Part shown: piece after piece, positions 1 to 64,000 of the stretch
How the letters are laid out: each line of letters begins with the position of its first letter
Position numbering within the stretch: position 1 is the stretch's first letter
Assembly: GCA_041653635.1 (NCBI GenBank)
Contig: JBAZFC010000001.1
Location: 335,426-399,425 of the forward strand
DNA: 64,000 nucleotides
Origin: Candidatus Micrarchaeia archaeon
GTDB taxonomy: Archaea > Micrarchaeota > Micrarchaeia > Anstonellales > Bilamarchaeaceae
Direction of reading: 5' to 3'
Position numbers and translations under genes: made by a program
The notes under the pieces: generated by a model
What the model was told of the DNA's origin: nothing
Databases searched by the model: none
What the model saw: only the letters and a program-made list of their open reading frames with translations

Positions 1-133
1 TCCGTAAGGCGGCCGTCGCCTCCCCCTATCTCGGTTACATCTTTTCCTTCTATTTGTGCGGCTTCGGCCTCAAACTCAAGAAGATATGGGCTGTTCAGGA
101 AATGCTGGCCGAGCTTTTTGCTCTTCCTTATCA

Positions 134-679
134 TCAACGGCCCCGCCTTATCTGGTCGTGGAATTCTACGCGCTTCAGGAACTCGCTGACCTTTATGCCC
201 ATGGAGAGCATTATCTTCACATACTCAAACCAGACGAGCCATGCGAGCAGGTAATGGACGTCTGGAGGGATTTCCGATTTCCTGGTCTGCCCCTTCGCCT
301 TGCCGTCACGTGAAGTCTCCATCCTTATGCCCTGGCAGGTCTCAGCGTCGTGTGAATTAGCCGGCTTGGAACGCGGGTTTGCGTCATGGGCAGGGGATGC
401 TATGACCTGGGCGCTTGGGCGCGCCTGCTCCTTGGGCGAATTGAGTGCCGGGATGGAGATTGCCTGCGCGTTCGTGTGCATTGCAATCGGCTCCTCCAGA
501 GGCTTCCTCCTGTCTGCTAACCGGATTACCTGCGCAAGCTGGGCATTTGTGCCGCCGCAGCGCGGCTCTTGCAACGGCTCTAGTCTCCTGCCCTGGAACG
601 GGATGATTTTTGCTGGGGGCCTTTCCTGCAGCGCAGTGGCTGTGCTGTAACGCAAATCTCTTGCAGCAGAAACCGCCAT
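134..679 (-). CDS. hypothetical protein (181 aa)
   Basis: ORF on same strand as and downstream of the RecJ-like/RadA genes; AT-rich TATA-like element (minus-strand reading of ~699-712) about 25 nt upstream of the ATG at 679; no recognisable motif; competing + strand ORFs 56..313 and 300..650 look less protein-like. Confidence 0.3.
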   Translation of the reverse strand: MAVSAARDLRYSTATALQERPPAKIIPFQGRRLEPLQEPRCGGTNAQLAQVIRLADRRKPLEEPIAMHTNAQAISIPALNSPKEQARPSAQVIASPAHDANPRSKPANSHDAETCQGIRMETSRDGKAKGQTRKSEIPPDVHYLLAWLVWFEYVKIMLSMGIKVSEFLKRVEFHDQIRRGR

Positions 680-730
680 GAGTGTATTTTCCGGGGAAGG
701 TATAAAAAGCTTATTATGCGCCGCACAACT

Positions 731-2056
731 CTACGGCTTTTGACGTAAAAAATCAGCAAGTGACGTAAGAAACAGGTTTAGGTTTTCTGAAGGGATATTC
801 GCGCCTGCGGCTATCTTGTGGCCGCCTCCCACTCCTCCGGATGCCTTCACTGCCGCAGCCATCGCATTTCCCAGGTTCAATCCGGCGTTTATCTGGGCGC
901 GGGTTCCCCTTGCGGATACTTTTATGGCTTTCCCGTCTTCTGAGGATGCGATGCCTATAATGGGCTTTGGGGAGCCGCCGATTGCCATGCCGCATACTAT
1001 GCCTACTATTGAATCCTCTATCTTATCGCGCGCATCCAGGAAAAGGAAGGGCCCGAAATCCACTATGGATTCCCTTGCGAAGAGGATTCCTTCGCGGATT
1101 CTAGTCTTGTGGAGGCGCAGGAGGTCGGATGCCTCTTTCTCGGCCCATTTTTCCCCGAGGCACACCGCTACTCCTATGTCCGGGCGGCCGTGCCTCCCGC
1201 ATGCGTTGAGCATGGTGGAGAATTCGGAGGCGTCGTATGTTTCGCTGGTCCTTTCTCTTTTTGTGAGGAGGTAGGATTCGCCCACCAGGTTTTGGGAGGC
1301 GTATGCACGCCCCTTTTCCACCAGTAGGTCGGTGAGGGCCGAAACAAGCTTCTTTTTCTCCGCAGCGTTCAGGTCAGAATATGTCCTCCATTTTTCCCCT
1401 TTTTGGACCGGGATTTGCAAATCTGCGAGAAACTTTTCAGTGTTCTGTTCGTTGAAGGAGAGGCCGGGGAGATACGGCTCGTCGGAGTATGCGAGGAACT
1501 GGATTATGGGGCGGGAATATCTTCCGAACATGCGCAGTTCGTTTGCCAATTCTATTTCTCCGCGCTCTTTTCCCTTTTCTATGAGGAGGCGGTTGGCTCC
1601 ACGAAGGGGGTATTGCATGTCGCCTATCGCGCCAACTACTCCGAGGTCGTAATGAGTATCAAATACAAGAGCGGCCGTGCCTGCGGCGCTCAATTCATCG
1701 CCGCCGTCTATTCCGTAAAGAAGGGGATTGATTTGGTGTTTTGTAACATCCTTGGTCTGGTGATGGTCTATTATGAGGACATCGTGCAATTCATTCACTC
1801 TTGGGTTTCCCCCGCCCAAATCAACGAAGATGATTTCCTTTTCATCTTTTAAGGAATCCAATTCCATGTCCCCTAATTTCTTTATGCATATCCTCCTGTG
1901 TTTTTTCCATCCAGCGCGGAAGGCGGATTCAACTATTGCTCCGGAACTTACTCCATCCGCGTCAAGATGATGGACGATGAGGGGATTGGAAAAAGAGAAG
2001 GCGATGCGCCGGGCTTCGGCGCACGCCCCTAAGAATGAAGAAAAATCAAAAGACAT
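731..2056 (-). CDS. DHH-family phosphoesterase, RecJ-like (archaeal RecJ/GAN-type nuclease)
   Basis: 441-aa ORF with DHH signature (LIIDHHQ), Gly-rich DHHA1-like C-terminal region; immediately downstream of radA. Confidence 0.7.
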   Translation of the reverse strand: MSFDFSSFLGACAEARRIAFSFSNPLIVHHLDADGVSSGAIVESAFRAGWKKHRRICIKKLGDMELDSLKDEKEIIFVDLGGGNPRVNELHDVLIIDHHQTKDVTKHQINPLLYGIDGGDELSAAGTAALVFDTHYDLGVVGAIGDMQYPLRGANRLLIEKGKERGEIELANELRMFGRYSRPIIQFLAYSDEPYLPGLSFNEQNTEKFLADLQIPVQKGEKWRTYSDLNAAEKKKLVSALTDLLVEKGRAYASQNLVGESYLLTKRERTSETYDASEFSTMLNACGRHGRPDIGVAVCLGEKWAEKEASDLLRLHKTRIREGILFARESIVDFGPFLFLDARDKIEDSIVGIVCGMAIGGSPKPIIGIASSEDGKAIKVSARGTRAQINAGLNLGNAMAAAVKASGGVGGGHKIAAGANIPSENLNLFLTSLADFLRQKP

Positions 2057-2058
2057 GG

Positions 2059-3039
2059 TTAATCTATCAGCCCGCCCTTGGTGACCTTGAAGACCGTCTC
2101 GCCTTCGGGCATGTTGGGCGAATCCACCAACCTTGCGATCCTCTTTTCCTCCTTGCTCTTGCGCAGGTAGAGGCGGTAGGTCGCGGCGTGGGCAAGGATG
2201 TGCCCTCCAATCGGCATGGTCGGGTCCCCGAAAAGAATCCCCGGGTTGTCCATGACCTGGTTGGTCACATAGATGGCCAGGTTGTACTTGTCCGCGTACC
2301 TCTGCAATGTGTGGATGTGCTTGTTCAGCTTCTGCTGCCTTTCGCCCAAGGCGCCCCTGCCGGCGTAATCGGCGCGGAAGTGGGAGGTGAGGGAGTCCAC
2401 TATTATCAGCTTAATGTTCTCCTTCTCAATCACGTTGCCGGCCTTTTCCACGAGAATCAGCTGGTGGTCCGAGTTCTCTGCCTTAGCAACGAGTATGTTC
2501 TTGAGGACTTCCTGCGGGTCCAGGCCCTGTGCCTCCGCAATCTGGACAATCCTCTCCGGGCGGAAGGTGCTCTCCGTGTCTATGAAGAGGACCTTTGCGG
2601 GCGTGTCGTTGGTCGCAAGCGCCTTCTGCGCATTCACCGCGAGCTGGAAGCCGACCTGGCTTTTTCCGGATGAGAACTTGCCGAAGCATTCCGTAATTGC
2701 CTGGGATTCAACGCCCCCTCCGATGAGGTCGTCAAGGTTCTTTGAGCCGGTTGGAATCCTCTTGATTTCCTTCCTGCGCTCCAGGATTGTGTCCGCGGTT
2801 TCGTAACCGGTTTCAACGGCCTCCTGCGCCACGGTGATCGCCTTTTTCGCGGCCTCCACCCCGAAATCGCCCGCCTCCGCGAGCTCGTGGGGCATTGCCG
2901 CCGCAATCTGGTCCATGCTCGTGTAGCCGGCCTTGCGCAGGCGCTCCGCCGTCGCTTCCCCTATTCCGGGAAGGTCCTCAAACTCCTTAGGGAGCTCATA
3001 TTTCTTCTCTGTTGTCTTCTCTGCCATAAGAACCACCAT
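2059..3039 (-). CDS. radA: DNA repair and recombination protein RadA (RecA/Rad51 family)
   Basis: 326-aa ORF, N-terminal HhH-like region (LPGIGEATAERLRKAGY), Walker A-like GKFSSGKSQ, Walker B-like LIIVDSL, typical RadA length; start may be the second Met (3027). Confidence 0.9.
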   Translation of the reverse strand: MVVLMAEKTTEKKYELPKEFEDLPGIGEATAERLRKAGYTSMDQIAAAMPHELAEAGDFGVEAAKKAITVAQEAVETGYETADTILERRKEIKRIPTGSKNLDDLIGGGVESQAITECFGKFSSGKSQVGFQLAVNAQKALATNDTPAKVLFIDTESTFRPERIVQIAEAQGLDPQEVLKNILVAKAENSDHQLILVEKAGNVIEKENIKLIIVDSLTSHFRADYAGRGALGERQQKLNKHIHTLQRYADKYNLAIYVTNQVMDNPGILFGDPTMPIGGHILAHAATYRLYLRKSKEEKRIARLVDSPNMPEGETVFKVTKGGLID

Positions 3040-3316
3040 CTCTGTCGTTCGGGAATACGAGCAGCCTGAGCTTCCCTATGCCCATGCTGTAATACACGTT
3101 TCCGTTCTTGCTTGTGCGCTTCCACATCCCGCCCACATTCTTGTATATCGTTTTGCCTTCCTTGTCCATTTCCGTCTGGACTATGCGGAAGTCCGGGCGC
3201 GCGCCCACGCTTTCGGTTGGCGCGGATTCCGATTCCTCAGAAGCAGGCTTCTTCCCTTTCTTGGGGTGCTCCTCTATTTCCTCAAATTCCTCCAATTTCT
3301 CTTCCATTTTCTTCAC
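2996..3316 (-). CDS. hypothetical small acidic/basic protein (106 aa)
   Basis: ORF overlapping the radA 5' end by ~30-44 nt; Glu/Lys-rich N-terminus and GGMWKRTSKNGNVYYSMGIGKLRL segment; family not confidently recognised. Confidence 0.35.
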   Translation of the reverse strand: MKKMEEKLEEFEEIEEHPKKGKKPASEESESAPTESVGARPDFRIVQTEMDKEGKTIYKNVGGMWKRTSKNGNVYYSMGIGKLRLLVFPNDRDGGSYGREDNREEI

Positions 3317-3432
3317 CTTTCCCAGAACCCCATATGTGTTCTGTTCTACATGTATATATATGGAGGGATATATTTAAAGCGGGGGAGACCTCTCCGCCAC
3401 TAATGCCAGTAATGGTTTCTATTCGGATAAAT

Positions 3433-4791
3433 CTATTTGAAGAACCACGGCAACAGGTTGGACAGGAAAGCCGCAAGGATTAGATACATCACGAAGTCCG
3501 TGAATTTCTTGTTATGGACGGACAACTCAAGAAGGCGCATCCCGTCAAAGAAGGGAAGCGGGAGGAGATTGACTACGCCTATGATGAAGTTGAGGGAGAA
3601 TGCGAGGACTAATGTCTTGAAGATGAATGACAATAGAGGGTTATTGTATATCGTGAATGGCGCGTAATCCATGGGCAGGTAGGAGATGCCGAAGCCTCCG
3701 GTTGCGTTGATGGTGCGCTGCACTTCTCCATAGTTCGTGGTCAGGTTGATTGTGGAGCTGGGCGCTGTGTAATTTTCCGGGAGGTTCTCCACCTGGATTC
3801 CGTTTATCGCATAGATTATTGTGCCGTTGTCCATCCCCTCCAGCACATACCAGCCGCTCTGCTTGAACGGGCCGGTCACTCCCAGGAAGATGAGGAGGAT
3901 GGCGAAGAAGACTATTGACGAAATTAAATTGGCGGTGGAGCCGGCGACCACCACTCTCTTCTGCACTTCTTTGGATTTGGTGGATAGGCGCTTCTCGTCC
4001 GGCTCAACGAACGCGCCGATTGGGATTATTCCGAAGAATGCCACTCCTGAGGAAAGGATGGGGATTTTTCCAATCACGGAAAGGACTGCGTGCGCGCCCT
4101 CATGCACCACTAGGATTATTATGAGCGCGGCCAGCCCCTCAAACAAAGGTATGTTTATGCCCGGAAGGATGAGTGTGAGGCCGGGTGCGGTTTCGGCTAT
4201 TGCGGTCGTGCCGAATATGAGCGTGGATACAACGGCGCTGATTACGGTGAAGGCGTAGATGAGCAGGGACGCGGTTATGAAGGAGGCGAAGCCGCCCAGA
4301 TAGACGATTGCAAGCACAATGTAGGCCAGCAGGTTGCTGCCCGCCTCGGCTGTGGCCGCCTTTCCGCCGCCTATGGGCATCCCCAGGGTGTAGGAAAGGA
4401 ACGGGAGTATCGTTGGATATACGAAGATGAGGAGGACGGTTATGGTGACTAATGCGGAGAAGATTATGAGGATTTTTTCCCTTACATTCCTCTTGATTAC
4501 GAAGAAGGAGAGCACACCGTAGGCGAGGGCGAGGCCGAAGTCCGCGAACAGGTTCCAGAATTTCTCCCTTTTTGCTAATTCCTTTGCGATGTCTATGCCC
4601 TTCTGCGTCCTGAGGAGGATTAGTCCCCAGTCGCTGTGGAGCTTAGCTATGCGGGAGATTACCTCCCCGGACAATGCAAGTATCGCGATGGAGGCCAGGA
4701 ATTTCAGCGTGGGCGGAAGCTCCGTCTGCACAATCGCCCATATGGCGATGGCTGTGAGGAGTATTACTGCGAACAGCTTCACTTGCTTCAT
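3433..4791 (-). CDS. site-2 protease family (M50) zinc metalloprotease, multi-TM
   Basis: 452-aa polytopic membrane protein with HEGAHA (HExxH) inside a TM segment and C-terminal NLLPLPFFDGMRL (M50 LDG-type motif). Confidence 0.7.
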   Translation of the reverse strand: MKQVKLFAVILLTAIAIWAIVQTELPPTLKFLASIAILALSGEVISRIAKLHSDWGLILLRTQKGIDIAKELAKREKFWNLFADFGLALAYGVLSFFVIKRNVREKILIIFSALVTITVLLIFVYPTILPFLSYTLGMPIGGGKAATAEAGSNLLAYIVLAIVYLGGFASFITASLLIYAFTVISAVVSTLIFGTTAIAETAPGLTLILPGINIPLFEGLAALIIILVVHEGAHAVLSVIGKIPILSSGVAFFGIIPIGAFVEPDEKRLSTKSKEVQKRVVVAGSTANLISSIVFFAILLIFLGVTGPFKQSGWYVLEGMDNGTIIYAINGIQVENLPENYTAPSSTINLTTNYGEVQRTINATGGFGISYLPMDYAPFTIYNNPLLSFIFKTLVLAFSLNFIIGVVNLLPLPFFDGMRLLELSVHNKKFTDFVMYLILAAFLSNLLPWFFK

Positions 4792-4854
4792 TGGGGTGGA
4801 TTTGGGGAAAGGGGATTAAAACACTTTATGTTTTGGTTTGGGGATTTCCTGCAT

Positions 4855-4877
4855 GGATTAAAAGAATAACTGGGAAA
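4855..4877 (+). promoter_or_regulatory. promoter-like motif GGATTAAAAGAATAACTGGGAAA upstream of ORF 4885..5403
   Basis: A/T-rich TATA-like core ~20-27 nt upstream of the ATG; 22/23 identical to 5395..5417. Confidence 0.45.
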
Positions 4878-4884
4878 GGTGCGC

Positions 4885-5403
4885 ATGCAAAGGCAGGATG
4901 TGAAGCCGGAGGCTGGGGTGGCTTCGCAGAGAAGCGGATTCGCTTCCGCGGGCCCTATCGCGGCGGGCATGAGGGTGGTGCAAGCACGCTGCAGGAGAAT
5001 CCTTTTTGTGACCCAGGATCCGAACTTTGAGAGGGGCGGCTTGGAATTTGCGGACATACGATGCGTTCCAGCGAAGGTTACAAACTTTGAGCGTGCATTG
5101 TGGGAAGTGGAAAAGGCAAAGGGGGACGGGCTGGTTGTGGTCGTTGATTGCGCTGATTTTGAGCGGGGGCTCTGGATGTGGAGGCGGGCCACGGAGCTGG
5201 GCGCGTATGTGATTGCCCTGACAAATCCCGGGCTTACCCCTGAGCAGAAGGGGAGATTGCGCGAGGTTGAAGCCGGGCCGATTTTTTTCGCAAGGAGTTT
5301 TGATGGCGGCAGGGATGTGGGATCTGATTTGGATATCGTGCTGCAGTATCTGGGGCCTGATGCCGCATTACAGGCACTCGCGAGGTTCCGAAAGGGATTA
5401 TAA
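4885..5403 (+). CDS. hypothetical protein
   Basis: ORF (track starts at GTG 4879; first ATG 4885) preceded by promoter-like motif GGATTAAAAGAATAACTGGGAAA; the antisense ORF 4788..5468 is Ser/Pro-rich and looks non-coding. Confidence 0.4.
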   Translation: MQRQDVKPEAGVASQRSGFASAGPIAAGMRVVQARCRRILFVTQDPNFERGGLEFADIRCVPAKVTNFERALWEVEKAKGDGLVVVVDCADFERGLWMWRRATELGAYVIALTNPGLTPEQKGRLREVEAGPIFFARSFDGGRDVGSDLDIVLQYLGPDAALQALARFRKGL

Positions 5404-5417
5404 GAATAACTGGGAAA
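5395..5417 (+). promoter_or_regulatory. promoter-like motif GGATTATAAGAATAACTGGGAAA upstream of the MBF1-like gene
   Basis: Second copy; contains the TAA stop of the upstream gene; ATG 8 nt downstream. Confidence 0.45.
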
Positions 5418-5424
5418 TCTGCTT

Positions 5425-5970
5425 ATGGTTGATTGCGACATCTGCGGAAGGAAAGGGGTTTCTTTCATAATAGCGGTGGAGGGCGCGAAGATGGCGGTGT
5501 GCCCCCGCTGCGCCTACCACGGGAAGATACTGCACTCTTTGGAGGGCGGGGAGGGCGAGCATGAGGAATCCCCAGCCAACAAGATTGATTATTCCACGCC
5601 AAAGCAATTCAGGACAGAAGAAGATATAGTGGATGGGTACGGGCGCAGGATTAGGAGGGCGCGGGAGGCCGTGAAGATTTCTTATGAGGAAGTGAATGAG
5701 TACGGGAAGAAGGAGAAGAAGACGCGCGGCATGACGATTGACGAGCTGGCGCGCAAGGCGAATGTGATGGCGTCCTGGCTGGACAGGGTGGAGAATGAGA
5801 GGATTTCGCCTACGATTGCGGAGGCGAAGAAATTGGAGAAGGCGCTTGGGATAAAATTGGTGGAGAAGATTGAGGTTTCGGTTACGCCTACGCTTAAACT
5901 GGGGGGAAGGAATACTGAGCTTACTTTGTTTGACATGGTTGAGATGCAGAAGAAAAAGAAGGAGAAATAA
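5425..5970 (+). CDS. MBF1-like transcriptional regulator (N-terminal zinc ribbon + C-terminal HTH XRE domain)
   Basis: CDICGRKG...CPRCAYHG zinc ribbon followed by TIDELARKANVMASWLDRVENERISPTIAEAKKLEKALGIKL helix-turn-helix; archaeal MBF1 architecture. Confidence 0.65.
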   Translation: MVDCDICGRKGVSFIIAVEGAKMAVCPRCAYHGKILHSLEGGEGEHEESPANKIDYSTPKQFRTEEDIVDGYGRRIRRAREAVKISYEEVNEYGKKEKKTRGMTIDELARKANVMASWLDRVENERISPTIAEAKKLEKALGIKLVEKIEVSVTPTLKLGGRNTELTLFDMVEMQKKKKEK

Positions 5971-7007
5971 TGGGAGTTGATTTGGGCGACCTTGCGGTGA
6001 AGCACAAGGTTGAATTGGAGGAGCTTGCGGGAAAGTGCATAGCGGTAGATGGGATGAATATCCTCTACCAATTCCTTGCGTCCATACGGCAGGAGGACGG
6101 GACGCCCTTAATGGATATGAAGGGACGGGTGACCGGGCATTTATCCGGGTTGTTTTATCGGAGCATTCGGCTTGTTAATGCGGGGCTCAAGCCGGTTTAT
6201 GTGTTTGATGGGCCGCCTCCGGAACTAAAGAGGAAAACTATTGATGAGAGAATAGAGATACGCAGGGAGGCGGAGGAGAAGTGGAAAAAAGCGCTGGCGG
6301 AGGAAAAAGTGGAGGAGGCGAAGAGGTACGCGCAGGGAAGCTCCCGCCTCACTAAAGAGATGGTGGATGAGAGCAAGAGGCTGCTCTCGCTTATGGGGAT
6401 TCCGTGGGTGCAGGCGCCAAGTGAAGGGGAGGCGCAGGGCGCGTACATGGTGAGGGAGGGACTCTGCTATGCTTCTGCGTCGCAGGATTATGATTCACTT
6501 CTTTTCGGTTCTCCTATTTTCCTGAGGAACTTATCCATTACTGGAAAAAGGAAAGTGCCGAAGCAGAACAGGTATATTGATATTGAAATTGAGCGCGTGG
6601 AATTGGAGGAGACGCTGAAGCACCTGGGGGTTACAAGAGAACAATTGATTTTGATTGGGATCCTTATGGGCACGGACTTCAACGAGGGGGTGCGTGGGAT
6701 TGGGCCCAAGACCGGATTGAAAATAGTGAAGGAGCGGGATACGCTGGAGAAGGTGGGGGCGTATCTGAAAAAGGAGAAGGAGTACGAGTTTCCGGAGGAT
6801 GTGGAAAAGGTCTATGATTTCTTCCTGAACCCGCCTGTGAAGAAGCTGGAGGAGATTACTTGGGGAAAGGCGAGCAGGGAAGGAGTGATTGGGCTGCTTG
6901 TGGATGAGCACGACTTCTCGTTGGAGAGGGTGGATAAGGCGCTGGAAGGGATGATGGTGAATGTGAAGGAGACGAGGAACCAAAGAACGTTGGATAAGTG
7001 GTTTTGA
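5970..7007 (+). CDS. fen: flap endonuclease 1 (FEN1)
   Basis: 345-aa ORF; N-terminal XPG-N region (CIAVDGMNILYQFL), acidic catalytic cluster, H3TH-like region (GTDFNEGVRGIGPKTGLKIV), C-terminal PCNA-interaction-like tail; start codon overlaps upstream stop. Confidence 0.9.
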   Translation: MGVDLGDLAVKHKVELEELAGKCIAVDGMNILYQFLASIRQEDGTPLMDMKGRVTGHLSGLFYRSIRLVNAGLKPVYVFDGPPPELKRKTIDERIEIRREAEEKWKKALAEEKVEEAKRYAQGSSRLTKEMVDESKRLLSLMGIPWVQAPSEGEAQGAYMVREGLCYASASQDYDSLLFGSPIFLRNLSITGKRKVPKQNRYIDIEIERVELEETLKHLGVTREQLILIGILMGTDFNEGVRGIGPKTGLKIVKERDTLEKVGAYLKKEKEYEFPEDVEKVYDFFLNPPVKKLEEITWGKASREGVIGLLVDEHDFSLERVDKALEGMMVNVKETRNQRTLDKWF

Positions 7008-7634
7008 TTAGATGTAGATTTTGAGGTATTTGGCTATTTTTCTCTTTAGTAAAGACGTCCTTTTTCCGACGATTTTTGCATTCTTCAGGGCCTTAAGCAG
7101 GGGCTTGGGCTGGAGCTGGTCTTCGGAAAGGTCTAATTCCGTATAAGTGGTCCCAAATTCGTAAGGGTAATGGGAATCGCTTCCCGCTGCCATTAGTTTC
7201 CCTTCCCTTTTGGCGAACTCTTCGGCTTTTTTGTCAAATCTCTCCAAAGAACGGGCGTTGAATACTTCTATTATGTCCGAAGCTTTTCCGTACTCTTCCT
7301 TCATTATTCCGGGGCGGAGCGCATCAAACATGTGCGGGGCGTAGGGAATTGCCCCCTGCGCGCGGAAGGAGTCGAGCGCCTCAAAGAAATCCACTCCCTT
7401 TTTCACCGGCTCATTTACGAAGAGTCCGATGAAGTCGCCCTGGGCGGTCTCTATCTCTTCCCCGGGAATAAAGGGGATACGGAATTTGCGGAATTCCGCG
7501 TGCGCACTTATGTTGTTGTGGTCTGTGATTGCTGGGATTACCCCTGTTTTTTTGGAGAGGGCGGCGAGCTGCCCGGGGGGTATCCTTCCGTCAGAAGAAT
7601 GGGAGGTATGCACGTGGAAGTCAATCCTTAGCAA
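7008..7634 (-). CDS. PHP-domain metal-dependent phosphoesterase
   Basis: N-terminal IDFHVHTSHSSDG motif typical of PHP (polymerase/histidinol phosphatase) domain; 208 aa. Confidence 0.7.
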   Translation of the reverse strand: MLRIDFHVHTSHSSDGRIPPGQLAALSKKTGVIPAITDHNNISAHAEFRKFRIPFIPGEEIETAQGDFIGLFVNEPVKKGVDFFEALDSFRAQGAIPYAPHMFDALRPGIMKEEYGKASDIIEVFNARSLERFDKKAEEFAKREGKLMAAGSDSHYPYEFGTTYTELDLSEDQLQPKPLLKALKNAKIVGKRTSLLKRKIAKYLKIYI

Positions 7635-7905
7635 CCAGGCACCCCTTTTTATCCAATAAGGCGAGCATTTCCTTGAGCAGGACCTTTGCCTCGGCTGATT
7701 CCGCGTCCTTTACTACTATTTTTCCGCTCTGGTATAAAGAGAAGGGCTTTCCCTTGTATGCGACGGAGAGGAAGACCTCGGTGAGGGCGAGGATGTCCGC
7801 TTCGGGAGGAAGGGACTGCTCCGCCTTCTTCAGCTCTATGGTGCCGCGCATGCGCAGCTCGCATGTTTTCGCAGTCACGCACGGTGAAAGGATGATGTAT
7901 TCCAT
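7621..7905 (-). CDS. hypothetical small protein (94 aa)
   Basis: ORF in same-strand string of genes; no recognised motif. Confidence 0.35.
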   Translation of the reverse strand: MEYIILSPCVTAKTCELRMRGTIELKKAEQSLPPEADILALTEVFLSVAYKGKPFSLYQSGKIVVKDAESAEAKVLLKEMLALLDKKGCLVAKD

Positions 7906-7951
7906 AGATGCACTTCTTTTGGATATGGTGCGAATTGGATTAAAAATCCCC

Positions 7952-8515
7952 CTATTCTTTGGAAAGGTTCTTGAAAAAAGCGAGGAGGGACGCCTGGTTG
8001 TTGCCCGAGAATTTGGTGTAGAGCATCAGGCGGCTGAATACGCGGGGCGGGACGCTGTCCACGAGGTCCTCGGCCTTCACCCCGGCATTCTCCTCCACGA
8101 AGCTGATTACCCTCTGCATGTCCTTGGAGGGGGCGCGGCTCTTTTTCATTGAGTATGCTGGGGGGCTTGAGGACTGGATGCTGGAAACCTGGGGCTGGGC
8201 GCTTGCTGGCTTCGCCGCCCTTCCGGATGAGCCGTTGTTTATTGCGCTGACGAGGTCGTGCCCGAGGACGACCATCTTCTCATAAGCCTTCATCCTGTCC
8301 TTTAGGTTTAAAGTGAAAATCTGCGAGAAATCTCCGTTGTGTTGGGAGCGTATGTGGGGAACGTAGGTCCAGATTATCTGCTCCCTGTGGTTCTGCGGGA
8401 GCGCCTGGTAATGGTGGGGCAGCATGGGCACTGGGAATTGCGGTGCGGAGGGGAAGCCGGTTTGCTCCTTCTGGCTCTCCTCCTGCGAACGGGTGTTCTC
8501 GTACCTCAGTATCAT
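7952..8515 (-). CDS. hypothetical protein (187 aa)
   Basis: ORF co-directional with neighbours; Ser/Pro-rich linker in the middle; overlapping + strand ORF 7529..8152 looks like a shadow frame. Confidence 0.35.
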   Translation of the reverse strand: MILRYENTRSQEESQKEQTGFPSAPQFPVPMLPHHYQALPQNHREQIIWTYVPHIRSQHNGDFSQIFTLNLKDRMKAYEKMVVLGHDLVSAINNGSSGRAAKPASAQPQVSSIQSSSPPAYSMKKSRAPSKDMQRVISFVEENAGVKAEDLVDSVPPRVFSRLMLYTKFSGNNQASLLAFFKNLSKE

Positions 8516-8552
8516 GTCGCCACAGTGCAGTTAAAGGTCTAACTTATGTTGT

Positions 8553-9635
8553 TTAAATAGTTTTCTGTCTGGAGAACGGGGCGGACACGGCGTGCATGAG
8601 CAGGGAACTGTCCAGTATGTGGCTTGGCTTGTCCATCTGCTGCTTCTTCGCCAGGTACTCGTCCATTCCGAAAAATGAGAGGAGATTGCCGGCGTGCCTT
8701 ATGCCGGAATCCGGGAGCATTCCATAGAATAAATGGGCGAAGCGGTGCATGCGCAGATCCTTATGGTATAAGGAGCGCCACTCCTTTTCGTATTTTTCAG
8801 GATGGGTGGCGTGCCTGCCCGCGAGCCTTGCGCAGGAGGTGCCGAAATAGACTCCTCCGCCTGTGGTGGATTTCACCTGGCCTGCGGCGTCCCCTGCGAG
8901 GAGGACTGTTTTGCCTCCTTTACGGAGGGAGGTTTTCCTCCTACATTCAAGCGGGATGAGGGCGAAATGGATTCTCCCTTCGGGCTGGAAGCCGGTGAGC
9001 TTTGAGAGTGCCTGTATGGAGGGAAGGGGATTGCCGGGAAGGATGACGCCCGTGCCCATCTCAGCCGTTTCCTCGTCATGGGGGATTAGCCAGCTGAAAA
9101 AACCGGGTGAGAGCTTGTTGGAGAGCCACGCGCGGATGAAATCAGGGTTTTCGCCATCATACTTTACTGCGCAGCGGGCGGTTATGGCGAACCTCTTCAT
9201 CTTGGGGAAACGGAAGCGCCTTGCGACTGAGGAAGTGGGGCCGTCCGCGCCTATTATGCATTCGCCGCGGAACTTTGAGGAAATCCTTTCCCCGCAGGTG
9301 AGCTTCGCCCCTTCGGATTCCGCCTTTTTCGCGAGCGCGGAGTCGAACGAAGCGCGGTCTATCACATAGGCGACGGGCTTCTTTGCATCTATGGTAATCT
9401 CGTGTCCGGCGAAATCAATGATTGCGCCGTGCATAGGGCGGATTGCATGCCTCCTGTAATCTATTATGTCGGAGAGGGACTTGAGGCCGTCCATAGAAAT
9501 GAGGCCCGAGCAGTCCGTGGGCAGGCCGGGGACTAAATGTTCCTCGCTTATTTCCACGTTGTGGCCTTCGCGCAGTGCGGAGATTGCGGCGACGGAGCCG
9601 GCTGGGCCTGCGCCGATGACGTGGACTGAATTCAT
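8553..9635 (-). CDS. FAD-dependent oxidoreductase, geranylgeranyl reductase family
   Basis: Dinucleotide-binding fingerprint VHVIGAGPAGS near the likely true start (Met 33 of the track ORF 8553..9731), IGADG and GDAAG motifs typical of GGR-type flavoproteins. Confidence 0.7.
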   Translation of the reverse strand: MNSVHVIGAGPAGSVAAISALREGHNVEISEEHLVPGLPTDCSGLISMDGLKSLSDIIDYRRHAIRPMHGAIIDFAGHEITIDAKKPVAYVIDRASFDSALAKKAESEGAKLTCGERISSKFRGECIIGADGPTSSVARRFRFPKMKRFAITARCAVKYDGENPDFIRAWLSNKLSPGFFSWLIPHDEETAEMGTGVILPGNPLPSIQALSKLTGFQPEGRIHFALIPLECRRKTSLRKGGKTVLLAGDAAGQVKSTTGGGVYFGTSCARLAGRHATHPEKYEKEWRSLYHKDLRMHRFAHLFYGMLPDSGIRHAGNLLSFFGMDEYLAKKQQMDKPSHILDSSLLMHAVSAPFSRQKTI

Positions 9636-9678
9636 TGTGTGGATTACTGCAAAAGGGTTAATAAAAACGAGACCGGGG

Positions 9679-10683
9679 CTATGTGGGGGTCGGGCCCTCC
9701 GGATGATTTGCAGGTGGAGCTGCCTGTGCATCCGCTGTTGTTGCGGCCGGCTCCGCCTTAAGGCGGCGCTGCTCCTCCAGAATCTGCTCCCTCTTCCTGT
9801 TGTTGCCTGGCTCCAGGATGCCCATCACAAGAGAAACGGTCAGCCATTGGGCAACCGCAGCCAGGATGTATGCAAACACCGGTACCGTCGTTCCCGGTGC
9901 GGCCGTGAAAAACTGGTTGGCAATCTGGTGTACCTGGCCTAATGCGTCTGAATTAGGCTCTACTTCTACAAGGCTGCGGCCTGCCCCCATGAGGTTCGGG
10001 AGGTGGTAGCAAGTAAGCGCCACGAATGCGGCCTTGGAGGCGGATTTCACGAATTCCGCAACCACTTTTACCCTTTCGGTCAGCTTTTCATTGGCGAGCA
10101 CCATTCCTCTTTCAACGGACTCCGCGGCAGCCGTCCAGGCTTTCTTCAGCTGGCGCCATGCCTTGCGGCCCCATACGAATCCCACACCCAATGCTGCGCC
10201 GAGCCCGACTAAAGGAGAGGAAAGCACATCGCTGACAGGTTCAACAGCTGCACGCCAGTTGGTGAAGTTGTCAGTTATTATCCCATATGCGGAGCTGGCG
10301 GGATCCCTGCCATTTGCCAAGTCCCCGATGTTGTCTAATGCCTGGTAGATGAGTGTTGTCCCTGCTGCGCCCACCCCGATCTTCCTGGCCTGGGCCAAGG
10401 TTTTTTTGGTGGCCTCACTCCCTAGCCCTAGTTTATCCAGAAGTTTGCCCAGAAGAGTGATTTTTCCCGCCGGAGGTGCGGGTTGTGGCGCAACCTGCTG
10501 AGCCTGCTGCTGCGGGGCGGCCTGCTTTGGCTCCGCCGGCGTGAGCGATTCAAGAAATCTCTTGGCGAATTCGGGGTTCCTTCTAGCGACCTTAATCAGC
10601 AGTTTGCGCTCGGCATTTGTCATGGCCAAACAGCGCTGGCATACATTAGCACGGTCTCCGGCAAAACTATTTTGGCCCGCCAT
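9679..10683 (-). CDS. hypothetical membrane-associated protein (334 aa)
   Basis: ORF with Gln/Pro/Ala-rich linker, predicted hydrophobic segments; no recognised catalytic motif. Confidence 0.4.
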   Translation of the reverse strand: MAGQNSFAGDRANVCQRCLAMTNAERKLLIKVARRNPEFAKRFLESLTPAEPKQAAPQQQAQQVAPQPAPPAGKITLLGKLLDKLGLGSEATKKTLAQARKIGVGAAGTTLIYQALDNIGDLANGRDPASSAYGIITDNFTNWRAAVEPVSDVLSSPLVGLGAALGVGFVWGRKAWRQLKKAWTAAAESVERGMVLANEKLTERVKVVAEFVKSASKAAFVALTCYHLPNLMGAGRSLVEVEPNSDALGQVHQIANQFFTAAPGTTVPVFAYILAAVAQWLTVSLVMGILEPGNNRKREQILEEQRRLKAEPAATTADAQAAPPANHPEGPTPT

Positions 10684-10809
10684 TAGATAATGACTGCAAA
10701 AGTCTTTTTAAATACTCTTTTTTAACATAAATAAACACTCCTAATCTTTATAAAAGGTTTTATGGGTAAATAGGAATGCTCTTTGGTTAGAAGAGATGCA
10801 CGCCTCAGC

Positions 10810-10903
10810 GCGTAAGGAGTGCGTGCAAAGAATCCCTCTGGTGAAGTCGGGGGAGGTATGATTACCCTAAAGAGAGGAGGGGCGCTCCCCTCTTCTTCTT
10901 GGA
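10810..10903 (+). other. conserved ~95-nt leader element upstream of tRNA-Gly(GCC)
   Basis: Shares blocks GCGTAAGGAGTGCGTGCAAAG, TCCCTC-TG-GTGAAGT-GGG, GGGGCGCTCCCC with the region upstream of tRNA-Thr at the same spacing. Confidence 0.35.
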
Positions 10904-10974
10904 GCGGCCGTAGTCTAGCGGTAGGATTCTAGGTTGCCAATCTAGCGACCCGGGTTCAAATCCCGGCGGCCGCA
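10904..10974 (+). tRNA. tRNA-Gly (anticodon GCC)
   Basis: Cloverleaf read by eye: acceptor GCGGCCG/CGGCCGC, anticodon loop TTGCCAA, T-arm CCGGG-TTCAAAT-CCCGG, discriminator A. Confidence 0.85.
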
Positions 10975-10996
10975 TTTGCTAATCAAATCGAGCAAG

Positions 10997-11380
10997 ATGA
11001 AAACGATGCTAGCTCCGAAAGACCGCAAAAGAGAGAGTTCCGCGAGATATGTGGGGTGCTGCGGCGCTTATTGCAAAACATGCAAGCCATTCATCGAGGG
11101 ATACTGCAAGGGCTGCAAACTGGGTTTTGACACCGGGGAACGGGATATTTCCAAGGCAAAATGCAGGATTAAGCTGTGCTGCTTCAAGGAAAGAAAACTT
11201 CAGACCTGCGCGGACTGCAGGGATTTTTCCTCTTGCATGGTTATTGGGGAGTTCTACAGAAAGAAAGGGCACAAGTACGGGAAGTACAGGCAATCAATCG
11301 AATTCATAAGGAAGAACGGGTATGCAAAGTTCATCGGGCTTGCTGGCAAGTGGAGATGCGCATACGGGAAACTGGAATGA
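10997..11380 (+). CDS. cysteine-rich small protein (DUF3795-like)
   Basis: Track ORF 10976..11380 begins 2 nt after the tRNA so a downstream Met is more likely; many CxxC/CxC pairs (CCGAYCKTCK, CKGCK, CADCRDFSSC). Confidence 0.45.
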   Translation: MKTMLAPKDRKRESSARYVGCCGAYCKTCKPFIEGYCKGCKLGFDTGERDISKAKCRIKLCCFKERKLQTCADCRDFSSCMVIGEFYRKKGHKYGKYRQSIEFIRKNGYAKFIGLAGKWRCAYGKLE

Positions 11381-11430
11381 ACTGGCAATCAGATTTAATA
11401 AAACGTCGGGAGTAGAATAATAACCTCTTA

Positions 11431-11549
11431 GCCGAGGTCACATAACCCGGTAGTGTGCCGGTCTCGAACTGGTTCCAATCCAAAACGGATAGGAGCCGTG
11501 TGAAAACCGGTTCCGCAAGGAATTGCAGGTTCAAATCCTGCCCTCGGCG
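11431..11549 (+). tRNA. tRNA-Ser (anticodon CGA) with ~36-nt intron near position 37/38 and long variable arm
   Basis: Acceptor GCCGAGG/CCTCGGC, discriminator G, anticodon stem CCGGT...ACCGG interrupted by ~36 nt (11469/70..11504/05), variable arm TTCCGCAAGGAATT, T-arm GCAGG-TTCAAAT-CCTGC. Confidence 0.7.
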
Positions 11550-11588
11550 TTCTCTTCTATTTAATAAAATAATGGAAGAGAAAAGAAA

Positions 11589-11686
11589 TGCGTAAGGAGT
11601 ACGTGCAAAGCGTCCCTCCTGTGAAGTGGGAGGGGGTCAGAATGACACCTAAAAATGGGGGGAGCGCCCTCCCCGCGTTTTTGGTT
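11589..11686 (+). other. conserved ~95-nt leader element upstream of tRNA-Thr(CGT)
   Basis: Paralogous to 10810..10903; preceded by TATA-like TATTTAATAAAATAA. Confidence 0.35.
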
Positions 11687-11758
11687 GCCTCGGTAGCTCA
11701 GCGGTAGAGCGCTCGCCTCGTAAGCGAGAGGTCGGGGGTTCAATCCCCCTCCGGGGCT
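11687..11758 (+). tRNA. tRNA-Thr (anticodon CGT)
   Basis: Acceptor GCCTCGG/CCGGGGC (one G-U), D-arm TAGCTCAGCGGTAGAGC, anticodon loop CTCGTAA, T-loop TTCAATC. Confidence 0.8.
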
Positions 11759-11761
11759 TTT

Positions 11762-12442
11762 CTAATTATATGGGTGCGGGCACGCGCCATCCGCGCATCC
11801 GAGGCAGGCGAGCTCGGAATGGCCGTAGTGGGCCGTGGATTCAGGGCTTGGGCACGAGAACTCGTGCAGCGTGGTGCCGTCGCAGTAGTCCTCCTTCAGG
11901 ACCCTTTCCTCTATGGTCCCGTCCGAATAATAGTCCTGGTAGATTATCTGCCCTTTTATGTAGAGGTGGTACGCGCCCCCTCCGTCCGTGTCGTTGCACT
12001 CGCTGCGCACGAGCTCGCGGCTGCACATTCCGCCCTCGCACCCGTTTGCGCACTCATAGGCCGCGTAGCTTATCACATTCCCGTCGCAGTAGAATTCCTT
12101 CAGGTCGGAAGGGCTGAGGCAAACGTCCTCCTCCTGCTGCAGGACAGTGGAATCCGAGCGCAGCACGGCCACGGATTGGGAGAACCTGTCGTCGCCTCCC
12201 TGCTTGTAGCATGAGATGTTCGGCGGGGCCTCGGGTGGCGGCTCGGGCTGGGGAGAGGGCGTTTCATTCACGGCGGGCGGCGCCTGCGCGGGCGCTTCGG
12301 GAGGCGGATGCTGCACCGGTGGGCACAGGTAGGTGCTGTTGGCCACCGAGCCGTCGGGGCATATGTAGGTTATGCTGCGCTGCTGGAGGCAGCCTGCGAA
12401 GACAATAAGGAGAATAAGCGGAATTATTGCGGATAATTTCAT
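11762..12442 (-). CDS. secreted/lipoprotein-like cysteine-rich protein with Pro-rich linker
   Basis: N-terminal signal peptide with lipobox-like AGC (LILLIVFAGCLQ), Pro-rich spacer, repeated YCDG/ECANGCEGG Cys motifs. Confidence 0.5.
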   Translation of the reverse strand: MKLSAIIPLILLIVFAGCLQQRSITYICPDGSVANSTYLCPPVQHPPPEAPAQAPPAVNETPSPQPEPPPEAPPNISCYKQGGDDRFSQSVAVLRSDSTVLQQEEDVCLSPSDLKEFYCDGNVISYAAYECANGCEGGMCSRELVRSECNDTDGGGAYHLYIKGQIIYQDYYSDGTIEERVLKEDYCDGTTLHEFSCPSPESTAHYGHSELACLGCADGACPHPYN

Positions 12443-12562
12443 GACAACCCTTTCAAATTTCTGCTGGAAAATTATTATTCCTATGCCTGCCCCGCAAAAA
12501 ACTCCGGATGCGGCAAGCTTATCTCTTTTTATTATTTAGGTGGCAAATCAACTGGGGGACTC

Positions 12563-13084
12563 ATGCTTACGTACTCTAAGCTCAGGGAGCTGCAACGCGC
12601 CGAGATGCAGAACGCGGAGCTCTCAAAGCTTGAGGACGGCTTCTATGTGGAGCTGAAGGCGTTCCTGGGCGCGAGGGAGGGCGAGGCGAGGTCCACGCAG
12701 AACCTGCTCGTGATGAAGGAATGCGAGAACGTGAAGAGGATAGCGCGGGCGGTCATAAACAAGAGGATGGAGAAGATAGTGCTCGTGTCCATAAGGGGCA
12801 GGGACGAGGTGCCCGGCCTGACGGGCGAGGAGAGGGATTTCCTCTCCAGATTGAGGGGCGTTGTCTCCGAAAGGGAGGCCGCGATGCTCGGAATTGTGGA
12901 GGAAAGGGCCTGCGAGGCGAAGACGGATAATATTAAAAGAATTAAGTTCGTAAAGGATATAAGCCCCTACAAGGGTTTGAACGAGAAAATCTACGGCCCC
13001 TACAAGAGCGGGGAAGAGGCGGAGCTTCCGGGCGAAGAGGCGCAGTGGCTTCTCAAGGAAAAGATGGCGGAACTCCTCCAGTAG
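12563..13084 (+). CDS. GINS-like replication protein (Gins15/Gins51-type), tentative
   Basis: 173-aa helical ORF; N-terminal pattern LRELQRAE...LSKLEDGFY and C-terminal small beta-like domain resemble archaeal GINS A/B domains; assignment from pattern memory only. Confidence 0.4.
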   Translation: MLTYSKLRELQRAEMQNAELSKLEDGFYVELKAFLGAREGEARSTQNLLVMKECENVKRIARAVINKRMEKIVLVSIRGRDEVPGLTGEERDFLSRLRGVVSEREAAMLGIVEERACEAKTDNIKRIKFVKDISPYKGLNEKIYGPYKSGEEAELPGEEAQWLLKEKMAELLQ

Positions 13085-13104
13085 AAAAATAATGGTGATT
13101 TTGA

Positions 13105-13386
13105 ATGGAATTTCCAAAGGAGATTAGGACATACTGCCCGTACTGCAGGAAGCACTCAGTCATGAAGGTGAAGATTGCCAGCAGGGGCAGGGCGAGGGGG
13201 CTCGCCGAGGGCACCAGGAAGCACGAGAGGAGCCTGCACGGGCACGGCGGAAAGAGGAAAGGCAAAAAGACCGTGAAGAAGCAGGGGAAGAGGCAGAAGC
13301 TCATGCTCACGTGCAAGGTGTGCAACAAGAGCGTGGAGAAGGTCCTCCGCGGAAGGACGAAGAAGAAAGTGGAACTGAAGAGATGA
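13105..13386 (+). CDS. rpl44e: 50S ribosomal protein L44e
   Basis: 93-aa basic protein with YCPYCRKH ... CKVCNK zinc-ribbon pairs; conserved archaeal position upstream of S27e. Confidence 0.85.
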   Translation: MEFPKEIRTYCPYCRKHSVMKVKIASRGRARGLAEGTRKHERSLHGHGGKRKGKKTVKKQGKRQKLMLTCKVCNKSVEKVLRGRTKKKVELKR

Positions 13387-13556
13387 GGATTATGGGCAAA
13401 TTCATGAAGGTAAAGTGCGAGTGCGGAAACGAGCAGGTCACGTCCGAGAACGCCGCCACGAGGGTGAAGTGCAGGGTGTGCAACAAGCCGCTCATAGAGC
13501 CGAAGGGCGGGAAGGCGGTCGTCATCGGCGGCACCATAGTGTCGGAGATGGAGTGA
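13383..13556 (+). CDS. rps27e: 30S ribosomal protein S27e
   Basis: FMKVKCECGNEQV...VKCRVCNKPLIEPKGGKA C4 zinc finger; likely start at internal ATG 13383 overlapping rpl44e stop (ATGA). Confidence 0.85.
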   Translation: MRIMGKFMKVKCECGNEQVTSENAATRVKCRVCNKPLIEPKGGKAVVIGGTIVSEME

Positions 13557-14299
13557 TGGTGCAGCTTCCGCGTGAAGGCGAGCTGGCCATTGCCGTAGTG
13601 AAGAAGATAATGCCCTACGGGGCGTTCTGCACGCTTTCCGAGTACGGGGACATAGAGGCGTTCATGCATGTTTCCGAGGTCGCGCCCCGGTGGATAAAGA
13701 ACATACACGAATTCTTGTCGGAGAAGCAGAAGCTCGTCGTGAAAGTCCACAGGGTGGACGCGGCGAAGGGGCAGGTTGACGTTTCCCTGAAAAGGGTGAA
13801 TGAGGACGAGCGGAAGCGCAAGGTGGAGGGCGTAAAAAAAGAAACACGGGCGCTGAAGCTGCTCCAGGTCGCGCTCAAGAATTCAAAGAGCAAGAAGACA
13901 TTTGACGCGCTCAAATCCGAGATAACCGCGGAGTACGGGAACCTTTACGATTTCCTGGAGGCGGCGAGGGACGAGGGCGATGCGGCGTTCGAGGGGCTGG
14001 ACATAGACAAGGCGCTCAGGAAGGAGCTGGAGGGCCTTATCGTAAAATACGTGAAGAAGCCCATCACGCTGATAGCGAAGGTGCTGAAGATTACGTGCTA
14101 CGAGCCGGACGGCATGCAGGTGGTGAAGGGCGTGCTTGAGGGCGCGGACGCGCATTACCTCGGCGCGGGCAGGTACATGCTCAAGCTGGAGACAGAGGAC
14201 CCGAAGGCGGGCGAGAAGGAGATGGGGAAGAAGATAGCGGGGATAGAGAAGGGCCTGAAAGGGAAGGACTGCATATTTTCCGTAGAGGAAGCGAAATGA
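13556..14299 (+). CDS. translation initiation factor 2 alpha subunit (aIF2-alpha)
   Basis: S1-like N-terminal domain (GELAIAVVKKIMPYGAFCTL...MHVSEVA) then helical and alpha/beta domains; true start at Met 48 of track ORF (13556), overlapping S27e stop. Confidence 0.85.
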   Translation: MVQLPREGELAIAVVKKIMPYGAFCTLSEYGDIEAFMHVSEVAPRWIKNIHEFLSEKQKLVVKVHRVDAAKGQVDVSLKRVNEDERKRKVEGVKKETRALKLLQVALKNSKSKKTFDALKSEITAEYGNLYDFLEAARDEGDAAFEGLDIDKALRKELEGLIVKYVKKPITLIAKVLKITCYEPDGMQVVKGVLEGADAHYLGAGRYMLKLETEDPKAGEKEMGKKIAGIEKGLKGKDCIFSVEEAK

Positions 14300-14442
14300 A
14301 AAGGATGGCGAAGTGCGTCGTGTGCGGCGGATACACGATGAAGGCGGCGCATTGCGGCAAAAAAACGAAAATGGCGCACCCTCCGCCTTATAATCCTAAC
14401 GACCGTTATGCTAAGTACAGAAGGGCGGAGAAGGGATTTTGA
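14296..14442 (+). CDS. nop10: ribosome biogenesis protein Nop10
   Basis: 48-aa ORF not in the track (<60 aa): MKRMAKCVVCGGYTMKAAHCGKKTKMAHPPPYNPNDRYAKYRR, zinc-ribbon plus AHPP motif; canonical position after aIF2-alpha. Confidence 0.8.
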   Translation: MKRMAKCVVCGGYTMKAAHCGKKTKMAHPPPYNPNDRYAKYRRAEKGF

Positions 14443-15191
14443 TGATTGAAACGACGATAATTGAAAAACAGGGCGTGGGCAAGCTGAGGAACCCTGTGAT
14501 GGTGACCGGGCTGCCTGGCATAGGGCTGGTCGGGCAGGTTGTAGCAAAGTACATGATAAAGAAACTGAACGGGAAGAAGATAGCGGATTTGTATTCGCCG
14601 CACTTTCCGCACCAGGTGATGATGACCAGCAAGGGCGGCATAAGGCTGCTGAAGAACAAATTCTATCTCATAAAGCTCAAGGAGAGGGACCTCATACTGG
14701 TGGTGGGGGATGTGCAGGCGATAACCGGCAACGGCCAGTATGAAGTGGCGGGCAAGATGCTGGATTACGTGCAGAAGCACAAGGTCAAGACGATAATAAC
14801 GATAGGGGGTTACAGCTCCGGCAAGATGAGCGGGGACAAGAAGGTGTTCGCCGCCTCCAACAACCTCAGGACGATGAACAAATACAAGAACATGTTCGTC
14901 TTCGGGGAGACGAAGGGGTCGATAGTCGGGGTGGCTGGGCTGCTGCCCGCGCTGGCGCTCATACGGGGGATAGACGCGATGTGCGTGATGGGAGAGACGC
15001 ACGGCAGCTATGTGGACCCGTCCGCGGCGAAGGCGGTGCTTGAGAAATTGGCCAAATTGTTCTCCTTCAAGATAGACATGGAGCAGCTTGAGGCGGATGC
15101 GAAGGAGAGGGAGAAGATGATAAAGAAGATAGAGAGCGAGATAGAGAAGCAGGCCGCAGGAGGCAATAAAGACATTACGTACATAAGGTGA
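14442..15191 (+). CDS. proteasome assembly chaperone PAC2-family protein
   Basis: 249-aa ORF in the conserved archaeal L44e-S27e-aIF2a-Nop10-PAC2 gene string; start ATG overlaps Nop10 stop. Confidence 0.65.
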   Translation: MIETTIIEKQGVGKLRNPVMVTGLPGIGLVGQVVAKYMIKKLNGKKIADLYSPHFPHQVMMTSKGGIRLLKNKFYLIKLKERDLILVVGDVQAITGNGQYEVAGKMLDYVQKHKVKTIITIGGYSSGKMSGDKKVFAASNNLRTMNKYKNMFVFGETKGSIVGVAGLLPALALIRGIDAMCVMGETHGSYVDPSAAKAVLEKLAKLFSFKIDMEQLEADAKEREKMIKKIESEIEKQAAGGNKDITYIR

Positions 15192-15195
15192 TGTT

Positions 15196-15429
15196 ATGAA
15201 AGGGCAGGTTTCCGCTGAAATGCTGATATTGCTCGCGGTGGTAATCGCGATTGTCGCGCTCGCTGCGTCGGCCCTGATGAACACTGCGCAGGATAGCCGT
15301 GATGCGGTCACGGACAGGACCAACGACGTGCTGACAAACACCAACGACGTCGCCAACTGCAGGGCGTGCACAACCAATGGAGATTGCGGTAGCGGCGGCA
15401 CATGTACTGACAGGTGTTGCGAGCCTTGA
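15196..15429 (+). CDS. class III signal peptide (archaeal type IV pilin-like) small protein with Cys-rich C-terminus
   Basis: N-terminus MKGQVSAEMLILLAVVIAIVALA matches the archaeal prepilin signal (KGQ cleavage motif + hydrophobic helix); C-terminal CRACTTNGDCGSGGTCTDRCC. Confidence 0.6.
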   Translation: MKGQVSAEMLILLAVVIAIVALAASALMNTAQDSRDAVTDRTNDVLTNTNDVANCRACTTNGDCGSGGTCTDRCCEP

Positions 15430-15797
15430 TGAAGGGCCAGGTGACCGCGGAGTATCTTCTTCTTGTTGCGGTAGGGATTTCACTGCTTGGGATTTCCCTT
15501 GCCGCGCTTTCCACCATAAAAAATGCGGAGGGGACGGTGTATGCGAGGGAGAAGGCGAGGATGGCCGCCGGGGATTTGTCTTCCATTGCTTCTGAGGTTT
15601 GCGCATTGGGGGACGGAAATTCTAGAACCTATTCTTTGGAGAGCGCGGGGCTGGAATGCTCCGGAAATACTATTTCCGTGAGCGTGGGGAATGAGACGGC
15701 TTCTGCGGGCGTGCCGGGATGCGAAGTGGAGTGCGGGGGAGCGCATTCGGGCGGTGTAAGCATAAGGAATTCGCACGGGACTGTGATTATAGGATAG
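15429..15797 (+). CDS. class III signal peptide (archaeal type IV pilin-like) protein
   Basis: Internal start MKGQVTAEYLLLVAVGISLLG (track ORF 15414..15797); ATG overlaps upstream stop; several Cys in mature part. Confidence 0.6.
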   Translation: MKGQVTAEYLLLVAVGISLLGISLAALSTIKNAEGTVYAREKARMAAGDLSSIASEVCALGDGNSRTYSLESAGLECSGNTISVSVGNETASAGVPGCEVECGGAHSGGVSIRNSHGTVIIG

Positions 15798-16320
15798 ATT
15801 TGAGCAGCGGAATGAGTTCATGGTCTTTTTCTGCCCAGATTATGAAGCCATGGCCTTCCATGAGGATTATTTTGCCTTCTTTTGCCTTTGAGGAAACCGC
15901 ATTTGCAAGCTCAGGCGAGCCGTATGGAAGCTTTGGGACGAAAGGTAAGGAAGGTTTCCTTGAGAGCAAGGAATCGCCGTGGAAGTGCAGGATTGCAGAT
16001 GCGGGTACGGAGCGGTAGATAAAGTGGTGCATGAAGGACTCGGAGGAGGGGAGGGCTCCGGAATAGGAAAGGGAGAAATCGCTTTCGTTGACGGAAGCCA
16101 CATATGCGAGGTCCTCCTTCTTCAGGAGGGTGAGCTTGGAACCGGTGCCTTTTATCACAAACCCTTTTCCGCAGAGGACGCTGAGGTTGCCCTCGTTCGC
16201 GGATGGGGAAAGGAGACCCTTAAGGGTTGCATCCATGGCGAGGAGGCGGGAGGCGCATGCGCCTGGGACTCCACCCGGGACTTTTATAGCCCGGAACTTC
16301 ACGCCTTCATACTTTTCCAT
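15787..16320 (-). CDS. class II aldolase/adducin-like protein (tentative)
   Basis: 177-aa ORF with His-containing segment ILHFHGDS; sits next to an MtnA/e2b2-family gene, a context where class II aldolase-fold partners are common; weak assignment. Confidence 0.35.
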   Translation of the reverse strand: MEKYEGVKFRAIKVPGGVPGACASRLLAMDATLKGLLSPSANEGNLSVLCGKGFVIKGTGSKLTLLKKEDLAYVASVNESDFSLSYSGALPSSESFMHHFIYRSVPASAILHFHGDSLLSRKPSLPFVPKLPYGSPELANAVSSKAKEGKIILMEGHGFIIWAEKDHELIPLLKSIL

Positions 16321-17270
16321 AGGGCATCCGGGCTCCGGAATATTCCATTCTCGGTTATATGTGCGGTGACCAGGCGGGAGGGTGTGACGTCAAAGGCGGG
16401 GTTGAGGGCACGGGTGCCTTTCGCATAGATGTGCCTGCCGCCGATTTCAAGCACCTCTTTTTCGTCCCTGTGCTCTATCCGAATTGAGTTTCCGGATTTT
16501 AGGCGGGAGTCAAGAGTGGAGGAGGGGGCGGCGACGTAAAAGGGAATTTTGTGCGCATGCGCAAGCACTGCCAAATCGTAGGTGCCGACTTTGTTTGCGA
16601 AATCTCCGTTCCGGCATATGCGGTCCGCGCCGAGGATTACCAAATCAACCTCGCCCCTTGACATGAGGGAGGCCGCGGCGGAATCCACTACGACCCTATG
16701 TAGGATGTGCATCTTTTTGAGCTCCCAGGAGGTGAGCGCGCCCTGGAAGCGGGGGCGGGTTTCCTTCACCCACACGAAGGGTTTTTTTCCGGATTTGTGC
16801 GCAGCCGCGATTACGCCTAGGGCGGTGCCGTATTTTCCAACTGCGAGCGGGCCGGTATTGCAGTGGGTAAGGACTTTTGCGCCCTTTCCTATCAGCTTCT
16901 TCCCGTGTATGCCCAGCCTCCTGCATTTTTCATAGACGGATTTTTCCCATTCCCTCGCGAGGGGGAGGGGGGGTTTGCGCGCGTAGTTTGCGCGCATGAA
17001 GCGAAGGGCGTTGGCGAGGTCCACCGCGGTGGGGCGGGAGGCGAGGAGGGAATCAAATGCCTGGTTTTCCTTGCCTGCGGTGGCGCCGAGCGCGTAGCCG
17101 TAGGCAGCGGCTACGGAAATGGCTGGGGCGCCGCGGACCACCATATTCTTTATCGCGGCGGAAACCTGTGCATAGGTCTTGCATTTTACCTGCTCTTCTT
17201 TGTAGGGGAGCTTCCTCTGGTCAAGGAGAAATAAGGCGTTGTTGCGGAACGAGATGATTTCCATGGTCAT
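16299..17270 (-). CDS. eIF-2B alpha/beta/delta-like family protein (MtnA / ribose-1,5-bisphosphate isomerase type)
   Basis: Start at internal Met (MTMEIISFRNNALFLLDQRKLPY); motifs GAPAI, THCNTG, ETRPRFQGA, ILGADR typical of the e2b2/MtnA family. Confidence 0.8.
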   Translation of the reverse strand: MTMEIISFRNNALFLLDQRKLPYKEEQVKCKTYAQVSAAIKNMVVRGAPAISVAAAYGYALGATAGKENQAFDSLLASRPTAVDLANALRFMRANYARKPPLPLAREWEKSVYEKCRRLGIHGKKLIGKGAKVLTHCNTGPLAVGKYGTALGVIAAAHKSGKKPFVWVKETRPRFQGALTSWELKKMHILHRVVVDSAAASLMSRGEVDLVILGADRICRNGDFANKVGTYDLAVLAHAHKIPFYVAAPSSTLDSRLKSGNSIRIEHRDEKEVLEIGGRHIYAKGTRALNPAFDVTPSRLVTAHITENGIFRSPDALWKSMKA

Positions 17271-18637
17271 GCGCCCGGTTTTATGAATTCCGCAAATTCG
17301 GGATGCACTTTCCTCAATTCTTCCAGCATTTCCGAAGCCAATTCGCGGATGGTGAAGTGGGCGAATGGCGCGCTCCTTAATCTTATGAACGTGGCGAGCT
17401 CGCGCAGGTTCATGGTCGCGAGGACGCGGCGGTAGTGCGCATTGGTGGCGATGTAGCCAGCTGCGAAGGGATGAGTGGCTTCTATTCTTTGGAAGCATTC
17501 GGCGCTCTCCTTCATCGCCTCTGCGAATTCCTTTTTCATGCCGCATTTTTCAATGTCTTCGGGAACCCTGTAGCCGAGGGAAATGGTGGGCTCCTGGGCG
17601 CTTATAGTCATCATGCGGTGGCGCTTGAACTCGTAATAGGCGCCCTGGTCCATGAGCAGGTCAAAGGTGTAGGTTATGTGCTCCAGTTCGCGGATGGGCT
17701 TGAGGCCTTCCGGGAAGCGGGAGGAGATGGATTTGAACAGCTCCATCGCGCTGGAGGGCTTGGATGATTTAATGTGGGCTAGTGCATCCTCAAATGAGAG
17801 GCCGCTCCACCTATATAAGATGGAAGCGGAGAGGGATTCCAATGCATTTTTGTCGTAGTGGATAAGATGGACGCGCCTGCTGCCTACGGGCGAGGAGAAC
17901 TGATGGAATTGCTTGTGGGTTTCATTCTGGAAATCAACTAATGCAGGGTTTTCCTCCGCCCTCCTGAGGAGTGTGGGGAAGACCTGGGCGCCTGCGCTGC
18001 GGAGCATGGTTCCGGCTTTTCGCACTTCCGCGAGCGGGCTGGAAAGCATCTTTATGAGCGCGTATTCAAGGACGCGCGCGTTCATGGTTATGCCGACGTT
18101 GGCGAGCGTGGAGTTGGGGAGGAGGAAGCGGGCGGAATCCATCGCCATTGTTTTCAATTTTATTTCGTGTGCTTTTTCTTTTCCGGGCTCTGGCTTTGAG
18201 CTGGAGGAATAGAAATCAACAAGAGCGGAAATGGAGCGACCGTAGGTTGTGAAGAGGGAGGAGAGCGCATCCTCATAACCGCGCTGGAGGGGCGTTCCCT
18301 TTATTTCTTCTGGGAGATGGGTGTGCGACTTGTCCAGCTGCTGGTAGCGGGTGGATTTTTCCGTATAAGAACCGAGGCGGTTGGACTCTATGCATTCAAC
18401 CGCAAGGCGGGAGATGTCCTCCGCGGCGAGGTGCGCGACCGCATGCTCGGCGACGCTGGAGTGGCCGTAGCCCACCACCCATTTCTCATGGAATTTGGAT
18501 GAGGATTCGGCGCTCAGCTCCGCGGCTATTTTATCAAAGGGCTCCGGGGAGCGGCTGGTCTTGGCGAACGCGACGGCTGCAACCTCTTCGGAAATCCCTG
18601 TGAGCGGGTATATGCGCATCTCCGGCATGTGAATCAC
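17267..18637 (-). CDS. flavin-dependent thymidylate synthase ThyX-like, tandem-domain form
   Basis: 456 aa; first half has GHSSVAEH and STRY motifs, second half has FKRHRMM (RHR) motif, resembling a duplicated ThyX fold. Confidence 0.55.
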   Translation of the reverse strand: MIHMPEMRIYPLTGISEEVAAVAFAKTSRSPEPFDKIAAELSAESSSKFHEKWVVGYGHSSVAEHAVAHLAAEDISRLAVECIESNRLGSYTEKSTRYQQLDKSHTHLPEEIKGTPLQRGYEDALSSLFTTYGRSISALVDFYSSSSKPEPGKEKAHEIKLKTMAMDSARFLLPNSTLANVGITMNARVLEYALIKMLSSPLAEVRKAGTMLRSAGAQVFPTLLRRAEENPALVDFQNETHKQFHQFSSPVGSRRVHLIHYDKNALESLSASILYRWSGLSFEDALAHIKSSKPSSAMELFKSISSRFPEGLKPIRELEHITYTFDLLMDQGAYYEFKRHRMMTISAQEPTISLGYRVPEDIEKCGMKKEFAEAMKESAECFQRIEATHPFAAGYIATNAHYRRVLATMNLRELATFIRLRSAPFAHFTIRELASEMLEELRKVHPEFAEFIKPGA

Positions 18638-18891
18638 TTAAGTGCGAAATCCTTTGCGAATTTTCCAGCGGGAAAAACCAATCCCGCGGAGCAGCGGACC
18701 GGAAGGTCCATCTCGTTCGCGACCTTGAGCGCCTCTGTGAGCGGAAGGAGTACCTTCTTTTCCGGGACGAGGACCGGGATTTCGCCGAACGCGGTCTTTT
18801 CCTTAATCACTACGAAGGGGTGCAGCTGGAGGATTCCGGCGATGCGGATGTGGGCCTCAGCCCTTCCTTTTTTTATGAGTTCCTTGTTCAT
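18634..18891 (-). CDS. hypothetical small protein (85 aa)
   Basis: ORF whose stop overlaps the ThyX-like start and whose start overlaps the NAD kinase stop (operon-like). Confidence 0.35.
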   Translation of the reverse strand: MNKELIKKGRAEAHIRIAGILQLHPFVVIKEKTAFGEIPVLVPEKKVLLPLTEALKVANEMDLPVRCSAGLVFPAGKFAKDFALK

Positions 18892-19586
18892 GGGACCATC
18901 GCGAACCTTATTTTGCTCTTGTGCCTTTTTACGGAGACCTTGGCGCCCTCTCTCAACTGGACGAGCTGCTGGCCGTCTATGAGGAGGTGGGATGGCTGGG
19001 GGGAAGAGATTATGATTTCCCTGCGCGCATCCACCACCATCGGGTCAAAGGCGCGATGGAAGGGGGCGATTGGGACTATCTCCATCGCATCCAGGGATTC
19101 GTCCATCGCCGCGCCGCCTGCGGAATATGCATAGGCGGTTGAGCCGGTGGGGGTGGAGACGATTACGCCGTCGCCCTCAAAGGAGGCCTGCCTGCCCCCG
19201 ATTGAAACGGAAAGTTCCAGGATGCCGTGGTCCCTTGAGATTACCACGGCGTCGTTTATCGCGAAGCCTACTTCCTTGCCTTCTATGCATACGGAGAGGA
19301 GGATGCGCTCCTCTGCAACGGGATTTTTCAGGAATGCGGAAAGCTTTTCCTTCCAGTTGTGCTGCATGGAGCGGCAGATGTGGCTCTTTTCCCCGCCTAC
19401 CCCGAAGATTGCGCCCTCAAGTTCGTTCTTGTAATAAAGGATGGTGCCGTCGCCGCCAACGGTTATCGTGAGGTCGGCGCCTTTTTCAACCTCCTGCACC
19501 TTCGCGGATTTGAGGAACGCGGAGGCCTCCTTCGCGGTTTTCGCCGCCCAATCCTTGGTTTTGTTGTAGAGTATCTTTGCCTTCAT
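18888..19586 (-). CDS. nadK: NAD kinase
   Basis: GGDGT motif (ITVGGDGTILY), NDAVVISRDHG and DGVIVSTPTGSTAYAYSAGG motifs; start at internal Met MKAKILYNK (track ORF extends to 19664). Confidence 0.8.
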   Translation of the reverse strand: MKAKILYNKTKDWAAKTAKEASAFLKSAKVQEVEKGADLTITVGGDGTILYYKNELEGAIFGVGGEKSHICRSMQHNWKEKLSAFLKNPVAEERILLSVCIEGKEVGFAINDAVVISRDHGILELSVSIGGRQASFEGDGVIVSTPTGSTAYAYSAGGAAMDESLDAMEIVPIAPFHRAFDPMVVDARREIIISSPQPSHLLIDGQQLVQLREGAKVSVKRHKSKIRFAMVP

Positions 19587-19657
19587 TTGATTACCTGCAT
19601 ATTGACGGCGCGCGGGCCGCATGCGCTTATTTGGGAAGTCGGGTTTAAAATAAGTGG

Positions 19658-19975
19658 GTGGCAAACCGGGGCATGGCGGATACGGGGGTTGCCTGTGTTG
19701 TTGGCGTGCTTGCGCTGCTGCTTCTGCAGGGGTGCGCCCAGAGGGAGTGCTTCAAGCCGTGCCACATAGACCTGTACGGGGCGAACGGGTGCGCAGGCAC
19801 CCCGGACGGCGGGCCGCTGGCATGCACAGAGATGTACGCGGCAGGGGACAAGTGCCTGCAATACCTTTCATGCGACGGGTGCAACACCGTGAAGGACCCG
19901 AGGTTTGACGCGTGCGTAAGCTGCTTCAGGAGCTGCACCGGGGGTTTTGAGGACTGCGAGGCGAGATGCGGCTGA
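19658..19975 (+). CDS. small secreted cysteine-rich protein (lipoprotein-like)
   Basis: Signal peptide with LLLLQGC lipobox-like motif then 12 Cys in ~80 residues. Confidence 0.4.
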   Translation: MANRGMADTGVACVVGVLALLLLQGCAQRECFKPCHIDLYGANGCAGTPDGGPLACTEMYAAGDKCLQYLSCDGCNTVKDPRFDACVSCFRSCTGGFEDCEARCG

Positions 19976-20159
19976 GAGGCGCGGTCTTTTAATTTTCTTC
20001 TCTTCGGAATAATGAATACTGCTGTTGAGTAGAGAGCAAGAAAGGGCTTGAGGTTTTTGGGCTCCTTTTTGCGCCGAGCGAACGCTGAGGCGTGAGCGAG
20101 GCAACCCAAAGGCAGAACAATCCGAGCCTGGGGCGAGGATTGTGATGACAAAAAGGAGA

Positions 20160-20230
20160 GCGGCCGTAGTCTAGCGGTAGGATTTTGGCCTTCCAAGCCA
20201 ACGACCCGGGTTCGAATCCCGGCGGCCGCA
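20160..20230 (+). tRNA. tRNA-Gly (anticodon TCC)
   Basis: Acceptor GCGGCCG/CGGCCGC, anticodon loop CTTCCAA, T-arm CCGGG-TTCGAAT-CCCGG, discriminator A; near-identical backbone to tRNA-Gly(GCC) at 10904. Confidence 0.85.
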
Positions 20231-20246
20231 TTTTAGTGGCGAACAA

Positions 20247-20588
20247 TTATTTTTTCTGATTAGAAATGCGCTTTATCTCATGTGCAGCTATGCCCCTAAC
20301 GAATTCGTGAAGGTATACTAACTCTCGAGACTTTCTATTTACCAAATAAGTTTGTGTTTTACCAAATTTCTTATATCTCTTAATAAGACCCCAACCTACT
20401 AATTTAGGTATTGTTCTATACGCACTAGCCTTACCACGTATACCGCTTGTTTTACATATCTCATTTACATCAAATGGATACGGTGGAAGATTCGACACAT
20501 AACCTAAAACGCGCGACATAACAATTGGATTATCATAGAAGATATCTTCTAGCATGCTATGCGCCGCAGATCCATCAATCCTTCTCAT
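20247..20588 (-). CDS. hypothetical winged-helix-like DNA-binding protein in AT-rich island
   Basis: 113-aa basic ORF directly after the tRNA-Gly 3' end; region visibly AT-rich relative to the window. Confidence 0.4.
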   Translation of the reverse strand: MRRIDGSAAHSMLEDIFYDNPIVMSRVLGYVSNLPPYPFDVNEICKTSGIRGKASAYRTIPKLVGWGLIKRYKKFGKTQTYLVNRKSRELVYLHEFVRGIAAHEIKRISNQKK

Positions 20589-20991
20589 ATCATCACAATA
20601 CTACTCAACTAACTTACCTACCAAAGACATTTGTATATTGCCTACATAAAAAAAATGGGGCGGGGGAAATTTCATATCACTTATATATACCAATATATTT
20701 TTAAACATATCCAGATAGAAAAATCTGGAAGTTCTATAGATAATAAGAATTATTTGATTATAAATATTTTAAAATTTTTGTATTTCTATTAAAATTTTGA
20801 TATTTCGACCTGCTCAGGGATAAATTCAATTCTAAATAATCAATAAAACGAGTTTAGGAGATTTCACACATAGATATAAAAAGGAAGTAATTGTATATTG
20901 GAGCAGGTCCTCCCCAAAGAGGATACTGTGGAAGAAAGATGGGGCGGGGGAAACACCCATTTGTTCTCCCACGACGAGGGAAAACCATGAA

Positions 20992-21291
20992 ATGACCGAT
21001 AGAAACTATATCCGAACAGATGGGTGGTATATATGCGGATTACTGTACGACCGGAGAGCAACGTCTCCGGGGAGTGCGGTTAAATTCGAAGACTTCGTCA
21101 GACAAGCGAGCCGGACGGGATACGAGCCCGGATTTCGCGAATCTGTAAGAAGATTAATCCGTAAAGGGGTTATTGCCCAGTTCAGAAAAGGCAATGCCCT
21201 GTGGATATACCTAAACTTGAAGGTCTGGAGGAGGCTCGCTCCTCCATTTTCTTTTTTTGAACGAGTAAATACCCATATAAAGATTTTCTAA
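20992..21291 (+). CDS. hypothetical small basic protein (possible wHTH) in AT-rich island
   Basis: 99-aa ORF; divergent from 20247..20588 across a ~400-bp AT-rich spacer containing direct and inverted repeats. Confidence 0.3.
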   Translation: MTDRNYIRTDGWYICGLLYDRRATSPGSAVKFEDFVRQASRTGYEPGFRESVRRLIRKGVIAQFRKGNALWIYLNLKVWRRLAPPFSFFERVNTHIKIF

Positions 21292-21322
21292 TAATAGGGA
21301 AACGGCTTTTGGGGTAGAATGA

Positions 21323-22420
21323 ATGAACATTCCTAACATCTATAAGGGAGATTACCGGCTCTTGCTCATATTCCCGCTCATACTCGTAGCTTTATCCATA
21401 TATTATCTGCCGGACCTGAAGATGGGCGTGGACTTCAGGGGAGGGACGCTCATTACCCTCCACCTGACGAACCAGCCGGATGCGGCGGCGCTCCAGAGCG
21501 AGCTTTTGGCGAACGGGTTTGACGCGAACGTGAAGGTGTACGAGAGCGAGCTGGGCAGGGTTGCCGAAGTGGAGGTGTCGCAGACCGACCAGATGGTGCG
21601 GGCTGAGGCGCTGAAGAAGGAGTTTGCGGGCCAGCTGGAAAAGGTGGCTTTCCTGGAGGCTGATGCGAACGTAAACGCTTCAAAGGAGGCGGAATACCGC
21701 GCGGAGAGGCGGACGCTGGACGCGATGGCGGACGAGATGTTTGGGCTGGGCGGGCTGAACACCGAGGCGGGGATGTATGACAACCTGAACAGGCTGCAGG
21801 ACAAGTTCAATGAGGCATACATGAGGGTGAACGACATACAGACCGCGCAGGTGATGGAGATAGTGGATAATCATGCGCAGTACAGCAGCAAATCCGCGAC
21901 GACGGTGAGCCCGGCGCTGAGCACGCATTTCCTGGAGAACGCGGGCAGGGTTGTAATAATGTCGGCGCTGCTCAGCGTGGCGCTTGTGTTCTTCTTCTTC
22001 AGGGCGGTCGTGCCCAGCATAGCGGTGATAACGGGCGCGGCATGCGACGTAATCATAGCGATGGGCGCGATGAGCTTCTTCGGGATTCCCCTTACTTTGC
22101 CTTCATTTGCGGCGCTGCTGATGTTGATAGGGTTCTCGCTGGACACGGACGTGCTGCTCACCACTAGATTGGTGAAGAGGAGGGGCGACCCGAGGGAGAA
22201 CGCTTTTGACGCGATGAAGACGGGAATGACGATGAGCTTCTCCGCGATGGTGGCGTTCCTAGTGCTGTTCGCGGTGTCCATGATAACGCACATTGCTGTG
22301 TATTACGAGATTTCGGCGGTCGCGCTGGCGGGGCTGGTGGGCGACGTGTTCGCGACGTGGGGGCTTAACGCAGTGATGGTGCTTTACTATAAGGAGCACA
22401 TGAAGGGAGGTGGCGCCTGA
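21323..22420 (+). CDS. secF: protein-export membrane protein SecF-like (SecD/SecF family)
   Basis: N-terminal TM, GVDFRGGT motif, extracytoplasmic domain, then C-terminal multi-TM bundle. Confidence 0.75.
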   Translation: MNIPNIYKGDYRLLLIFPLILVALSIYYLPDLKMGVDFRGGTLITLHLTNQPDAAALQSELLANGFDANVKVYESELGRVAEVEVSQTDQMVRAEALKKEFAGQLEKVAFLEADANVNASKEAEYRAERRTLDAMADEMFGLGGLNTEAGMYDNLNRLQDKFNEAYMRVNDIQTAQVMEIVDNHAQYSSKSATTVSPALSTHFLENAGRVVIMSALLSVALVFFFFRAVVPSIAVITGAACDVIIAMGAMSFFGIPLTLPSFAALLMLIGFSLDTDVLLTTRLVKRRGDPRENAFDAMKTGMTMSFSAMVAFLVLFAVSMITHIAVYYEISAVALAGLVGDVFATWGLNAVMVLYYKEHMKGGGA

Positions 22421-24060
22421 TGGACCACAAGAAAGTCATTATTGCGCTGGCGCTGCTTTTCGCGGCGGGCATATATGCGTACCCGGTTTTCGCCGGGCTG
22501 GTGCTGATGTGCGCGCTCATACTGTTCGGCGCGCTTTCCCATTTCTGGGAGGGCAGGGAGCTGAAGCTCATCTGCCTTGGCGCAATTATACTGCTCGCGG
22601 GGTTCAACCTCGTGCTGCACGGGATGAAGTTCGGGATAGACTTTAGCGGGGGGACGAGGATTCCCGTGGTGCTGGAGCAGCCGGCGCAGGGCACAGTGAT
22701 GGACGAGATGGTGAATTCCATCAAGAAAAGGGCGTCCGCGTTCGGGCTGACCGAAGTGAAGGTGAGGGCGGTAGGCGACTCGCAGATAAACGTGGAAGTG
22801 CCGAGTTCGGACCCTGAGTTCATCAGGTCCGTGGAGGATATCCTGTCGCAGCAGGGGGTTTATACCGGCGTGGTGGACGGGAAAGCCGCGATGAAGGGTG
22901 AATTCATACTTCCCGGGACCATATACCAGATTTCCGCATCGCAGCTGCAGGGGGAGGACTGGGGCGTGGGATTTTCCGTAAATAGGGCGGGTGCGGAGCT
23001 GTTCGCGAGCGTGGTGAATGGGAAGGCGTATTATCCTGTTTATATGTTCCTGGACAGGCCAAATGATGCGGTTATAGTGGCTTCGTGGGACGAGCTGAAG
23101 GGAACCAGCCAGGTGATTGACAGGGCGGGGATGCTCACCGCGATGAGGAAGGCGCTCGCGCTTGAGGGGAATGATATTGAACTTTATGTTTATGACGGGA
23201 ACCTCAGCGGGATAGAGCCAGGGACGAACCAAACGAAGGCGATAATCTCAAAGGAAATGAATGCGAGCATAGGGCGGGAGCTCCGCGGGCTGGGTTTCAA
23301 TGTGGTTGTGGCGGAGGAGGGGATAACTCCGACGCTCATGTATGGGGAGGACACACAGGAGTACGTGGTGGAAGAATGGCCCGCGGTCGGGCTGCTTTCC
23401 TCACCGAGCCTTTCCCCGGACATAGCCACGGGCATACCTGCGTACAACTTCCGGATTGGAGGGGTTGCGCAGGGGGCAGGGAACGAGAAGGCGCTTTCGG
23501 CGTATGAGAGCGCGAAGAAGATTGAGTCCATATTGAAGGGAGGGGCGCTGCCGGTGCAGATTTCCATAGGTTCAAAGACAGTGATACCTGCGCCGCTGGG
23601 CGAGGAGTTCCTCAGGCTGAGCATAATCGGGCTGGGGCTTTCGCTGATAGCGATTTCGGCGCTTGTTTCATTGCGCTATAGGAAGATGAGCATACTGTTG
23701 CCGATTATAGTGATAAGCTTCTCCGAGATGGTGATACTGCTCTCGGTCATCGGTTCCTTTACGATAGACCTTGCCGCGATGGCGGGCATAATAGCCGCGA
23801 TAGGGGTGGGTGTGGACTCGCAGATAGTCATTACGGATGAATTGCTCAAGAAGGAAGGGTCGCGAGACGAGAAATTGGGGAAGGCGTTTGATATTGTGAC
23901 AACCACGGTCACGGTGGCGGTGTTCGCAATGGTTCCGCTTTTGTTCTCGGGAATGGTGGAAATCATCGGGTTCGCGATTTCAACCATATTGGGGGCGCTG
24001 CTGGGGCTGCTGCTTTCCAGGCCGGCGTATGCCGCCATAGTGGAGGGGATTGGGGACTAG
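22420..24060 (+). CDS. secD: protein-export membrane protein SecD-like (SecD/SecF family)
   Basis: GIDFSGGTRI motif, large extracytoplasmic domain, C-terminal multi-TM bundle; start overlaps secF stop. Confidence 0.75.
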   Translation: MDHKKVIIALALLFAAGIYAYPVFAGLVLMCALILFGALSHFWEGRELKLICLGAIILLAGFNLVLHGMKFGIDFSGGTRIPVVLEQPAQGTVMDEMVNSIKKRASAFGLTEVKVRAVGDSQINVEVPSSDPEFIRSVEDILSQQGVYTGVVDGKAAMKGEFILPGTIYQISASQLQGEDWGVGFSVNRAGAELFASVVNGKAYYPVYMFLDRPNDAVIVASWDELKGTSQVIDRAGMLTAMRKALALEGNDIELYVYDGNLSGIEPGTNQTKAIISKEMNASIGRELRGLGFNVVVAEEGITPTLMYGEDTQEYVVEEWPAVGLLSSPSLSPDIATGIPAYNFRIGGVAQGAGNEKALSAYESAKKIESILKGGALPVQISIGSKTVIPAPLGEEFLRLSIIGLGLSLIAISALVSLRYRKMSILLPIIVISFSEMVILLSVIGSFTIDLAAMAGIIAAIGVGVDSQIVITDELLKKEGSRDEKLGKAFDIVTTTVTVAVFAMVPLLFSGMVEIIGFAISTILGALLGLLLSRPAYAAIVEGIGD

Positions 24061-24061
24061 T

Positions 24062-24077
24062 TGTAACCATGGTTACA
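24062..24077. promoter_or_regulatory. 16-bp perfect palindrome TGTAACCATGGTTACA (copy 1), 16 nt upstream of the thrS ATG
   Basis: Exact palindrome read directly; four copies in the window, all intergenic. Confidence 0.5.
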
Positions 24078-24093
24078 TTACAGGTGTGGGCTC

Positions 24094-25998
24094 ATGAAGG
24101 AACTTATCATACACGCGGACAAGGTTTCCTACGAAACGACAAGGAAAACGAAGGTCGCCGAGGAGATTTCCAAGGAGATGGAAAAGGGCGAGATGAAGGA
24201 CGTAATCTGGGCTCGTATTGCGGTGGAGAAGACGGACGAGGAGGACCTCCCTGGGATTGCGCAGCAGGCGGTTGAGGACCTGATTTCCGTTTCCGACCAA
24301 GTGAAATGCAAGAATGTCATGCTCTACCCGTATGCGCATTTGCTCTTTGGGAGCACACCTTCCTCCCCCGAGGCCGCAATACAGGTGATTAAAGATATAG
24401 AAGGGGCGCTGAAAGAGGAAGGCTTCAACGTGATGAGGGCGCCTTTTGGATATTATAAGAAATTCAAGGTTGATACCAAGGGGCATCCGCTCAGTGAACT
24501 CTCGCGGGTATTCACTCCGGGGATGAAAGCGGAGAAAAAGGAGATGAAGATAAAGAGCGTGGAGACTGAGGAGAAGGTTTCCTCATCCTTGCAGAAGGAG
24601 GCGGGGCTGAAGAGCAGGTTCTATGTTTTGACTCCGGACGGAAAACTTGTTGAGCATGAAAAGTTCAATTACAAGGGGCACGATGGGCTCCAGAAGTTCA
24701 TGACCTATGAGACGAAAAAGGTTCGCGCCTATGAGAAGGAGCCGCCCCACATAAAGATAATGAAGGAACATGAATTTGTGGATTATGAGCCTGGGACGGA
24801 CCAGGGGAACTTCCGCTGGTATCCAAACGGGCGGTTGATTAAGAAAATACTTGAGAAGAGCATAACCGATTTTTGTGTAGATTACGGAGCGATGGAAGTG
24901 GAGACGCCCGTGATGTATGATTTTGAGCACCCTACGCTGAAGAAGTATTTGGATAGGTTTCCTGCAAGGCAGTACGTGGTGCTTTCGGATGACAAGAAAT
25001 TGTTCCTTCGGTTCGCGGCGTGCTTCGGGCAGTTCCTTATGGCTACGGGAATGGTGATTTCGCACAAGCACCTTCCGTTGAAAATGTATGAGCTTACCCG
25101 GTATTCCTTTAGGCGGGAGCAAGGGGGGGAGCTTGCCGGGCTCAAAAGGTTGCGCGCATTCACGATGCCGGATATGCACGCCTTCTGCAGGGACATCCCG
25201 CAGTCGCAGGAGGAATTTGAGAGGCAGCTGGGATTGGGGATGTCGTGGCTGGATTCCGTCGGGTTGTTTGGGGCTGCGGAGATTGGGTTCCGGATAGAGA
25301 CTGCGTTTTATGAGAAGAACAAGGATTGGTACAAGCGGATGGTGAAGAAGATTGGGAAGCCGGTGCTCGTGGAGATGTTCGACGAGAGGTATGCGTATTT
25401 CATTACCAAATTTGAATTCAATTTCATAGATTCCATGGACAAGGCTTCTGCTCTCACTACTGTGCAAATTGATGTGGAGAATGCAGATACTTATGGGATA
25501 CATTATGTGGATGAGGACGGGAGCAAGAAGAAGCCGGTGATTACTCACGCATCCATTTCCGGGAGCCTGGAAAGGGTGGTGTATGCCCTCTTGGAAAAGG
25601 AAGGGATGCAGATGGAGAAAGGGGAGAAGGCGATGCTCCCCCTCTGGCTTTCGCCCACGCAGGTCAGGATTATTCCTATTTCTGAAAAGCATATGGAGTA
25701 TGCGGGGAAACTGTTTTCCTCCTTTGATGGGGTGCGGGCGGACATAGATGACAGGGTGGAAACCCTTGGAAAGAAGATAAGGCAGGCGGAGAAGGATTGG
25801 GTTCCCTACGTTGCGGTTGTGGGGGACAAGGAGATGGAGACCGGGAAATTGGCGATTACGGTTAGGGAAACTGGGCAGAAGAAGGAAATGAAAGCTGAGG
25901 AATTGGCTGCGGAGATTAGAAAGATTACTGAAGGGAAGCCGTTTGAGCAGCTCAGCCTGCCTAAGGAATTATCCTTGAGGCCAATATTCCACGGTTAG
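24094..25998 (+). CDS. thrS: threonyl-tRNA synthetase, archaeal type with N-terminal editing domain
   Basis: 634 aa; archaeal-style N-terminal editing domain, class II aaRS core (FRREQGGELAGLKRLRAFTMPDMHAF), C-terminal anticodon-binding domain. Confidence 0.85.
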   Translation: MKELIIHADKVSYETTRKTKVAEEISKEMEKGEMKDVIWARIAVEKTDEEDLPGIAQQAVEDLISVSDQVKCKNVMLYPYAHLLFGSTPSSPEAAIQVIKDIEGALKEEGFNVMRAPFGYYKKFKVDTKGHPLSELSRVFTPGMKAEKKEMKIKSVETEEKVSSSLQKEAGLKSRFYVLTPDGKLVEHEKFNYKGHDGLQKFMTYETKKVRAYEKEPPHIKIMKEHEFVDYEPGTDQGNFRWYPNGRLIKKILEKSITDFCVDYGAMEVETPVMYDFEHPTLKKYLDRFPARQYVVLSDDKKLFLRFAACFGQFLMATGMVISHKHLPLKMYELTRYSFRREQGGELAGLKRLRAFTMPDMHAFCRDIPQSQEEFERQLGLGMSWLDSVGLFGAAEIGFRIETAFYEKNKDWYKRMVKKIGKPVLVEMFDERYAYFITKFEFNFIDSMDKASALTTVQIDVENADTYGIHYVDEDGSKKKPVITHASISGSLERVVYALLEKEGMQMEKGEKAMLPLWLSPTQVRIIPISEKHMEYAGKLFSSFDGVRADIDDRVETLGKKIRQAEKDWVPYVAVVGDKEMETGKLAITVRETGQKKEMKAEELAAEIRKITEGKPFEQLSLPKELSLRPIFHG

Positions 25999-26645
25999 AA
26001 AGCGCCCGCAAACTCCTGCAGGAACTTCACCGGGTCCTTTGCCTTCACATAGGCGGAGGCGAGGAGCACTCCTTTTGCCCCAAGCTCCAGAGATTTCTTC
26101 ACATCCTCTTTGGTGCTTACTCCTGCGCCGCAGAGGACCTTGACCGCGGAATTTGAGGCGCGGACGGCTTCCACTGTAGAAGTGATTACTTCGGGTTTAG
26201 CTGTGGAAACGGAAATGCCGGAGCCGATGAGTTCGGGTGGCTCAACCGCGATGTAATCCGGGCCAAACTTGGCTAATTCTGCGCACTCCGTGGCGTTCTC
26301 TCCGCAAACCACTGTTTCCAAACCCTGGGTTTTGAGAAGGGAAACGGTCTTGCCCACATTTTCAGTTCCTATCCTGTGCTCGGAGTGGTTTATGAGCGAG
26401 CCTTTTACATTAATGGATTTGAGCGCCTCGGGAATCAAATAGCCCGTGTGCGCGCCCTGCTCAAACGCATCCGTGTGCTGGGCGAACACATCCTTGTACA
26501 TGGAGGATGCACAGTTGAGGTGCGTGGGCGGCGGGCAGACAATTATGCGGACTCCTGTGTCGTGGGAAACCTTTGCCGCCGCATCCGTGAGGGAAAGGCA
26601 ACGCGCGAAGGATGCGGAGTAATTTTTCAGATTAAGGACTATCAT
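25995..26645 (-). CDS. tpiA: triosephosphate isomerase (short archaeal type)
   Basis: 216 aa, N-terminal MIVLNLKNY, catalytic region LINHSEHR, VCGENA, GAGVST motifs. Confidence 0.85.
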   Translation of the reverse strand: MIVLNLKNYSASFARCLSLTDAAAKVSHDTGVRIIVCPPPTHLNCASSMYKDVFAQHTDAFEQGAHTGYLIPEALKSINVKGSLINHSEHRIGTENVGKTVSLLKTQGLETVVCGENATECAELAKFGPDYIAVEPPELIGSGISVSTAKPEVITSTVEAVRASNSAVKVLCGAGVSTKEDVKKSLELGAKGVLLASAYVKAKDPVKFLQEFAGAF

Positions 26646-26668
26646 ATAGACACCTAGTGCAGTAATGG

Positions 26669-27253
26669 ATGGAACAGGTTAATAAACAAAACGGCGAAGA
26701 TTACCTTATGGGGCTTGTAAAAGACATAGAAGAACGGCTGCTGGAGAAGGAAAGGCGGCTGGATTCGCTCATTGTGAAGGAGAGGGAGGCGGTGCGCTTC
26801 TGCTCCAAATCCATAAAGGAGACGCACCTTGGGAACTTTGAGGAGGCGGAAAAATTATTGGGCGAGGCTCGGAAGGTGCTCGCGGAAATGGAAAAGAATG
26901 CGGGCGGGCTGGAGTGGAGGCTGGAGCACCCGAAGGCTGAATATACCGAAGGGATGGTTTATCTTGGGATTGCGCGGGATGGGAAAGTCCTTTCTCAAAA
27001 AGAAGTGGGGGTTGGGGATGAATCCTATTTGGATGGGCTCCTGGATTGCATGGGCGAACTCAAAAGGAGGATGTTTGACCACTTGCGCAAGGGGGAGAGG
27101 AAAGAGGCGGAGAATGATTTTGCATTTATGGAAAAGATATTTGTGGAGGTAGGTCCCCTGTATTTTTCAGGTGCGCTCATGCCGGAACTGAGGAGGAAAC
27201 AGGATGTCGGGCGAGCACAGTTGGAGGACGCACGGGGGAAATTGATTAAATAA
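26669..27253 (+). CDS. hypothetical helical protein (possibly translin-like; unverified)
   Basis: 194-aa ORF rich in Glu/Lys/Leu, predicted all-alpha; no firm motif. Confidence 0.35.
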   Translation: MEQVNKQNGEDYLMGLVKDIEERLLEKERRLDSLIVKEREAVRFCSKSIKETHLGNFEEAEKLLGEARKVLAEMEKNAGGLEWRLEHPKAEYTEGMVYLGIARDGKVLSQKEVGVGDESYLDGLLDCMGELKRRMFDHLRKGERKEAENDFAFMEKIFVEVGPLYFSGALMPELRRKQDVGRAQLEDARGKLIK

Positions 27254-27273
27254 GGAAGGGGAAAATAGATGAG

Positions 27274-28260
27274 GTGTTGATTATGAAGTGGATTGCATTT
27301 GGGTTGGTTCTTTTGCTTATGTTCGGCTGCACGCAGCCGGAAACCCCCGGGACGGGAACTGGAAACGGGACGCAGGGGACGGGAAGCCAGAACACGTCTG
27401 GCCACCTGATAATCGGCGAGGGCGAGGGTACGGTGGTGAGCGAGGGGAGCGCCGGGGAAACCGTGCCTGTTGTAAGATATACGGAAACCCCGAACTCTGA
27501 CATGTATGTGTATTTCTTCAATGTGGGGTATGGCGAGGAACAGGGGGATGCAATCCTCATAAAGAAGGGGGATGTGGACATACTCGTGGATGCCGGGCCC
27601 GTGGAGAAGAGGCAGGACCTGGTCACGATGCTGCTTGAGGCGGGCGTTGATGATTTTGAATTGGTGGTCTCAACCCACGACAACCCTGCGGAGACTGGCG
27701 GGCTGGAATATGTCTCAAACAGGTTCAGGTTCGGCGAGGTCTGGAGGCCGGAGGAGGGAAGCGACAACTACACGGCATACCTGAACTCGCTCGGAGCGGC
27801 GAGCGTCAGGACAGTGGGCGTGGGGGAGAGGAAGCAGATAAACGGGATAAACATAACCGTCCTCAACCCGATAGTCGGGCCTGGAAGGTTCTATGATGTC
27901 AATAACGACGGCATAGTGCTCAAGGTGGAGGACAGGGGCTTGTGCGTGCTATTGACCGGGGACATACTCGGCAGCCAGCAGACGGTCGCCCAGCTGAGCG
28001 GGCCGTGCCAGGTTGTGCAGTGGCCGAACCACGGGATAGGCGCAGGGCTCACAGAGATAAACTACTTCATTGACTACACCGACCCGGAAGTGATAGTGAT
28101 AAGCGGGAGCGCCACGGACTGGACTGATTCCAGGCAGTCCCTGATAAGCGCCGCGCACCTCGGAGGGGTGAGGAACATCACCGTGCTTGAGAATTACAAC
28201 GGGAAGAGCGTGAAGGTGGTGTGGAACGGAGCGAGATACACCGCCGCGGTGCAGCGCTAG
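27274..28260 (+). CDS. secreted lipoprotein with degenerate metallo-beta-lactamase (ComEC-like) fold
   Basis: Signal peptide/lipobox (LLLMFGC), Gly/Thr-rich linker, then DAILIKKGDVDILVDAG ... VVSTHDNPAETGGL pattern resembling the MBL ComEC-type domain but lacking the full HxHxDH motif. Confidence 0.5.
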   Translation: MLIMKWIAFGLVLLLMFGCTQPETPGTGTGNGTQGTGSQNTSGHLIIGEGEGTVVSEGSAGETVPVVRYTETPNSDMYVYFFNVGYGEEQGDAILIKKGDVDILVDAGPVEKRQDLVTMLLEAGVDDFELVVSTHDNPAETGGLEYVSNRFRFGEVWRPEEGSDNYTAYLNSLGAASVRTVGVGERKQINGINITVLNPIVGPGRFYDVNNDGIVLKVEDRGLCVLLTGDILGSQQTVAQLSGPCQVVQWPNHGIGAGLTEINYFIDYTDPEVIVISGSATDWTDSRQSLISAAHLGGVRNITVLENYNGKSVKVVWNGARYTAAVQR

Positions 28261-29972
28261 AACGGGCTGTCTGAGTCGTCAATGTTCGCGGCCGGGGCAT
28301 CCGGCAGCCTCGGCAGTATCGTCCTGGAAAGCCTGCCTGTGGCGAGGTCGTCCAGATGCTCGTCCACCAGGTTAGAGATTATCGGGTTCCTTATGCTGCG
28401 GAGCGATTCCAGCAAGTTCCGGTACCGGTCCGTATGTTCGTATGAGCTGAAGAGGCACAGTGCGAACACTTTCTTGAATGCCTCGCTGTCTTTATAGAGC
28501 CCTTCTGTGGGAGGCGCGGCGAAATCGTAGCGCTCCAGCGCGGTGAGGGCCATTTCACGGATGGGCTCGTTCCCGGACAGGAAATCCAGGCTTTCCAGGA
28601 TTGTCGTGAAGAGCTGTGTTATCTCCCTGGGCCTCCTGCCCACCGCATAGGCTGGCGCGCCGCTGCCTTCGGAGACGCCGTGCCTCATCTTCTGCGCGAC
28701 GAACTCGTGGAGCAGCCCGGCATTTTTCCAGATGGGGCTGTCGGCGCGGGTGCGCGTCCTGAGAATGAGGTAGAAGCTGCGGTCGTCAAGGTAGATGGGA
28801 TTATTGGCCTTGGCCCTATCCTGCGAGATGAGGCCGACATTCCTCGCGAGGGTGGAGCAATACTGCGCTATCTTCTGGTATTCCCCGGCTTCCTTGAGGA
28901 GTAACACGACGAACCGGGAAACGTCCTGCACGTTGAGCTTCCTGTCCATGGTGTCCTTCCTGAGCATCTCCTTGAGGTGCTCAAAGCCTGTGGAGACCCA
29001 CCTCTTTTCAATAAGGCGGTAGAGCATCGTGCGCACCTCTTCATCCCCGAGCACGTTCCTGGCCTTGTCGGTGCCGAGGCCGGCGGCTATGCCTACGCCG
29101 TCTGCGAGAGAAATTTCGCCCTTGTCCAGGAACCCGGAAAGGAGGCGCGGGTCCGTGCAGGCGCAGATGCACCATGCGCAGGCCCTGAGGAATCCGTTCC
29201 TCACGTCAAGTTCGCCCTTCGCCTCGCCCTCGGACGGCGGCGCGGTTGATAGGATGGAACGCACCAGGCGGGCCGTGAAATCCGCCGCTTCCTCTTCTGT
29301 CATGGCGCCCGCGGATTTCAGCTCACCGACCAGGCGCAGGAAATTGTCCGAAACCGTCGCGACCTGGCTGCCGACCTCCGATTCGTTGAGGTACGGCGCC
29401 CTGCCGCCTGAGCACACCATTCCGAGGCTGGATTCTCCGGGCGGGGCCTTCCTCAGGACCGAGAGACCGTCCATCGCGGATTCTATGAATGAATTGAGCA
29501 ACACCTCCTTTGCGGGGTGGTTGAGCCCGTTGAACCACACGTCCAGGCTTTTCTTTATGTCCGGAGTTTCCGGTTCCTTTCTTTTCAGCCTCATTCTCTG
29601 CTGCCAAGGAAACGGAAGGCCCATTTCGTCCCAGAGCATCTTATCTGTTATTGAGGAAGGGCGGGATGGGAGCCCGGTTGGAACTGAGCTTGCTGCCGTG
29701 GGCTGCGGCACCTGTTTGGGCCCCGGCTTTTTTTCCAGGCTAGCAAGATATTCTGAGAGCCGGGTAATCCTCCTCCCATGAGCCAGTGTGGAAGGCCTTT
29801 CTAGGGACCTGGGCGCAGGCGGTGCTGTGAGCGGGGCGGGCGGAGCCGGGGGCTGGAGGGTGGGGACGCGGGATTCAAGCCTCCTCCTGGCTGGCGCTAC
29901 GGGTTCTGGAGGAAGTATCAGCTTCCGTTGGCCCGGGGGCGAACTGCCCCCGTTCCCATTCTGGCCTGCCAT
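28257..29972 (-). CDS. hypothetical protein (~571 aa) with Pro-rich N-terminal region
   Basis: Track ORF extends to 30338 but would overlap glmM; start at MAGQNGNG (29972) is preceded by an AT-rich TATA-like stretch; no recognised domain. Confidence 0.45.
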   Translation of the reverse strand: MAGQNGNGGSSPPGQRKLILPPEPVAPARRRLESRVPTLQPPAPPAPLTAPPAPRSLERPSTLAHGRRITRLSEYLASLEKKPGPKQVPQPTAASSVPTGLPSRPSSITDKMLWDEMGLPFPWQQRMRLKRKEPETPDIKKSLDVWFNGLNHPAKEVLLNSFIESAMDGLSVLRKAPPGESSLGMVCSGGRAPYLNESEVGSQVATVSDNFLRLVGELKSAGAMTEEEAADFTARLVRSILSTAPPSEGEAKGELDVRNGFLRACAWCICACTDPRLLSGFLDKGEISLADGVGIAAGLGTDKARNVLGDEEVRTMLYRLIEKRWVSTGFEHLKEMLRKDTMDRKLNVQDVSRFVVLLLKEAGEYQKIAQYCSTLARNVGLISQDRAKANNPIYLDDRSFYLILRTRTRADSPIWKNAGLLHEFVAQKMRHGVSEGSGAPAYAVGRRPREITQLFTTILESLDFLSGNEPIREMALTALERYDFAAPPTEGLYKDSEAFKKVFALCLFSSYEHTDRYRNLLESLRSIRNPIISNLVDEHLDDLATGRLSRTILPRLPDAPAANIDDSDSPF

Positions 29973-30068
29973 AATTATTATATTAAGGCGGCGCAAGGTT
30001 TTTAAACGACACATAATTACACCAAGAAGCACAAACTTATCTTTAAATGGGCTTCTGGGGAAATTGGA

Positions 30069-31364
30069 TTGATGTTTGGCACTTCTGGTATCAGGGGAAT
30101 CTATGGAAAGGAGATTACTCCTGAGCTTGCGCTCCGGATGGCGAATGCTTTTGCTGAAACAGATGTTTGCATCGGGAGGGATACCCGGGAAAGCGGGGTT
30201 CCCCTTGCTTTTGCCGCGATGGGCGGGGTGCTTGGCTCCGGGCACGACGGAATTGGGCTGGGGATAGTGCCCACTCCGCTTGTTGCGTTTGGGACCATGA
30301 AATACGGCTGCGGAGGCATGATGGTTACCGCCTCCCATAATCCCGCGGAATATAACGGGCTCAAATTCATGAGGAAGGGGCGGGAGATAAGCCGCGCCGA
30401 GGAGAAGCGGGTGCTGGAGAGGTACGGGAGGGGGATGGAATACGGCGCGGAGCCGGGCGAGAGGAGAACGGAAAATGTAATTCCTGATTATATTGAGCTT
30501 GTGAAGAAGAACGTGGATACGAAATTGATTGGGAGGAAAAAACCGAAAGTGGTTGTGGATTGCAACGGGGCAGGCGCGGTGGTTACGCCGTATTTATTGC
30601 GGGAGCTTGGATGCCGTGTGGTATCCCTTAACTGCGAGCTTCGCGGCTTCAACAGGCCTTCGGAGCCGAACAAGGAAAATCTTTCGTGGCTTTCCTCCGC
30701 GGTCAGGGCATGCGGGGCGGATTTCGGGATTGCGCACGACGGGGATGCGGACAGGTGCGCGATTGTTGATGAGCGCGGCGAGCTTCTAAATGCAGACGTG
30801 CAGCTTGCGCTCATGATTGGGGAGGAATTGGCGCAAAAGAAGGGGAAAATCATAAGCTCAGTGGAGAGTTCGCTCATTGTGAAGGAAACGGTGGAGAGGA
30901 GCGGCGGGGAGTTCGTGCTTACTCCGGTTGGGAGCGTGCACGTGAGCGAGGAGATGGAGAAGAGCGGCGCGGTCTTCGGCGGGGAGCCGGCAGGGGAATA
31001 TGTGTTCAGGGGAGGGGTGCTTGTGCCGGATGGAGTTATGGCTGCGGCTAAGTATGTGGAACTATTTTGTGGGAAAGGGAAATTGAGTGCCCTGGCTTCC
31101 AGATTTAAAACAAATCCGATGGCTAGGGAGAAGTTCAGGACTGGGGACAGGAAGAAGGCGATGGAAAAGATAATGGGGACGCTCAGGCTGGACGGGAAAT
31201 TGAATAAGGACGACGGGATTAGGGTAGATGGGGGAGGGTATTGGGTGCTGGTTCGCCCTTCCGGGACGGAGAGCATCATCAGATTGACGGCGGAAGCCAA
31301 GACGAAGGAACTGCTGGACAAGGTTTGCGAAAAGGCGAGAAAGGCGATTAAGGAAGCTGTTTAG
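30069..31364 (+). CDS. glmM: phosphoglucosamine mutase / phosphohexomutase (archaeal GlmM-type)
   Basis: Active-site motif TASHNPAEYNG, metal-binding DGDADR, typical 4-domain length (431 aa). Confidence 0.85.
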   Translation: MMFGTSGIRGIYGKEITPELALRMANAFAETDVCIGRDTRESGVPLAFAAMGGVLGSGHDGIGLGIVPTPLVAFGTMKYGCGGMMVTASHNPAEYNGLKFMRKGREISRAEEKRVLERYGRGMEYGAEPGERRTENVIPDYIELVKKNVDTKLIGRKKPKVVVDCNGAGAVVTPYLLRELGCRVVSLNCELRGFNRPSEPNKENLSWLSSAVRACGADFGIAHDGDADRCAIVDERGELLNADVQLALMIGEELAQKKGKIISSVESSLIVKETVERSGGEFVLTPVGSVHVSEEMEKSGAVFGGEPAGEYVFRGGVLVPDGVMAAAKYVELFCGKGKLSALASRFKTNPMAREKFRTGDRKKAMEKIMGTLRLDGKLNKDDGIRVDGGGYWVLVRPSGTESIIRLTAEAKTKELLDKVCEKARKAIKEAV

Positions 31365-31418
31365 GGCTTGGGCGGGTTTTAGTTAATTTCTTATTCTCTT
31401 GCGCAGGGATAATTACTG

Positions 31419-32645
31419 GTGGATGGGTTGAAAGCAGTAGTTCTAGCAGGCGGGGAAGGCGAAAGGATGCGCCCCATTACATATACGCGGCCAAAGGCGA
31501 TGCTGCAGGTGGCGGGGAAGCCGCTCATCTGGCACGTCCTGTCTAACCTGAAGAAGGCGCGGGTGAAAGAAGCAGTGGTGGTCGTGAAGTACAGGAAGGA
31601 GCAGATAATTGACTACTTATCTAAAGAGAACTTGGGGATGACGATAGAGTTCGCAGTGCAGGGCGAGAAGCACGGGACTGCCGCGGCGATTGAGGCGGCG
31701 AAAGGAAAGGCGGGCGAGGATTTCCTTGTCGTGGATGGGAATAATGTTTGCGATTCTGAGATTTACCGGGATGTGGTTGAGAAGCACGAGGGGGGCAAGA
31801 CGGTCGGGCTGAAGAAGGTGGACAATCCGCATGGATTTGGAATTGCGGAAGTGAAGAATGGTGTGCTTACGGGCATGGAGGAGAAGCCGGAGCATCCTAA
31901 GGGGAATTTAGCCAATATTTCTATTTATGCGTTCAATAAGGGGATTTTTGACGAGATTAAGAAATTGGCGCCGTCCCCGCGCGGGGAATATGAGATTACG
32001 GATGTGTTGAAAGGGGCGCACGTGGTGGAGACCGAGGACTTCTGGATGGATGTAGGATATCCGTGGCACCTATTTACGCTTAATGAGTATCTTCTTGGAA
32101 AAATGGAGGCGAACACGGGGCTGGTGGAAAATTCCACGGTAAAGGGGAAGCTCATAATGGAGGAGGGCGCGGAAGTTGTGGATAGTTTTGTGGAGGGCGC
32201 TTCGTACATTGGGGCGGGGACGAAAATAGGGCCGCATGCGCTCCTTCGCGGCTTCAATTCAATTGGAAGGAACTGCGAGATTGGGGAATCCACTACGGTG
32301 AAGAATAGCATTCTATTTGATGGGGTTAAGGCGAAACATTTGACTTATATTGGAGACAGCGTGGTCGGGGAGGGCGTGAATTTCGGCTCCGGGACGCAGG
32401 TTGCGAATTACAGGTTTGATTCCAGCCATGTGAATGTGCTCACGGAAAAGGGATGGGTGAATTCCGCTAGGAAGAAGCTAGGGGCGATAATCGGGGATGA
32501 GGCCAAGTTCGGGGTTCTCTCCTGCACCATGCCCGGAAAGATGATTGGGAACGGATGCTGGATAGGGAGCGGGGTCACGGTGAACACCAACCTGCGGCCA
32601 GGGCAGAAGATATTCCTCAAGAGCGAGCACACGGTAATAGGGTAG
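31419..32645 (+). CDS. bifunctional sugar-1-phosphate nucleotidylyltransferase / acetyltransferase (archaeal GlmU-like)
   Basis: N-terminal LAGGEGERMRP nucleotidyltransferase signature plus C-terminal hexapeptide-repeat (left-handed beta-helix) region. Confidence 0.8.
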   Translation: MDGLKAVVLAGGEGERMRPITYTRPKAMLQVAGKPLIWHVLSNLKKARVKEAVVVVKYRKEQIIDYLSKENLGMTIEFAVQGEKHGTAAAIEAAKGKAGEDFLVVDGNNVCDSEIYRDVVEKHEGGKTVGLKKVDNPHGFGIAEVKNGVLTGMEEKPEHPKGNLANISIYAFNKGIFDEIKKLAPSPRGEYEITDVLKGAHVVETEDFWMDVGYPWHLFTLNEYLLGKMEANTGLVENSTVKGKLIMEEGAEVVDSFVEGASYIGAGTKIGPHALLRGFNSIGRNCEIGESTTVKNSILFDGVKAKHLTYIGDSVVGEGVNFGSGTQVANYRFDSSHVNVLTEKGWVNSARKKLGAIIGDEAKFGVLSCTMPGKMIGNGCWIGSGVTVNTNLRPGQKIFLKSEHTVIG

Positions 32646-32653
32646 AAGGTGGG

Positions 32654-33394
32654 TTGATACAGCATCTTATCGTCGGAGTGGACCCGGGCGTATACACTGC
32701 TTTTGCGGCATTGAATTTGAAGGGGCAACTGGTCGCCTCTGGATGCGAGAAGGAGGCGAGCGACGAAAGGGTTGTGGAGATAATACGGCACGTGGGCGTG
32801 CCCTCCCTCATTGCGAGCGATGTGACTCCTCCTCCAAGCTTTGTGCAGAAGGTGGCGGCACGGTTCAACGTGCGGCTATCCTACCCTGTGCGGAGCCTTA
32901 CGCAGGAAGAGAAGAAAACCATGGGCGGGTTCATTGACGACGTGCACATACGGGATGCATACGGGGCGGCAATGAAAGCGTATCATATTTATGAGAACCG
33001 GCTAAGGCAGATTGAGGGCATGGATACTGCGCTGGACAAGGACTTATTGAAGCACATGGTGGTGCAGGGATACTCGCTGCATAATGCGGAATTGATGCTG
33101 ACCAGGAAGGAGGAGAAAAGAGTTGGCGCGGACGAAAAGAAGGAAGTGAAGAAGGAGAGTGGAGCGCAGAAGCGGGATGAACGGGTTGCACGGTTGGCAG
33201 AGGAGAATGTTAATTTGAGGAAGGCGTACGAATTGGAGAAGGTGAGGGCGGACGGGCTGGAAACGGAGCTGAAGCGTGCGAGGAATGCCAGGATTGGGGA
33301 AGTGGCGAGGGACTCTGAAGTTAGGCGGCTTAAGGGGCAGTTAGAGAGGGCTGAGAGGTATATATTTTTCCTTAAGAAGAAAAAGAAGGGCTAA
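32654..33394 (+). CDS. RNase H-like fold protein with C-terminal coiled coil (DUF460/COG2433-like)
   Basis: IVGVDPGVYTAFAAL N-terminus (RuvC/YqgF-like start), Lys/Glu-rich coiled coil at C-terminus; probable TTG start at 32654 just after the glmU stop (track ORF 32555 overlaps glmU). Confidence 0.5.
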   Translation: MIQHLIVGVDPGVYTAFAALNLKGQLVASGCEKEASDERVVEIIRHVGVPSLIASDVTPPPSFVQKVAARFNVRLSYPVRSLTQEEKKTMGGFIDDVHIRDAYGAAMKAYHIYENRLRQIEGMDTALDKDLLKHMVVQGYSLHNAELMLTRKEEKRVGADEKKEVKKESGAQKRDERVARLAEENVNLRKAYELEKVRADGLETELKRARNARIGEVARDSEVRRLKGQLERAERYIFFLKKKKKG

Positions 33395-33795
33395 AGCATC
33401 TGCGGAATATCCTGTGCGTTCAATCCCAGATGCATGAATTGCAATTCGGTGAGGGAAACCCATCTTCCCTCCTCGTGCTCCAAACCAAGCTCGTATTTGT
33501 CGGAACTGAGTTCGCCTTTATAGACGATGTAGATGGAGTGCTTTTCTATCCCGTCCTTGTCATAAGTGGCGGAGGTTATGCCCACCAATTTGACGGAATG
33601 GGGGGTGAGCTGGATTTCCTCCCTGCATTCGCGTATTGCGGCGGTGTAGGGGTCCTCCCCCCAGTCCACGCCTCCGCCGGGGAATTCCCAGATGCTGGAG
33701 CCGCGGCGGCGCACTACCAGGAATTTGCCCTGAAAGGATGGGACTAGGTAAGCGTTTATTTCTTGTATTCGCTTATCGTGCTTCTCCTTCCCCAT
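33391..33795 (-). CDS. NUDIX hydrolase
   Basis: Nudix box GGGVDWGEDPYTAAIRECREEIQL. Confidence 0.85.
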   Translation of the reverse strand: MGKEKHDKRIQEINAYLVPSFQGKFLVVRRRGSSIWEFPGGGVDWGEDPYTAAIRECREEIQLTPHSVKLVGITSATYDKDGIEKHSIYIVYKGELSSDKYELGLEHEEGRWVSLTELQFMHLGLNAQDIPQML

Positions 33796-33837
33796 GGGTA
33801 TGGATTGGAGGGAAAGGGATTAAATGATGAGGGAAAC

Positions 33838-34632
33838 TTAGATTGTCCTCTTGGGCACGCGTGGGAACAGGTCCTTCGCCGCGTTCTCGTCCACGAATTC
33901 CAGCGCCTTGTTGCAGAGCGGGCAGCGGAAGGAATAATCTGAAGCTGCGGCGAACTCATACATGCTCTCTGTGCCGCATTTCGGGCAGAAATAGTATTCC
34001 GAGCTTGAGATGTCGCCAGGGGCGGCTTCCTTCAATATCTGCTCCTCCACCCAGCTCTTGGTCTTCTCCATGTTGAGGGACCAGAAATATGAGAACCAGC
34101 CCGTTTCCGCGTCCTTGTAGCGGTTGTACTGGACTATGCCCAGGTTATGGAGGCGGTTGAGCGTGGCGCGCACGTCGCTTATCTTTATCTTGAGCTTCTT
34201 TGCGAGATCGTCGTCAGAGAGTTCCTTGGTGAAAGCGCGCATTATGTCAAGGGCGCTCTCGCCCCCGGAATCCACGAGCATCTGGCGCACGCGCGAATTG
34301 GAAAGGACCGCGTCCAGCTCGGCGTTGAGCTTCGGCTCCGGCGCCTTCTTGGGCATCTTGGGGGACGGCACTGGCTTCTTGAGCCTCGCCTTCACGCCGC
34401 CAATCTTTGGCTTGGACCAGGACTTCACCTGCCTTGCCCTTGAGGAGCTTGCCTTTGCTTTTGAGAACCTTGACCTTGCATTGAGGGGCTTTGCCTTGGA
34501 GAGCCTTGCCCTTGATGGCCTCGCCGCGGCCTTGCGGCTGGAAATAGATTTTTTTGGCTTAGAAACCCTGAGATTCCTTCTGCTGGAGGTCTTTTTTCCC
34601 TTAGAAGGACGGCTGGCCCTTGCTGCCATCAT
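33838..34632 (-). CDS. tfe: transcription factor E (TFE/TFIIE-alpha homolog) with Lys/Arg/Ser-rich N-terminal extension
   Basis: Winged-helix region (residues ~105-190) plus zinc ribbon CPKCG...CPLCN; TATA-like element upstream of ATG at 34632 supports the long form with ~95-aa basic extension. Confidence 0.65.
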   Translation of the reverse strand: MMAARASRPSKGKKTSSRRNLRVSKPKKSISSRKAAARPSRARLSKAKPLNARSRFSKAKASSSRARQVKSWSKPKIGGVKARLKKPVPSPKMPKKAPEPKLNAELDAVLSNSRVRQMLVDSGGESALDIMRAFTKELSDDDLAKKLKIKISDVRATLNRLHNLGIVQYNRYKDAETGWFSYFWSLNMEKTKSWVEEQILKEAAPGDISSSEYYFCPKCGTESMYEFAAASDYSFRCPLCNKALEFVDENAAKDLFPRVPKRTI

Positions 34633-34775
34633 ATCACTTCTATACCTACGCTGAAGTTGTATTTAAAGCTATTGGGGCGCCGACGGTGGGCGACGGCGGC
34701 TGAAGCAGGCTTGCTGGGGTGGGCGGCGGAAACCGGAACCCAGGCAGGCATAAGCTTTTTAGCGCCGGAAGCGAT

Positions 34776-35972
34776 ATGGGATTGATGAGGCCGGACCACT
34801 ATTGCCACATATGCAAGGGCACCCGGAAGATGTGCGGGCTGGACTACTGCCCGCTCCTCAGCAAGCTTGCCGCCATGAGGAGGGGCGCTGAGAGCCTGGG
34901 GAAGAAAACAGTTTTTGGGGGGAGCGCGGAAGTATTTGTCGGGAGTTTCGGGTATCCGTCCGTTTCGTGGGGGCCGGTGGTGCCCCTGCAGGAGTATGCG
35001 GGCGAGCGGGACATATACGAGATGGGGTATGAGAAGATAATAGAACACAGAGTGAATGCGGTGCGCGGGAAGAGGTATGGGGGCATACGGCCCGTGGGGA
35101 AAATCGCTGATGAGACGCAGGATGTGGCGATGAGCGTGCGGCCCGTGGATGTGGAGATGCGGTTTTCCAAGGAGCCGGTTTTTGACATGAAGTTCTCGTC
35201 CGTGGCGCAGCCGATTGGGGCTTCCGGGACGATGAAGGACGTGCGGCTGTGCGAGAACCCTAAAATCCCGAAGAAAGCGGATGAACTATTGCAGGAAAAG
35301 GCGCGGGCGCGGGAGATTGTCACGGAGATGTTTGAGACCGGTTTGGATAATTATTACATTACGAAGGTTTTGTCAGCTGGATTGCTGGGGATGAAAGAAG
35401 ACAGGAAGATGGTGCCCACACGGTGGAGCATCACGGCGACGGACGACATGCTGGGGAAGCACTTGATGGGCAGGGTGCGGGAGTATCCAGAAGTGTCGGA
35501 CTTCTATGTGCTGAGCCATGAATCCCTGTCCAATCATTTTGAGATTCTCGTGATGCCCGGAAAATGGGAGTTTGAGAATTTTGAGGCGTGGTCGCCGGGC
35601 ACGATTTGGACGATGGGCGGCTCGGATTTCCGTGTGAGCGAGGAGCACGAGCTGTTTGAGGGGAGGACCACTTATGCGGATGCGCAGGCAGGGGGGTATT
35701 ATGCGGTTCGGATTGGAGTGCTGGAGTTTCTGGACAGGATAAGGAAGCAGGCGCGGGTGATGTCCATACGGGAAATTTATGAGGGCTACCAGGTGCCGGT
35801 GGGCGTGTTCCAGGTGAGGGAGAATGTGAGGGATGCGACGCTGAGCGTGAGGAAGTATTCTTCACTTTCCGAGGCGCTTGCTTCCATGGGGAGCAGGCTC
35901 CGGAAGGGGATTTCGGCGTATGCGGAAAGGAGCAAAATCCTCACGCAAAGAAGGCTTGATGAGTTTTTCTAG
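34776..35972 (+). CDS. Nre-family (archaeal DNA-repair-associated) protein, tentative
   Basis: ~400-aa ORF with N-terminal Cys cluster (CHICKG...CGLDYCP); family assignment from pattern memory; start uncertain (track ORF from 34719). Confidence 0.4.
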   Translation: MGLMRPDHYCHICKGTRKMCGLDYCPLLSKLAAMRRGAESLGKKTVFGGSAEVFVGSFGYPSVSWGPVVPLQEYAGERDIYEMGYEKIIEHRVNAVRGKRYGGIRPVGKIADETQDVAMSVRPVDVEMRFSKEPVFDMKFSSVAQPIGASGTMKDVRLCENPKIPKKADELLQEKARAREIVTEMFETGLDNYYITKVLSAGLLGMKEDRKMVPTRWSITATDDMLGKHLMGRVREYPEVSDFYVLSHESLSNHFEILVMPGKWEFENFEAWSPGTIWTMGGSDFRVSEEHELFEGRTTYADAQAGGYYAVRIGVLEFLDRIRKQARVMSIREIYEGYQVPVGVFQVRENVRDATLSVRKYSSLSEALASMGSRLRKGISAYAERSKILTQRRLDEFF

Positions 35973-35978
35973 GATTGG

Positions 35979-35996
35979 ATGTAACCATGGTTACAT
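35979..35996. promoter_or_regulatory. 18-bp perfect palindrome ATGTAACCATGGTTACAT (copy 2), ~50 nt upstream of the purF ATG
   Basis: Exact palindrome; about 20 nt upstream of a TATA-like TTTTTAAAAC element. Confidence 0.55.
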
Positions 35997-36045
35997 TTTA
36001 GCCTGGCAAACCTATGTTTTTAAAACAAAAAGGGGAATGTGAAAT

Positions 36046-37464
36046 ATGGAGAAAAGAGAAAGCTGCGGCATAGTCGCTGTGTTATCAAAAAACAACAAGC
36101 CCGTGGCGAATTATATTTACAACGGAATGCTTGCGCTCCAGCACAGGGGGCAGGATGCCGCCGGCATGGCAATCTACGACGGAAAAAAGCTGGTTGAAAA
36201 GAAGGGGCTCGGATTGGTCTCCCGCATATTTTCCGAAAAGGACATGGTGATGAAGGGTGGTATGGGGATTGCGCACACGAGGTACCCGACAACCGACACG
36301 TGCGAAATTGCCGATGTCCAGCCGTCCGTTGTGCAGAAGGCGGGGCTCGCCATTGCGCACAACGGCCACATCGCCAATTATACGGATTTGCGGAAGGAGC
36401 TGGAGAAAAAAGGCGCGAAGTTTGCGGGCACGGTTGATTCCGAAGTTATTGCGCACGTGCTTGCGGATGCGTTTGCTTCTGGGAAGGACATTGAGGGCGC
36501 AGTGAGGCACGCGATGGGCAAGCTGGATGGCTCGTATTCCGTGGTCGCGATAAAGGACGGCGTGCTCTTCGCATTCAGGGACCCGCACGCGATAAGGCCC
36601 TTTGAGCTCGGCGAGAGCGGGGATGCGTATTTTGCCGCATCCGAAACCGTGGCATTTGACATAAACGGGGCGAAGCACGTGGGGACGCTGGGCGGGGGTG
36701 AGATGGCAGTCATAAGCCCTAAGGGATTCCAGAAGAAGATGGTATCGCCATCCACTCATAGGCACTGCATGTTTGAATATGTATATTTCTCAAGGCCGGA
36801 CTCCGTGATAAACAGCGTGGAGGTGCACGAGGCGAGGAGGCGGCTCGGGGCTGCGCTTGCGAGGGAGGCGCCGGTGAAGGCGGACGTGGTCGTGCCGATA
36901 CCGGACACGGCGAGGACGGCTGCGCTTGAGATATCGCGTGTTCTTGGGATACCCTATGAAGAGGGCATAATCAAGAACAGGTATGTGGCGCGCACGTTCA
37001 TCATGCCGGACCAGAAGATGCGCGTGGGCGCGGTCAAGGCGAAATTGAACCCGATAAGGAGCGTTGTGGAAGGCAAAAGCGTAATCGTTGTTGATGACAG
37101 CATCGTCCGGGGGACCACGACCAGGGAGATACTGAAGATGCTTAGGGATGCAGGCGCGAAGGAGATACACATGCGCGTCACGTGCCCGCCGGTGATGCAC
37201 CCGTGTTTCTACGGGGTGGACATGTCCACTTACGAGGAGCTGATTGCCGGCAAGAAAAGCGTGGATGAGATAAGGAAATTCATAGGCGCGGACACGCTGT
37301 ATTATGTTTCATTGGACGGGCTGAAAAAGGCGATAGGGCTGGATCTCTGCACCGGATGCCTGGATGGGGATTACCCGACGGCATACGGAGCTAAGATGGC
37401 GAAGGAGAGGAAGGGCTGCGGAAAGGAAGGAGGAAAGGATTCACATGGCTGTGGCTGCGGTTGA
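36046..37464 (+). CDS. purF: amidophosphoribosyltransferase
   Basis: N-terminal CGIVAV nucleophile motif (Ntn glutamine amidotransferase), PRTase motif VIVVDDSIVRGTT. Confidence 0.9.
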   Translation: MEKRESCGIVAVLSKNNKPVANYIYNGMLALQHRGQDAAGMAIYDGKKLVEKKGLGLVSRIFSEKDMVMKGGMGIAHTRYPTTDTCEIADVQPSVVQKAGLAIAHNGHIANYTDLRKELEKKGAKFAGTVDSEVIAHVLADAFASGKDIEGAVRHAMGKLDGSYSVVAIKDGVLFAFRDPHAIRPFELGESGDAYFAASETVAFDINGAKHVGTLGGGEMAVISPKGFQKKMVSPSTHRHCMFEYVYFSRPDSVINSVEVHEARRRLGAALAREAPVKADVVVPIPDTARTAALEISRVLGIPYEEGIIKNRYVARTFIMPDQKMRVGAVKAKLNPIRSVVEGKSVIVVDDSIVRGTTTREILKMLRDAGAKEIHMRVTCPPVMHPCFYGVDMSTYEELIAGKKSVDEIRKFIGADTLYYVSLDGLKKAIGLDLCTGCLDGDYPTAYGAKMAKERKGCGKEGGKDSHGCGCG

Positions 37465-38986
37465 CCCGAAACTGATGGAAAAGAAAACCGGGATTAAGGA
37501 AGCTGAGATAATCAGGATTCTTACGGAGATAGGGATGCCCACTGAGAGGAAGGACGGGCACCTGGTTGTGGAAATCACGCCGAACAGGCCGGACCTCTTC
37601 CCAATGGAGGGTATGGTGCGGGCGCTGCTCGCGTACAATGGCGGCAAGGCGCCGGAGTACAAGGTGCTGGATGGCGGCTACAAAATGAAGGTTGGAAAAG
37701 GCGTGGAATCCGTCCGCCCGTTCGTGAGGTGCGCGGTCGTGAAGGGCGTGCGTTTTGATGACGAATCAATCAAGGACGCCATGCAGATGCAGGAAAAGCT
37801 CCATGAAACTGTCGGCAGGAAAAGGAAGAAGGTCGCCGTGGGGCTGCACAACCTTGACGCGATAAAGTTTCCGCTTGAGTATGTGGTTGGCGCGGGCGAA
37901 AGATTCGTTCCTTTGGAAACGGGCAAGGAGATGGGGCTCGGCGAGATACTGGATAAGCACCCGAAGGGTGTTGCGTATGCGCACCTGTCCCGTAACGCAA
38001 AGGTCGTGATAAAGGATGCGGAAGGGGTAATTTCCTATCCGCCGATAATAAACAGCGAGAGGACCAAGGTCAACGAGAATACCAATAACTTGCTTATAGA
38101 CGTGACCGGAACCTCGGAGGAAACCGTGGAAGGCGTTCTGAACATTATCGCCACCGCGTTCGCTGATGCTGGCGCAGAAATTTATGCTGTGGAAGCGGGT
38201 GGAAAGAGCCACCCTAATCTGGAGTATAAGAAAATAGCTTATGACGAGGATGAAGTGCGGCGCGTGCTCGGCAAGTCCATCGGGAAGAAGGAGGTGAAGG
38301 AAGCGCTGCAGACGATGGGCTATAAGGTGAAGGGCGAGGTGATTTATGCGCCCCCGTACCGAGTGGACATCATCTCGTTCATAGACGTGATAGAAGACAT
38401 AGCGATAGGGCACGGGTACACGAACTTCACGCCGGAATTGCCGCAGCTGCCGACCATCGGCTCCTGGATACCCGGGGAATCGGACGTGCATGAGATAATG
38501 TGCGGCATGGGCTTCCTTGAGGCGAAGACGTACGTGCTTTCAAACGACAAGCTGCTTGCCGGGACTCCAGACAAGGGGAGGGTAAGGATAGCGAACTCCA
38601 CGAGCGAGGAATTCAATACAGTAAGGACGTCATTGCTGCCGGGACTTCTCGGAACATGCAAGACGAACAAGACGAGAGGCCTGCCGCAGAGGTTCTACGA
38701 ACTGGGAGGCGTCTGGAACGGAAGCGAAGAGAAACGCCTCGGGTTCGTGATGATTGGGGTAGATGCAAAATTCTCAGGCATACAATCTGCGCTACAGACG
38801 TTTGCGAAGGAATGGGGGACCGAGCTTTCATTGAAGCCTGTTGAAGATGCGAGGTTCATAAGCGGAAGATGCTACTCGGTGCATATTGACGGTAAAGAAG
38901 CAGGGGTGATGGGCGAAATCTCCCCGAAAGTGCTTGAGGGATTCGAGCTTGAATACCCGGTCGCTGCCTGTGAAATAAGGGTTTGA
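37442..38986 (+). CDS. pheT: phenylalanyl-tRNA synthetase beta subunit (archaeal)
   Basis: ~515 aa with B3/B4 and B5-like regions and C-terminal class II-like core; start uncertain (37442 or 37475; track ORF from 37364 overlaps purF). Confidence 0.75.
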   Translation, partial: HMAVAAVDPKLMEKKTGIKEAEIIRILTEIGMPTERKDGHLVVEITPNRPDLFPMEGMVRALLAYNGGKAPEYKVLDGGYKMKVGKGVESVRPFVRCAVVKGVRFDDESIKDAMQMQEKLHETVGRKRKKVAVGLHNLDAIKFPLEYVVGAGERFVPLETGKEMGLGEILDKHPKGVAYAHLSRNAKVVIKDAEGVISYPPIINSERTKVNENTNNLLIDVTGTSEETVEGVLNIIATAFADAGAEIYAVEAGGKSHPNLEYKKIAYDEDEVRRVLGKSIGKKEVKEALQTMGYKVKGEVIYAPPYRVDIISFIDVIEDIAIGHGYTNFTPELPQLPTIGSWIPGESDVHEIMCGMGFLEAKTYVLSNDKLLAGTPDKGRVRIANSTSEEFNTVRTSLLPGLLGTCKTNKTRGLPQRFYELGGVWNGSEEKRLGFVMIGVDAKFSGIQSALQTFAKEWGTELSLKPVEDARFISGRCYSVHIDGKEAGVMGEISPKVLEGFELEYPVAACEIRV

Positions 38987-38989
38987 GCA

Positions 38990-39490
38990 TCAGGGCGTCT
39001 TCTTTAGGCGGTCTTTCTTCACATTCCCCTTAGTGGTTTCCGCCGGGATTCCGATAGGCAGGATGCAGACCGGCCTGCCTTGTTCTTGGAATATCCCCTT
39101 CACCTCTTCATCACTGAACGCACCCACCCATACCGCGCCGAGGCCGAGGTCCGTGGCCGCCAATTGCGCATAGCCCGCGGCGAGGGATGCGTCTATTATG
39201 CAGAATAAATTTCCCCGTTCCCCGTATTTCTTTGAGGAAGACGCCGCATCCGCGAAGAAGACGAACACTGCCGGGGCATCGGAAATGAAACCCTGGTTGA
39301 AGGCGGCCTTTGCGAGCTTTTCCTTAGTTTCTTTTTCAGTAACCAGATAGAAATGGTAGCTCTGCAGGTTGCCTGCGGACGGGGCTAGGTTGGCTGCATC
39401 CTTAATTGTGTCTAGCTGCTTCTGCGCGAGGGGCGAGGGCCTAAACAGCCGCGTGCTCTTCCTTTCCCTTATGAGTTTTTGGAATTCCAT
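38990..39490 (-). CDS. nitroreductase family protein
   Basis: 166 aa; N-terminal RERKSTRLF motif and overall nitroreductase-like pattern. Confidence 0.75.
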   Translation of the reverse strand: MEFQKLIRERKSTRLFRPSPLAQKQLDTIKDAANLAPSAGNLQSYHFYLVTEKETKEKLAKAAFNQGFISDAPAVFVFFADAASSSKKYGERGNLFCIIDASLAAGYAQLAATDLGLGAVWVGAFSDEEVKGIFQEQGRPVCILPIGIPAETTKGNVKKDRLKKTP

Positions 39491-39542
39491 GGCTAAACCG
39501 CCAGCATCAAACTATTTAATCGTTTCACCACATATCAATACT

Positions 39543-42500
39543 ATGAACAAGCACCTGATTTTGCTATTTGCTATTTTTGCAGTGGTTGCCATCCAGGCGG
39601 CTTTTGCCGAAGCGCAGACGAGCTATCCGCGCACATGGGAGGATAGCGGATGGGTTGCGAACAACGAGCACATAATGGACCTGGGCTTCTTTGAGATTTG
39701 GTATAGTGTAGAGCCAACAAACAACATCAGCAGGATGGATGTATTGGGGATCATGCTTCCATTCCATGAAAGCTTAGAAGAGGCGGAGCTTGAGCAACTG
39801 TTGCCGGAATGCCACGGCATCGGCTGCAACTCAAGCTCGGAGCTTGAGAGTGCGTTGCGGCATAAGGAATATGCTGATGGCTTGCTGGATTTCGTACGCA
39901 TCGGAAGCGCCGCATCTACATCCCACCCGGCGTATGACGTCGCTTACGAATGGTACCTAATGCACTATGTGGGGGACTGGAAGGATGCCATGGATTGTTC
40001 ACTACGTGCCGTGGAGAAGGAGGGCGCGGAAGTAAACGGCAGGAGGCTCGCTGTAGAGGCGACTATGGAGGAAGTGGCTAGTTCTGGCATATGTGAATCT
40101 AGGTATTCCGGCCCCGCGAACTGGATATGTTATGCGACTGTGGATGATGTGAGGTGCAACAGCAGCGGGCTGGATGATTCAATCCCTGACATGACCTGGT
40201 ACCCGGCATGCATGAGGACGCATTGGGAAACCGAAACGGTGCTTGGGGAGAAGAACGCCAACATGACCGAAAGCTGGGAGGGGGCGCAGGCAAAACTATC
40301 CGAGCTTGAGGCGTATGCCCTAGACTCCAGGGCGCAGGCGACTGTGCTCATTGACTTGATGACTGCGACAGAACTTGATGGGATAACTGTAAGCGCGGAA
40401 ACCAGCGACATCGGTGGGGTTGCGAGCATAAGTGACGAGTATGCGATCATAAAAAAGGAATATGAAAACGGGAATAAAGCAATGGGGGGTGCGGACACAC
40501 AAGCGAACAGCAGGTCGGATGGATGGTATAAGAAAAAATATGACTCTTATTGGGTGGCTGCCACATATTACGACGACATAGTTGTGAATGGCGCTTTGCT
40601 GTTGGAGGACGCGGAAGCGGTCGTGGCGGATTTTGGAGGTGAGGCGCATGCCGCACTGGCACAGGCGCAGCGCAGCACGAGACTGACCGAGGCGGGGCAG
40701 GCACATCTGGTTGAAGCGGAAATTGCATGCAATTTTGCGGACGCGGAAACAAAGCTCGGCGTCCGGTTCGAGCAATACGGGTCGTGTAGGATGCACGCGC
40801 GGCTTGCGCTGGACGGCACGGACATAGAACAGGCTGCTGAATATGAGGCAGCCGTGCTAGAAGTTGAAAAGCTTATCCAAAATGCGACAACTGATGGGAT
40901 AGACACACGTAATGAGCAGGCGCTCTTCACCATTGTAAAGAACATGAAACCCACAGACGCGGTGGAGATTCTCTCAAGAATCAAATCCAGCATACTCGGA
41001 AAGGCAAGGGTGCTGTATGGGGGCCTGCCTGGAGAAAGGGAAGATGCGAAAGCGCTCATAGAGGGTGGGGGTAGCAGCTTCGCTTACATGAATTCCTGGC
41101 TGGAGAGGGAGGATTGCTATTCGGGAAACGACCTTGATTATGATTGCGCAATCGGTAGCCTGAAGATGATGCACAACGGGTACATGAACATTTTCAATGC
41201 GACCGCCGCCCGGGCTGGTGAAGTGGTGGGCAACGCGATGCTGGTTGATTATTATGAGACTACTACCGCCGCCAGCCTTGACGAAGACAGCGAATACACC
41301 TTGGTTGTGCGGGCCAGAAATACCCTGCCGATGGGAGCGGAGAATGCAGTCATATCAGTTCCAGCCGGCGCGGAGATAGGGAAGATGGACCTTGTTGATG
41401 GAGGCGAGCGCGTGAGGACCGTAGCGTACCAGGACGGGGTCGCGACCATACAGCTTGTGCAGGTTTCGGCTGGAGAAGAAGTGGTGCTTGAATTCAAGAA
41501 AGGGTACCGTCCCTGCGTCGCGTCTGGCATCCGCACCAGCGCGGTCGGGGATGCAATAGGCGGCGCAAAGGTGAGCAGGCAGATGAGCCTTGCCTGTTCA
41601 ATGCAGGTGAACTCAATCAATGTTGGTTCGGGTTTTGATTCTGCGGTGCTGGACGGCACGGCCCACGCAGTCACGGACGGAATACTCAAGGCAAGGATAA
41701 CAAAAGGGACGCATTCCCTGGGCATCGTTGAGCATGTTGCAGACGCGTACGGAATGGACAAGAGCACTGAGTTGGTGACTACAGCCGGGACGATGACGAC
41801 AGTTGCATATATGATAGACATCTCTCCAAAAATGGACCTGGACATGGTTCCAGTATGGGTGGATGAGAGTGGCAAGAGCCCTAGATCTATAGATGTTTTT
41901 GGCTATACTGGGGAGCAAATCAAGAATGTGAAGAAGGACGGTACTGGGGTAGTCTATTTTGAGATAAACGGCTTAGAAGCGGACAAGCTGGCTAAGGTGC
42001 GGGTGAGGTACGAATTCTCCAATATCAGCAGCTATGTTGGGGATAGGATTGATGAGTTGGAGGGTGTGAATATGGGCGGCGAGGCGAGGGCGCTCCTGGG
42101 CAATGCGTCAAACCTTTATGCAGCAGGCGATTACGCAGGTGCCCTGGCTGCGCTGCAGAGCACCGAATCCCAGATTGAGAAAGACGCGAAAGCTGCCGTA
42201 AAGGTGGCTGCGAAGGATAGTGAATTGAGAGCAGAAATTTCAGAGAAGGCGGCAGAACTGCGGGGTGCAATCAACATCGGCGAGGATAATGGTGTGGGTA
42301 GCCAATACCTCCCAGAGATGCGTGCAAGGCTCAGTGTATTGGAAGGCGCGCTTGCACAGAACCTGAGTGTGGGAGCGACCTCCAGCCCGCTTGAGGATGT
42401 GGATTTGGGATGGGAAGGAAAAGAAATAACCAAGATACAGAAATATGTCAAGGACAACGAGGCGAAGATAAAAAAGGATTGGATGGCGATTGGTGTTGAT

Positions 42501-43250
42501 GACGCAAACCTGAGCAGCGCCATTTCAGGGCTTGAGGCACAGGGTGCCGTGTTCTCTGGCACTATGACGCTAGAGGATGGAATGCTCGCACTTGCCGCGC
42601 TGGAAAATGCACAGGATGCGCTTGATGCCCTTAAGGTGAGGGAAGGGGCAAAGGATGCGGTAGAGCGTTCAGCACTATCCAATCTTATAGCCGGAGCCAA
42701 TAGTGTGCTTTCCGAATACGAGGATGAGTATTCAGACCTGCCGTCTGGAGACAGCATGCTCTCGCTCTTTGAAAAGAAGCCGAATGAGATAAAGACGCGG
42801 CTGACGGCACTGAACCGCAGCACCAATACTGATGCCGCAATGGTGGAGGCGGCGCAGCTTAAGGCGGACATGGAGAGCGTGCTCGGTTTCCTTAATGGGG
42901 AAGGGCTGCGAATGATTGCTTCTGCCACTGACCTTTACACCGAATCAAAGGCTACGCTGGGGGAGGATGAAAAACAGGATGTGGAAAACTCCCTGGAAAT
43001 GGCCAACGATTACCTTGACAGCGGCAGATTTGTGAAATCCATCCTGGCAAGCGAGAACACAATCAGCAAGTTGAATGGTGCGGAGTCGGTGGATAACGGG
43101 TTACTTGTTCTTGCCCTCACTGCGCTCCTAGTTATTGGTGCCGTGGCGCTATTGCTATTCCGGAAAGGCAATGTTTGGCCATCAGGAAGTGGTAGGAACA
43201 AACCGAGTTTGAGGAAGCTGAAGAAAATTGAGGTTGATGAATTCGACTGA
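39543..43250 (+). CDS. large cell-surface protein (~1235 aa), signal peptide + C-terminal TM anchor; possible S-layer/adhesin
   Basis: Start at MNKHLILLFAIFAVVAIQAAFA (track ORF from 39369 overlaps the nitroreductase gene); C-terminal hydrophobic helix LLVLALTALLVIGAVALLLF followed by basic tail; many N-glycosylation sequons. Confidence 0.6.
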   Translation: MNKHLILLFAIFAVVAIQAAFAEAQTSYPRTWEDSGWVANNEHIMDLGFFEIWYSVEPTNNISRMDVLGIMLPFHESLEEAELEQLLPECHGIGCNSSSELESALRHKEYADGLLDFVRIGSAASTSHPAYDVAYEWYLMHYVGDWKDAMDCSLRAVEKEGAEVNGRRLAVEATMEEVASSGICESRYSGPANWICYATVDDVRCNSSGLDDSIPDMTWYPACMRTHWETETVLGEKNANMTESWEGAQAKLSELEAYALDSRAQATVLIDLMTATELDGITVSAETSDIGGVASISDEYAIIKKEYENGNKAMGGADTQANSRSDGWYKKKYDSYWVAATYYDDIVVNGALLLEDAEAVVADFGGEAHAALAQAQRSTRLTEAGQAHLVEAEIACNFADAETKLGVRFEQYGSCRMHARLALDGTDIEQAAEYEAAVLEVEKLIQNATTDGIDTRNEQALFTIVKNMKPTDAVEILSRIKSSILGKARVLYGGLPGEREDAKALIEGGGSSFAYMNSWLEREDCYSGNDLDYDCAIGSLKMMHNGYMNIFNATAARAGEVVGNAMLVDYYETTTAASLDEDSEYTLVVRARNTLPMGAENAVISVPAGAEIGKMDLVDGGERVRTVAYQDGVATIQLVQVSAGEEVVLEFKKGYRPCVASGIRTSAVGDAIGGAKVSRQMSLACSMQVNSINVGSGFDSAVLDGTAHAVTDGILKARITKGTHSLGIVEHVADAYGMDKSTELVTTAGTMTTVAYMIDISPKMDLDMVPVWVDESGKSPRSIDVFGYTGEQIKNVKKDGTGVVYFEINGLEADKLAKVRVRYEFSNISSYVGDRIDELEGVNMGGEARALLGNASNLYAAGDYAGALAALQSTESQIEKDAKAAVKVAAKDSELRAEISEKAAELRGAINIGEDNGVGSQYLPEMRARLSVLEGALAQNLSVGATSSPLEDVDLGWEGKEITKIQKYVKDNEAKIKKDWMAIGVDDANLSSAISGLEAQGAVFSGTMTLEDGMLALAALENAQDALDALKVREGAKDAVERSALSNLIAGANSVLSEYEDEYSDLPSGDSMLSLFEKKPNEIKTRLTALNRSTNTDAAMVEAAQLKADMESVLGFLNGEGLRMIASATDLYTESKATLGEDEKQDVENSLEMANDYLDSGRFVKSILASENTISKLNGAESVDNGLLVLALTALLVIGAVALLLFRKGNVWPSGSGRNKPSLRKLKKIEVDEFD

Positions 43251-43252
43251 AG

Positions 43253-44752
43253 TCAGAAATCGCCTAGTCGGGACTGCCCTTTAGCCTGCACTGGAGCATC
43301 TTTTTGTATTTTGCTTTCTGGGGAGAACCTCTTCCTTTCCATTTCCTTCTGTAAAGAGAGGAGGATCTCCTTCATCTTCTGTTCCCGTTTCCTTGAGGCC
43401 CAGAAGTAGTATTCATCTCGCGTGGCGCGCGTCATCAGGACATGCACCGAGCCGTCCTTGAACCTGCCTGCGCGGCCCCTGCGTTGTATGGAGCGGATTT
43501 CGCTGGGTATGGGCTCAAAGAATATGACTGAGTCCACTGCTGGGATGTCAAGGCCCTCCTCCCCAATGGAGCTTGCAATCAATATTTTGAACTCATCTTT
43601 CCGGAACGCGTCCATTGTCTCCTCTTGCATCTTCCTTGTGAAGCCGTCCCGCTTGCCCACGAATATCTTTGAGGAAAACCCGTTCGCGTCCAACACCTCT
43701 TTTATCCTTGTTATCTGGTCCCGGTATTGCACGAACAGGATTACCTTGCTGCCTTTCATTGAAGAGAGGAGGGATAGTAATTTCAGGGTTTTGGGGTGGT
43801 CGCCTGCGGATGATAGGATTTTGAATGCAATCACCATCCCCGGGCGTGCCACCAGTGCGGCAGATGTCCTGGAAGCCGAGGATTTCAGTTTTGCGATGTA
43901 ATTCAGCGCAGGGTGCGGCCCTTGTGTCTGCAGCAACTCCTGCAGATGTATTAGGTGTAAAAGGGCGTAATAGTAGGAAAGAAAGGTATATTTTGCTGGG
44001 TGGCGCATCGCCTGCAGCCTGCGGCCGTACAGCATGAATTGTTTCTTTGAAGTTATGGGTGGTTTCTGGTAGCCGTTGCCTAGTTTTTGGGAAAATTCCC
44101 TGATGAGTGTGATTAGTTGGTTGTCGGCTTCCTTCAATTCGGGGGATAAATCCACTGGAATCCACGACGCAGCCAGTTGTTTTGTGTATGGCTGGATTGC
44201 CGCGTCTGTTTCCACCATAATTTCAATGTTGTTTATGTTTAGGTTGGAGAGAACCTCTTTGATCCTTGCCCTGTCCCCACCAGGAGAGGCGGTGAGTGCT
44301 AGGGAAATGCAGTTTTGCGGCAGGCTTCCGGCGATGGGAACGTACGCGTAATCCCCCACTGCACGATGCGCTTCATCAAAAACAGCCAACGAGGTGTTTT
44401 TCGCAGGGTAAATCCCATTCTTCAGGTCGTTTTTGATTGTTTGGGGGGTAGAAACGAATATCTTTGCTGTGTACAGGGCGGCGCGCTTCTTTTCATTAAC
44501 TTCCCCAGTCACTAGGGAGATGTCCTCGGGGCCAACACCTAAAATTTTTTGTATTGTAAGATAGTGCTGCCTGGCCAATGGTTTGGTTGGTGTCAGGAAC
44601 AGGGATTTCCCTACAGAAAATAAGTTTTCTTTTATCAATGCAAGTGCGATGTGTGTCTTTCCAAGGCCAGTTGGAAGGACAACTAAAGTGCTGCCGTTCC
44701 GCTTCACAGATTCCACAATCTGGGACTGGTAGGGTCGCAGGTCTAACTCCAT
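43253..44752 (-). CDS. superfamily-2 DEAD/DEAH-box helicase, Hef/FANCM-like helicase domain without nuclease domain
   Basis: Walker A LPTGLGKT, DEAH box FDEAHRAVGDY, motif VI QRRGRAGR; start at MELDLRPYQ (44752) preceded by AT-rich promoter-like sequence. Confidence 0.75.
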   Translation of the reverse strand: MELDLRPYQSQIVESVKRNGSTLVVLPTGLGKTHIALALIKENLFSVGKSLFLTPTKPLARQHYLTIQKILGVGPEDISLVTGEVNEKKRAALYTAKIFVSTPQTIKNDLKNGIYPAKNTSLAVFDEAHRAVGDYAYVPIAGSLPQNCISLALTASPGGDRARIKEVLSNLNINNIEIMVETDAAIQPYTKQLAASWIPVDLSPELKEADNQLITLIREFSQKLGNGYQKPPITSKKQFMLYGRRLQAMRHPAKYTFLSYYYALLHLIHLQELLQTQGPHPALNYIAKLKSSASRTSAALVARPGMVIAFKILSSAGDHPKTLKLLSLLSSMKGSKVILFVQYRDQITRIKEVLDANGFSSKIFVGKRDGFTRKMQEETMDAFRKDEFKILIASSIGEEGLDIPAVDSVIFFEPIPSEIRSIQRRGRAGRFKDGSVHVLMTRATRDEYYFWASRKREQKMKEILLSLQKEMERKRFSPESKIQKDAPVQAKGQSRLGDF

Positions 44753-44853
44753 ATAAACATAAATTATGAGAAGAGAATATAATGGGAGGGGAGGGTGTGT
44801 TTCCACTAATATATCTTCGTATGATATGATAAATGATATGAATTTAAAGTAAT

Positions 44854-44869
44854 TGTAACCATGGTTACA
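44854..44869. promoter_or_regulatory. 16-bp perfect palindrome TGTAACCATGGTTACA (copy 3), between the Hef-like helicase start and the pepA 3' end
   Basis: Exact palindrome in an AT-rich intergenic region. Confidence 0.5.
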
Positions 44870-45132
44870 TTGTGATTGAATGTTGGTTTATCTATACGAC
44901 ATAAAAACGGCTTTACGGAATTATAACCGAGTCAAACGCGTCTTTTATTACAACCTAAATCGCAGGGGGTTGAACAAATATTACTGGAAAACAAAATCCG
45001 TCCTTGTTGTGCCCGATAATCTAGGGCATGTTGTGGATCCTTTTTTCAAAGAGTACTCAAAATTCCTCATAGTTTACAAAATAAAATGCCGTGAAATAAA
45101 GGAACTGAAATAGTGGAAATGGGGGGCGTCCC

Positions 45133-46617
45133 CTATGATTTTTTATTTTTTGCCCACTCCTTTAAGAAGGTCGCCAGCAGCCGGACCCCCTTGCCCGTAG
45201 GCCCCCTACAAAAATAACCAACACCACCCTCACTTTTCTCAACAGACGCCATATCTAAGTGGACCCAAGGGGTCTTTCCAACAAACTCCTTCAGGAAAGC
45301 CGCGGCGGTTATCGTGCTTGCCTCACCACTCTCACTCCCCATATTCTTCAAGTCAGTGTAATCTCCCTTCACCATTTCAGAATATTCCTTCCAAAGGGGC
45401 AGTTCCCACACCCGCTCCCCAGTTTCAAGCCCGCAGCCATACATCAGTTTCATCGCCCCGTGGTCCGTGCCCAACATCCCCATACCATGCCTTCCGAGCA
45501 CGACCATCATCGCGCCGGTGAGTGTAGCAGCATCAATCATCAAATCTGGTTTTGCCTCAGATGCGTAAGCGAGCGCATCCCCCAGAATCAACCTCCCCTC
45601 CGCGTCCGTATTGAGTACTTCAACACTCTTCCCATTATACATCCTCAACACGTCGCCAGGTTTGGTCGCGCTGCCGCTCGGCATGTTCTCGGTTGCTGGC
45701 ATCAGCACAGTTATCCTCAGAGGCAGCTTCATCTCAGCCACCGCCTTGAGCACCGACAGCACCACCACCGCGCCGGTCTTGTCAAACTTCATCGCGTCCA
45801 TGCCCTTGGACGGCTTTATGCTTATCCCACCACTATCAAACGTTATCCCCTTTCCCACCAGCGCGACGTGCGGCAATTTCTTCCCATCATTATATTTGAG
45901 CTCTACCATGACTGGCTCCCGTGCGCTTCCATACGAGACTCCGAGGATGCCGTTCATTCCCATCCTTTCAAGGTCTCGCCTGCCCAACACCCTGAATTTC
46001 AGCTTATACTCCACAGCCAGCTTGCGGGCGGTTTCGGCCAGCTTCCTGGGCGTCATGAAATTCGCCGGTTCCACATCCACCACCCGCGCATAATTCTGCG
46101 CATCAGTCAGTATCGCACCTTCCTTCACTTCAGCGCTAACATCCAGATTAGAGATTATCGTGAGCTTGCGTATCGCCTTCCCACCCCCATCCTCCTCACC
46201 TTTCTTCTTTTGCTTATATGGAGCCAGCCGCAGGCTCGCGAGCATTATCCCTTCGACCATCGCACGCGCCACATCGTGCTCCGAATGCCTGATTGCGCCG
46301 TAGAAATCCACCCACACCGAAACATCCGCCAGCTTCAGCCCCCTCGCCATCTTGACTATCCTGGCCCCGGAAAGCCGGAAATCCTCCAACTCCACATTTT
46401 TTTCCCTCCCGAAGCCGAGCAATAGCATCCTCTTGTACTTCCTGCCCCGTGCGGGCAGCAGGTAGAGCCTTCCCTTCTCTCCTGAAAAGTCCTTGCCTAC
46501 CCCAGCCTCTTCCAGCTGTGAGTGCACCCATTTCGGGACCTTGCCCCTGAAGCACGGAACCACGAGCATATCCGAGCCCACTCCACCAACATCCTTCCTC
46601 GCGAATTCAACATCCAT
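45133..46617 (-). CDS. pepA: leucyl aminopeptidase (M17 family)
   Basis: M17 signature NTDAEGRLILGDAL, metal ligand context. Confidence 0.85.
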   Translation of the reverse strand: MDVEFARKDVGGVGSDMLVVPCFRGKVPKWVHSQLEEAGVGKDFSGEKGRLYLLPARGRKYKRMLLLGFGREKNVELEDFRLSGARIVKMARGLKLADVSVWVDFYGAIRHSEHDVARAMVEGIMLASLRLAPYKQKKKGEEDGGGKAIRKLTIISNLDVSAEVKEGAILTDAQNYARVVDVEPANFMTPRKLAETARKLAVEYKLKFRVLGRRDLERMGMNGILGVSYGSAREPVMVELKYNDGKKLPHVALVGKGITFDSGGISIKPSKGMDAMKFDKTGAVVVLSVLKAVAEMKLPLRITVLMPATENMPSGSATKPGDVLRMYNGKSVEVLNTDAEGRLILGDALAYASEAKPDLMIDAATLTGAMMVVLGRHGMGMLGTDHGAMKLMYGCGLETGERVWELPLWKEYSEMVKGDYTDLKNMGSESGEASTITAAAFLKEFVGKTPWVHLDMASVEKSEGGVGYFCRGPTGKGVRLLATFLKEWAKNKKS

Positions 46618-46636
46618 CCGAACACCGCCGTTTTCT

Positions 46637-47206
46637 CTACCGCATCCTATTAATCTTCATAGGGTTGCCTTCAGCACGCGAGCCGGCAGGCACGTCCCCA
46701 TTCACGAACGTCATTGCCGAAACGACCGCGCCTTCCCCTATCTCAACGCCCGCGAGCACCGTCGCGTTAGCGCCCACCAGGGCGCCCCTCCCCACCACAG
46801 TCCTGCCGGTGCGAAGTTCATTCTGCAGGAACTCGTGCGCGAGTATCGTCGCGTTGTACCCTATTATGCATTCATCCCCAAGCTCAATCAGCTCCGGGTA
46901 AAAGACATCAAACATCGCCATGAGCCCAACCGCCGCGCCCTTCCCCACTTTCATGCCGGTCATGCGCAGCAGCGCCCTCTTCATCGCGAGCGATGGCGCG
47001 TACCTTGAGAGCTGCACCAACACAAAATTATACACGACCCTTATTGGATTGCGGAACCGCGTCCATTGGTTGAGTGAATTGCTTCCCGAGACTTTCAGGG
47101 ACTTCAGCTTCCTCAAATATCCACCTAGAATTTGGATTCTATATGCTCCACAGCATTCCTGAATATCCTCAGGCCCTCGCCAACCTTCGTGGCGCCGCGC
47201 GTCCAT
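46637..47206 (-). CDS. hexapeptide-repeat acetyltransferase (left-handed beta-helix family)
   Basis: Imperfect hexapeptide repeats (IGYNATIL, VGRGALVGANATVLAGVEIGEGAVV); the ATG at 47206 would overlap purQ by ~80 nt, so the start is uncertain. Confidence 0.55.
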   Translation of the reverse strand: MDARRHEGWRGPEDIQECCGAYRIQILGGYLRKLKSLKVSGSNSLNQWTRFRNPIRVVYNFVLVQLSRYAPSLAMKRALLRMTGMKVGKGAAVGLMAMFDVFYPELIELGDECIIGYNATILAHEFLQNELRTGRTVVGRGALVGANATVLAGVEIGEGAVVSAMTFVNGDVPAGSRAEGNPMKINRMR

Positions 47207-47901
47207 GCCGGATGGTTCGTGAAATGGTTGTACGCCTCCGGGTGCGGCATGAGCCCGAATATCCTGCCGCTCTCATCGCAGATGCCGGCAACACCGCCCA
47301 CCGAGCCGTTCGGGTTGTAAGGATATTCATCAATTTTGCCTTCCGGGCTGACATATTGGCATGCAATCGTGTTCTTGCCGACCATCTCTCCCAAGACTTC
47401 GCGCCCTGACGGTATGAACCTCCCCTCACCATGCCTCACTGGAAGGTCCATGTACGCTATCCCCTTAGTGAAGACGCACGGGCTCTTCTGGTTCATCGCC
47501 AGCCGTACCCACCTATCTTCAAACTTTCCAGACGCATTGTAAGTAAGAGTCACGCGCTGCGTGAAATCCGGCACAGGAAGCAGCCCCATCTTCACCAGCG
47601 CCTGGAAGCCGTTGCATATCCCCAGCACAAGCTTCCCACCCTTCACGAATTCTGAGATTTCCCCGCCAGCCCTGTGCCTCAACCTGTTCGCGAGAACCCT
47701 AGCCGAGCCGAGGTCGTCCCCGAACGAAAAGCCGCCGGGCAGGATGAGCATGTTGTAATCCCGGAGCAGCGACGGAGAGTCGGTCACTTCGCTCACATGC
47801 CTTATGTCTGCCTCGCCCCCCGAGGTGCGCATAGCATACGCGGTCTCATGGGGGCAGTTTATGCCGTACCCATCAAGCACGATGGCCTTCGCCTTCACCA
47901 T
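47125..47901 (-). CDS. purQ: phosphoribosylformylglycinamidine synthase, glutaminase subunit PurQ
   Basis: Class I glutamine amidotransferase pattern: LILPGGFSFGDD, nucleophile GICNGFQAL, LMPHPE near C-terminus; start MVKAKAIVLDG. Confidence 0.85.
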   Translation of the reverse strand: MVKAKAIVLDGYGINCPHETAYAMRTSGGEADIRHVSEVTDSPSLLRDYNMLILPGGFSFGDDLGSARVLANRLRHRAGGEISEFVKGGKLVLGICNGFQALVKMGLLPVPDFTQRVTLTYNASGKFEDRWVRLAMNQKSPCVFTKGIAYMDLPVRHGEGRFIPSGREVLGEMVGKNTIACQYVSPEGKIDEYPYNPNGSVGGVAGICDESGRIFGLMPHPEAYNHFTNHPAWTRGATKVGEGLRIFRNAVEHIESKF

Positions 47902-50876
47902 TTCAACCCCCCGCTCCACGCGTCGCGCAGCTCAAAGACGTCCTCGTTCACAAGTGCGTTGTCGCCGTTCCTCAGCACCACCCGCTTGTCCCCGCGCACC
48001 CTTCCCGCCTTCTTTGTTTTGGTGCCGAACATCATCTTCTCAAACTTGAACGCGTCCTTCTCGCGCACGCTCACAATGAACCTGCCCGCGCTTTCCGAGA
48101 ACAGGAGCGCCGCATCCTCGTCCGTGTCCTTGCTTATCAGCGAAAGGTCCATTTCCGCACCGACCTTGCCGCCCATCGCGCATTCCGCGAAAGCCGCCGC
48201 AAGCCCGCCATCTGAAACGTCGTGCACGCTCCGTATGGTGCCCCGTTCCATCGCCTTGGAAAGCGCGGCATAGAGTTCGGAGTTCTCCTTCACCCTGACC
48301 TTGGGCATCCCCGCGCCCACGCCGCCGTGCAGCTTGAAATATTCGCTCCCGCCCATCTCGTGGTGCGTCGTGCCGAGCACGTAAATGGCGTCCCCGACCT
48401 CCTTGAAGTCCGAGCTCGCTATCTTAGTAACATCCTCAACTTTCCCCACCACGGTGACCAGCAGCGTTGGGTTTATGGAGTGCTTGCTGTCCCCCGAATA
48501 ATAGTCATTCTTCATGCTGTCTTTTCCGGATATTATCGGGGTCCCGTATCCCACTGCCGCATCATGCATCCCCCTCGCCGCCCTCACGAGCTGCGCAAGC
48601 TTGAAGTCCCCATCGGGATTGCGCGGCCCCTTTATCGGGTCGGGCCAGCAGAAATTGTCCAGGCAGGCGAGATAGCCGAACTTCGCCCCGCACGCGATTG
48701 CGTTCCGCACGCCCTCATCCACGGCGTTCATCGCCATGTGGTATGCATCTTCCGTATATCTCGGGCAAACCCCGTGCGCGACCGCCAGCCCGCCGTTCAT
48801 TCCCAATATGGGCCTGAACACGCCGCCGTCCGAAGGGGCGTTCCCCTCCATGAGCGGCTTGAGCGCGCTCCCCCCCTGCACCTCGTGGTCGTACTGCCGT
48901 ATCACCCATTCCTTTGACGCGATGTTCGGGGACGCGAGCAGCGCCTTCAGCGCCTCGCCGTGCTGCATCAGCGGCCTGCCCGGCGGGATAGGCATCCTGT
49001 CCTTCCACACCGCCTTGAGATGCATCTGTGGGACGCCCTCGTGCAGGAATTGCATATCCACATACGCGACAGTGCTCTTTCCGTAGAGGATGTGGAACTT
49101 CCCGCTATCCGTGAATGTCCCCGCTATGCTTGCCTCCACACCATGCTTCTTCGCCAGCTTCTCTATTCCCGGCATCTTTTCCGCCGGCACCGCGAGCGTC
49201 ATCCTCTCCTGCGATTCCGAAAGCAGTATCTCCCACGGGTCCAGCCCGGGGTATTTCAGCGGGCACTTGTCCAGATGGACCTCGCAACCGCCGCTGAGCT
49301 GCGCCAGCTCGCCTATGCTTGAAGAAAGCCCGCCGGCCCCGTCGTCCGTGACCGCTTCGAACAGCCCGAGGTCCCTCGCCTCAAGCACCATGTCTATGAC
49401 TTTTTTCTGTGTTATCGGGTCGCCTATCTGCACCACGCTGCCAGCTATTCCCGTCGTAAGCTGCTGTGAAGAGAAAGTCGCCCCATGAATCCCATCCTTC
49501 CCTATTCTCCCACCGACCATCACCGCAAGGTACCCTGGTTCTATCTTCTTCCTCGCCGTCTCCCTGCCGCCTATCTCGTGCGGCATCATCCCCACCGTTC
49601 CCGCATACACGAGCGGCCTCGCCGTGTAGCATTTCTCAAACACGACCGAGCCATTAACCGTCGGAATCCCGACCATGTTCCCGCCGTGCTCTATACCCCT
49701 CACGACGCCCTTCGCAATCCTCTGCGGATGCAGGCATCCCTTTGGCACATCTTTCTCGTCCAGGTAGCCGAAACACAGCACGTTTATGTTCGCGATGGGC
49801 TTCGCGCCCATACCTGTCCCCAGCACGTCCCTGTTCACGCCGAGTATTCCAGTGAGCGCGCCCCCGTACGGGTCCAGCGCCGAAGGGGCGTTGTGCGTCT
49901 CCACCTTCACCGCGATGTCGTTCTCATGGTCAAACCGGATTATGCCGCCGTTGTCCTTGAACACCGAGACCACGTACGGCTTCCGCACCTCATCCGTTGC
50001 GGAGCGGATGTATGTCTTGAATATGGAATCTATCTTCTCTTCCCTCCCCTCAACTCCTTCACCTTCCTCCGAATAATCTATTTTGGCGTTGAATATCTTG
50101 TGCTTGCAGTGCTCGCTCCAGGACTGCGCCAGGGCCTCCAGCTCAACGTCGGTCGCGCCCTTGCCCAACCCCATTTTTTCCCGTTCCTTCCGCACCGCCG
50201 CCTTGGCGTAGTGCGCCTTTATCTCGCGCATCTCCTCCAGGGAAAGGGCGAGCGTCCGCTCGCGGCTGATTTTCACCAGCTCCTCGTCCGGAACCTGGAG
50301 GTCTATCTCCTCGGCGACCGGGGCATGGTCCAGCTCCACGCGCGGAATGTACGGCTCAAACGCGCCGCTCTCCGGCTCGTAAACCTTCCATGCCTGTATC
50401 ACTTCGTTCGCCAGCAGCTTCTTCGCTATTTCCGCCAGCACGGAATCGTCGTCAAAATCCGCCCTTATCGCATACACCCGCGACGTGTATGCCTCCACCT
50501 CCTTTCCGAGCACGTCCCTTACTCCCTCAACCGCGGTGTTCCCCTCGTTGTCGGTCATCCCGGGTAGGAAGCCCACCTCTATCCTCCAGTAATCAGGATA
50601 GAACGGCGCCTTGAATGAGAACTCCTCGGAAACGGCGTCGGCGAAAAGCTCCTTGCCCAGCTTCTCCATCTCCCCATCCGAAAGTTCGCCGTAGAAATTG
50701 TATGCGCGCACGATGGCGACGTCGGTTGGCTTCACGCCTGCGAGCTCTGCTATCTTCTTTGCCAGAGGGGCGGCGCCGGGGTCTCTAAGGTCGCCTTTTG
50801 GCCTTACCTCTATGCGCCGCGCACCAAGAGGAAGGGGGAGCCCCCCCTTCTCTTTAGGGTAATCATAACCCCCCAT
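47895..50876 (-). CDS. purL: phosphoribosylformylglycinamidine synthase PurL with N-terminal PurS-like extension (PurSL-type)
   Basis: 993 aa; tandem PurM-like/AIRS domains typical of PurL; N-terminal ~80 aa resembles PurS; immediately upstream of purQ. Confidence 0.8.
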   Translation of the reverse strand: MGGYDYPKEKGGLPLPLGARRIEVRPKGDLRDPGAAPLAKKIAELAGVKPTDVAIVRAYNFYGELSDGEMEKLGKELFADAVSEEFSFKAPFYPDYWRIEVGFLPGMTDNEGNTAVEGVRDVLGKEVEAYTSRVYAIRADFDDDSVLAEIAKKLLANEVIQAWKVYEPESGAFEPYIPRVELDHAPVAEEIDLQVPDEELVKISRERTLALSLEEMREIKAHYAKAAVRKEREKMGLGKGATDVELEALAQSWSEHCKHKIFNAKIDYSEEGEGVEGREEKIDSIFKTYIRSATDEVRKPYVVSVFKDNGGIIRFDHENDIAVKVETHNAPSALDPYGGALTGILGVNRDVLGTGMGAKPIANINVLCFGYLDEKDVPKGCLHPQRIAKGVVRGIEHGGNMVGIPTVNGSVVFEKCYTARPLVYAGTVGMMPHEIGGRETARKKIEPGYLAVMVGGRIGKDGIHGATFSSQQLTTGIAGSVVQIGDPITQKKVIDMVLEARDLGLFEAVTDDGAGGLSSSIGELAQLSGGCEVHLDKCPLKYPGLDPWEILLSESQERMTLAVPAEKMPGIEKLAKKHGVEASIAGTFTDSGKFHILYGKSTVAYVDMQFLHEGVPQMHLKAVWKDRMPIPPGRPLMQHGEALKALLASPNIASKEWVIRQYDHEVQGGSALKPLMEGNAPSDGGVFRPILGMNGGLAVAHGVCPRYTEDAYHMAMNAVDEGVRNAIACGAKFGYLACLDNFCWPDPIKGPRNPDGDFKLAQLVRAARGMHDAAVGYGTPIISGKDSMKNDYYSGDSKHSINPTLLVTVVGKVEDVTKIASSDFKEVGDAIYVLGTTHHEMGGSEYFKLHGGVGAGMPKVRVKENSELYAALSKAMERGTIRSVHDVSDGGLAAAFAECAMGGKVGAEMDLSLISKDTDEDAALLFSESAGRFIVSVREKDAFKFEKMMFGTKTKKAGRVRGDKRVVLRNGDNALVNEDVFELRDAWSGGLKW
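50839..50876. repeat. 38-nt exact repeat, copy A (covers the purL start codon and first 12 codons)
   Basis: AGCCCCCCCTTCTCTTTAGGGTAATCATAACCCCCCAT identical to 52610..52647. Confidence 0.8.
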
Positions 50877-50928
50877 AGCGCGTTCTTGTTGGGCAAAATA
50901 TATAACACTTATTTATTGTGCGGGTGGA

Positions 50929-50946
50929 ATGTAACCATGGTTACAT
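50929..50946. promoter_or_regulatory. 18-bp perfect palindrome ATGTAACCATGGTTACAT (copy 4), between divergent purL and the hypothetical gene at 50995
   Basis: Exact palindrome ~20 nt upstream of TATA-like elements on both strands. Confidence 0.55.
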
Positions 50947-50994
50947 AGTGTGTGAAACAGGGTTTTATTAAGATTTCATGGCATAATAAGAGCC

Positions 50995-51900
50995 ATGCAA
51001 TGCGCATTCCACCCAACACTGTTCCACACCGCTCCCGGGATTGGGCGCAGGCTGGGGTTCAGGGGGCGGATGAACATCCTCCAGGCGATGCGCCACTTCA
51101 AGGACAGCATCCCCACGCACGCCGAGTTTGACGAGCTGCTCCATCTCACCCCAGGCAAGACGCCGCGCGCCCTCACCACCAACGCGGGCACCGGCCTGAT
51201 GCACACCGGCACGTTCCTTGCCTATCCCGGCAAGGGCCGCACATTCCCCGGTCTCTTTGAGTACAAGGACCCCCAAACCAGCCTCTGGCTCTGCCTTGAC
51301 ACCAGGTTCTGCAGCGGCAGGTCCGGCATAGCGGTTATCGTGGAAGGGGATTTCACCCTGCATCACAGCGGAAGGAGGATCCAGATTGTCCCCCAGAACA
51401 AGCCCGCGGTGCTTGAGCAATTCCCCCAGTTCCCCAGCTGGTACGGGTACCACCTTTGCAGGAGGCTGCCCGTGCTGAAAGACGGGGTGGAGGACGAATC
51501 CGGGTTCCACCCCGGCCGTTTTTTGCAGCGCATAGAAGGCCCGTGGCTGGGCGCCCTGGCCCGCACCATGAACAGCGGAAACTCAGACGAGAACTACGTC
51601 CATGCATACGGCGGCCCTTCCCTGGACCGCGCGGTGATCGTCTGGGAGTACTACGCCACGGATGCCAAGCCGGAAAACCCAGCGAACCGCAGGGTATTCA
51701 TAATGCCCGGCGATGGCAGGCCCAAAATCATAACCCCAGACCATGCCGTCCGGGGCCCACCCGCAGAATACCTGAAGGCAAAGAACAGGTGGGACCAGGA
51801 CATGATACTCCATGGCATGGACCCGGCGCACTGCCCCCATCCGGGCCCGCCGCCTATGCCCGAACAATACTTGCCTTCCCCGAAGGCAGGCAAGGCATGA
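50995..51900 (+). CDS. hypothetical protein (~300 aa)
   Basis: ORF with balanced composition, TATA-like TTTTATTAAG ~25 nt upstream; antisense ORF 50968..51510 judged a shadow frame; start may be Met 26. Confidence 0.4.
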   Translation: MQCAFHPTLFHTAPGIGRRLGFRGRMNILQAMRHFKDSIPTHAEFDELLHLTPGKTPRALTTNAGTGLMHTGTFLAYPGKGRTFPGLFEYKDPQTSLWLCLDTRFCSGRSGIAVIVEGDFTLHHSGRRIQIVPQNKPAVLEQFPQFPSWYGYHLCRRLPVLKDGVEDESGFHPGRFLQRIEGPWLGALARTMNSGNSDENYVHAYGGPSLDRAVIVWEYYATDAKPENPANRRVFIMPGDGRPKIITPDHAVRGPPAEYLKAKNRWDQDMILHGMDPAHCPHPGPPPMPEQYLPSPKAGKA

Positions 51901-52606
51901 TTTCCGAATCAGGCACGCCCAGCAGTTCCCCAAGCTTTTCCGCCGCCTCCTTCTTCTCCATCTTTCCCGGCACAATCAGCACTTTCTTCCTTATCCACTT
52001 CGCATCTTCAGCGCCAGCGGAAACTCTTCCGTTCTCCTCAATCCCGATTGCGAGCATCAATTTAGTGTTCTTGAGCCACTCCCTCTCGCCCGAAATCGCA
52101 AACCCCCCTGCCCCGACAAATCCGCCCGTCGCATGTTTAGACAGTTGCCCCTTCTTCACCGCATAAACATCAACGCTCGCCATCCTCTTTCCCCACGCCT
52201 TGGAGTACGAGGCCGCAATCGCCGCCGCTTCTTTCTTCTCCTCTTCCGAAGCCCCAACCCCATTTTTCAGAATCGTCGCAGCCGCCCCGCGTATGTCCGC
52301 ATGGAAGAACAAATCCCCATCCTCCATCTTCCCCGCGAGCTTGTCGTTCTGCTGCGCGGTCTTCCCAGCCAGAATGAGCTTTCCCGCATTCGTAAAACTC
52401 CAGTGGAACTCCTCAAACCACTCCCTCTTCCTCGCGACCTTGACCGCCCTCGCCTTCTTTTTCGCCGCCGCGCCCATCCTCTTCTGCGTTTCAGCCATCG
52501 CTACGCGCACGCCCTCCGCCTTCTCCCGCGCCTTCTTTGCCTCCTCATAGTAGCGCGCCGAGTTCTCGTGTATGCTCTTTCCTAGTTGGATGCTTACCTT
52601 AACCAC
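51854..52606 (-). CDS. NFACT-R/DUF814-like protein (tentative)
   Basis: GDLFFHADIRGAAATIL resembles the DUF814 core motif; GTG start per the ORF track; the 38-nt repeat containing an out-of-frame ATG lies immediately upstream. Confidence 0.45.
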   Translation of the reverse strand: MVKVSIQLGKSIHENSARYYEEAKKAREKAEGVRVAMAETQKRMGAAAKKKARAVKVARKREWFEEFHWSFTNAGKLILAGKTAQQNDKLAGKMEDGDLFFHADIRGAAATILKNGVGASEEEKKEAAAIAASYSKAWGKRMASVDVYAVKKGQLSKHATGGFVGAGGFAISGEREWLKNTKLMLAIGIEENGRVSAGAEDAKWIRKKVLIVPGKMEKKEAAEKLGELLGVPDSEIMPCLPSGKASIVRA

Positions 52607-52609
52607 ATT

Positions 52610-52647
52610 AGCCCCCCCTTCTCTTTAGGGTAATCATAACCCCCCAT
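52610..52647. repeat. 38-nt exact repeat, copy B (immediately upstream of the DUF814-like gene)
   Basis: Identical to 50839..50876; on the minus strand it would encode MGGYDYPKEKGGL then run out of frame with the downstream ORF. Confidence 0.8.
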
Positions 52648-52744
52648 CCATTTATTTTTCTACCGATGTATGCCTCCGCCACAATTTTTGATTTTCAAAC
52701 CCCTCCGAAAAAGCTTTATATAGCTTCCTTCCGATTAAGAGCCC

Positions 52745-52990
52745 ATGGCGTACATTGAAACTCTCCTCTCAGACATCCTGGTTACGCTCAAGTCCGTTGG
52801 CGTGTCAGTCTCTCTCCTCCTGATAATCATAGGGGGCCTGGTCTACGGGCTTGCGCAGCTGCAGCCCGGTGACACAAGGGGCAAATGGCAGAACATGGCA
52901 ATCGGCATTTTTGTGGGCGGTGTCGTGATTGCTGCCATAATTGGGGCCGCAGAGCTCATCCAGCTCGTCTCATCCAACCTCCTCACGTGA
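52745..52990 (+). CDS. small two-TM membrane protein (VirB2/CedA1-type pilin-like candidate)
   Basis: 81 aa with two hydrophobic helices separated by a short polar loop (QLQPGDTRGKWQN); first gene of a tight membrane operon. Confidence 0.5.
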   Translation: MAYIETLLSDILVTLKSVGVSVSLLLIIIGGLVYGLAQLQPGDTRGKWQNMAIGIFVGGVVIAAIIGAAELIQLVSSNLLT

Positions 52991-53002
52991 GGGAGTGAAC
53001 AG

Positions 53003-53932
53003 ATGGCCGCGGACCTGACGCTTGCCGGCATCGTAGTAAGCCTATCCATAATACTCTCAGGCCTGCTCATAGGCCTCGGCAAGACCATCGGCTCCAAGCG
53101 CGTTGAGCACTTCGGCGAGGAAGAGCTGGTCCAGTCCGCGATAAACGCCGCCCTCGTGGGCGCCTACGCCGCCATCATCTCTATTGCCAGCGAGGTGAGC
53201 AAGGGAATCGCGGAGGGGCAGACATGCGTCGCCGGCGACGCGCTTGAGAACCTCCAGTGCATCTTCTCCAATTTATCCGCCGACATCTTCCAGCTCCTCA
53301 CCCAGGCAATCAACCTCCACCAGATAGTCTCCTATTACCAGTCCATAACGCTGGAGTTCGCAACCTTCTCCATCCAGCCGATGTCCCACCTCTCATCCAT
53401 CCAGTCCATACTCGGAGGGCAGATTCTCACGCTGCAGGCGCTCCTCACGCTCGCCCAGCTCCAGGTGCAGATACTCGCCTTCTTTGCCCCGCAGCTCCTC
53501 ACCTTCTTCCTCCCGCTCGGCCTCATCTTCCGCTCCTTCTTCTCCACGCGCAAGCTCGGCGGCTTCCTCATCGCGCTCTCCATCGGAATATATCTCTTCT
53601 ACCCCGCGTTCATCCTCATCTTCCCGGCGCCCCAGTTCAACGTCACGGCCGCCAACCTCACCAACCTCACCAACACCTCCCTTTACACCACGGTCCCGAT
53701 ACTTGACCTGAACGACAACTACGCCATCGCCAGCAGGTTCGACAACATGACCACCGGCGACTTCACCGGAGACCTCACGCTCGCCACCCAGCAGATAAGC
53801 GCCTCCATCGCCTCGCTCTCCATGTTCGTGATGCTCGCGCCCCTGTTTTCGCTCCTCATAACAGTCATATTCATAAAGGAGGTCACCGACATATTCGGCG
53901 GTGAATTCTTCTTCGCGGTGAGTTCCCTATGA
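53003..53932 (+). CDS. polytopic membrane protein (VirB6/CedA-like channel candidate)
   Basis: 309 aa, about five hydrophobic helices, extracytoplasmic region with several N-x-S/T sequons; 4-nt overlap with the next gene. Confidence 0.5.
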   Translation: MAADLTLAGIVVSLSIILSGLLIGLGKTIGSKRVEHFGEEELVQSAINAALVGAYAAIISIASEVSKGIAEGQTCVAGDALENLQCIFSNLSADIFQLLTQAINLHQIVSYYQSITLEFATFSIQPMSHLSSIQSILGGQILTLQALLTLAQLQVQILAFFAPQLLTFFLPLGLIFRSFFSTRKLGGFLIALSIGIYLFYPAFILIFPAPQFNVTAANLTNLTNTSLYTTVPILDLNDNYAIASRFDNMTTGDFTGDLTLATQQISASIASLSMFVMLAPLFSLLITVIFIKEVTDIFGGEFFFAVSSL

Positions 53933-54708
53933 TACAGAACCGAATGGTAACCATGATGGCGCTTGCTGGCGGGCTTGCAGCCCTTGTGATGGCGATAGTG
54001 CTGTGGAGCCCGATATTCTCCGCGCTCGCCGGCTTCTTTTTCGCCCTCTCCCTGATGGTCTGGAAATACGGCTACCTCCTGATTCCGTACATAACAAAAG
54101 CCGGACGCATAGTAGAAATCCGCGGCGGCTACGAAATCCCGCCCACCCGCGACTGCATCATAAAAAAATCGGGCAACGGCTTCTACTCCACGAAATTCCT
54201 TGAAATCCGCTATTATGAGAGCACGGTGGACAAGAGCACGCAGGACCGCTCGTCCATGCTCGCCTCGTTTGAGAAGGCGCTCGCCTCGCTCAAGAACACA
54301 GTTAAAATCTCGCTCCTAGTCTCGGAAGTTGACCTCACAAAAGAAATAGACGAGCTGAAGACGCGCAGGAGCTCCGCCGAGAACAAGCGCAGGAAACTCC
54401 CGCCCAACAGCGAGGAGCTCGTCCGCCTTGACCGCGAAATCGCGATGTACAACCGCCAGCTTGAGCGCATCACCCGCGGCGACCGCCCGCTCGTGCTCAC
54501 GTCCTTCGTCTCCACCACCGCATACGGCGTCACTAGGGAGGAGGCGCTCTCCAAGGTGCGCAGGCAGGCGAAGGAGGTCAAGACCATCGTATCCTCCACC
54601 CTTGGCGCGGACGTCGTTGACCTGTTTGACCTTGACATGATAAGGTGCTTCGAATGGGAGTTCTTCCTCCCGCCGGAGGTGGAACAGCTTAAGGATGAGG
54701 TATTCTAG
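53929..54708 (+). CDS. membrane-anchored protein (N-terminal TM hairpin + soluble domain; possible VirB3/VirB4-N-like part)
   Basis: 259 aa; two N-terminal TM helices then charged soluble domain; ends with TAG immediately followed in the same frame by the ATG of the ATPase gene. Confidence 0.5.
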   Translation: MIQNRMVTMMALAGGLAALVMAIVLWSPIFSALAGFFFALSLMVWKYGYLLIPYITKAGRIVEIRGGYEIPPTRDCIIKKSGNGFYSTKFLEIRYYESTVDKSTQDRSSMLASFEKALASLKNTVKISLLVSEVDLTKEIDELKTRRSSAENKRRKLPPNSEELVRLDREIAMYNRQLERITRGDRPLVLTSFVSTTAYGVTREEALSKVRRQAKEVKTIVSSTLGADVVDLFDLDMIRCFEWEFFLPPEVEQLKDEVF

Positions 54709-56145
54709 ATGGATGTGCAGAAGCTCAACGTCTCCGACCTCTCAAAGCGCCTCTTCCTGGTGCATCCCCCAGAGCCCCGCCCCGACTCCCTCATCTCCTC
54801 CGTGAATGAGGGCATATACATCGGCAAGACGCGCTGGCTCAACGTCCCCGTCTTCTGGAACTTCAAGAAGCTGATTAACCCGCACGTCGCCATCGTCGGC
54901 ATAACCGGCTCGGGCAAATCCTACCTCGTGAAAACCTTCCTCACCCGCGCCTCGCTCATCTGGAACTCCAACGCAATAATCCTTGACTGGGTTGGCGAAT
55001 ACGACAAATGGGTGAAGCAGGCTGGGGGCACGGTCCTCCACCTTGGGGAGGAACACCTCAACCTCATGGACCTCGCGGGGCTCACGCCCTCCGAGCGCAC
55101 GAAGCAGATAATGTCCGCCCTGGAAATCCTTCTTGACCTGCACAACTTCCCAGCGGAGCGCAACGACATTGAGGAGGCGATAGAGGACACGTACGCGGGC
55201 GTGAAGAACCCCACCCTCAGCAACGTCGTTGAAATGCTGGAGAAAGGAAGGAAGAAATCCGCGGCGCGCCTGCTCAAGCACTTCACCACCCAGGGCAGCG
55301 ACTTCTTCGCGAAGCCCTCCACGCTCGCGATGGAGAAGCTCACCAACTCCGGGCTCATGTGCATAGACCTGCACTCCCTCCCAACCGAGGAGATGCGCTC
55401 GCTAGCCGGCCTCACAATCCTGCAGTTCCTCAAGGAAAAAATGCGCAGGGAGGAGATGAAGGAGGAGAAGGGCGTCCGCCTCTTCGTCGTGGTTGATGAG
55501 GCGTGGAAGATTGCGAGCGACGAAAGGAGCGACGTCATCACGATAGTGAGGGAGGGGAGGAAATACAACTTCGCCCTCATAGTCGCGTCCCAAAACCCGA
55601 CGGACATGCACAAGACAATCTTCAGCAACGTCGGCACGATGTTCATCCTGCGCCTCATCCTGAGGGAGTTCAAAGACTACGTCCGCCAGTCCCTCAGCTA
55701 CTCGGATTACATAGATTCTGAGATTTCCAAGTTCGGCGTCGGGGACGCCGCAATGAACATGATATTCTCAAAACGCACCAGCGGCTCGCACACCTTCCTG
55801 CTCAACAAGATTGACGGGGAGGAGCCGCTTTTCATTTATGCGCTGGAGGTTGATGGCATGTCTGTTGAGAAGGAAAGGGAACAGTTCTGCAATATGCTCT
55901 ACGAGCTCGGGCTCACGGACGAGCAGATAGGGCTCGTGAAGAACGAGTTTGAGAGGAATGACGGCACTATGGACGCCACCGCGTTCGTGTCGCTGCTGGA
56001 AAAGTTCGGCTATTCGCCCTCGTCAATAATGGGCTTCCTGCGCCAGCTGGAGGTGGACGAGAAGGACATAGTTGAGATATTCTCCCTTGCGAGGAGGAGG
56101 AAGGCCACCAAGGGGCTGGTTGACCTCACCCTTACGGAGGAATAA
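54709..56145 (+). CDS. P-loop ATPase of the VirB4/TraC/CedB/HerA-like (DUF87-type) class
   Basis: Walker A AIVGITGSGKSYLV, Walker B RLFVVVDEAWKIA, downstream IVASQNP. Confidence 0.7.
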   Translation: MDVQKLNVSDLSKRLFLVHPPEPRPDSLISSVNEGIYIGKTRWLNVPVFWNFKKLINPHVAIVGITGSGKSYLVKTFLTRASLIWNSNAIILDWVGEYDKWVKQAGGTVLHLGEEHLNLMDLAGLTPSERTKQIMSALEILLDLHNFPAERNDIEEAIEDTYAGVKNPTLSNVVEMLEKGRKKSAARLLKHFTTQGSDFFAKPSTLAMEKLTNSGLMCIDLHSLPTEEMRSLAGLTILQFLKEKMRREEMKEEKGVRLFVVVDEAWKIASDERSDVITIVREGRKYNFALIVASQNPTDMHKTIFSNVGTMFILRLILREFKDYVRQSLSYSDYIDSEISKFGVGDAAMNMIFSKRTSGSHTFLLNKIDGEEPLFIYALEVDGMSVEKEREQFCNMLYELGLTDEQIGLVKNEFERNDGTMDATAFVSLLEKFGYSPSSIMGFLRQLEVDEKDIVEIFSLARRRKATKGLVDLTLTEE

Positions 56146-56147
56146 TT

Positions 56148-56843
56148 ATGGAAGAGATAATCCGCATAAGCACGAAAAGGAAAAGGCCGCTTAAGCCGCT
56201 GCTCCAGACGCTCGGCTCATTCGGGTTCACGAAGGTGGATTACTCCGACGAGGCCCTCATAATAGAGAAGGTGGAGTCCGAGGACCTGAACGGCAAGCCA
56301 TACCTCTATTACCATCTTGAGCTGCTCAAGGGCGCAATAGTATTCAAATACACCGTGCCGACGCTCGAAAACAAAACGTCGCGCATGCTGGAGATGGGCC
56401 TCCTGCTCATGAACCTCTTCCAGCTCCTCACCGCGTATTACGACGTGCCGGTGCAGGCCGCCTACCCGCTCTATTTCCCGCTGCTCAAATCCCTCTCCGA
56501 GTCCATGGACAAGGAGAAGCTGGAAACGTATTCCGAGCTCAAGGACCTCAGGCAGAAGCACAACTCCCTGGAGCGCAAGTACAACGACCTTGTCCAGGCG
56601 AGCGCGCAGAACGCGCGCATCCTCGTTGAATATGAGAGGAAGAACGAAGACCTCGGCGACAGGGTGAAGAAGCTGGAGGGCGTTGGCGACATGGAGATGC
56701 AGGGCCAGCTATTTGAATGGGTGCGCACCCACGACGGCGAGATAGATGTGCTGGAGTTCTCCCGCCTCAACAACATCGCCGTGGGCAGGGTGGAAGAGGG
56801 CCTTGACGCCCTCATAAAGAACGGGTTCATAAGGAAAAGGTAG
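56148..56843 (+). CDS. hypothetical coiled-coil protein with C-terminal winged-helix-like domain
   Basis: 231 aa; central heptad-like charged region, C-terminal VLEFSRLNNIAVGRVEEGLDALIKNGFI; last gene of the membrane operon (2-nt gap from ATPase). Confidence 0.45.
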   Translation: MEEIIRISTKRKRPLKPLLQTLGSFGFTKVDYSDEALIIEKVESEDLNGKPYLYYHLELLKGAIVFKYTVPTLENKTSRMLEMGLLLMNLFQLLTAYYDVPVQAAYPLYFPLLKSLSESMDKEKLETYSELKDLRQKHNSLERKYNDLVQASAQNARILVEYERKNEDLGDRVKKLEGVGDMEMQGQLFEWVRTHDGEIDVLEFSRLNNIAVGRVEEGLDALIKNGFIRKR

Positions 56844-57009
56844 GGATTGCAATGCCGCCAAAAGAGAAGGAGAAGAAATCCAGCGGGTACCGCTTTGAGA
56901 TGCTCAGGAGGTTCTCCCGCCCGCGCTCCTACATAATCACGCGGCAGTACAAGATGGACATGCTTTCAATCCTTTCCAAGACGATTTCAACCATAATGGG
57001 TGGCAAGCA

Positions 57010-58302
57010 ATGAAGATAGTCCTTGTCGGCTCGGGCGCGAGGGAGCACGCAATCGCGGAGCAGCTTTCCAAGGGCGCCTCCCTCTATTCCATAATGGAAA
57101 AAAGGCACCCCGGCATAATGAAGCTCTCCACCGAATCCCTCATCTGCGACCCCGCGGACAAGGAGGAAGTGGGCGCATGGTGCATAGAAAAAGGGATAGA
57201 CCTCGGCTTCGTAAGCCCGGACGGCCTGCTTGAAAAAGGCGTCTCGGACATGCTCGCATCCGCGGGCATCAAGGTCGCCTCCCCCCTCCGCGCCGCCGCA
57301 CGCATTGAATGGGACAAGGGATACGCGCGCACGCTCCTGCACAAGCACGGCATCTCCGGCCTCCCCAAATTCCTTCTCGTAAAAAATATGGCAGAAGCCG
57401 AAAAATTCCTTTCCGAACTCGGCGACGTTGTCATAAAGCCCGTCGGCCTGACCGGCGGAAAAGGCGTGCGCATAATGGGCGAGCACCTTGAGTCTTCCGA
57501 GGACGCCCTTTCCTACATCTCCGAACTCATAAAGAAGGACGGGCACGCACTGCTCGAAGAAAAATTGGATGGAGAGGAATTCTCCCTCCAGGCGTTCTGC
57601 GACGGCACGCACCTTTCCGCGATGCCCCCGGTGCAGGACCACAAGCGCGCCTTCGTCAATGACGCGGGCCCCAACACGGGCGGCATGGGCTCCTATTCCT
57701 CCGGCCGCCTCCTCCCCTTCATGGAGCTGAAGGATTTGGAGGAGGCGAAATCCATAATGCAGAAGACCGTTGACGCGATGCGCGAGGAGGGCAACCCCTT
57801 CAAGGGCATCCTCTACGGCGGCTTCATGATAACCCGCGGGGGCGTCAAGCTCATAGAATACAACGCCCGCTTCGGCGACCCCGAGGCGATGAACGTGCTG
57901 ATGCTCCTGCGCACCCCGCTCGCCGACATCCTGAAGTCCATTTCCGAGGGCAGCCTGCAGGAGGCGGCGTTCTCCACCAACTGCACCGTGGTGAAATACC
58001 TCGTGCCCGAGGGCTACCCCGGCGCCGGGAAGAAGGATTCAAAAATAGAAGTGGACCAGCGCGCAGTGTGGGACTGCGGCGCCAAGGCATACTACGCATC
58101 CGTCTATGAGAAGGGCGGCTCCATATTCACCACAACCTCCCGCGCCGTGGCTGTGGCCGCGCAGGATGCGGCGCTTGAGCACGCGGAGGAGAAGGCGGAA
58201 TGCGCGACGCGCGCAGTCCACGGCCAGCTCTGGCACCGCCCCGACATCGGGACGCCCGCCCTCGTCCGCAGGAGGGTGGAGCACATGAGGAGGCTGAAAT
58301 GA
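57010..58302 (+). CDS. purD: phosphoribosylamine--glycine ligase
   Basis: 430 aa; MKIVLVGSGAREHA N-terminus, ATP-grasp motifs (VIKPVGLTGGKGV, EEKLDGEEFSLQAF). Confidence 0.85.
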   Translation: MKIVLVGSGAREHAIAEQLSKGASLYSIMEKRHPGIMKLSTESLICDPADKEEVGAWCIEKGIDLGFVSPDGLLEKGVSDMLASAGIKVASPLRAAARIEWDKGYARTLLHKHGISGLPKFLLVKNMAEAEKFLSELGDVVIKPVGLTGGKGVRIMGEHLESSEDALSYISELIKKDGHALLEEKLDGEEFSLQAFCDGTHLSAMPPVQDHKRAFVNDAGPNTGGMGSYSSGRLLPFMELKDLEEAKSIMQKTVDAMREEGNPFKGILYGGFMITRGGVKLIEYNARFGDPEAMNVLMLLRTPLADILKSISEGSLQEAAFSTNCTVVKYLVPEGYPGAGKKDSKIEVDQRAVWDCGAKAYYASVYEKGGSIFTTTSRAVAVAAQDAALEHAEEKAECATRAVHGQLWHRPDIGTPALVRRRVEHMRRLK

Positions 58303-59528
58303 TGCGCGCAAAGGACGCACTGTTGCTGCTCTTGCTCCTCAACCTTTCGTTCTCCGCATACTCCGGCCGCATGGTCGCAACGGTGGAGAAGGAATGGCTC
58401 ATAGAGTCCAACGGCACCCTCCGCAACGTCCTGCTCAACAGCTCCTTCCTTTCCGAATCCCCACACCAGCGCATAACCAGCATGAACACTAGCGACGGCG
58501 AGCTGGTGCGCTACGGCGACGAGGTGCGCCTCATATACCGGGCGGATTCCACGAATCCCCCCAAGCGCATAACCGCCACCGCCACCATTGAAGTTTCCTA
58601 TATGCCCGCGCTCTCCTCAAACCCGCCCCTCACGAACCTTTCATACCAATCCACGGAATTCACAAACTACACCGGAGAGATGGCGCAGTTCTCCGGCGCC
58701 CAGACCTCCTCCTCATCAGGCCAGCTGCATGCCGCCGCAATCCTCACGGACTGGGTCAGCAAGAACGTCCGTTACGACATGGCGTTCTGGGGCAGGGACG
58801 CGCCGGCGCAGGACGTCTGGTCCGGGAGGGGGGCGGTGTGCGTCGGCTACACGCACCTCCTGCTTGCCCTCGCCCGCTCCATAGGGCTTGAGGCCCGCTA
58901 CGTTTCCGGCTACGTGTTTTCCGACGACTGGCAGGAGCATGCATGGGCGGAATTCAACATAGGGGGCCAGTGGGTGGCCGCGGACCCCACGTTCCGCGAG
59001 TTCGCGTTCCTTGACGCCCGCCACATCGCGTCCCGCTATTCGGACGACCAGTCCGGCGCAGTTGACCGCATGTCCGCGCGCGGCGGCGATTTCTCCTTCA
59101 ACTCCATAACCCACGTCCGCATAACCGAGAGCGCGCCGTTCCCCGAACAGGCGACGGCATACGCCGCCTTTGACGGCACGGAATTCACCGTGGCCATCTC
59201 CAACACGCGGGGCACATATTTCACGCCAACCCTTACCGCCACCTTCCCGCCCTACATACACAGGGAGGAGCGCGGCATACTCTTCCTCGCCCCCATGGAG
59301 AGGAAAACGCTCTCCTATTCGCTGGACACCAGTTCGCTAGGCGGTGGCGGCTACTACTCCGTCCCTTATATCATATCCATACAGGGCACGGAGATAAGCG
59401 ACACAATACAGCTCTCCCGCAGCGGTGAACAGCCATCATCCCAGCCGCAGTCAGCCGCATGCCCGGTCACGCTTGCGCTCGTACTATCCTTATTCCTCAC
59501 AATCGCGCGCTACAAACCGAATGTTTAA
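58299..59528 (+). CDS. transglutaminase-like domain protein, secreted and C-terminally membrane-anchored
   Basis: Start MMRAKDALLLLLLLNLSFSA overlaps the purD stop; Cys-His-Asp-like core (GRGAVCVGYTHLLLALARSIG ... HAWAEF); C-terminal hydrophobic anchor. Confidence 0.6.
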   Translation: MMRAKDALLLLLLLNLSFSAYSGRMVATVEKEWLIESNGTLRNVLLNSSFLSESPHQRITSMNTSDGELVRYGDEVRLIYRADSTNPPKRITATATIEVSYMPALSSNPPLTNLSYQSTEFTNYTGEMAQFSGAQTSSSSGQLHAAAILTDWVSKNVRYDMAFWGRDAPAQDVWSGRGAVCVGYTHLLLALARSIGLEARYVSGYVFSDDWQEHAWAEFNIGGQWVAADPTFREFAFLDARHIASRYSDDQSGAVDRMSARGGDFSFNSITHVRITESAPFPEQATAYAAFDGTEFTVAISNTRGTYFTPTLTATFPPYIHREERGILFLAPMERKTLSYSLDTSSLGGGGYYSVPYIISIQGTEISDTIQLSRSGEQPSSQPQSAACPVTLALVLSLFLTIARYKPNV

Positions 59529-59565
59529 ATATTCCCGCAGCAGCACTTATAACATAAGATAAGGT

Positions 59566-60222
59566 GTGACTATGGCCCGCGCAACAAAGGAATCCACACA
59601 GGAAATCGTACATGGCATCAACGACCAGCTGAACTCCATCTTCAACGAGCTCTCATTGATGGCACCGGCCTACTCTTCGCAGAGGACGCAGTTTGAATCC
59701 GATTTCACGAGGATACAGCGCGCGCTCGTCCTTGAATACACTAGGAACCCGCCATCTAAGCTGCCTTCCCCGGAAAATCTGCGCCTGCACCTGCTCGGCG
59801 AAGTAGTGGATAGGGCTACAAACGCGGACCTCAAGGCAGCTGCCGCGCTACTGCCCAACCCCGAGCCCGTTTCCCGCGCGCCCCCGTCCCGGAGCCCGGA
59901 GCCCGCGGCCAGCGTGGCAGAAAGGGAGATGGAGCCAATGCTTATCTCCGCCGTAACCCCCACAACCACCCCCCGCCGCACTTCAGCGCCCACCATTTCA
60001 GAGCTGAGGAGCCAAGGCTACACCAACGTAATAGACGTGCGCTTTGACGAGGAGAACAAGGTGTACCGCTTCGCGTGCAACGACCCGAACCTTGACCTTA
60101 TCGGGATGACGCGCCAGCAGCTCATAGATTATGCGAAGGAGAATCCGTCCGCGCTCAAGATATTTGAAGTGAACTCGCGCGGCTACGCAACAAAGGAAGT
60201 GCGCCCCTCCTCACTGGAGTAA
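59566..60222 (+). CDS. hypothetical protein with Pro/Ser-rich central linker
   Basis: 218-aa ORF; no recognised motif; converges on pcn. Confidence 0.4.
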   Translation: MTMARATKESTQEIVHGINDQLNSIFNELSLMAPAYSSQRTQFESDFTRIQRALVLEYTRNPPSKLPSPENLRLHLLGEVVDRATNADLKAAAALLPNPEPVSRAPPSRSPEPAASVAEREMEPMLISAVTPTTTPRRTSAPTISELRSQGYTNVIDVRFDEENKVYRFACNDPNLDLIGMTRQQLIDYAKENPSALKIFEVNSRGYATKEVRPSSLE

Positions 60223-60966
60223 TCAGGCGCTCTCTATCCTCGGCGCAAGGTAATACACGCTCTTCGCGCCCATTACCTCATATTCCACTTTCAGCGGCCT
60301 GTCCGTCTCAAGGTGCAGCGTGACCGGCGTGCCCGCCTTGCTCGCCCTCACTATGTCCTCAAGGTACTGGAGCGGGAAGGTCGCCCTTGAGCCCTCGTTC
60401 ACCTTCAGCTCCTTCACCTCTTCCGCGTCTTTCTCAAACTCCTCCTTGACTTCCCCTTCATCCCCCTTTATCTCCACCCTGAATTTTCCCTCTTCCAAAA
60501 TGAGCCGTATATGGCTGCTCACGAGCTTCGCGTCCCTGAGCATCTCCTTGAACGCCTCGGAATCCAATCTCACAAAGTTCTTGTACTCTATCTTCGGCTC
60601 CCTCTCCAGCCCGGTGCCAACTTCCATCAGCGGAAGCTTGAACGTCCTTTTTTTCTTCCCTCCCCCGAAAACAATCCTGAGCTTCCCATCCTCAAGCCCG
60701 AGCTCCGCGCTCTCGCCTTTCGCGCCCCTCGCAAGGACCTTGCTGAATCGGTCTATATCCAGCCCAATCTTCCTTTCCTCCTCCAGCGTGTATGTTGAGA
60801 ACGCCTCTTTGGGCATGAAGAATGATATCATGGAAATCTGGGACGGGTCCATCGCCTTGAGCCGGACCCCCTCGTTTGAGACCTCAAAAAGCCCCTCCTC
60901 AACCAGATTGACTATGCTGTCCACCGCATCCTTGAGCGCCGTAGAATCATCTATGACTATTTTCAT
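60223..60966 (-). CDS. pcn: DNA polymerase sliding clamp PCNA
   Basis: 247 aa; two-domain pattern with acidic inter-domain linker; N-terminus MKIVIDDSTALKDAVDSIVNLVEEGLF and C-terminal YYLAPRIE typical of archaeal PCNA. Confidence 0.85.
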   Translation of the reverse strand: MKIVIDDSTALKDAVDSIVNLVEEGLFEVSNEGVRLKAMDPSQISMISFFMPKEAFSTYTLEEERKIGLDIDRFSKVLARGAKGESAELGLEDGKLRIVFGGGKKKRTFKLPLMEVGTGLEREPKIEYKNFVRLDSEAFKEMLRDAKLVSSHIRLILEEGKFRVEIKGDEGEVKEEFEKDAEEVKELKVNEGSRATFPLQYLEDIVRASKAGTPVTLHLETDRPLKVEYEVMGAKSVYYLAPRIESA

Positions 60967-61111
60967 TTAATCCACCCGCGCCTAATATGTCATAAAAGGA
61001 TAATAAACCTTCCCACACCGGGATTCCGGTTTTTCGCCCTTTTTTACGGTGTGGTTTCCCGTGTTCTTAAATAGCATCCCTTTAAAAACATTTTTGGCGA
61101 CAAATACTAAT

Positions 61112-64000
61112 ATGAACATTGATGCTACCCTCCAGGAGTCCCTGCGCAAGCAGAAGAACGAGTATTACGTTGATGAACAGGGCGCGGACGCGCACCTAAA
61201 GCAGTCTGCCAGAAGGGACGCCCTTGATTTCGCCAACATGCACGGCGTTGCGCTCAAATCCAAAGCTGACGCCGAGCAGCTCTTCGCCTACATGAGGACG
61301 GCGCGCACGACCGAGAAAATGCTGAAGAAGGTCGCCAAAAAATTTGACAAGGCGACGCACGAACGCGCCCTTGCGCTCTCCAGGCAGCATCTTTTCTTGA
61401 CCCAGACCGAGGCGGAAGCTTACGAACTCTTCCTGCAGGCGGACTGCGCCCTCAGGGGCGACATGAGCATGCACGTATTCCACGTTTCACATGCGCCCTC
61501 CGCGCGTTTCAGCGATCCCGTTGTTGCCGCGGTAAGGCAGCGTTATTTCGCCAACGGAGTTCCAATCCCGCGCGCCACGCTGATGCAATGGTTCATGGAA
61601 GAGAAGCAATACCAGAAGGACCCATTCCTGTTCGTGATGAAAGCGCTCGGCCGCGAAGTCCAATTCACCGTTCCTGCAGGCGATGGCACCGGAAATCTGT
61701 CCGCCGAGGAGCAGAAGGCACGCTTTGCCGCAATCACCATGCACAAGCTCTCTGCCGAAGGCAACATGCCGCCCGAGCTAATGCATCTTAGCAGGTTGGA
61801 ACAGGCGCATGCGTTCTTTGCCGATGCACGCTATTCACGGCTGGTTTCCAGCGCGACCCCAAAAACTGCAGAAAAGGCAGCGGCAGCCGCGCCCACCGCG
61901 CCGGAAGCCGAGGCCGAACCCAGGCAATCCGAGCCCTCCTCCGGATTCCTTAAGGCGAAGGAGCTCATAGGCAAGGCGGCGGACGAATTCAGGAAGGCCC
62001 GCGACGACAGGCTGAAGGCGGAAGAGGCGCGTGCAATCAAAAGTGCGTTCCCAGCGCTCATGGGGATGCTCAGGAAATCACTGTCCGCCGCAATGGGCAA
62101 GGACGTCTCCGCAGAGGAAGCCACCGAGCTCATTGTGGACGGGCCGAAGAACAAGGACGGCTTCGCCACAGGGAGGAAAGGCCTTCTGGAGATGTTTGAG
62201 GCATACCAGCCCATGGCCATACAGATGGCGGACATGCTGGCGATTGCAGTCGGGAAGGAAAAGGCGAAGCTTGAGGCGAAACGCACCAACAAGTATCCCG
62301 AGAAAAAGGCTGGCCTGGACGCATGGGAGATGGTGAAGCAGATGCCGTCCGTGCTGGCGGACGTGAACAGCAGGTTCGGCGCGTCAAACAAGGCGCAGCG
62401 CACGGACATGGACAGCGCGGTCGCCCAGGAGGACGCGATAAACCACGTACGCGGCCACCCCAGTGAAGTTGAAACCCCCGGACAGGCAATGGAGCTGTTC
62501 ACGCGCCTGCGCTGGGAGCGGCAGGTGGAAAGGCGGGTGGGGCACCGCATCACCGACAGGCTGATACCATACGATTTATCGCAGAAACTGAAGGAGGCGT
62601 TGCTTCAGGACGAGAAGCTCAGGGCACAGAAGGGATTCGCATCCGTAGATGAGGAGATTGCCTGGCACGTCTCATTTTTCAGTAAGAAAGGCGCGGGCTA
62701 CCCGGTGCAGCTCGTCGCCCACATGCGCCACAATGAGGGCGTGATTACACCCAAAGTATATGATGACGTCATGCGCAGGCTCGCGGTTGAGAACCCCGCA
62801 ATTTCCAACGAGGCCGAGCTCTTTGATTTCATAAGGAGGTCATGGAAGGTCAAGGCGGTTGAGCGCGTCTCCTTCCTCACCTCCAATGGCCTGCTCAGCA
62901 CCCCAGCCGGCGAGAGGGCGCTCAAAAGTATGCTCGCGGACGAGGAGCTGGCGAAGAAGGGCGATTTCTTGACCCCAAACGAGGAACTGGCCAGGTACGG
63001 TGATGCATGCCGCGAACTGAACGAGCCATATCCGGCAAAGCTTGTGCTGCACCTTTGGCAGGAGGGCGGCCGCATAACCCAGGAAGTGCATGGGGCGGCG
63101 CTCATGAGGATAATCCAGGAGAAGCTCGCATTCAAAGACGGCGACGAATTCGGCAGGTTCGTTGAGGTGGTGCGCGAGCACGTGGCTTCGCCCGACTTCG
63201 CGGACCGGAAGGGTTACAACGGCGCATTCGGCGCCACAGTAATGGCGCCCGCAGTGACCGATGATTCCGGCCTGCTTGCCGTAAGGGGAAGAGGCAGCAT
63301 GCCTTGCCCGGCGCCGAATCCTGCGAAGCCCGCAGCTGACAAAGCAGGTGCAGGCCCCGCGGCAGATGCCGCAAAGGCAGCTGTAGCTGAACCGGAGAGG
63401 ACAAGGACCGAGAAGATTGAGCCACTGAAAGACACCGCTGAGCAAGATGTCCCAATTGATTTGGTTGCTGCAAGACTTAAGGCAGCGGGCACTCCAGAAG
63501 GCGCACCCGCCGCACCGCAGGCATTCGCAGTGCCGGCCGCGCCTCCGTCCGTTGACATGGATACGTTCAAGACAACTTTACATCGCGCCCCGGTGCTGCC
63601 CGCACCGCCCGCAGCCTCTGCCCAGCCGGAAACCGTTGCAAAGCCCGGAACCGCGGCTCAGCCGGCGAGTACGGAAGCACTGCCGACCTTAGAGTCAGCC
63701 GTTCCGCCGGAGGTCATCGCCGCAAGCGCCTCGCTGCACACGGACATGCCGCCACTGCTGAGGGAGTTTGTAGACCGCGTTGACGAAGCACGCACCGCTG
63801 GCACTCTGGCATTCACAGTTCATGAAGAGCCGAAAGACGACCTTCCTGGTTTTGAGCCGGAACTGCCGGAGGGAGCTCCGGAAGTTGCAGCCACCGCCGC
63901 GGATCCTGAAGCAGAAGCCGCGGAAGGAGAGGAAGGAGAGAGAGAAACAATTTACGGCGCCCCTCCGGAAGAGCTTGTCGCACAGGCGGCGGGCGAGACC
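61112..64000 (+). CDS. large hypothetical protein, 3'-partial (at least 963 aa, runs off window end)
   Basis: Hand translation from ATG 61112 found no stop to position 64000; absent from the ORF track presumably because it lacks a stop; Ala/Pro-rich low-complexity region after ~residue 700; minus-strand ORFs in this region are Ser/Ala/Arg-rich shadow frames. Confidence 0.55.
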   Translation, partial: MNIDATLQESLRKQKNEYYVDEQGADAHLKQSARRDALDFANMHGVALKSKADAEQLFAYMRTARTTEKMLKKVAKKFDKATHERALALSRQHLFLTQTEAEAYELFLQADCALRGDMSMHVFHVSHAPSARFSDPVVAAVRQRYFANGVPIPRATLMQWFMEEKQYQKDPFLFVMKALGREVQFTVPAGDGTGNLSAEEQKARFAAITMHKLSAEGNMPPELMHLSRLEQAHAFFADARYSRLVSSATPKTAEKAAAAAPTAPEAEAEPRQSEPSSGFLKAKELIGKAADEFRKARDDRLKAEEARAIKSAFPALMGMLRKSLSAAMGKDVSAEEATELIVDGPKNKDGFATGRKGLLEMFEAYQPMAIQMADMLAIAVGKEKAKLEAKRTNKYPEKKAGLDAWEMVKQMPSVLADVNSRFGASNKAQRTDMDSAVAQEDAINHVRGHPSEVETPGQAMELFTRLRWERQVERRVGHRITDRLIPYDLSQKLKEALLQDEKLRAQKGFASVDEEIAWHVSFFSKKGAGYPVQLVAHMRHNEGVITPKVYDDVMRRLAVENPAISNEAELFDFIRRSWKVKAVERVSFLTSNGLLSTPAGERALKSMLADEELAKKGDFLTPNEELARYGDACRELNEPYPAKLVLHLWQEGGRITQEVHGAALMRIIQEKLAFKDGDEFGRFVEVVREHVASPDFADRKGYNGAFGATVMAPAVTDDSGLLAVRGRGSMPCPAPNPAKPAADKAGAGPAADAAKAAVAEPERTRTEKIEPLKDTAEQDVPIDLVAARLKAAGTPEGAPAAPQAFAVPAAPPSVDMDTFKTTLHRAPVLPAPPAASAQPETVAKPGTAAQPASTEALPTLESAVPPEVIAASASLHTDMPPLLREFVDRVDEARTAGTLAFTVHEEPKDDLPGFEPELPEGAPEVAATAADPEAEAAEGEEGERETIYGAPPEELVAQAAGET

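What the first reader, a model, noticed from the sequence alone, without database searches (positions are those of the whole stretch)
10810..11686. Paralogous ~95-nt structured leader upstream of tRNA-Gly(GCC) and tRNA-Thr(CGT)
The regions 10810..10903 and 11589..11686 align with conserved blocks (GCGTAAGGAGTRCGTGCAAAG; TCCCTCYTGTGAAGTNGGGRGG; GGGGAGCGCCCTCCCC-like) and near-identical spacing (94 and 98 nt) to the mature tRNA 5' ends, each downstream of a TATA-like box. Differences are not concentrated at synonymous positions, so an RNA element (co-transcribed small RNA, processing signal or tRNA leader with hairpins) is more likely than a peptide. Some blocks are loosely reminiscent of C/D-box elements but do not match the consensus.
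Basis: seen in the sequence. Interest (0 to 1): 0.55.

Follow-up and report, generated by a model that had tools for sequence, protein, structure and literature searches.

The report
Dispersed structured repeat abutting tRNA genes
The two ~95-base "tRNA leaders" are real, but they are copies of an undescribed, strand-specific, hairpin-forming repeat scattered through the genomes of tiny Micrarchaeota-type archaea, which lodges exactly at the ends of tRNA and other genes, so here it ends up as a long leader in front of two tRNAs.

Summary
Observation confirmed. Window 10810-10903 and 11590-11686 are two copies of one ~96-nt element, each ending 0-1 nt before a tRNA.

It is not a local duplication and not tRNA-specific. 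About 45 copies occur on about 30 contigs of Micrarchaeota-type DPANN archaea.
- About 14 abut a tRNA 5' end on the same strand.
- 5 abut a tRNA 3' end on the opposite strand.
- About 8 abut or overlap the stop codon of a convergent protein gene.
- 5 sit inside gene ends, flanked by duplicated gene termini.

Related genomes show filled and empty sites. tRNA-Gly(GCC) is empty in L030. tRNA-Gly(TCC) is empty in the window and filled in L013/L020.

The 3' hairpin is supported by compensatory changes (10 of 14 pairs). The sense strand folds better than the antisense in 24 of 24 copies. There is no Rfam match, no conserved ORF, no terminal inverted repeats and no linked transposase.

Best reading: a modular, recombining or mobile structured repeat with a fixed 3' end. 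In the window it is transcribed as the pre-tRNA 5' leader and presumably removed by RNase P. How it spreads and what the invariant 5' block does are unresolved. This is a new variant of a known kind, of moderate interest.

The parts
10747..10755 (+). TATA-like box (TTTATAAAA) upstream of the tRNA-Gly(GCC) unit
   Evidence: Read directly. Best box-A-like match within 70 nt upstream of copy 1 (11.2 bits, centre -59). The equivalent box is present in ortholog L009.
10773..10798 (+). Locus-specific upstream segment of tRNA-Gly(GCC) (GGAATGCTCTTTGGTTAGAAGAG hairpin). It is shared with orthologs and is not part of the repeat.
   Evidence: Aligned and conserved in window, L009 and the empty-site ortholog L030. 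Forms a small hairpin in the fold of 10763-10903.
10810..10903 (+). Element copy 1 ('Gly-type' 3' module). P1 hairpin 10810-10824 with AAGGAG loop; GCAAAG; GTGAAGT 10841-10847; G-rich tract; P3 GGTA-TGAT-TACC 10855-10866; P4 hairpin about 10867-10902. It ends 0-1 nt before the tRNA.
   Evidence: 74.6 bits. Absent from the orthologous site in L030.
10904..10974 (+). tRNA-Gly(GCC), abutted by copy 1
   Evidence: ARAGORN and Rfam.
11560..11572 (+). TATA-like box (TTTAATAAAATAA), centred about 26 nt before the first base of copy 2
   Evidence: 8.3 bits, centre -26. Conserved in orthologs L013, L005, L037 and L030.
11590..11686 (+). Element copy 2 ('ACC-type' 3' module). P1 11590-11604; GTGAAGT 11621-11627, enclosed by CCCTCC/GGGAGG; P3 GTCA-GAA-TGAC 11636-11646; P4 hairpin about 11648-11685 followed by a T5 run. 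It ends 0-1 nt before the tRNA.
   Evidence: z -2.9; 105.2 bits.
11687..11758 (+). tRNA-Thr(CGT), abutted by copy 2
   Evidence: The same tRNA carries the element in L005, L009, L013/L036, L033, L037 and L030.
50824..50874 (-). Partial copy (G-rich tract + P3 + P4 of the Gly-type 3' module only). It supplies the ATG and the first ~17 of the 22 extra N-terminal codons of the longest PurS/PurL-like ORF (47895-50876).
   Evidence: CM hit to model positions 41-95, 24.9 bits, E 1e-5. Sequence; ORF.

Best explanation
The two stretches are members of an undescribed family of ~96-nt, strand-specific, modular structured repeats dispersed in genomes of Micrarchaeota-type DPANN archaea.

Anatomy: an almost invariant 5' block (P1 hairpin GCGUA-AGGAG-URCGU followed by GCAAAG); a variable 10-11 nt; GUGAAGU; a G-rich tract; a small P3 hairpin; and a long P4 hairpin whose base, plus one nucleotide, is the element's fixed 3' end.

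The family spreads and reshuffles at the DNA level by recombination. The fixed 3' end becomes joined to the boundary of another gene. The region upstream of the element is variable and can carry a donor-type copy of the target gene's end. This is most simply read as integration of a small segment or circle ending at the element's 3' end by a single crossover.

In the window both copies lie between a TATA-like box and a tRNA, with no room for another promoter. They are therefore transcribed from about their first base as 94-97-nt 5' leaders of pre-tRNA-Gly(GCC) and pre-tRNA-Thr(CGT), and are cut off at their 3' boundary by RNase P-type processing. Elsewhere the P4 hairpin with its pyrimidine- or U-rich tail sits where a terminator for one or both flanking genes would be.

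Shown: family membership, distribution, P4 structure, strand asymmetry, junction positions, filled and empty sites, flanking duplications, module swapping.

Inferred: transcription start, RNase P release, terminator role, mode of integration.
For: Distribution.
- The exact 21-mer occurs in 9 genome loci, all labelled Micrarchaeota or 'ainarchaeum' MAGs, and in 20 metagenome loci.
- The covariance model finds about 38 copies in 24 sources, and more in 8 independently fetched syntenic loci.

Structure.
- 10 of 14 P4 pairs have compensatory double changes. 96% of cells are paired, against 44-70% when partners are slid. 0 of 500 shuffles reach the covariation score.
- The sense strand is more stable than the antisense in 24 of 24 copies (mean -34.2 versus -25.7 kcal/mol). 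G-U pairs number 1-7 in the sense strand and 0-3 in the antisense.

Junctions.
- The 3' end lies 0-2 nt from a tRNA 5' end in 12 cases (same strand) and 0-4 nt from a tRNA 3' end on the opposite strand in 4 cases, with a fifth through a tandem partial unit, plus L037 and L033.
- Convergent protein genes end within -7 to +15 nt of the element's 3' end.

Insertion polymorphism.
- tRNA-Gly(GCC) is filled in the window and L009 and empty in L030.
- tRNA-Gly(TCC) is filled in L013 and L020/L010 and empty in the window.

Flanking duplications.
- They start exactly at +1 after the element: 89, 54, 45, 41 and 23 nt, with z = 38.7, 22.3, 9.6, 15.6 and 6.1.
- In L001 the upstream copy encodes the same 16 residues with 13 synonymous differences. 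Its GC3 is 0.23, against 0.68 for the gene and 0.75 for the downstream copy.
- In L004 both remnants of tRNA-Thr(TGT) agree with each other and differ from the functional tRNA.

Other features.
- Copies truncated at the 5' end that keep the 3' end: window 50824, L032, the second module of L013_877 and the second unit of L003.
- The 3' module type differs between orthologous tRNA-Thr(CGT) loci.
- Neighbouring genes are housekeeping genes and no element-linked protein family recurs.
- TATA-like boxes cluster about 12-32 nt before base 1 in 15 of the 23 copies that have a good box.
Against: - There are no expression data, so the transcription start, co-transcription with the tRNA and RNase P release are all inferred.
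- The A-rich 5' arm of P4 lies at -38 to -31 from the tRNA. This is where element-less tRNAs in these genomes have their TATA boxes. The tRNA might therefore be transcribed from inside the element, and the element would then not be a leader.
- P4 followed by T5 in copy 2 looks like a terminator placed in front of a tRNA.
- No enzyme or intermediate for mobility was identified.
- The near-invariance of the 5' block, across genomes whose syntenic proteins are only 57-66% identical, argues for a sequence-specific function that this explanation leaves unnamed.
- Most loci were found through the exact 21-mer, which biases both the apparent conservation of that block and the copy statistics.
- All data come from MAG or metagenome assemblies.
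Confidence: 0.55

Rival explanations
1. It is a multi-copy gene for a stable, trans-acting small RNA of ~95 nt. Each copy would be its own transcription unit, starting at G1 about 25 nt after a TATA box. Its 3' end would be made either by termination at the P4/U-tract or, when a tRNA follows, by RNase P cleavage ('tRNA punctuation'). The invariant 5' block (AAGGAG loop, GCAAAG, GUGAAGU, G-rich tract) would be the functional surface that binds a protein or a pyrimidine-rich RNA such as the 3' end of 16S rRNA. Genomic dispersal would be secondary.
For: - The 5' block is nearly invariant, while P4 changes only by compensation.
- The structure is strand-specific.
- TATA-like boxes are often centred 12-32 nt before base 1.
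- The element at tRNA-Thr(CGT) is retained across lineages whose neighbouring proteins are only about 60% identical.
- There is a precedent in another DPANN archaeon: dicistronic tRNA-sRNA precursors, and small RNA genes at gene borders with circular forms (PMC3491384). Co-transcribed sRNA-tRNA units are also known in Pyrobaculum (PMC6009581).
Against: - Many copies are interrupted by nested mini-repeats, truncated, or fused into ORF starts. This is not expected for genes under selection.
- About 10 of the 36 copies examined lack any recognisable upstream box.
- Several copies start only 2-20 nt after the stop codon of an upstream gene.
- No target or partner was identified, and no known RNA family matches.
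Confidence: 0.2
2. It acts mainly at the level of transcription signals in DNA, as a portable terminator-plus-promoter cassette. P4 with its T-rich tail (and an A-rich/T-rich mirror on the other strand) would terminate transcription arriving from either side. The A-rich 5' arm of P4, 31-38 nt before the element's end, would serve as the TATA box for whatever lies downstream. In that case the tRNAs in the window have only ~8-nt leaders and the element is not part of their transcript.
For: - Element-less tRNAs in these genomes have TATA boxes at about -47 to -25. CTAAAAAT, CTTAAAAT and CTAAAGAG of P4 lie at -38 to -29 from the abutting tRNA.
- The element's 3' end abuts the 3' ends of convergent tRNA and protein genes, where a terminator is expected.
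- The reverse complement of P4 is again a GC-rich hairpin followed by a T-run (read).
- In L012 and L004 the inserted segment replaces the native promoter and start of a divergent gene.
Against: - G-U pairs and the sense/antisense energy asymmetry, together with A-U to G-U and compensatory changes in the A-rich arm, show selection on a single-stranded fold of the sense strand. That requires transcription through P4.
- Several types (AGAGAGAAAT, the Gly-type CCTAAAGAGAGG) are poor TATA boxes yet are linked to tRNAs.
- T-runs are only 3-4 nt long, or absent (Gly-type), in most types.
- This reading does not explain the invariant 5' block.
Confidence: 0.12
3. It is a non-autonomous derivative of an IS200/IS605-type element (a PATE), or a stand-alone omega-RNA-like scaffold. 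P1 and P4 would be the subterminal hairpins, and the sequence just after the fixed 3' end would act as a guide for a TnpB-type nuclease encoded elsewhere.
For: - TnpB (OrfB_IS605) elements exist in closely related genomes, one of them inserted right in front of the same tRNA-Gly(GCC).
- The element has asymmetric ends with hairpins and no terminal inverted repeats.
- It has a fixed 3' end followed directly by varied target sequence.
- By eye, the GGTGAAGT motif resembles the first bases of the left end of that IS.
Against: - The covariance model finds nothing at the ends of the TnpB elements in L030 and L031. Their right end (GCCCCGGCC-TTT-AGGCCGGGG-AGCATGTCAC) is unrelated.
- No conserved 4-5-nt target motif precedes the element or the duplicated segment.
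- IS200/IS605 insertions make no target duplications, whereas 23-89-nt duplications are seen here.
- No tnpA or tnpB lies next to any copy.
Confidence: 0.05
4. It is a recent local duplication of a tRNA promoter/leader region, or a short conserved peptide gene.
For: The two copies lie 780 nt apart. Short ORFs overlap each copy (10819-10932 and 11588-11707).
Against: - The element occurs in dozens of unrelated loci and genomes.
- The two ORFs are in different frames relative to the conserved blocks. The variable region differs in length by 1 nt between types, and stop codons fall at different places.
Confidence: 0.01

Closest known systems
Dispersed structured intergenic repeats of bacteria (REP/BIME, ERIC, pneumococcal BOX, Neisseria Correia elements)
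   Same: Both are multi-copy, roughly 100 nt long, non-coding and located between genes. Both fold into stable hairpins and are co-transcribed with neighbouring genes, where they can act as terminators, stabilisers or promoters. The modular build (5' block, middle, exchangeable 3' module) recalls boxA-boxB-boxC of BOX elements (comparison from general knowledge).
   Different: This family is archaeal (DPANN) and has no terminal inverted repeats and no short fixed target duplication. It has a strictly fixed 3' end that abuts the first or last nucleotide of tRNA genes, occasional long (23-89 nt) duplications of gene ends in which one copy is of donor type, and a 21-nt block that is nearly invariant across genomes.
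[quoted passage not shown]
   Same: These are small structured RNA units directly adjoining tRNA genes, so that tRNA processing would define one RNA end. They occur at the borders or ends of protein genes, show signs of mobility, and a circular intermediate has been proposed. One of the hosts is also a DPANN archaeon.
   Different: There are no C/D or C'/D' boxes and no k-turn GA tandem (GUGAAGU and UCAGA/CUGA match only partly). The element is about twice the length of a C/D sRNA. Here it lies upstream of the tRNA (RNase P side), not downstream (RNase Z side). No Rfam C/D or H/ACA model matches.
IS200/IS605-derived miniature elements (PATEs) and TnpB omega-RNA scaffolds
   Same: Both are strand-asymmetric, with hairpins near both ends and no inverted terminal repeats. 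Both have a precise 3' end followed by flanking target sequence. The parent family is present in related genomes.
   Different: There is no sequence or model similarity to the ends of the TnpB elements found. There is no conserved target motif, target-end duplications are present, and there is no adjacent transposase.
Campbell-type or homology-facilitated integration of small circles (for example ISCR1 with complex class 1 integrons, or integrative elements that carry a replacement end of their tRNA target)
   Same: The insert is flanked by two copies of the target-gene end. The copy contiguous with the gene is partly of donor type, and the displaced copy is of resident type. The gene stays intact because the insert brings a replacement end.
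   Different: The insert here is only about 135-190 nt, encodes nothing, targets many different genes, and has no integrase or rolling-circle gene associated with it.

Membership tests
C/D box sRNA | C box RUGAUGA near the 5' end and D box CUGA near the 3' end, forming a k-turn, with internal C'/D' boxes spaced by ~12-nt guides | tested here: not met
   The only C-like string is GUGAAGU (5 of 7) in mid-element. CUGA occurs in a few copies only (otherwise UCAGA), and no D box lies near the 3' end. No C/D family appears in Rfam at gathering score or at E<=10.
H/ACA box sRNA | Hairpin with an internal pseudouridylation pocket and k-turn/k-loop, followed by an ACA trinucleotide at the 3' end | tested here: not met
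   P4 is an almost continuous stem without a pocket, and no ACA follows it. No Rfam hit.
Any curated RNA family (Rfam 15) | Match to a covariance model at or near its gathering score | tested here: not met
   Only tRNA models match in 10600-11900. All other hits are far below gathering score.
MITE (classical) | Terminal inverted repeats and a short target-site duplication of fixed length | tested here: not met
   No inverted repeat joins the two termini; only the internal P4 arms are found. Flanking duplications occur in 5 of 33 copies and range from 23 to 89 nt.
IS200/IS605 miniature element (PATE) / omega-RNA | Ends matching those of an IS200/IS605 element; insertion 3' of a conserved 4-5-nt motif; no target duplication; tnpA or tnpB partner | tested here: not met
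   The model gives no hit at the TnpB element ends in L030 and L031, and their ends read differently. There is no conserved upstream motif. Duplications are present. No neighbouring transposase was found. A partner elsewhere in the genome could not be tested.
pre-tRNA 5' leader | Lies between the promoter and the mature tRNA 5' end on the same strand, and is removed by RNase P | tested here: inconclusive
   The position criterion is met for both window copies and about 12 others. Transcription and cleavage are not testable with these tools, and an internal TATA-like arm offers an alternative start. The family as a whole is not confined to tRNAs.
Intrinsic-terminator-like element (archaeal: oligo-T tract, with or without a hairpin) | Run of at least 5 T at the 3' end of the transcribed unit | tested here: inconclusive
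   T5 follows P4 in the ACC and GUC types, including window copy 2. Other types have T3-T4, and the Gly-type (window copy 1) has only a CT-rich tract.
Dispersed structured intergenic repeat (REP/BOX/Correia-like class) | Many copies per genome at non-homologous, mostly intergenic sites; conserved secondary structure; no coding capacity; presence/absence variation between related genomes | tested here: met
   copies; structure; no ORF; filled and empty sites; between housekeeping genes.
Integron attC site | R''/R' core sites (RYYYAAC ... GTTRRRY) bracketing an imperfect palindrome, in cassette arrays next to an integrase | tested here: not met
   The P4 arms lack the AAC/GTT core sites. Copies are solitary, and no integrase or arrays occur in the loci.

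The most novel reading that the evidence does not exclude
The mobile unit is an RNA: the excised pre-tRNA 5' leader itself, running from the transcription start at G1 to the RNase P cut. After release it has a 3'-OH and could be ligated or circularised by archaeal RNA ligases, joined to other 5'-phosphate RNAs (mature tRNAs, mirror-tRNA antisense transcripts, mRNA fragments), copied into DNA and recombined into the genome.

This would explain four features at once:
- both element boundaries coincide with predicted RNA ends;
- new junctions fall exactly at tRNA position +1, or at the complement of the tRNA 3' end;
- truncated copies always keep the 3' end;
- the 5' extent and the target duplications vary in length.

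It would be a SINE-like retro-element of archaea born from a tRNA leader.
Probability: 0.1. Interest if true: 0.85.

Novelty: new variant of a known kind. Interest (0 to 1): 0.55.

Why it matters
DPANN archaea have ~1-Mb, tightly packed genomes and are usually thought to carry little repetitive DNA. This family is roughly 100 nt long and recurs at gene boundaries. It places long structured leaders on a sizeable share of tRNA genes, supplies stop codons, start codons and probably promoters or terminators to housekeeping genes, and swaps modules between loci.

Three consequences follow.
- Annotation: the family creates false N-terminal extensions, tRNA fragments and misplaced gene ends in MAGs.
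- tRNA biology: an RNase P-type activity must process ~95-nt leaders ending in a stable hairpin stacked against the acceptor stem.
- Genome evolution: the precise joining of a fixed 3' end to tRNA termini and to replacement copies of gene ends points to a recombination or mobility route not described for archaea. It echoes the proposed role of small RNA genes in gene splitting in Nanoarchaeum.

The invariant 21-nt block also serves as a clade marker and gives a direct way to find a binding partner.

Tried and rejected
- Peptide gene. Rejected: frames and stops are not conserved.
- Six-codon mini-ORF from the GUG after the AAGGAG loop (MQRVxx*). It is present in many 96-nt copies but is broken by the 1-nt length difference in the CCCUC types. 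Rejected by reading.
- K-turn. GUGAAGU lacks the second GA. Rejected by eye.
- DGR-type template/variable repeat for the L001 duplication. The differences are not adenine-specific. Rejected.
- BHB introns for the nested insertions. There is no bulge-helix-bulge pairing at the junctions, so they look like DNA-level mini-repeats (by eye).
- Complementarity between the variable 10-11-nt segment and the 3' flank, as a guide. None was seen (by eye).
- A recurrent neighbouring protein. All-against-all BLAST of ORFs from all loci gave only syntenic housekeeping genes. Pfam on 10 direct neighbours gave RFC, diphthamide synthase, OMP decarboxylase, EF-2, SufB and PPDK.
- Viral or plasmid origin. Five element-derived patterns found nothing in IMG/VR.
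- Window tRNA-Gly(TCC) leader as a decayed copy. The model with filters off gives nothing.
- Literature searches for the motif, and for Micrarchaeota/DPANN repeats, returned nothing relevant.
- A consensus structure for the middle region. P2 exists only in the CCCUC types; the other types pair GCAA with UUGC instead. It is left unresolved.
Full report
**The observation**

The region holds tRNA-Gly(GCC) at 10904-10974 and tRNA-Thr(CGT) at 11687-11758. Between them lies an intron-containing tRNA-Ser(CGA) at 11431-11549, which only Rfam and intron-aware ARAGORN detect.

The stretches 10810-10903 and 11590-11686 align at 71% identity without gaps over 80 nt. They share the 21-mer GCGTAAGGAGTRCGTGCAAAG, which occurs nowhere else in the window even with 3 mismatches (0 expected). 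Each stretch ends 0-1 nt before its tRNA. TATA-like boxes precede both.

The window is archaeal. It carries L44e, S27e and eIF2-alpha genes, TATA-type promoters and no encoded CCA. A protein of the window is identical to one on a 1.03-Mb contig named Candidatus Micrarchaeia archaeon.

**Not a local duplication and not a peptide**

No Rfam family matches, at gathering score or at E<=10. The overlapping short ORFs are in different frames relative to the conserved blocks.

An exact-pattern scan of one genome per species found the 21-mer in 9 loci. All are MAGs labelled Micrarchaeota, or 'ainarchaeum' in one case, with up to three loci in a single MAG. The metagenome scan found 20 more loci.

A covariance model (R1) was built from 17 insertion-free copies. 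It found about 38 copies in 24 sources, including divergent ones that lack the 21-mer. It found further copies in 8 loci fetched independently through a neighbouring protein. In the window it finds the two full copies and one partial copy at 50824-50874 on the minus strand.

**Anatomy**

The element has the following parts, 5' to 3':
- P1, a 5-bp hairpin with an AAGGAG loop, followed by GCAAAG. This block is almost invariant. P1 itself shows only one-sided changes (U-A to U-G, G-C to G-U), so it is conserved more as sequence than as structure.
- A variable 10-11 nt.
- GUGAAGU.
- A G-rich tract.
- P3, a small hairpin that differs compensatorily between types: GUCA-GAA-UGAC, GGUA-UGAU-UACC and AUCU-GAA-AGAU.
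- P4, a long hairpin.

P4 is well supported. 96% of cells are paired. 10 of 14 pairs show changes on both sides. No shuffle reaches the observed covariation score, and slid controls drop to 44-70% paired.

The lower stem of P4 defines exchangeable 'types': ACC/GGU, GUC/GAC, CCCU/AGGG, AGAG, AGAAG and the Gly-type.

The fold is strand-specific. The sense strand is more stable than the antisense in 24 of 24 copies (mean -34.2 versus -25.7 kcal/mol). G-U pairs are much more frequent in the sense strand. This points to a single-stranded sense molecule, most simply RNA.

There are no terminal inverted repeats.

**Where copies sit**

- The 3' end lies 0-2 nt from the 5' end of a tRNA on the same strand in 12 cases in the first set, plus L037 and L033. 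The tRNAs are Gly-GCC, Gly-TCC, Thr-CGT, Thr-TGT, Asn, Ser-GCT and Ser-CGA.
- The 3' end lies 0-4 nt from the 3' end of a tRNA on the opposite strand for Ala-TGC, Ala-CGC, Leu and Gly-CCC. For Arg it does so through a tandem partial unit.
- In about 8 cases a convergent protein gene ends within a few nucleotides of the element's 3' end, or has its stop codon inside it.
- Upstream genes on the same strand end 2-20 nt before the element.

Neighbouring genes are housekeeping genes: PEP carboxylase-like, RFC, SufB, EF-2, PPDK, OMP decarboxylase and diphthamide synthase. No element-linked protein family recurs.

After the base of P4 there is one variable nucleotide. The flank then starts with G in most copies (read).

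**Evidence that it moves or recombines**

(a) Filled and empty sites.
- The locus of the finding is itself polymorphic. In L030 the orthologous tRNA-Gly(GCC) keeps the shared upstream hairpin GAATGCTCTTTGGTTAGAAGAG but lacks the ~105 nt that include the element. The window and L009 are filled.
- Conversely, tRNA-Gly(TCC) is filled in L013 and L020/L010 but empty in the window.

(b) Module swapping.
- At the orthologous tRNA-Thr(CGT) the 5' half is conserved but the 3' module differs. It is ACC-type in the window, Gly-type in L005, L009 and L037, and AGAG-type in L030. L013 has both, with the newer module abutting the tRNA.

(c) Truncated copies keep the 3' end.
- Examples are window 50824-50874, L032 at the start of eIF2-alpha, and the second unit of L003.
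- The partial copy in the window provides the ATG and most of a 22-residue extension of the PurS/PurL-like ORF.

(d) Flanking duplications.
- Five copies are flanked by duplications of the target that begin exactly at +1 after the element. The duplications are 89, 54, 45, 41 and 23 nt long (z = 6-39).
- The upstream copy is contiguous with the functional gene and, in four of the five pairs, is divergent next to the element (the 23-nt pair differs throughout). The downstream copy is a displaced remnant.
- In L001 both copies encode LQEEIVKAATMRKFLG*. After 12 identical bases they differ at 13 synonymous positions. The upstream copy has GC3 of 0.23, against 0.68 for the gene and 0.75 for the remnant. 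The upstream copy was therefore brought in from elsewhere.
- In L004 a tRNA-Thr(TGT) is bracketed by two outward-facing elements. Each is followed by a remnant of a different allele of that tRNA, with acceptor pair A6-U67 instead of G6-C67.
- In L012 and L004 the inserted segment replaces the promoter and first codons of a divergent gene.

(e) Nested insertions.
- Other mini-repeats have inserted into the loops and arms of several copies.

**How it most likely works**

The pattern is a fixed 3' end, a variable upstream extent, donor-type gene ends and displaced resident ends. It is what single-crossover (Campbell-type) or homology-facilitated integration of a small segment or circle would give, if that segment ended at the element's 3' end. 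The inferred sizes are 135-190 nt.

What defines that end is unknown. Candidates are a transcript end, a nick by a hairpin-recognising enzyme, or breakage at the base of an extruded stem.

For the window, both copies start about 20-60 nt after a TATA-like box and run to the tRNA. The most economical reading is that they are the 5' leaders of the two pre-tRNAs and are removed by RNase P-type processing. Element-less tRNAs in these genomes have TATA boxes at variable distances (-47 to -25), so leader processing must exist.

Two reservations apply.
- The A-rich arm of P4 lies where a tRNA TATA box would be.
- Copy 2 has P4 followed by T5, which resembles a terminator.

An internal start, or partial termination, therefore cannot be excluded without RNA data.

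The near-invariant 5' block is unexplained. The syntenic proteins of the genomes compared are only 57-66% identical. This argues for a sequence-specific partner, whether protein or RNA. Its AAGGAG loop and the GGAGG-containing tract resemble Shine-Dalgarno sequences, but this was not tested.

**Comparison with known systems**

- It behaves like the dispersed structured repeats of bacteria (REP, BOX, Correia): multi-copy, intergenic, hairpin-forming and modular.
- It also resembles the tRNA-linked, gene-border, possibly circular small RNA genes described in Nanoarchaeum equitans and Pyrobaculum (PMC3491384; PMC6009581).
- It fails the defining features of C/D and H/ACA sRNAs, classical MITEs, attC sites and IS200/IS605 miniature elements.
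- TnpB elements do occur in related genomes, one directly in front of the same tRNA-Gly. Their ends do not match the model or the sequence.
- No viral contig carries any of five element-derived patterns.

**Verdict**

- The 'RNA element rather than peptide' reading is right.
- The 'paralogous tRNA leader' reading is too narrow.
- It is a new family, and a new variant of a known kind of element. Its unusual, still unexplained property is the precise joining of a fixed 3' end to tRNA termini and to replacement copies of gene ends.

Limits of this analysis:
- loci were mostly found through the exact 21-mer;
- all sequences are metagenomic assemblies;
- there are no expression data;
- genome-wide copy numbers were not obtainable.

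Noticed in passing
window 11431-11549 (+): tRNA-Ser(CGA) with a 36-nt intron next to the anticodon. Default ARAGORN misses it; Rfam and intron-aware ARAGORN find it. It carries no copy of the element, although its ortholog in L013 is preceded by a degenerate copy (L013 663-754).
   Followed up: partly
window 24054-24079, 35972-35997, 44846-44871, 50922-50947; also L021 about 66-81: The perfect palindrome TGTAACCATGGTTACA recurs upstream of genes. One copy lies ~50 nt upstream of the partial element and the PurS/PurL-like ORF. It looks like an operator for a dimeric transcription factor.
   Followed up: no
window 47895-50876 (-): The longest PurS/PurL-like ORF (993 aa) starts inside the partial element, and its first ~17 of 22 extra residues (MGGYDYPKEKGGLPLPLGARR) are encoded by repeat sequence. 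Before the PurS-like RIEVRPKG there is no other ATG/GTG/TTG start codon in frame. L032 shows the same situation at eIF2-alpha (266 versus ~246 aa).
   Followed up: partly
window 20030-20159 (+): tRNA-Gly(TCC) has a different, G+C-rich upstream region of ~130 nt that folds well (z -3.15) and contains a C-box-like GUGAUGA. It is unrelated to the element by the covariance model. Orthologs in L013 and L020 have the element instead.
   Followed up: partly
L006, L011, L014, L017, L018 (inside element copies); L002, L013 1610-1650, L021 1100-1145, L036: Two further families of mini hairpin repeats are nested inside element copies. One reads CAATAGTTTCGCAGCAGCGAAACTGTGCGCATTTTTCCAGCGGGAAAAATAGCG. The other reads TTTCAGCCCCGATG..TATGGGGCTGAAAGCAAAG. 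Both look like small mobile repeats in their own right.
   Followed up: no
L013 about 1040-1085 (tRNA-Thr intron); L007 about 3540-3595; L009 about 1470-1510: The motif CCGGAAACTGGAAACCGG(C/A)AACAG appears as the intron of tRNA-Thr(CGT) in L013, as an insertion inside an element copy in L007, and in an intergenic spacer in L009. This suggests a mobile intron-like mini-element.
   Followed up: no
L030 1342-2487 and 6153-end; L031 1633-2778; L002 about 25-75: TnpB-only IS605-family elements (HTH_OrfB_IS605, OrfB_IS605, Cas12f1-like TNB) occur in close relatives. One has its right end (..AGCATGTCAC) 31 nt before tRNA-Gly(GCC), at the very site the element occupies in the window. A 47-nt fragment resembling their left end (GTGAAGTTCC..GAACTTCGCCAGACATC..GATGC) is nested in L002.
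   Followed up: partly
window 10976-11380 (+): A Cys-rich 134-aa ORF (many CxxC pairs) lies between tRNA-Gly and tRNA-Ser and is absent from the same interval in L009. It was not characterised.
   Followed up: no

What the first reader, a model, noticed from the sequence alone, without database searches (positions are those of the whole stretch)
24062..24077. Palindrome copy only 16 nt upstream of the thrS start codon
TGTAACCATGGTTACA sits in the 33-nt gap between the secD stop (24060) and the thrS ATG (24094), with no room for a separate TATA box between palindrome and start. Either thrS is co-transcribed with secF-secD and the palindrome is an intra-operon element (terminator/attenuator-like hairpin or processing site), or a factor bound here overlaps the thrS initiation region. 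A 16-nt perfect palindrome can also fold as an RNA hairpin.
Basis: partly seen in the sequence, partly recalled or inferred. Interest (0 to 1): 0.5.

Follow-up and report, generated by a model that had tools for sequence, protein, structure and literature searches.

The report
Conserved Micrarchaeota operator palindrome near thrS
The 16-base palindrome in front of thrS is one copy of a previously undescribed, almost invariant DNA motif. Small DPANN archaea (Micrarchaeota) place it at fixed distances from the promoters of purine-synthesis genes, of thrS, and of a tiny Cas2-shaped protein that may be the factor that binds it.

Summary
TGTAACCATGGTTACA lies at 24062-24077, 1 nt after the secD stop and 16 nt before the thrS ATG. 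It is one of four exact copies in the window, all intergenic, with unrelated flanks.

It does not behave as an RNA hairpin or terminator. The junction folds no better than shuffled sequence, no T-tract follows it, and convergent gene contexts are the rarest class. Many copies lie upstream of both TATA boxes of divergent promoters.

A scan of 185,579 reference genomes found the exact 16-mer repeatedly in at least 24 Micrarchaeota MAGs. About 95% of those copies are intergenic. The distance from the motif edge to the start codon peaks at 36-38 nt, which puts the motif just upstream of BRE/TATA on leaderless promoters.

Recurrent targets:
- purF, purS-purL, purE, purP, purN
- DNA ligase, PriL
- thrS (five species)
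- an orphan 77-aa Cas2-fold protein

At that protein's gene, in all 17 loci examined, a TGTAAC-N4-GTTACA palindrome (or an arm-divergent dyad in one) lies upstream, and where it is close it lies between TATA and ATG.

Best reading: an operator for a two-fold symmetric, lineage-specific regulator, possibly that small protein. At thrS it sits in a repressor or roadblock position inside a likely secF-secD-thrS transcript.

The parts
24062..24077 (.). Palindrome copy 1 (the finding). It lies 1 nt after the secD stop and 16 nt before the thrS ATG, with an SD-like AGGTG (24083-24087) in between.
   Evidence: The 16-mer is conserved 16/16 at the orthologous thrS junction in L030, L094, L123 and L125, while the flanks diverge.
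35980..35995 (.). Palindrome copy 2, between the Nre stop (35972) and purF (ATG 36046). A TATA-like TTTTTAAAA lies at 36017-36025, 21 nt from the palindrome and about 25 nt before the ATG.
   Evidence: The same Nre-palindrome-purF arrangement is found in L105 and L110.
44854..44869 (.). Palindrome copy 3, between a TATA-like AATTTAAAG (44841-44849) and the ATG (44880) of the small Cas2-fold gene. This is a repressor-type position.
   Evidence: The arrangement is conserved in L058, L074, L100, L092, L068, L028, L001, L080 and L120, and with centre variants in L117/L122, L119 and L134-L136.
50930..50945 (.). Palindrome copy 4, in the divergent promoter region between purS-purL (ATG 50876, - strand; TATA about 50897-50905) and an unknown 301-aa gene (ATG 50995; TATA about 50963-50971).
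   Evidence: The orthologous site is in L112, and purL sites are also found in L049 and L064.
44880..45113 (+). Gene for a 77-aa basic protein of an orphan, Micrarchaeota-restricted family with a Cas2-like ferredoxin fold. It is the candidate palindrome-binding, autoregulated factor.
24094..25998 (+). thrS, an archaeal threonyl-tRNA synthetase with an N-terminal editing domain. It is the gene downstream of copy 1.
21323..24060 (+). secF (21323-22420) and secD (22420-24060), overlapping genes upstream of copy 1. A TATA-like CATATAAAG lies about 45 nt before the secF ATG. This is probably the transcription unit that reads into thrS.
36046..37464 (+). purF (amidophosphoribosyltransferase), a target of copy 2.
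47125..50876 (-). purS-purL fusion (47895-50876) and purQ (47125-47919), targets of copy 4.
50995..51900 (+). Unknown 301-aa gene, the first of a same-strand gene array that ends with purD (57010-58302). It is the second target of copy 4. That purD is co-transcribed with it is an inference only.
   Evidence: orthologue in L112
44783..44810 (+). G-run + TTTCCACTAAT element upstream of the small gene. It has an ORB-like core but non-canonical polarity.
45112..45133 (-). Inverted second copy of the G-run + TTTCCACT element, just past the small gene's stop. Together with 44783-44810 it brackets copy 3 and the small gene.

Best explanation
The palindrome is a DNA operator. It is one instance of a lineage-wide cis-element, TGTAAC-N4-GTTACA, whose centre is CATG in this clade. 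It is recognised by a two-fold symmetric protein specific to Micrarchaeota.

Shown:
- The element is almost invariant and almost always intergenic.
- It is conserved at orthologous promoters across species that are only 72-85% identical at the nucleotide level.
- It sits at fixed distances from TATA boxes and start codons.
- Its recurrent neighbours are de novo purine genes (purF, purS-purL, purE, purP, purN). In some species they also include DNA ligase, PriL and PCNA (Pfam-supported) and, identified only from N-terminal sequence, hisS and carB.
- A palindrome of the same family lies upstream of the gene for a 77-aa Cas2-fold orphan protein in 16 of the 17 loci examined, and an arm-divergent dyad occupies that spot in the seventeenth.

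Inferred:
- At most targets the factor binds directly upstream of BRE/TATA. Either the palindrome edge is 8-10 nt from TATA, with the centre about -45 from a leaderless ATG, or it lies one helical turn further away. From there it modulates TBP/TFB/RNAP recruitment, which is an activator-type geometry.
- At the small gene it binds between TATA and the start site and represses, which would be autoregulation if the small protein is the factor. I put that identity at about 45%.
- At thrS the site lies between the secD stop and the thrS Shine-Dalgarno sequence, with no upstream TATA box. Occupancy there most likely lowers thrS expression, either by blocking RNA polymerase reading through from secF-secD or by occluding a weak internal start. 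That would tie ThrRS output to the same signal that controls purine synthesis.
For: - **Enrichment.** Four exact copies in 64 kb against about 0.05 expected at up to 3 mismatches. Sixty-eight of them (76 sites) are from 25 DPANN MAGs, at least 24 of them Micrarchaeota-type, many with 4-9 sites each. The bacterial hits are one per genome.
- **Location.** Only 2-3 of 80 sites are truly inside ORFs. Flanking genes are divergent at 24 sites, co-directional at 39 and convergent at 7.
- **Spacing.** The distance from motif edge to ATG peaks sharply at 36-38 nt (18 of 115 cases, 11 at exactly 37). The spacer reads 8-10 nt, a TATA octamer, about 20 nt, then ATG. At purE/Pop5 the motif sits symmetrically between two such promoters, for example 37 and 37 nt in L101. 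Motif-to-TATA spacing is bimodal, at 5-10 nt and 17-24 nt. TATA-centre-to-ATG distance is 24-29 nt.
- **Regulon.** BLAST clusters of motif-adjacent genes, checked with Pfam:
  - Pfam-checked on a representative: purF x4, purS-purL x4, purE x4, purP x3, purN x2, Pop5 x4, ligase x3, PriL x3, thrS x3 (five species once L123 and L125 are added).
  - No family assignable: small protein x10.
- **Selection.** All four window copies are 16/16 identical at orthologous sites in other species, despite 15-28% nucleotide divergence around them.
- **thrS.** The motif lies 13-17 nt before the ATG in five species. Two of them have a 67-nt insert separating the motif from secD.
- **Dyad versus hairpin.** Lineage variants change positions 7 and 10 together (CCATGG to CTATAG), and those positions cannot pair in a hairpin. 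Other variants change only one arm. The junction RNA fold has z = +1.37.
- **Small protein.**
  - Loci found by protein similarity alone all carry a family palindrome upstream, except L137, which carries a different dyad there.
  - The family is narrow and every named member is from Micrarchaeota.
  - The structure model is confident (pLDDT 91), and Cas2 proteins dominate the Foldseek hits.
  - Helix a1 carries strongly conserved basic residues: N16, R17, K19 and R20 are invariant in A2, and K19 and R20 stay at 90% or more in the broader A5.
  - The one lineage with different palindrome arms (L137) has R17T and R20T.
Against: - No binding or expression data exist. Everything here is comparative.
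- The near-total lack of degenerate sites is atypical for transcription-factor regulons.
- At thrS in this genome there is no TATA box for the site to act on, so the mechanism there (roadblock) is the least supported step.
- thrS lacks the motif where ThrRS is only 58-60% identical. purF lacks it in L122. Several replication genes in the window lack it. The regulon therefore differs between lineages.
Confidence: 0.7

Rival explanations
1. The operator is bound by a different, conventional transcription factor (for example an HTH or wHTH protein encoded elsewhere in the genome). The small Cas2-fold gene is only the most conserved member of the regulon and is not the regulator.
For: The small protein has no known DNA-binding fold or HMM match. 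Palindromes of 16-18 bp with hexamer arms are typical of dimeric HTH regulators (general knowledge). HTH proteins exist in these genomes, for example HTH_3 at window 5425-5970 and a TrmB-family gene in L136.
Against: No HTH gene recurs next to the motif. The small gene is preceded by a family palindrome, or in L137 an arm-divergent dyad, in all 17 loci examined, including lineages where no other gene within 20 kb has one. The motif and the protein family have the same narrow phyletic range. The arm-divergent lineage also has substitutions in helix a1.
Confidence: 0.35
2. RNA-level element: the palindrome acts as a hairpin in the secD-thrS transcript, as a terminator, attenuator, processing site or translational modulator near the thrS SD.
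For: At thrS the site is probably transcribed. It lies 13-17 nt from the ATG, next to an SD-like AGGTG, and this is conserved in five species.
Against: The hairpin would have a 6-bp A/U-rich stem. It is not in the MFE structure, and the region folds worse than shuffles (z = +1.37). No oligo-T follows it. Convergent contexts are the rarest class. Many copies lie upstream of both divergent TATA boxes. Variants show symmetric changes at unpairable positions and one-arm changes that break the stem. Rfam finds nothing there.
Confidence: 0.05
3. Replication- or chromosome-related site. The palindromes are primarily binding sites of an origin-associated factor. The ancestral site would be the small-gene locus, which is bracketed by inverted ORB-like elements, and the promoter copies would be secondary.
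For: G-run + TTCCA(C/G)T elements occur only twice in the window (0.44 expected), in inverted orientation around copy 3 and the small gene. They are present in 15 of 17 lineages. L134 has 8 palindrome variants interspersed with 4 such elements in about 1.2 kb of non-coding DNA, with an Orc1/Cdc6-like gene 9 kb away. Cumulative GC skew turns at about 44 kb. Ligase, PriL and PCNA are targets in some species.
Against: The element's G-run polarity differs from a published ORB. No orc1/cdc6 gene is in the window. The fixed spacing to TATA boxes at pur genes argues for a transcriptional role. The GC-skew turn has the polarity of a terminus in bacterial terms and is confounded by gene orientation.
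Confidence: 0.12
4. Selfish or defence-related repeat: a MITE or IS end, an integration site, a DNA-uptake sequence, or a restriction-modification target (it contains the NcoI site CCATGG).
For: There are multiple exact copies and an embedded 6-bp restriction palindrome.
Against: The flanks are completely unrelated beyond 17-18 nt. The copies sit at orthologous positions in different species, at fixed promoter distances. There are only a few to about ten copies per genome found so far. No transposase or integrase is associated.
Confidence: 0.02

Closest known systems
Position-dependent archaeal regulator sites: TrmBL1/Tgr at the Thermococcales TGM (TATCAC-N5-GTGATA), SurR, Ptr2 upstream activating sites
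   Same: A hexamer inverted repeat with a short spacer. It is located either just upstream of BRE/TATA (activation geometry) or downstream of TATA over the start site (repression geometry). One motif is shared by a metabolic regulon. The comparison rests on general knowledge of these systems plus the TrmB review found.
   Different: The sequence is different. The site is far more invariant. The range is restricted to Micrarchaeota. No TrmB-, Lrp- or ArsR-type regulator is linked to it. The regulon is centred on purine synthesis.
Bacterial PurR / PUR-box regulon, including the PurR roadblock within purB (E. coli)
   Same: A 16-bp palindromic operator coordinates the scattered de novo purine genes. 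One site lies inside a transcription unit, where it would act as an elongation roadblock, which is analogous to the thrS copy. This is a functional analogy drawn from general knowledge.
   Different: The sequence is unrelated and no LacI-family protein is implicated. The promoter context is archaeal (TATA/BRE), and most sites are in activator-type rather than repressor-type positions.
Cas2 (CRISPR adaptation protein) and VapD, the closest folds to the candidate factor
   Same: A small ferredoxin-like fold (the model shows b-a-b-a-b) of about 80-90 aa, a hydrophobic b1 ending in a conserved Asp (YxYD), and a family known to dimerise and contact duplex DNA. Cas2 proteins dominate the Foldseek PDB hits, with probability up to 0.99.
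[quoted passage not shown]
   Same: Inverted repeats with a GTGGAAA/TTCCAC core and a G-run bracket an AT-rich stretch at the small-gene locus. The elements are multiplied in L134.
   Different: The G-run is on the opposite strand relative to the published ORB example. No orc1/cdc6 gene is adjacent in the window. A protein-coding gene lies between the elements.

Membership tests
Intrinsic terminator / attenuator hairpin | A stable stem-loop in the transcript, more stable than expected from composition | tested here: not met
   MFE -11.2 kcal/mol against a shuffle mean of -15.2 (z = +1.37). The palindrome hairpin is not in the MFE or centroid structure.
Intrinsic terminator / attenuator hairpin | An oligo-T/U tract at or after the element, and enrichment at gene 3' ends and in convergent contexts | tested here: not met
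   No T-run follows the motif. Convergent contexts make up 7 of 70, divergent 24 of 70.
Palindromic transcription-factor operator (archaeal promoter context) | Dyad symmetry that is kept when the sequence changes | tested here: met
   A 16-18 nt perfect palindrome. The lineage variant CCATGG to CTATAG changes both halves symmetrically.
Palindromic transcription-factor operator (archaeal promoter context) | Non-coding location at constrained distances from TATA boxes and start sites | tested here: met
   About 95% of sites are intergenic. There is a 36-38 nt peak to the ATG. TATA lies 8-10 nt or 17-24 nt from the motif.
Palindromic transcription-factor operator (archaeal promoter context) | Conservation at orthologous promoters across species, and a functionally coherent target set | tested here: met
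   for orthologous conservation. for the target set: 17 of 80 sites are at purF, purL, purE, purP or purN.
Palindromic transcription-factor operator (archaeal promoter context) | A cognate DNA-binding protein is identified and binding is demonstrated | not testable with these tools
   There is only guilt by association for the 77-aa protein. EMSA, footprinting or DAP-seq is needed.
Bacterial PurR / PUR box | PUR-box consensus and a LacI-family repressor | tested here: not met
   The motif sequence differs from the PUR box (consensus recalled from general knowledge). No LacI-family or PurR domain was found in any protein scanned. Whole genomes were not searched.
Cas2 family (for the 77-aa protein) | A significant match to Cas2 sequence models | tested here: not met
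   Pfam gives no Cas2 hit for any of 18 members. NCBIfam TIGR01573 matches 1 of 18 at E = 0.14. A PDB profile search finds no Cas2.
Cas2 family (for the 77-aa protein) | Ferredoxin-like Cas2 fold with an N-terminal b-strand ending in a conserved Asp | tested here: inconclusive
Cas2 family (for the 77-aa protein) | Genomic association with cas1 or a CRISPR array | tested here: not met
   No cas genes appear in the gene tables around eight independent loci or in the window.
Archaeal replication origin (ORB/oriC) | Inverted ORB elements flanking an AT-rich region | tested here: inconclusive
   An inverted pair lies at 44788(+) and 45112(-), and these are the only two in the window. The core is ORB-like, but the G-run polarity differs from the published example.
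Archaeal replication origin (ORB/oriC) | Adjacency to an orc1/cdc6 initiator gene | tested here: not met
   No Orc1/Cdc6 domain was found in the roughly 60 window ORFs scanned. In L134 such a gene is 9 kb away.
MITE / IS end / REP element | Sequence similarity extending beyond the core, and mobility between strains | tested here: not met
   The flanks are unrelated. The copies sit at orthologous positions in different species.

The most novel reading that the evidence does not exclude
A Cas2-fold protein with no CRISPR connection has been exapted in Micrarchaeota as a sequence-specific, autoregulated DNA-binding factor. Its gene sits inside an origin-like module of inverted ORB-like repeats. 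The same protein binds near-invariant TGTAAC-N4-GTTACA sites at the promoters of purine-synthesis genes, of some replication genes, and of thrS. It would thereby couple nucleotide supply, and part of translation capacity, to chromosome replication in a reduced DPANN symbiont. That would be an archaeal functional analogue of DnaA or CtrA acting both at the origin and as a transcription factor.
Probability: 0.2. Interest if true: 0.85.

Novelty: new variant of a known kind. Interest (0 to 1): 0.62.

Why it matters
No transcription-factor regulon appears to have been described for Micrarchaeota. Full-text searches for the motif, and for Micrarchaeota together with palindromic promoter elements, found nothing relevant.

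This motif gives a concrete, testable regulatory circuit. It has a defined 16-18 bp operator, a defined target set centred on de novo purine synthesis, and a specific 77-aa candidate regulator that can be made recombinantly. If the Cas2-fold protein is the binder, it would add a new structural class of archaeal sequence-specific regulator and a new example of exaptation of a CRISPR-type fold.

The motif is also a practical marker. Scanning for it predicts promoters, leaderless starts and co-regulated genes in Micrarchaeota MAGs. The small-gene locus is a candidate replication origin that could be tested.

For thrS, the result explains why a perfect palindrome is wedged between secD and the thrS ribosome-binding site, and why it is conserved there.

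Tried and rejected
- **RNA hairpin or terminator.** Rejected on folding, orientation statistics, untranscribed positions, the type of sequence variants and Rfam (only four tRNAs in the window).
- **Mobile element or MITE.** Rejected, because the flanks are unrelated.
- **Degenerate or half-site copies in the window.** None found. The extra TGTAACC heptamers are isolated.
- **Literature.** No paper contains the motif string. Nothing relevant was found for Micrarchaeota with palindromic promoter elements. Known archaeal regulators touching purine genes (haloarchaeal TrmB) use a different motif.
- **Control comparing "inside ORF" rates of archaeal and bacterial hits.** Too crude to be informative (8/80 against 16/48), so it was not used.
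- **Canonical ORB identity of the TTCCA(C/G)T elements.** Not supported, because the G-run polarity differs.
- **A general replication-gene regulon.** Not supported in this genome, where FEN1, Gins51, PCNA, RadA and ThyX all lack the motif.
- **Co-variation of the centre with protein sequence.** No clean residue correlation was found, apart from the single L137 case.
Full report
**1. Observation**

TGTAACCATGGTTACA is at 24062-24077. The upstream ORF, 22420-24060, is SecD. It overlaps SecF at 21323-22420. The downstream ORF, 24094-25998, is an archaeal ThrRS whose editing-domain match begins at residue 1, so the ATG is reliable. The gap is 33 nt. The palindrome starts 1 nt after the stop and ends 16 nt before the ATG.

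It is one of four exact copies, at 24062, 35980, 44854 and 50930. None has 1-3 mismatches, where shuffles predict 0.05. The next-best 16-mer has 4 mismatches. The four copies share only a 17-18 nt block, which is ATGTAACCATGGTTACAT in two of them, and their flanks are unrelated. This is therefore a discrete site and not a mobile repeat. All four copies are intergenic:
- secD/thrS
- Nre/purF
- Hef-like helicase / a 77-aa ORF
- purS-purL / an unknown 301-aa gene.

**2. Distribution elsewhere**

Sixty-eight of them (76 sites) come from 25 DPANN MAGs. At least 24 are labelled Micrarchaeota, Micrarchaeia, Anstonellales or similar, and many carry 4-9 sites each. The 48 bacterial hits are one per genome, as chance or conserved coding sequence would give.

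The window itself is syntenic with several of these MAG loci at 72-85% nucleotide identity. It therefore comes from a Micrarchaeota genome.

Each of the four window copies is conserved 16/16 at the orthologous position in at least one other species, while the surrounding DNA has diverged by 15-28%.

Near-variants are very rare. In 549 kb of these loci there are 3 one-mismatch copies, no two-mismatch copies, and no alternative centres. The loci were selected for an exact copy, so this count is biased. The window was not selected that way and shows the same pattern.

**3. Anatomy relative to genes**

Only 2-3 of 80 sites are truly inside ORFs. Flanking genes are divergent at 24 sites, co-directional at 39 and convergent at 7. 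At least one convergent call is a gene-calling artefact at purF. This is the signature of a 5' promoter element and not of a terminator.

The distance from the motif edge to the start codon of the gene reading away from it has a sharp peak at 36-38 nt (18 of 115 cases, 11 of them exactly 37). In that class the spacer reads 8-10 nt, then a TATA-like octamer (TTTAAATC, TTTTAATC, TATTTAAC and similar), then about 20 nt, then ATG. These are leaderless or very short-leader promoters, with the palindrome directly upstream of BRE/TATA and centred about -45 from the ATG.

At purE/Pop5 the palindrome lies symmetrically between two such divergent promoters, for example 37 and 37 nt in L101. A crude TATA scan shows TATA-centre-to-ATG distances of 24-29 nt. 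It also shows a bimodal motif-to-TATA spacing, 5-10 nt and 17-24 nt, so the two classes differ by about one helical turn. The window's purF, purL and 301-aa promoters belong to the second class.

A third geometry has the order TATA, palindrome, then ATG, with the motif 0-10 nt before the ATG. It is found at the 77-aa ORF.

**4. Target genes**

Clustering of the motif-adjacent proteins, with Pfam checks on representatives, gives:

| Gene | Loci |
|---|---|
| 77-aa ORF | 10 |
| Hef-like helicase (divergent from the 77-aa ORF, start about 100 nt away) | 5 |
| purS-purL | 4 |
| purF (L014 was identified from its N-terminal sequence) | 4 |
| purE | 4 |
| Pop5 (divergent from purE) | 4 |
| purP | 3 |
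| purN | 2 |
| ATP-dependent DNA ligase | 3 |
| PriL | 3 |
| thrS | 3 |

Singletons, identified only by their N-terminal sequences, look like hisS, carB, TBP, proteasome alpha and a beta-CASP nuclease.

De novo purine synthesis accounts for 17 of 80 sites and is the only large coherent class. In the window the two palindromes next to pur genes sit at the heads of the purF and purSL-purQ units. purD (57010) ends a same-strand array that begins at copy 4 and overlaps the stop of the preceding small ORF. Co-transcription of purD from copy 4 is only an inference.

Replication and repair genes in the window (RecJ-like, RadA, FEN1, Gins51, ThyX, PCNA, HerA-like) have no palindrome. So the link to replication genes is species-dependent.

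**5. The thrS copy**

The palindrome lies 13-17 nt before the thrS ATG in five species: the window, L030, L094, L123 and L125. In all five ThrRS is roughly 90% identical or more. An SD-like AGGTG or GGTG lies between the palindrome and the ATG.

Synonymous sites, the spacer and the SecD C-terminus all differ among these species, yet the 16-mer is identical. In L123 and L125 a 67-nt insert separates the secD stop from the palindrome. That insert contains a TATA-like GATAAAAA about 28 nt upstream of the motif. The motif-to-ATG distance is nevertheless kept. The site therefore belongs to thrS and not to secD.

In three more distant relatives, with ThrRS 58-60% identical, thrS has an ordinary TATA promoter and no palindrome of this family.

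In the window genome no TATA-like box precedes the palindrome. secF has its own TATA box, secF and secD overlap, and no oligo-T follows secD. thrS is therefore most likely transcribed by read-through from secF-secD.

**6. Not an RNA element**

- The 76-nt junction RNA folds at -11.2 kcal/mol against -15.2 for shuffles (z = +1.37). The palindrome hairpin is not in the MFE structure.
- Rfam finds only four tRNAs in the window.
- Copies upstream of both TATA boxes of divergent promoters should not be transcribed at all.
- In other lineages the centre changes from CCATGG to CTATAG. That is a symmetric change at positions 7 and 10, which are only 2 nt apart and cannot pair in a hairpin.
- Other variants change one arm only, which would break a stem.

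All of this fits recognition of duplex DNA by a two-fold symmetric protein.

**7. The 77-aa protein**

It belongs to an orphan family. There are 70 cluster representatives among 1.84 billion proteins, nearly all 75-88 aa long. Every named member is from a Micrarchaeota lineage. It has no Pfam or NCBIfam family and no hit in PDB sequence-profile searches.

The family keeps a strict core:
- YxYD at the end of b1
- N-R/K-x-K-R-x-F-Y-Y in helix a1
- KSV, FF and VYK.

Loci found through the protein, independently of the motif, were examined next. With the motif-ascertained loci this makes 17 in all. A palindrome of the same family lies upstream of the gene in 16 of them. It is within about 100 nt in 15, and in L106 the motif is 153 nt before the conserved domain:
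- L120: the exact motif, 4 nt before the ATG.
- L119: TGTAACCATGGACACA, 16 nt before the ATG.
- L117/L122, L135 and L136: centre TATA. In L136 the motif is 2 nt before the ATG. A second copy there lies 38 nt from a 1299-aa gene and 60 nt from PCNA.
- L134: eight arm-conserved variants with centres CTTA, TAAA, TATA and TTTG, around the gene.
- L137: a different palindrome, ATAATCTATAGATTAT, occupies the same spot. This genome is 31% GC, so chance is a concern. Its protein has R17T and R20T in helix a1.

So the general motif is TGTAAC-N4-GTTACA, and the CATG centre is specific to one clade.

The constant pairing of the small gene with the palindrome, their shared narrow phyletic range, and the repressor-type geometry at this gene together make it the best candidate for the autoregulated binding factor. 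Its fold gives no independent support for DNA binding. I put this identification at about 45%.

**8. Mechanism proposed**

Shown: a conserved dyad DNA site at fixed promoter positions, shared by purine genes, thrS and the small gene.

Inferred, from the positional rules established for characterised archaeal regulators (sites upstream of BRE/TATA tend to activate, and sites between TATA and the start site repress; this is general knowledge of TrmBL1, SurR and Ptr2):
- The factor assists or modulates TBP/TFB recruitment at the pur and other class-I and class-II promoters.
- It represses the small gene.
- At thrS it impedes polymerase reading through from secD, or it occludes a weak internal start. 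The bacterial analogue is the PurR roadblock in E. coli purB.

The signal is unknown. The ferredoxin-like fold is common among small-ligand sensors such as ACT, RAM and PII domains, but this is speculation.

**9. Side observation**

A G-run + TTCCA(C/G)TA(A/T)T element lies upstream of the small gene in 15 of 17 lineages. In the window it occurs only twice, against 0.44 expected, in inverted orientation at 44788(+) and 45112(-). The pair brackets copy 3 and the small gene. L134 has four such elements interspersed with eight palindromes.

This resembles an archaeal origin. However, the G-run polarity differs from a published ORB, no orc1/cdc6 gene is in the window, and the GC-skew turn at about 44 kb is ambiguous.

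**10. Verdict**

The reading that a factor binds here and overlaps the thrS initiation region is supported and greatly extended. The hairpin or terminator reading is rejected.

The element is a new, undescribed operator and regulon in a phylum with no known regulons, and it may be served by a new structural type of regulator. Every functional statement remains computational.

Noticed in passing
window 44783-44810 (+) and 45112-45133 (-); also L134 9923-11080, and L120, L122, L135-L137 upstream of the small gene: An inverted pair of G-run + TTCCA(C/G)TA(A/T)T elements brackets the small Cas2-fold gene and palindrome copy 3. These are the only two such elements in the 64 kb (0.44 expected). The element is present in 15 of 17 lineages and multiplied in L134. 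The architecture is origin-like, but the polarity is non-canonical for an ORB and no orc1/cdc6 gene is adjacent.
   Followed up: partly
window ~44000 (whole-window profile): Cumulative GC skew rises until about 44 kb and then falls. The 44-46 kb bin is one of the two GC-poorest. The turn coincides with the small-gene locus but is confounded by gene orientation.
   Followed up: no
window 20590-20990: A very AT-rich intergenic stretch of about 400 nt, the GC-poorest part of the window. It contains two direct repeats, AAA(A/G)A(A/T)(A/G)ATGGGGCGGGGGAAA, at 20648-20669 and 20932-20953, spaced 284 nt apart. It lies next to a tRNA gene (20160-20230) and upstream of the 99-aa ORF and secF. Its function is unknown.
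   Followed up: partly
window 11431-11549: A tRNA match spanning 119 nt (Rfam score 42.8 bits), probably an intron-containing tRNA. It is one of a cluster of three tRNAs at 10904-11758.
   Followed up: no
window 39369-43250 (+); L136 4556-8455: A conserved protein of about 1,295 aa with no Pfam domain, encoded next to the Hef-like helicase. In L136 its promoter carries a palindrome at the class-I distance of 38 nt.
   Followed up: no
window 731-18637 and 54709-60966: A dense set of replication, repair and nucleotide genes: RecJ/GAN-like DHH, RadA, FEN1, Gins51, a ThyX-containing 456-aa ORF, a HerA-like ATPase, PCNA, and Nre at 34719. None has the palindrome in this genome, although ligase, PriL and PCNA carry it in other Micrarchaeota.
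   Followed up: partly
L024 (DAOUYQ010000121.1), 905-aa ORF left of the site at 2928: A HerA/DUF87-like ATPase that appears to contain an intein, judged from LAGLIDADG/Hint-like sequence seen by eye. It lies 212 nt from a palindrome.
   Followed up: no
L123 and L125, between the secD stop and the palindrome (L125 2404-2470): A 67-nt insertion relative to the window, L030 and L094. It carries a TATA-like GATAAAAA about 28 nt upstream of the palindrome, and could be a dedicated thrS promoter in those species.
   Followed up: partly

What the first reader, a model, noticed from the sequence alone, without database searches (positions are those of the whole stretch)
33838..34632. TFE with a ~95-residue Lys/Arg/Ser-rich N-terminal extension
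The winged-helix and zinc-ribbon core of TFE starts near residue 105, but the promoter-like element lies upstream of the ATG at 34632, implying translation of a highly basic low-complexity extension. Typical archaeal TFE-alpha is ~170-180 aa. Such a tail could mediate nucleic-acid or chromatin interaction, or the real start could be the internal Met at ~34356.
Basis: partly seen in the sequence, partly recalled or inferred. Interest (0 to 1): 0.45.

Follow-up and report, generated by a model that had tools for sequence, protein, structure and literature searches.

The report
Micrarchaeota TFE with polycationic N-terminal tail
The archaeal general transcription factor TFE encoded here really does start about 105 residues early with a disordered, strongly positively charged tail, and this tail occurs on TFE across the whole Micrarchaeota phylum, so it is a lineage-wide, apparently undescribed variant of a well-known factor rather than an annotation error.

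Summary
ORF 33838..34632 (-) encodes 264 aa. A canonical TFE-alpha core (extended winged helix plus 4-Cys zinc ribbon) starts near residue 102-106. Before it lie about 104 residues with 34% K+R, one acidic residue, net charge +34 and predicted disorder.

The long start is supported.
- A perfect TTTAAATA lies 35 nt upstream of ATG 34632.
- The N-terminus and several tail motifs are conserved in relatives.
- All indels are in frame.
- Tail dN/dS is 0.23-0.39, against 0.05-0.11 for the core.
- The internal Met (34356) is CTG, CTT, AAG or CCN in relatives.

The window is from a Micrarchaeia MAG. All 77 usable species-level Micrarchaeota loci carry such a tail: 49-255 aa, K+R 25-50%, across 27-61% GC. 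A perfect TATA box lies upstream of the tail in 69 of 77 loci and inside it in only one. These TFEs also lack the usual C-terminal tail. Some Woesearchaeota/Nanoarchaeia TFEs carry K-rich tails at the C-terminus or N-terminus instead.

Function is inferred, not shown. [quoted passage not shown] I found no paper describing this. Verdict: real, a new variant of a known factor, moderate interest.

The parts
33838..34632 (-). Complete TFE-alpha gene, 264 codons plus stop (33838..33840)
   Evidence: ORF list and sequence. It is 100% identical to P0001, MAG 'Candidatus Micrarchaeia archaeon' WC350_02015.
34321..34632 (-). N-terminal polycationic extension, aa 1-104, predicted disordered
   Evidence: K+R 34%, one acidic residue, net +34, pI 12. 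AF2 gives pLDDT 40-53 and no secondary structure for residues 1-101. dN/dS is 0.23-0.39. A tail is present in 77 of 77 Micrarchaeota loci.
34591..34632 (-). Conserved N-terminal motif MMAARASRPSKGKK (M2, S10, K11 and K13 invariant in the clade)
   Evidence: Alignment A1 of 21 homologues at 60-100% identity.
34405..34434 (-). Conserved tail motif RQVKSWSKPK with invariant Trp72
   Evidence: The pattern [VI][KR]xW[SPR][KR] occurs in 29 clade members. W72 is invariant.
34432..34518 (-). Degenerate tandem repeat inside the tail (period 36 nt = 12 aa, 2.4 copies); it coincides with an insertion specific to the closest relatives
   Evidence: TRF score 91, 74% matches. The insertion is visible in alignment columns 55-90.
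34354..34356 (-).
   Evidence: The aligned codon is CTG (L001), CTT (L002), AAG (L003) and CCC/CCG in others. The upstream 20 nt 'agccagtgccgtcccccaag' holds no SD-like motif.
34033..34320 (-). Extended winged-helix domain of TFE-alpha (aa 105-200)
   Evidence: Pfam PF02002 covers aa 123-197. AF2 helices H102-164 and strands E167-186 have pLDDT 72-89. PDB matches are 6kf4_G, 6pln_A and 1q1h_A.
33892..33999 (-). Zinc ribbon (aa 212-247) with Cys216, Cys219, Cys237 and Cys240
   Evidence: The four Cys are invariant in 74 homologues. The region aligns to the zinc-ribbon domains of T. kodakarensis and P. furiosus TFE.
34660..34667 (-). TATA box TTTAAATA, 35 nt upstream of ATG 34632; implies a very short (about 5 nt) leader
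   Evidence: Perfect TTTAWATA match. It is conserved at -35 in L001, L003, L005-L007, at -38 in L002 and at -30 in L004. The TATA-to-TSS spacing of about 26-28 nt is from established knowledge of archaeal promoters.

Best explanation
This is the single-subunit archaeal initiation factor TFE-alpha of a Micrarchaeon. It is translated from ATG 34632 as a 264-aa protein.

Shown here: a canonical core (extended winged helix plus zinc ribbon) is preceded by a ~104-residue, intrinsically disordered, polycationic tail. The tail is part of the protein. It is under purifying selection that mainly preserves positive charge, plus a few short motifs. It is a phylum-wide trait of Micrarchaeota TFE, and these TFEs lack the usual C-terminal tail.

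Inferred: the tail acts as a non-sequence-specific nucleic-acid anchor. [quoted passage not shown] A +34 tail attached to its N-terminus can therefore reach upstream or bubble DNA. This would raise TFE's local concentration on DNA and stabilise the pre-initiation and open complex electrostatically. Lys-rich wings of TFE-beta/TFIIE-beta and the accessory factors CarD/RbpA are thought to act in a similar way.

Tail length evolves quickly by in-frame slippage, seen here as a 12-aa degenerate repeat, while charge density is maintained.
For: Translation of the tail:
- A conserved TATA lies 35 nt upstream of the long ORF's ATG in close relatives.
- A perfect TATA lies within -70..+30 of the first in-frame start in 69 of 77 loci, and inside the tail-coding region in only 1 of 77. 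Background is 0.32 per kb.
- The frame is open for at least 49 codons upstream of the core in 77 of 77 loci.
- Tail dN/dS is 0.23-0.39, against 0.05-0.11 for the core. The sense frame is lowest or tied-lowest of six.
- Invariant tail residues include W72.
- Met93 is not conserved.

Charge is the selected property:
- K+R is 25-50% and net charge +9 to +105 in all 77 tails.
- The Arg share of basic residues follows genomic GC (rho 0.72, p 2e-13). Tail length does not correlate with GC (rho 0.02) over 27-61% GC.
- The core is near neutral, median net charge -1.

Disorder: AF2 gives pLDDT 40-53 and no secondary structure for residues 1-101.

Gene specificity: none of the roughly 60 other genes in the window has a comparable tail.

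Recurrence: Woesearchaeota/Nanoarchaeia TFEs carry K-rich tails at the C-terminus, or sometimes the N-terminus or both.

Geometry from the literature: the eWH (residues 5-86 in Pfu) contacts the non-template strand where the bubble starts (PMC7704642; PMC13502027).
Against: - No experimental evidence exists for DNA binding or for any effect on transcription.
- The tail could equally bind RNA or an acidic protein surface.
- Purifying selection is weaker than on the core.
- The antisense -1 frame shows similarly low dN/dS in one pair (0.29 against 0.30), as expected for a shadow frame.
- The exact start is uncertain in some distant loci, where TATA lies at -8 to -14 or at -50 to -67 from the first start codon.
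- NCBIfam equivalog cut-offs for TFE are not reached (101 against 180 bits), so the core is divergent.
- Whether Micrarchaeota lack TFE-beta or other chromatin proteins was not tested.
Confidence: 0.6

Rival explanations
1. Annotation artefact. Translation really starts at the internal Met93 (34356), or at another internal codon, giving a canonical ~172-aa TFE. On this view the upstream open frame is untranslated leader.
For: Canonical TFEs are 165-195 aa. Met93 lies 12 residues before the core. Low-complexity sequence tends to stay open by chance.
Against: - Met93 is CTG, CTT, AAG or CCN in the seven closest species, and no SD-like sequence precedes it.
- There is no TATA-like element of 6/8 or better inside the tail-coding region of the window.
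- The TATA box lies 35 nt upstream of the long ATG and is conserved.
- The N-terminal residues are conserved.
- Sense-frame dN/dS is 0.3.
- The frame is open in 77 of 77 species over 27-61% GC.
Confidence: 0.03
2. The tail is translated, but its target is not DNA. It could bind RNA (nascent transcript or ribosome). Alternatively it could dock on an acidic protein surface, for example on RNAP or on a partner specific to these symbionts, through short linear motifs such as the Trp72 motif or the clade-B 'KSIARKAIRKAVAKR' helix.
For: Short motifs are conserved within otherwise fast-evolving sequence: W72 is invariant, and the clade-B motif occurs in 30 proteins and is predicted as a short helix. 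Polycationic IDRs bind RNA as readily as DNA (general knowledge).
Against: The motifs are clade-specific, not phylum-wide, whereas charge density is universal. The tail is attached to the domain that lies on promoter DNA (PMC7704642). No partner is identified.
Confidence: 0.2
3. The tail is a largely neutral by-product of replication slippage and weak selection in small symbiont populations. It is tolerated on TFE but has no specific role.
For: There is a degenerate tandem repeat in the tail. Tail length varies greatly, 49-255 aa, with many indels even among close relatives. dN/dS is 4-7 times higher than in the core.
Against: - The tail is retained in 77 of 77 species-level lineages.
- Charge density is maintained under opposite mutational biases (K in AT-rich genomes, R in GC-rich ones).
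- dN/dS is well below 1, and there are invariant residues.
- Other genes in the same window do not accumulate such tails.
- Tails were gained independently on TFE in other DPANN lineages.
Confidence: 0.12

Closest known systems
Canonical archaeal TFE-alpha (e.g. T. kodakarensis 6KF4/6KF9, P. furiosus 6PLN, S. solfataricus 1Q1H)
   Same: Both have the extended winged helix followed by a 4-Cys zinc ribbon. The sequence match runs over aa 112-258, with a Pfam PF02002 hit above the gathering score.
   Different: About 105 extra N-terminal residues of polycationic disordered sequence. The protein ends 6-15 residues after the zinc ribbon, whereas Tko and Pfu TFE have about 35 further residues. It scores below the NCBIfam equivalog cut-offs.
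K-rich C-terminal tails of Woesearchaeota/Nanoarchaeia TFE
   Same: The same factor carries the same kind of lysine-rich low-complexity appendage of very variable length (20-150 aa).
   Different: The tail is at the opposite terminus and is present only in a subset of that lineage; most members are ~167 aa and untailed. In Micrarchaeota the tail is N-terminal and universal in the sample.
TFE-beta / TFIIE-beta (Lys-rich wing and basic region) and mycobacterial CarD/RbpA
   Same: [quoted passage not shown]
   Different: There is no homology. The tail has no winged helix and no FeS-cluster cysteines, is disordered, and is fused in cis to TFE-alpha rather than being a separate subunit.
Histone-H1-like Lys/Ala/Pro-rich tails of prokaryotic DNA-binding proteins (Chlamydia Hc1, mycobacterial HupB, actinobacterial TopA) and Lys-rich N-terminal tails of Asgard histones
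   Same: Both are polycationic, disordered, compositionally conserved but sequence-variable tails attached to a folded DNA-binding domain (my own knowledge; Asgard histone tails in bioRxiv 10.64898/2026.07.02.735847).
   Different: The carrier here is a general transcription initiation factor, not a chromatin protein or topoisomerase. The window's tail is also rich in Ser and Arg and lacks regular PAKK/KAAK tetrapeptide repeats.

Membership tests
Archaeal TFE-alpha (TFIIE-alpha N-terminal homologue) | Extended winged-helix domain (Pfam PF02002 TFIIE_alpha) | tested here: met
   PF02002 covers aa 123-197, 54.1 bits against a gathering score of 22.9. AF2 gives a winged-helix fold at pLDDT 72-89. 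PDB TFE chains match at E 1e-19 to 3e-10.
Archaeal TFE-alpha (TFIIE-alpha N-terminal homologue) | C-terminal zinc ribbon with four Cys | tested here: met
   C216, C219, C237 and C240 are invariant in 74 homologues and align to the Tko and Pfu zinc-ribbon domains.
Archaeal TFE-alpha (TFIIE-alpha N-terminal homologue) | Score above NCBIfam equivalog cut-off (PRK06266 / TIGR00373) | tested here: not met
   101 bits against 180, and 83.5 against 149.5. These are still the best hits by far. The shortfall reflects divergence of the DPANN sequence and the missing C-terminal region, not a different family.
Archaeal TFE-alpha (TFIIE-alpha N-terminal homologue) | Binds RNAP clamp/stalk and stimulates open-complex formation | not testable with these tools
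   This needs biochemistry.
Archaeal TFE-alpha (TFIIE-alpha N-terminal homologue) | Canonical length and termini (starts within about 10 residues of the winged helix; about 20-35 aa C-terminal tail) | tested here: not met
   About 105 residues precede the core, and only 6-15 follow the aligned zinc ribbon.
TFE-beta / TFIIE-beta-like module | Winged helix and Cys-rich FeS domain | tested here: not met
   The tail has no Cys, no Pfam or NCBIfam domain other than a low-complexity match at E 0.44, and no predicted structure.
Histone-H1-like K/A/P-rich DNA-binding tails | Polycationic low-complexity composition | tested here: met
   K+R 34%, A 14%, P 11%, one acidic residue. The pooled composition of 77 tails is K 29%, A 11.5%, P 7%.
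Histone-H1-like K/A/P-rich DNA-binding tails | Regular short peptide repeats (PAKK/KAAK type) | tested here: not met
   Only one degenerate 12-aa repeat of 2.4 copies.
Histone-H1-like K/A/P-rich DNA-binding tails | Non-specific DNA binding / compaction | not testable with these tools
   This needs EMSA or similar.

The most novel reading that the evidence does not exclude
In Micrarchaeota the general factor TFE-alpha has been rebuilt. It lost the C-terminal tail, which in Sulfolobus mediates TFE-beta binding. It gained a polycationic N-terminal IDR that replaces in cis the DNA-contacting role of TFE-beta, and/or makes TFE a nucleoid-bound, chromatin-like protein. The repeated, independent gain of such tails at either end of TFE in other DPANN lineages would then mark a general adaptation of the basal transcription machinery in genome-reduced symbiotic archaea.
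Probability: 0.3. Interest if true: 0.65.

Novelty: new variant of a known kind. Interest (0 to 1): 0.5.

Why it matters
TFE/TFIIE is a universal archaeal-eukaryotic initiation factor whose domain plan is considered very stable. A phylum-wide fusion of a long polycationic disordered tail to its DNA-proximal domain, together with loss of the usual C-terminal tail and parallel tail gains in other DPANN, suggests a lineage-specific solution to open-complex stabilisation or factor recruitment in ultra-small symbionts.

It gives a simple, testable case of how disordered basic tails tune a general transcription factor: full-length against tail-deleted protein, or the tail grafted onto Pyrococcus or Methanocaldococcus TFE.

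Practically, it shows that the long gene models for Micrarchaeota TFE are correct and should not be trimmed to the internal Met.

Tried and rejected
- Pfam and NCBIfam gave nothing for the tail itself. The only hit was a low-complexity match to DNA pol III gamma/tau at E 0.44.
- The sigma-70 promoter and intrinsic-terminator scan is not applicable to an archaeon and found nothing relevant.
- The antisense ORF 34124..34654 (+) was considered as a real gene and rejected. It starts inside the TFE core, which has dN/dS 0.05 in the sense frame. It occupies the wobble-sharing shadow frame. The sense frame has the lowest or tied-lowest dN/dS.
- The idea that basic tails are a genome-wide habit of this organism was rejected for this window. 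Of about 60 genes only TFE has one, and ThrRS, PheRS-beta, a helicase, aIF2-alpha and GINS have none.
- The idea that the tail is a by-product of AT-rich poly-A slippage was rejected. It persists at 55-61% GC with Arg replacing Lys.
- Five literature searches on Micrarchaeota/DPANN with TFE, and on lysine-rich extensions, found no description of this feature. The TFE/TFIIE review PMC7616663 is not held.
- The listing of cluster members gave taxon names for only 2 of 10 tailed representatives. The taxonomic spread outside Micrarchaeota is therefore only partly resolved.
- I could not check whether the genome has a second, untailed TFE or a TFE-beta.

Full report
**What is there**

The minus-strand ORF 33838..34632 encodes 264 aa beginning MMAARASRPSKGKK. 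The TFE core is mapped consistently by four methods:
- Pfam TFIIE_alpha covers aa 123-197 at E 1.6e-14, above the gathering score.
- NCBIfam TFE-alpha model PRK06266, positions 8-159 of 185, aligns to aa 106-250.
- In solved structures, T. kodakarensis TFE (6kf4_G) residue 6 aligns to query 112, and P. furiosus TFE (6pln_A) residue 8 to query 113.
- In an AlphaFold2 model built on 21 homologues, the first helix starts at residue 102 and the core has pLDDT 72-89. Residues 1-101 have no secondary structure and pLDDT 40-53.

So about 101-105 residues precede the canonical N-terminus. Residues 1-104 contain K21, S18, A15, R14, P11 and a single acidic residue, giving net charge +34 and pI 12. The core has net charge -3 and pI 5.3. 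The extension is a little longer than the stated 95 residues.

**Where the window comes from**

The protein is 100% identical to a hypothetical protein of a 'Candidatus Micrarchaeia archaeon' MAG on a 1.03-Mb contig. The neighbours are ordinary archaeal housekeeping genes:
- NUDIX hydrolase, 42 nt downstream on the same strand;
- a divergent Nre gene, and DUF460;
- ThrRS with the archaeal editing domain, PheRS-beta, aIF2-alpha, L44e, GINS, ThyX and FGAM synthase.

**Which start codon is used**

Five lines of comparative evidence favour ATG 34632.
1. **Promoter in the window.** A perfect TTTAAATA lies at 34667..34660, 35 nt upstream of the ATG. It is one of two perfect TTTAWATA matches on this strand in 64 kb. 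Nothing scoring 6/8 or better lies within the tail-coding region. With the usual archaeal TATA-to-TSS spacing this predicts a leader of about 5 nt.
2. **Promoter in relatives.** In seven species at 59-86% protein identity, the block 'TTTAAATAcaac.tc.gcgtaggtatagaagtg.tATGATGGC' is conserved at the same distance from the ATG. Across 77 species-level Micrarchaeota loci, 69 have a perfect TATA within -70..+30 of the first in-frame start of the long ORF. Only one has a perfect TATA inside the tail region. In that locus, L014, the first ATG lies upstream of the TATA and the likely true start is the later MPKKQMKKK. Background frequency is 0.32 per kb.
3. **Conserved tail residues.** In 21 homologues at 60-100% identity, M2, S10, K11, K13, R33 and W72 are invariant. 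The motif (Q/H)(V/I)(K/R)xW(S/P)(K/R) is conserved.
4. **Selection on the coding frame.** All length differences are in frame. Nei-Gojobori dN/dS of the tail is 0.23-0.39 in eight pairs, against 0.05-0.11 for the core. In six-frame tests on six pairs, the sense frame is lowest in five. In the sixth it ties with the wobble-sharing antisense shadow frame, 0.30 against 0.29.
5. **The internal Met is not conserved.** Met93 (34356..34354) aligns to CTG, CTT, AAG or CCN in the relatives. No Shine-Dalgarno-like sequence precedes it.

The alternative start is therefore very unlikely. The 176-aa antisense ORF 34124..34654 is a shadow ORF.

**How widespread the tail is**

A scan of one genome per GTDB species returned 80 loci, all labelled Micrarchaeota, Micrarchaeia, ainarchaeum or Bilamarchaeaceae. 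Three loci ran off a contig edge, leaving 77 usable. In all 77:
- the frame is open for at least 49 codons upstream of the core (median 96, maximum 255);
- K+R is 25-50% and net charge is +9 to +105.

Locus GC ranges from 27 to 61%. The Arg share of basic residues follows GC (Spearman 0.72, p 2e-13). Tail length does not (rho 0.02). The core stays near neutral. What is conserved is charge, not sequence.

An exhaustive HMM search of 1.84 billion cluster representatives found 1151 TFEs at E<=1e-3. Of the best 146 usable hits:
- 98 have an N-terminal basic tail (median 84 aa, net +29.5);
- 12 have a C-terminal basic tail;
- 1 has both;
- 35 have none (median length 174 aa).

N-tailed proteins with a different core signature include TFE of 'Ca. 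Gugararchaeum adminiculabundum' and other Micrarchaeia. The trait therefore spans several orders of the phylum.

Micrarchaeota TFEs also end 0-16 residues after the zinc ribbon. Tko and Pfu TFE have about 35 more residues, and Woesearchaeota TFEs have a C-terminal helix.

In Woesearchaeota/Nanoarchaeia most TFEs are untailed at about 167 aa (79 of 112). A subset carries C-terminal K-rich tails of 20-150 aa, and a few carry N-terminal tails, e.g. P0219. Basic tails on TFE therefore recur in DPANN, but only in Micrarchaeota are they N-terminal and apparently universal.

**Specificity**

In this window only TFE, out of about 60 genes, has a long basic tail. It is not a genome-wide compositional habit.

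**Fine structure of the tail**

A degenerate 36-nt (12-aa) tandem repeat at 34432..34518 coincides with an insertion specific to the closest relatives. This points to in-frame slippage as the source of length variation. Another large Micrarchaeota clade has a conserved 'L(K/R)KS(I/V/A)ARKA(I/V)RKAVAKR' motif in 30 proteins. It is predicted as a short helix at low confidence. Short motifs are thus embedded in a compositionally constrained disordered region.

**Mechanism (inferred)**

Structural and cross-linking work places the TFE-alpha winged helix on the tip of the RNAP clamp. It touches the non-template strand where the bubble begins, and the C-terminal tail is disordered (PMC7704642; PMC13502027). 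In Sulfolobus the C-terminal tail of TFE-alpha is needed to bind TFE-beta. The Lys-rich wing of TFE-beta is proposed to contact the non-template strand electrostatically, and loss of TFE-beta is suggested to be compensated by changes in TFE-alpha (PMC4495717).

A +34 disordered tail on the N-terminus of the winged helix is well placed to bind upstream or bubble DNA non-specifically. It could tether TFE to DNA and stabilise the pre-initiation or open complex. This is my preferred explanation, at about 0.55 for the functional part and above 0.9 for 'real, translated, conserved'.

The rivals are:
- an RNA or acidic-protein target, acting through the conserved motifs (0.2);
- a nearly neutral slippage product (0.12), which is hard to reconcile with universal retention, charge maintenance under opposite mutational bias and dN/dS of about 0.3;
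- an annotation artefact (0.03).

**Comparison with what is known, and novelty**

The protein is a TFE-alpha: the winged helix and the 4-Cys zinc ribbon are both present. It is divergent (below the NCBIfam equivalog cut-offs) and has atypical termini. The tail is not homologous to TFE-beta/TFIIE-beta. It resembles H1-like K/A/P tails in composition but lacks regular repeats.

Five full-text searches found no paper describing basic tails on Micrarchaeota or DPANN TFE. One DPANN survey merely notes that TBP, TFB and TFE are present.

I rate it a new variant of a known kind, of moderate interest (0.5). It is real and phylum-wide, and it gives a clean experimental handle on how a disordered polycationic tail modulates a universal initiation factor. 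Its function remains untested.

Noticed in passing
window 34633-34718 (TATA at 34660-34667): The 86-nt gap between TFE (-) and the divergent Nre DNA-repair-like gene 34719..35972 (+) holds a single near-palindromic TATA box (TTTAAATA / TATTTAAA). It could serve both genes as a bidirectional promoter.
   Followed up: no
window 34124-34654 (+): A 176-aa antisense ORF overlaps the TFE tail and part of the core. It stays open in all seven close relatives. It lies in the wobble-sharing shadow frame and shows no better conservation than the sense frame.
   Followed up: yes
proteins P0093-P0098, P0138, P0166, P0183, P0219, P0233, P0325, P0337 (not in window): Woesearchaeota/Nanoarchaeia TFEs are mostly about 167 aa. 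A subset carries lysine-rich C-terminal tails of up to about 150 aa, a few carry N-terminal tails, and P0183 has tails at both ends. This suggests repeated independent gains of basic tails on TFE in DPANN.
   Followed up: partly
proteins P0027-P0053, loci L009-L016 (tail residues ~33-75): A second Micrarchaeota clade has a strongly conserved motif L(K/R)KS(I/V/A)ARKA(I/V)RKAVAKR inside the otherwise variable tail (30 proteins). It is predicted as a short helix at low pLDDT in P0030.
   Followed up: partly
window 34432-34518: A degenerate 36-nt (12-aa) tandem repeat, 2.4 copies, lies inside the tail. It coincides with an insertion found only in the closest relatives, pointing to slippage-driven length change.
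   Followed up: partly
loci L034 and L048: One MAG (JBDRIM01, isolate MEGAHIT-group-1.587) has two TFE loci on different contigs, both with basic tails of 73 and 77 aa. They could be paralogues or a mixture of strains in the bin.
   Followed up: no
window 32555-33394 (+), 5425-5970 (+), 7008-7634 (-): Several unrelated proteins end in short basic stretches: DUF460 (...KKKKKG), an HTH_3/MBF1-like protein (...QKKKKEK), and a PHP-domain protein (last 30 aa net +10). These are far shorter than the TFE tail.
   Followed up: no
window 39369-43250 (+) and 28257-30338 (-): Two large ORFs (1293 aa and 693 aa) have no Pfam match at E<=1e-5.
   Followed up: no
window 33796-33837: Only 42 nt separate the TFE stop from the downstream NUDIX gene (33391..33795, -). 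A weak TATA-like 'CATTTAAT' lies about 24-31 nt before its ATG, so co-transcription with TFE or a separate weak promoter are both possible.
   Followed up: no
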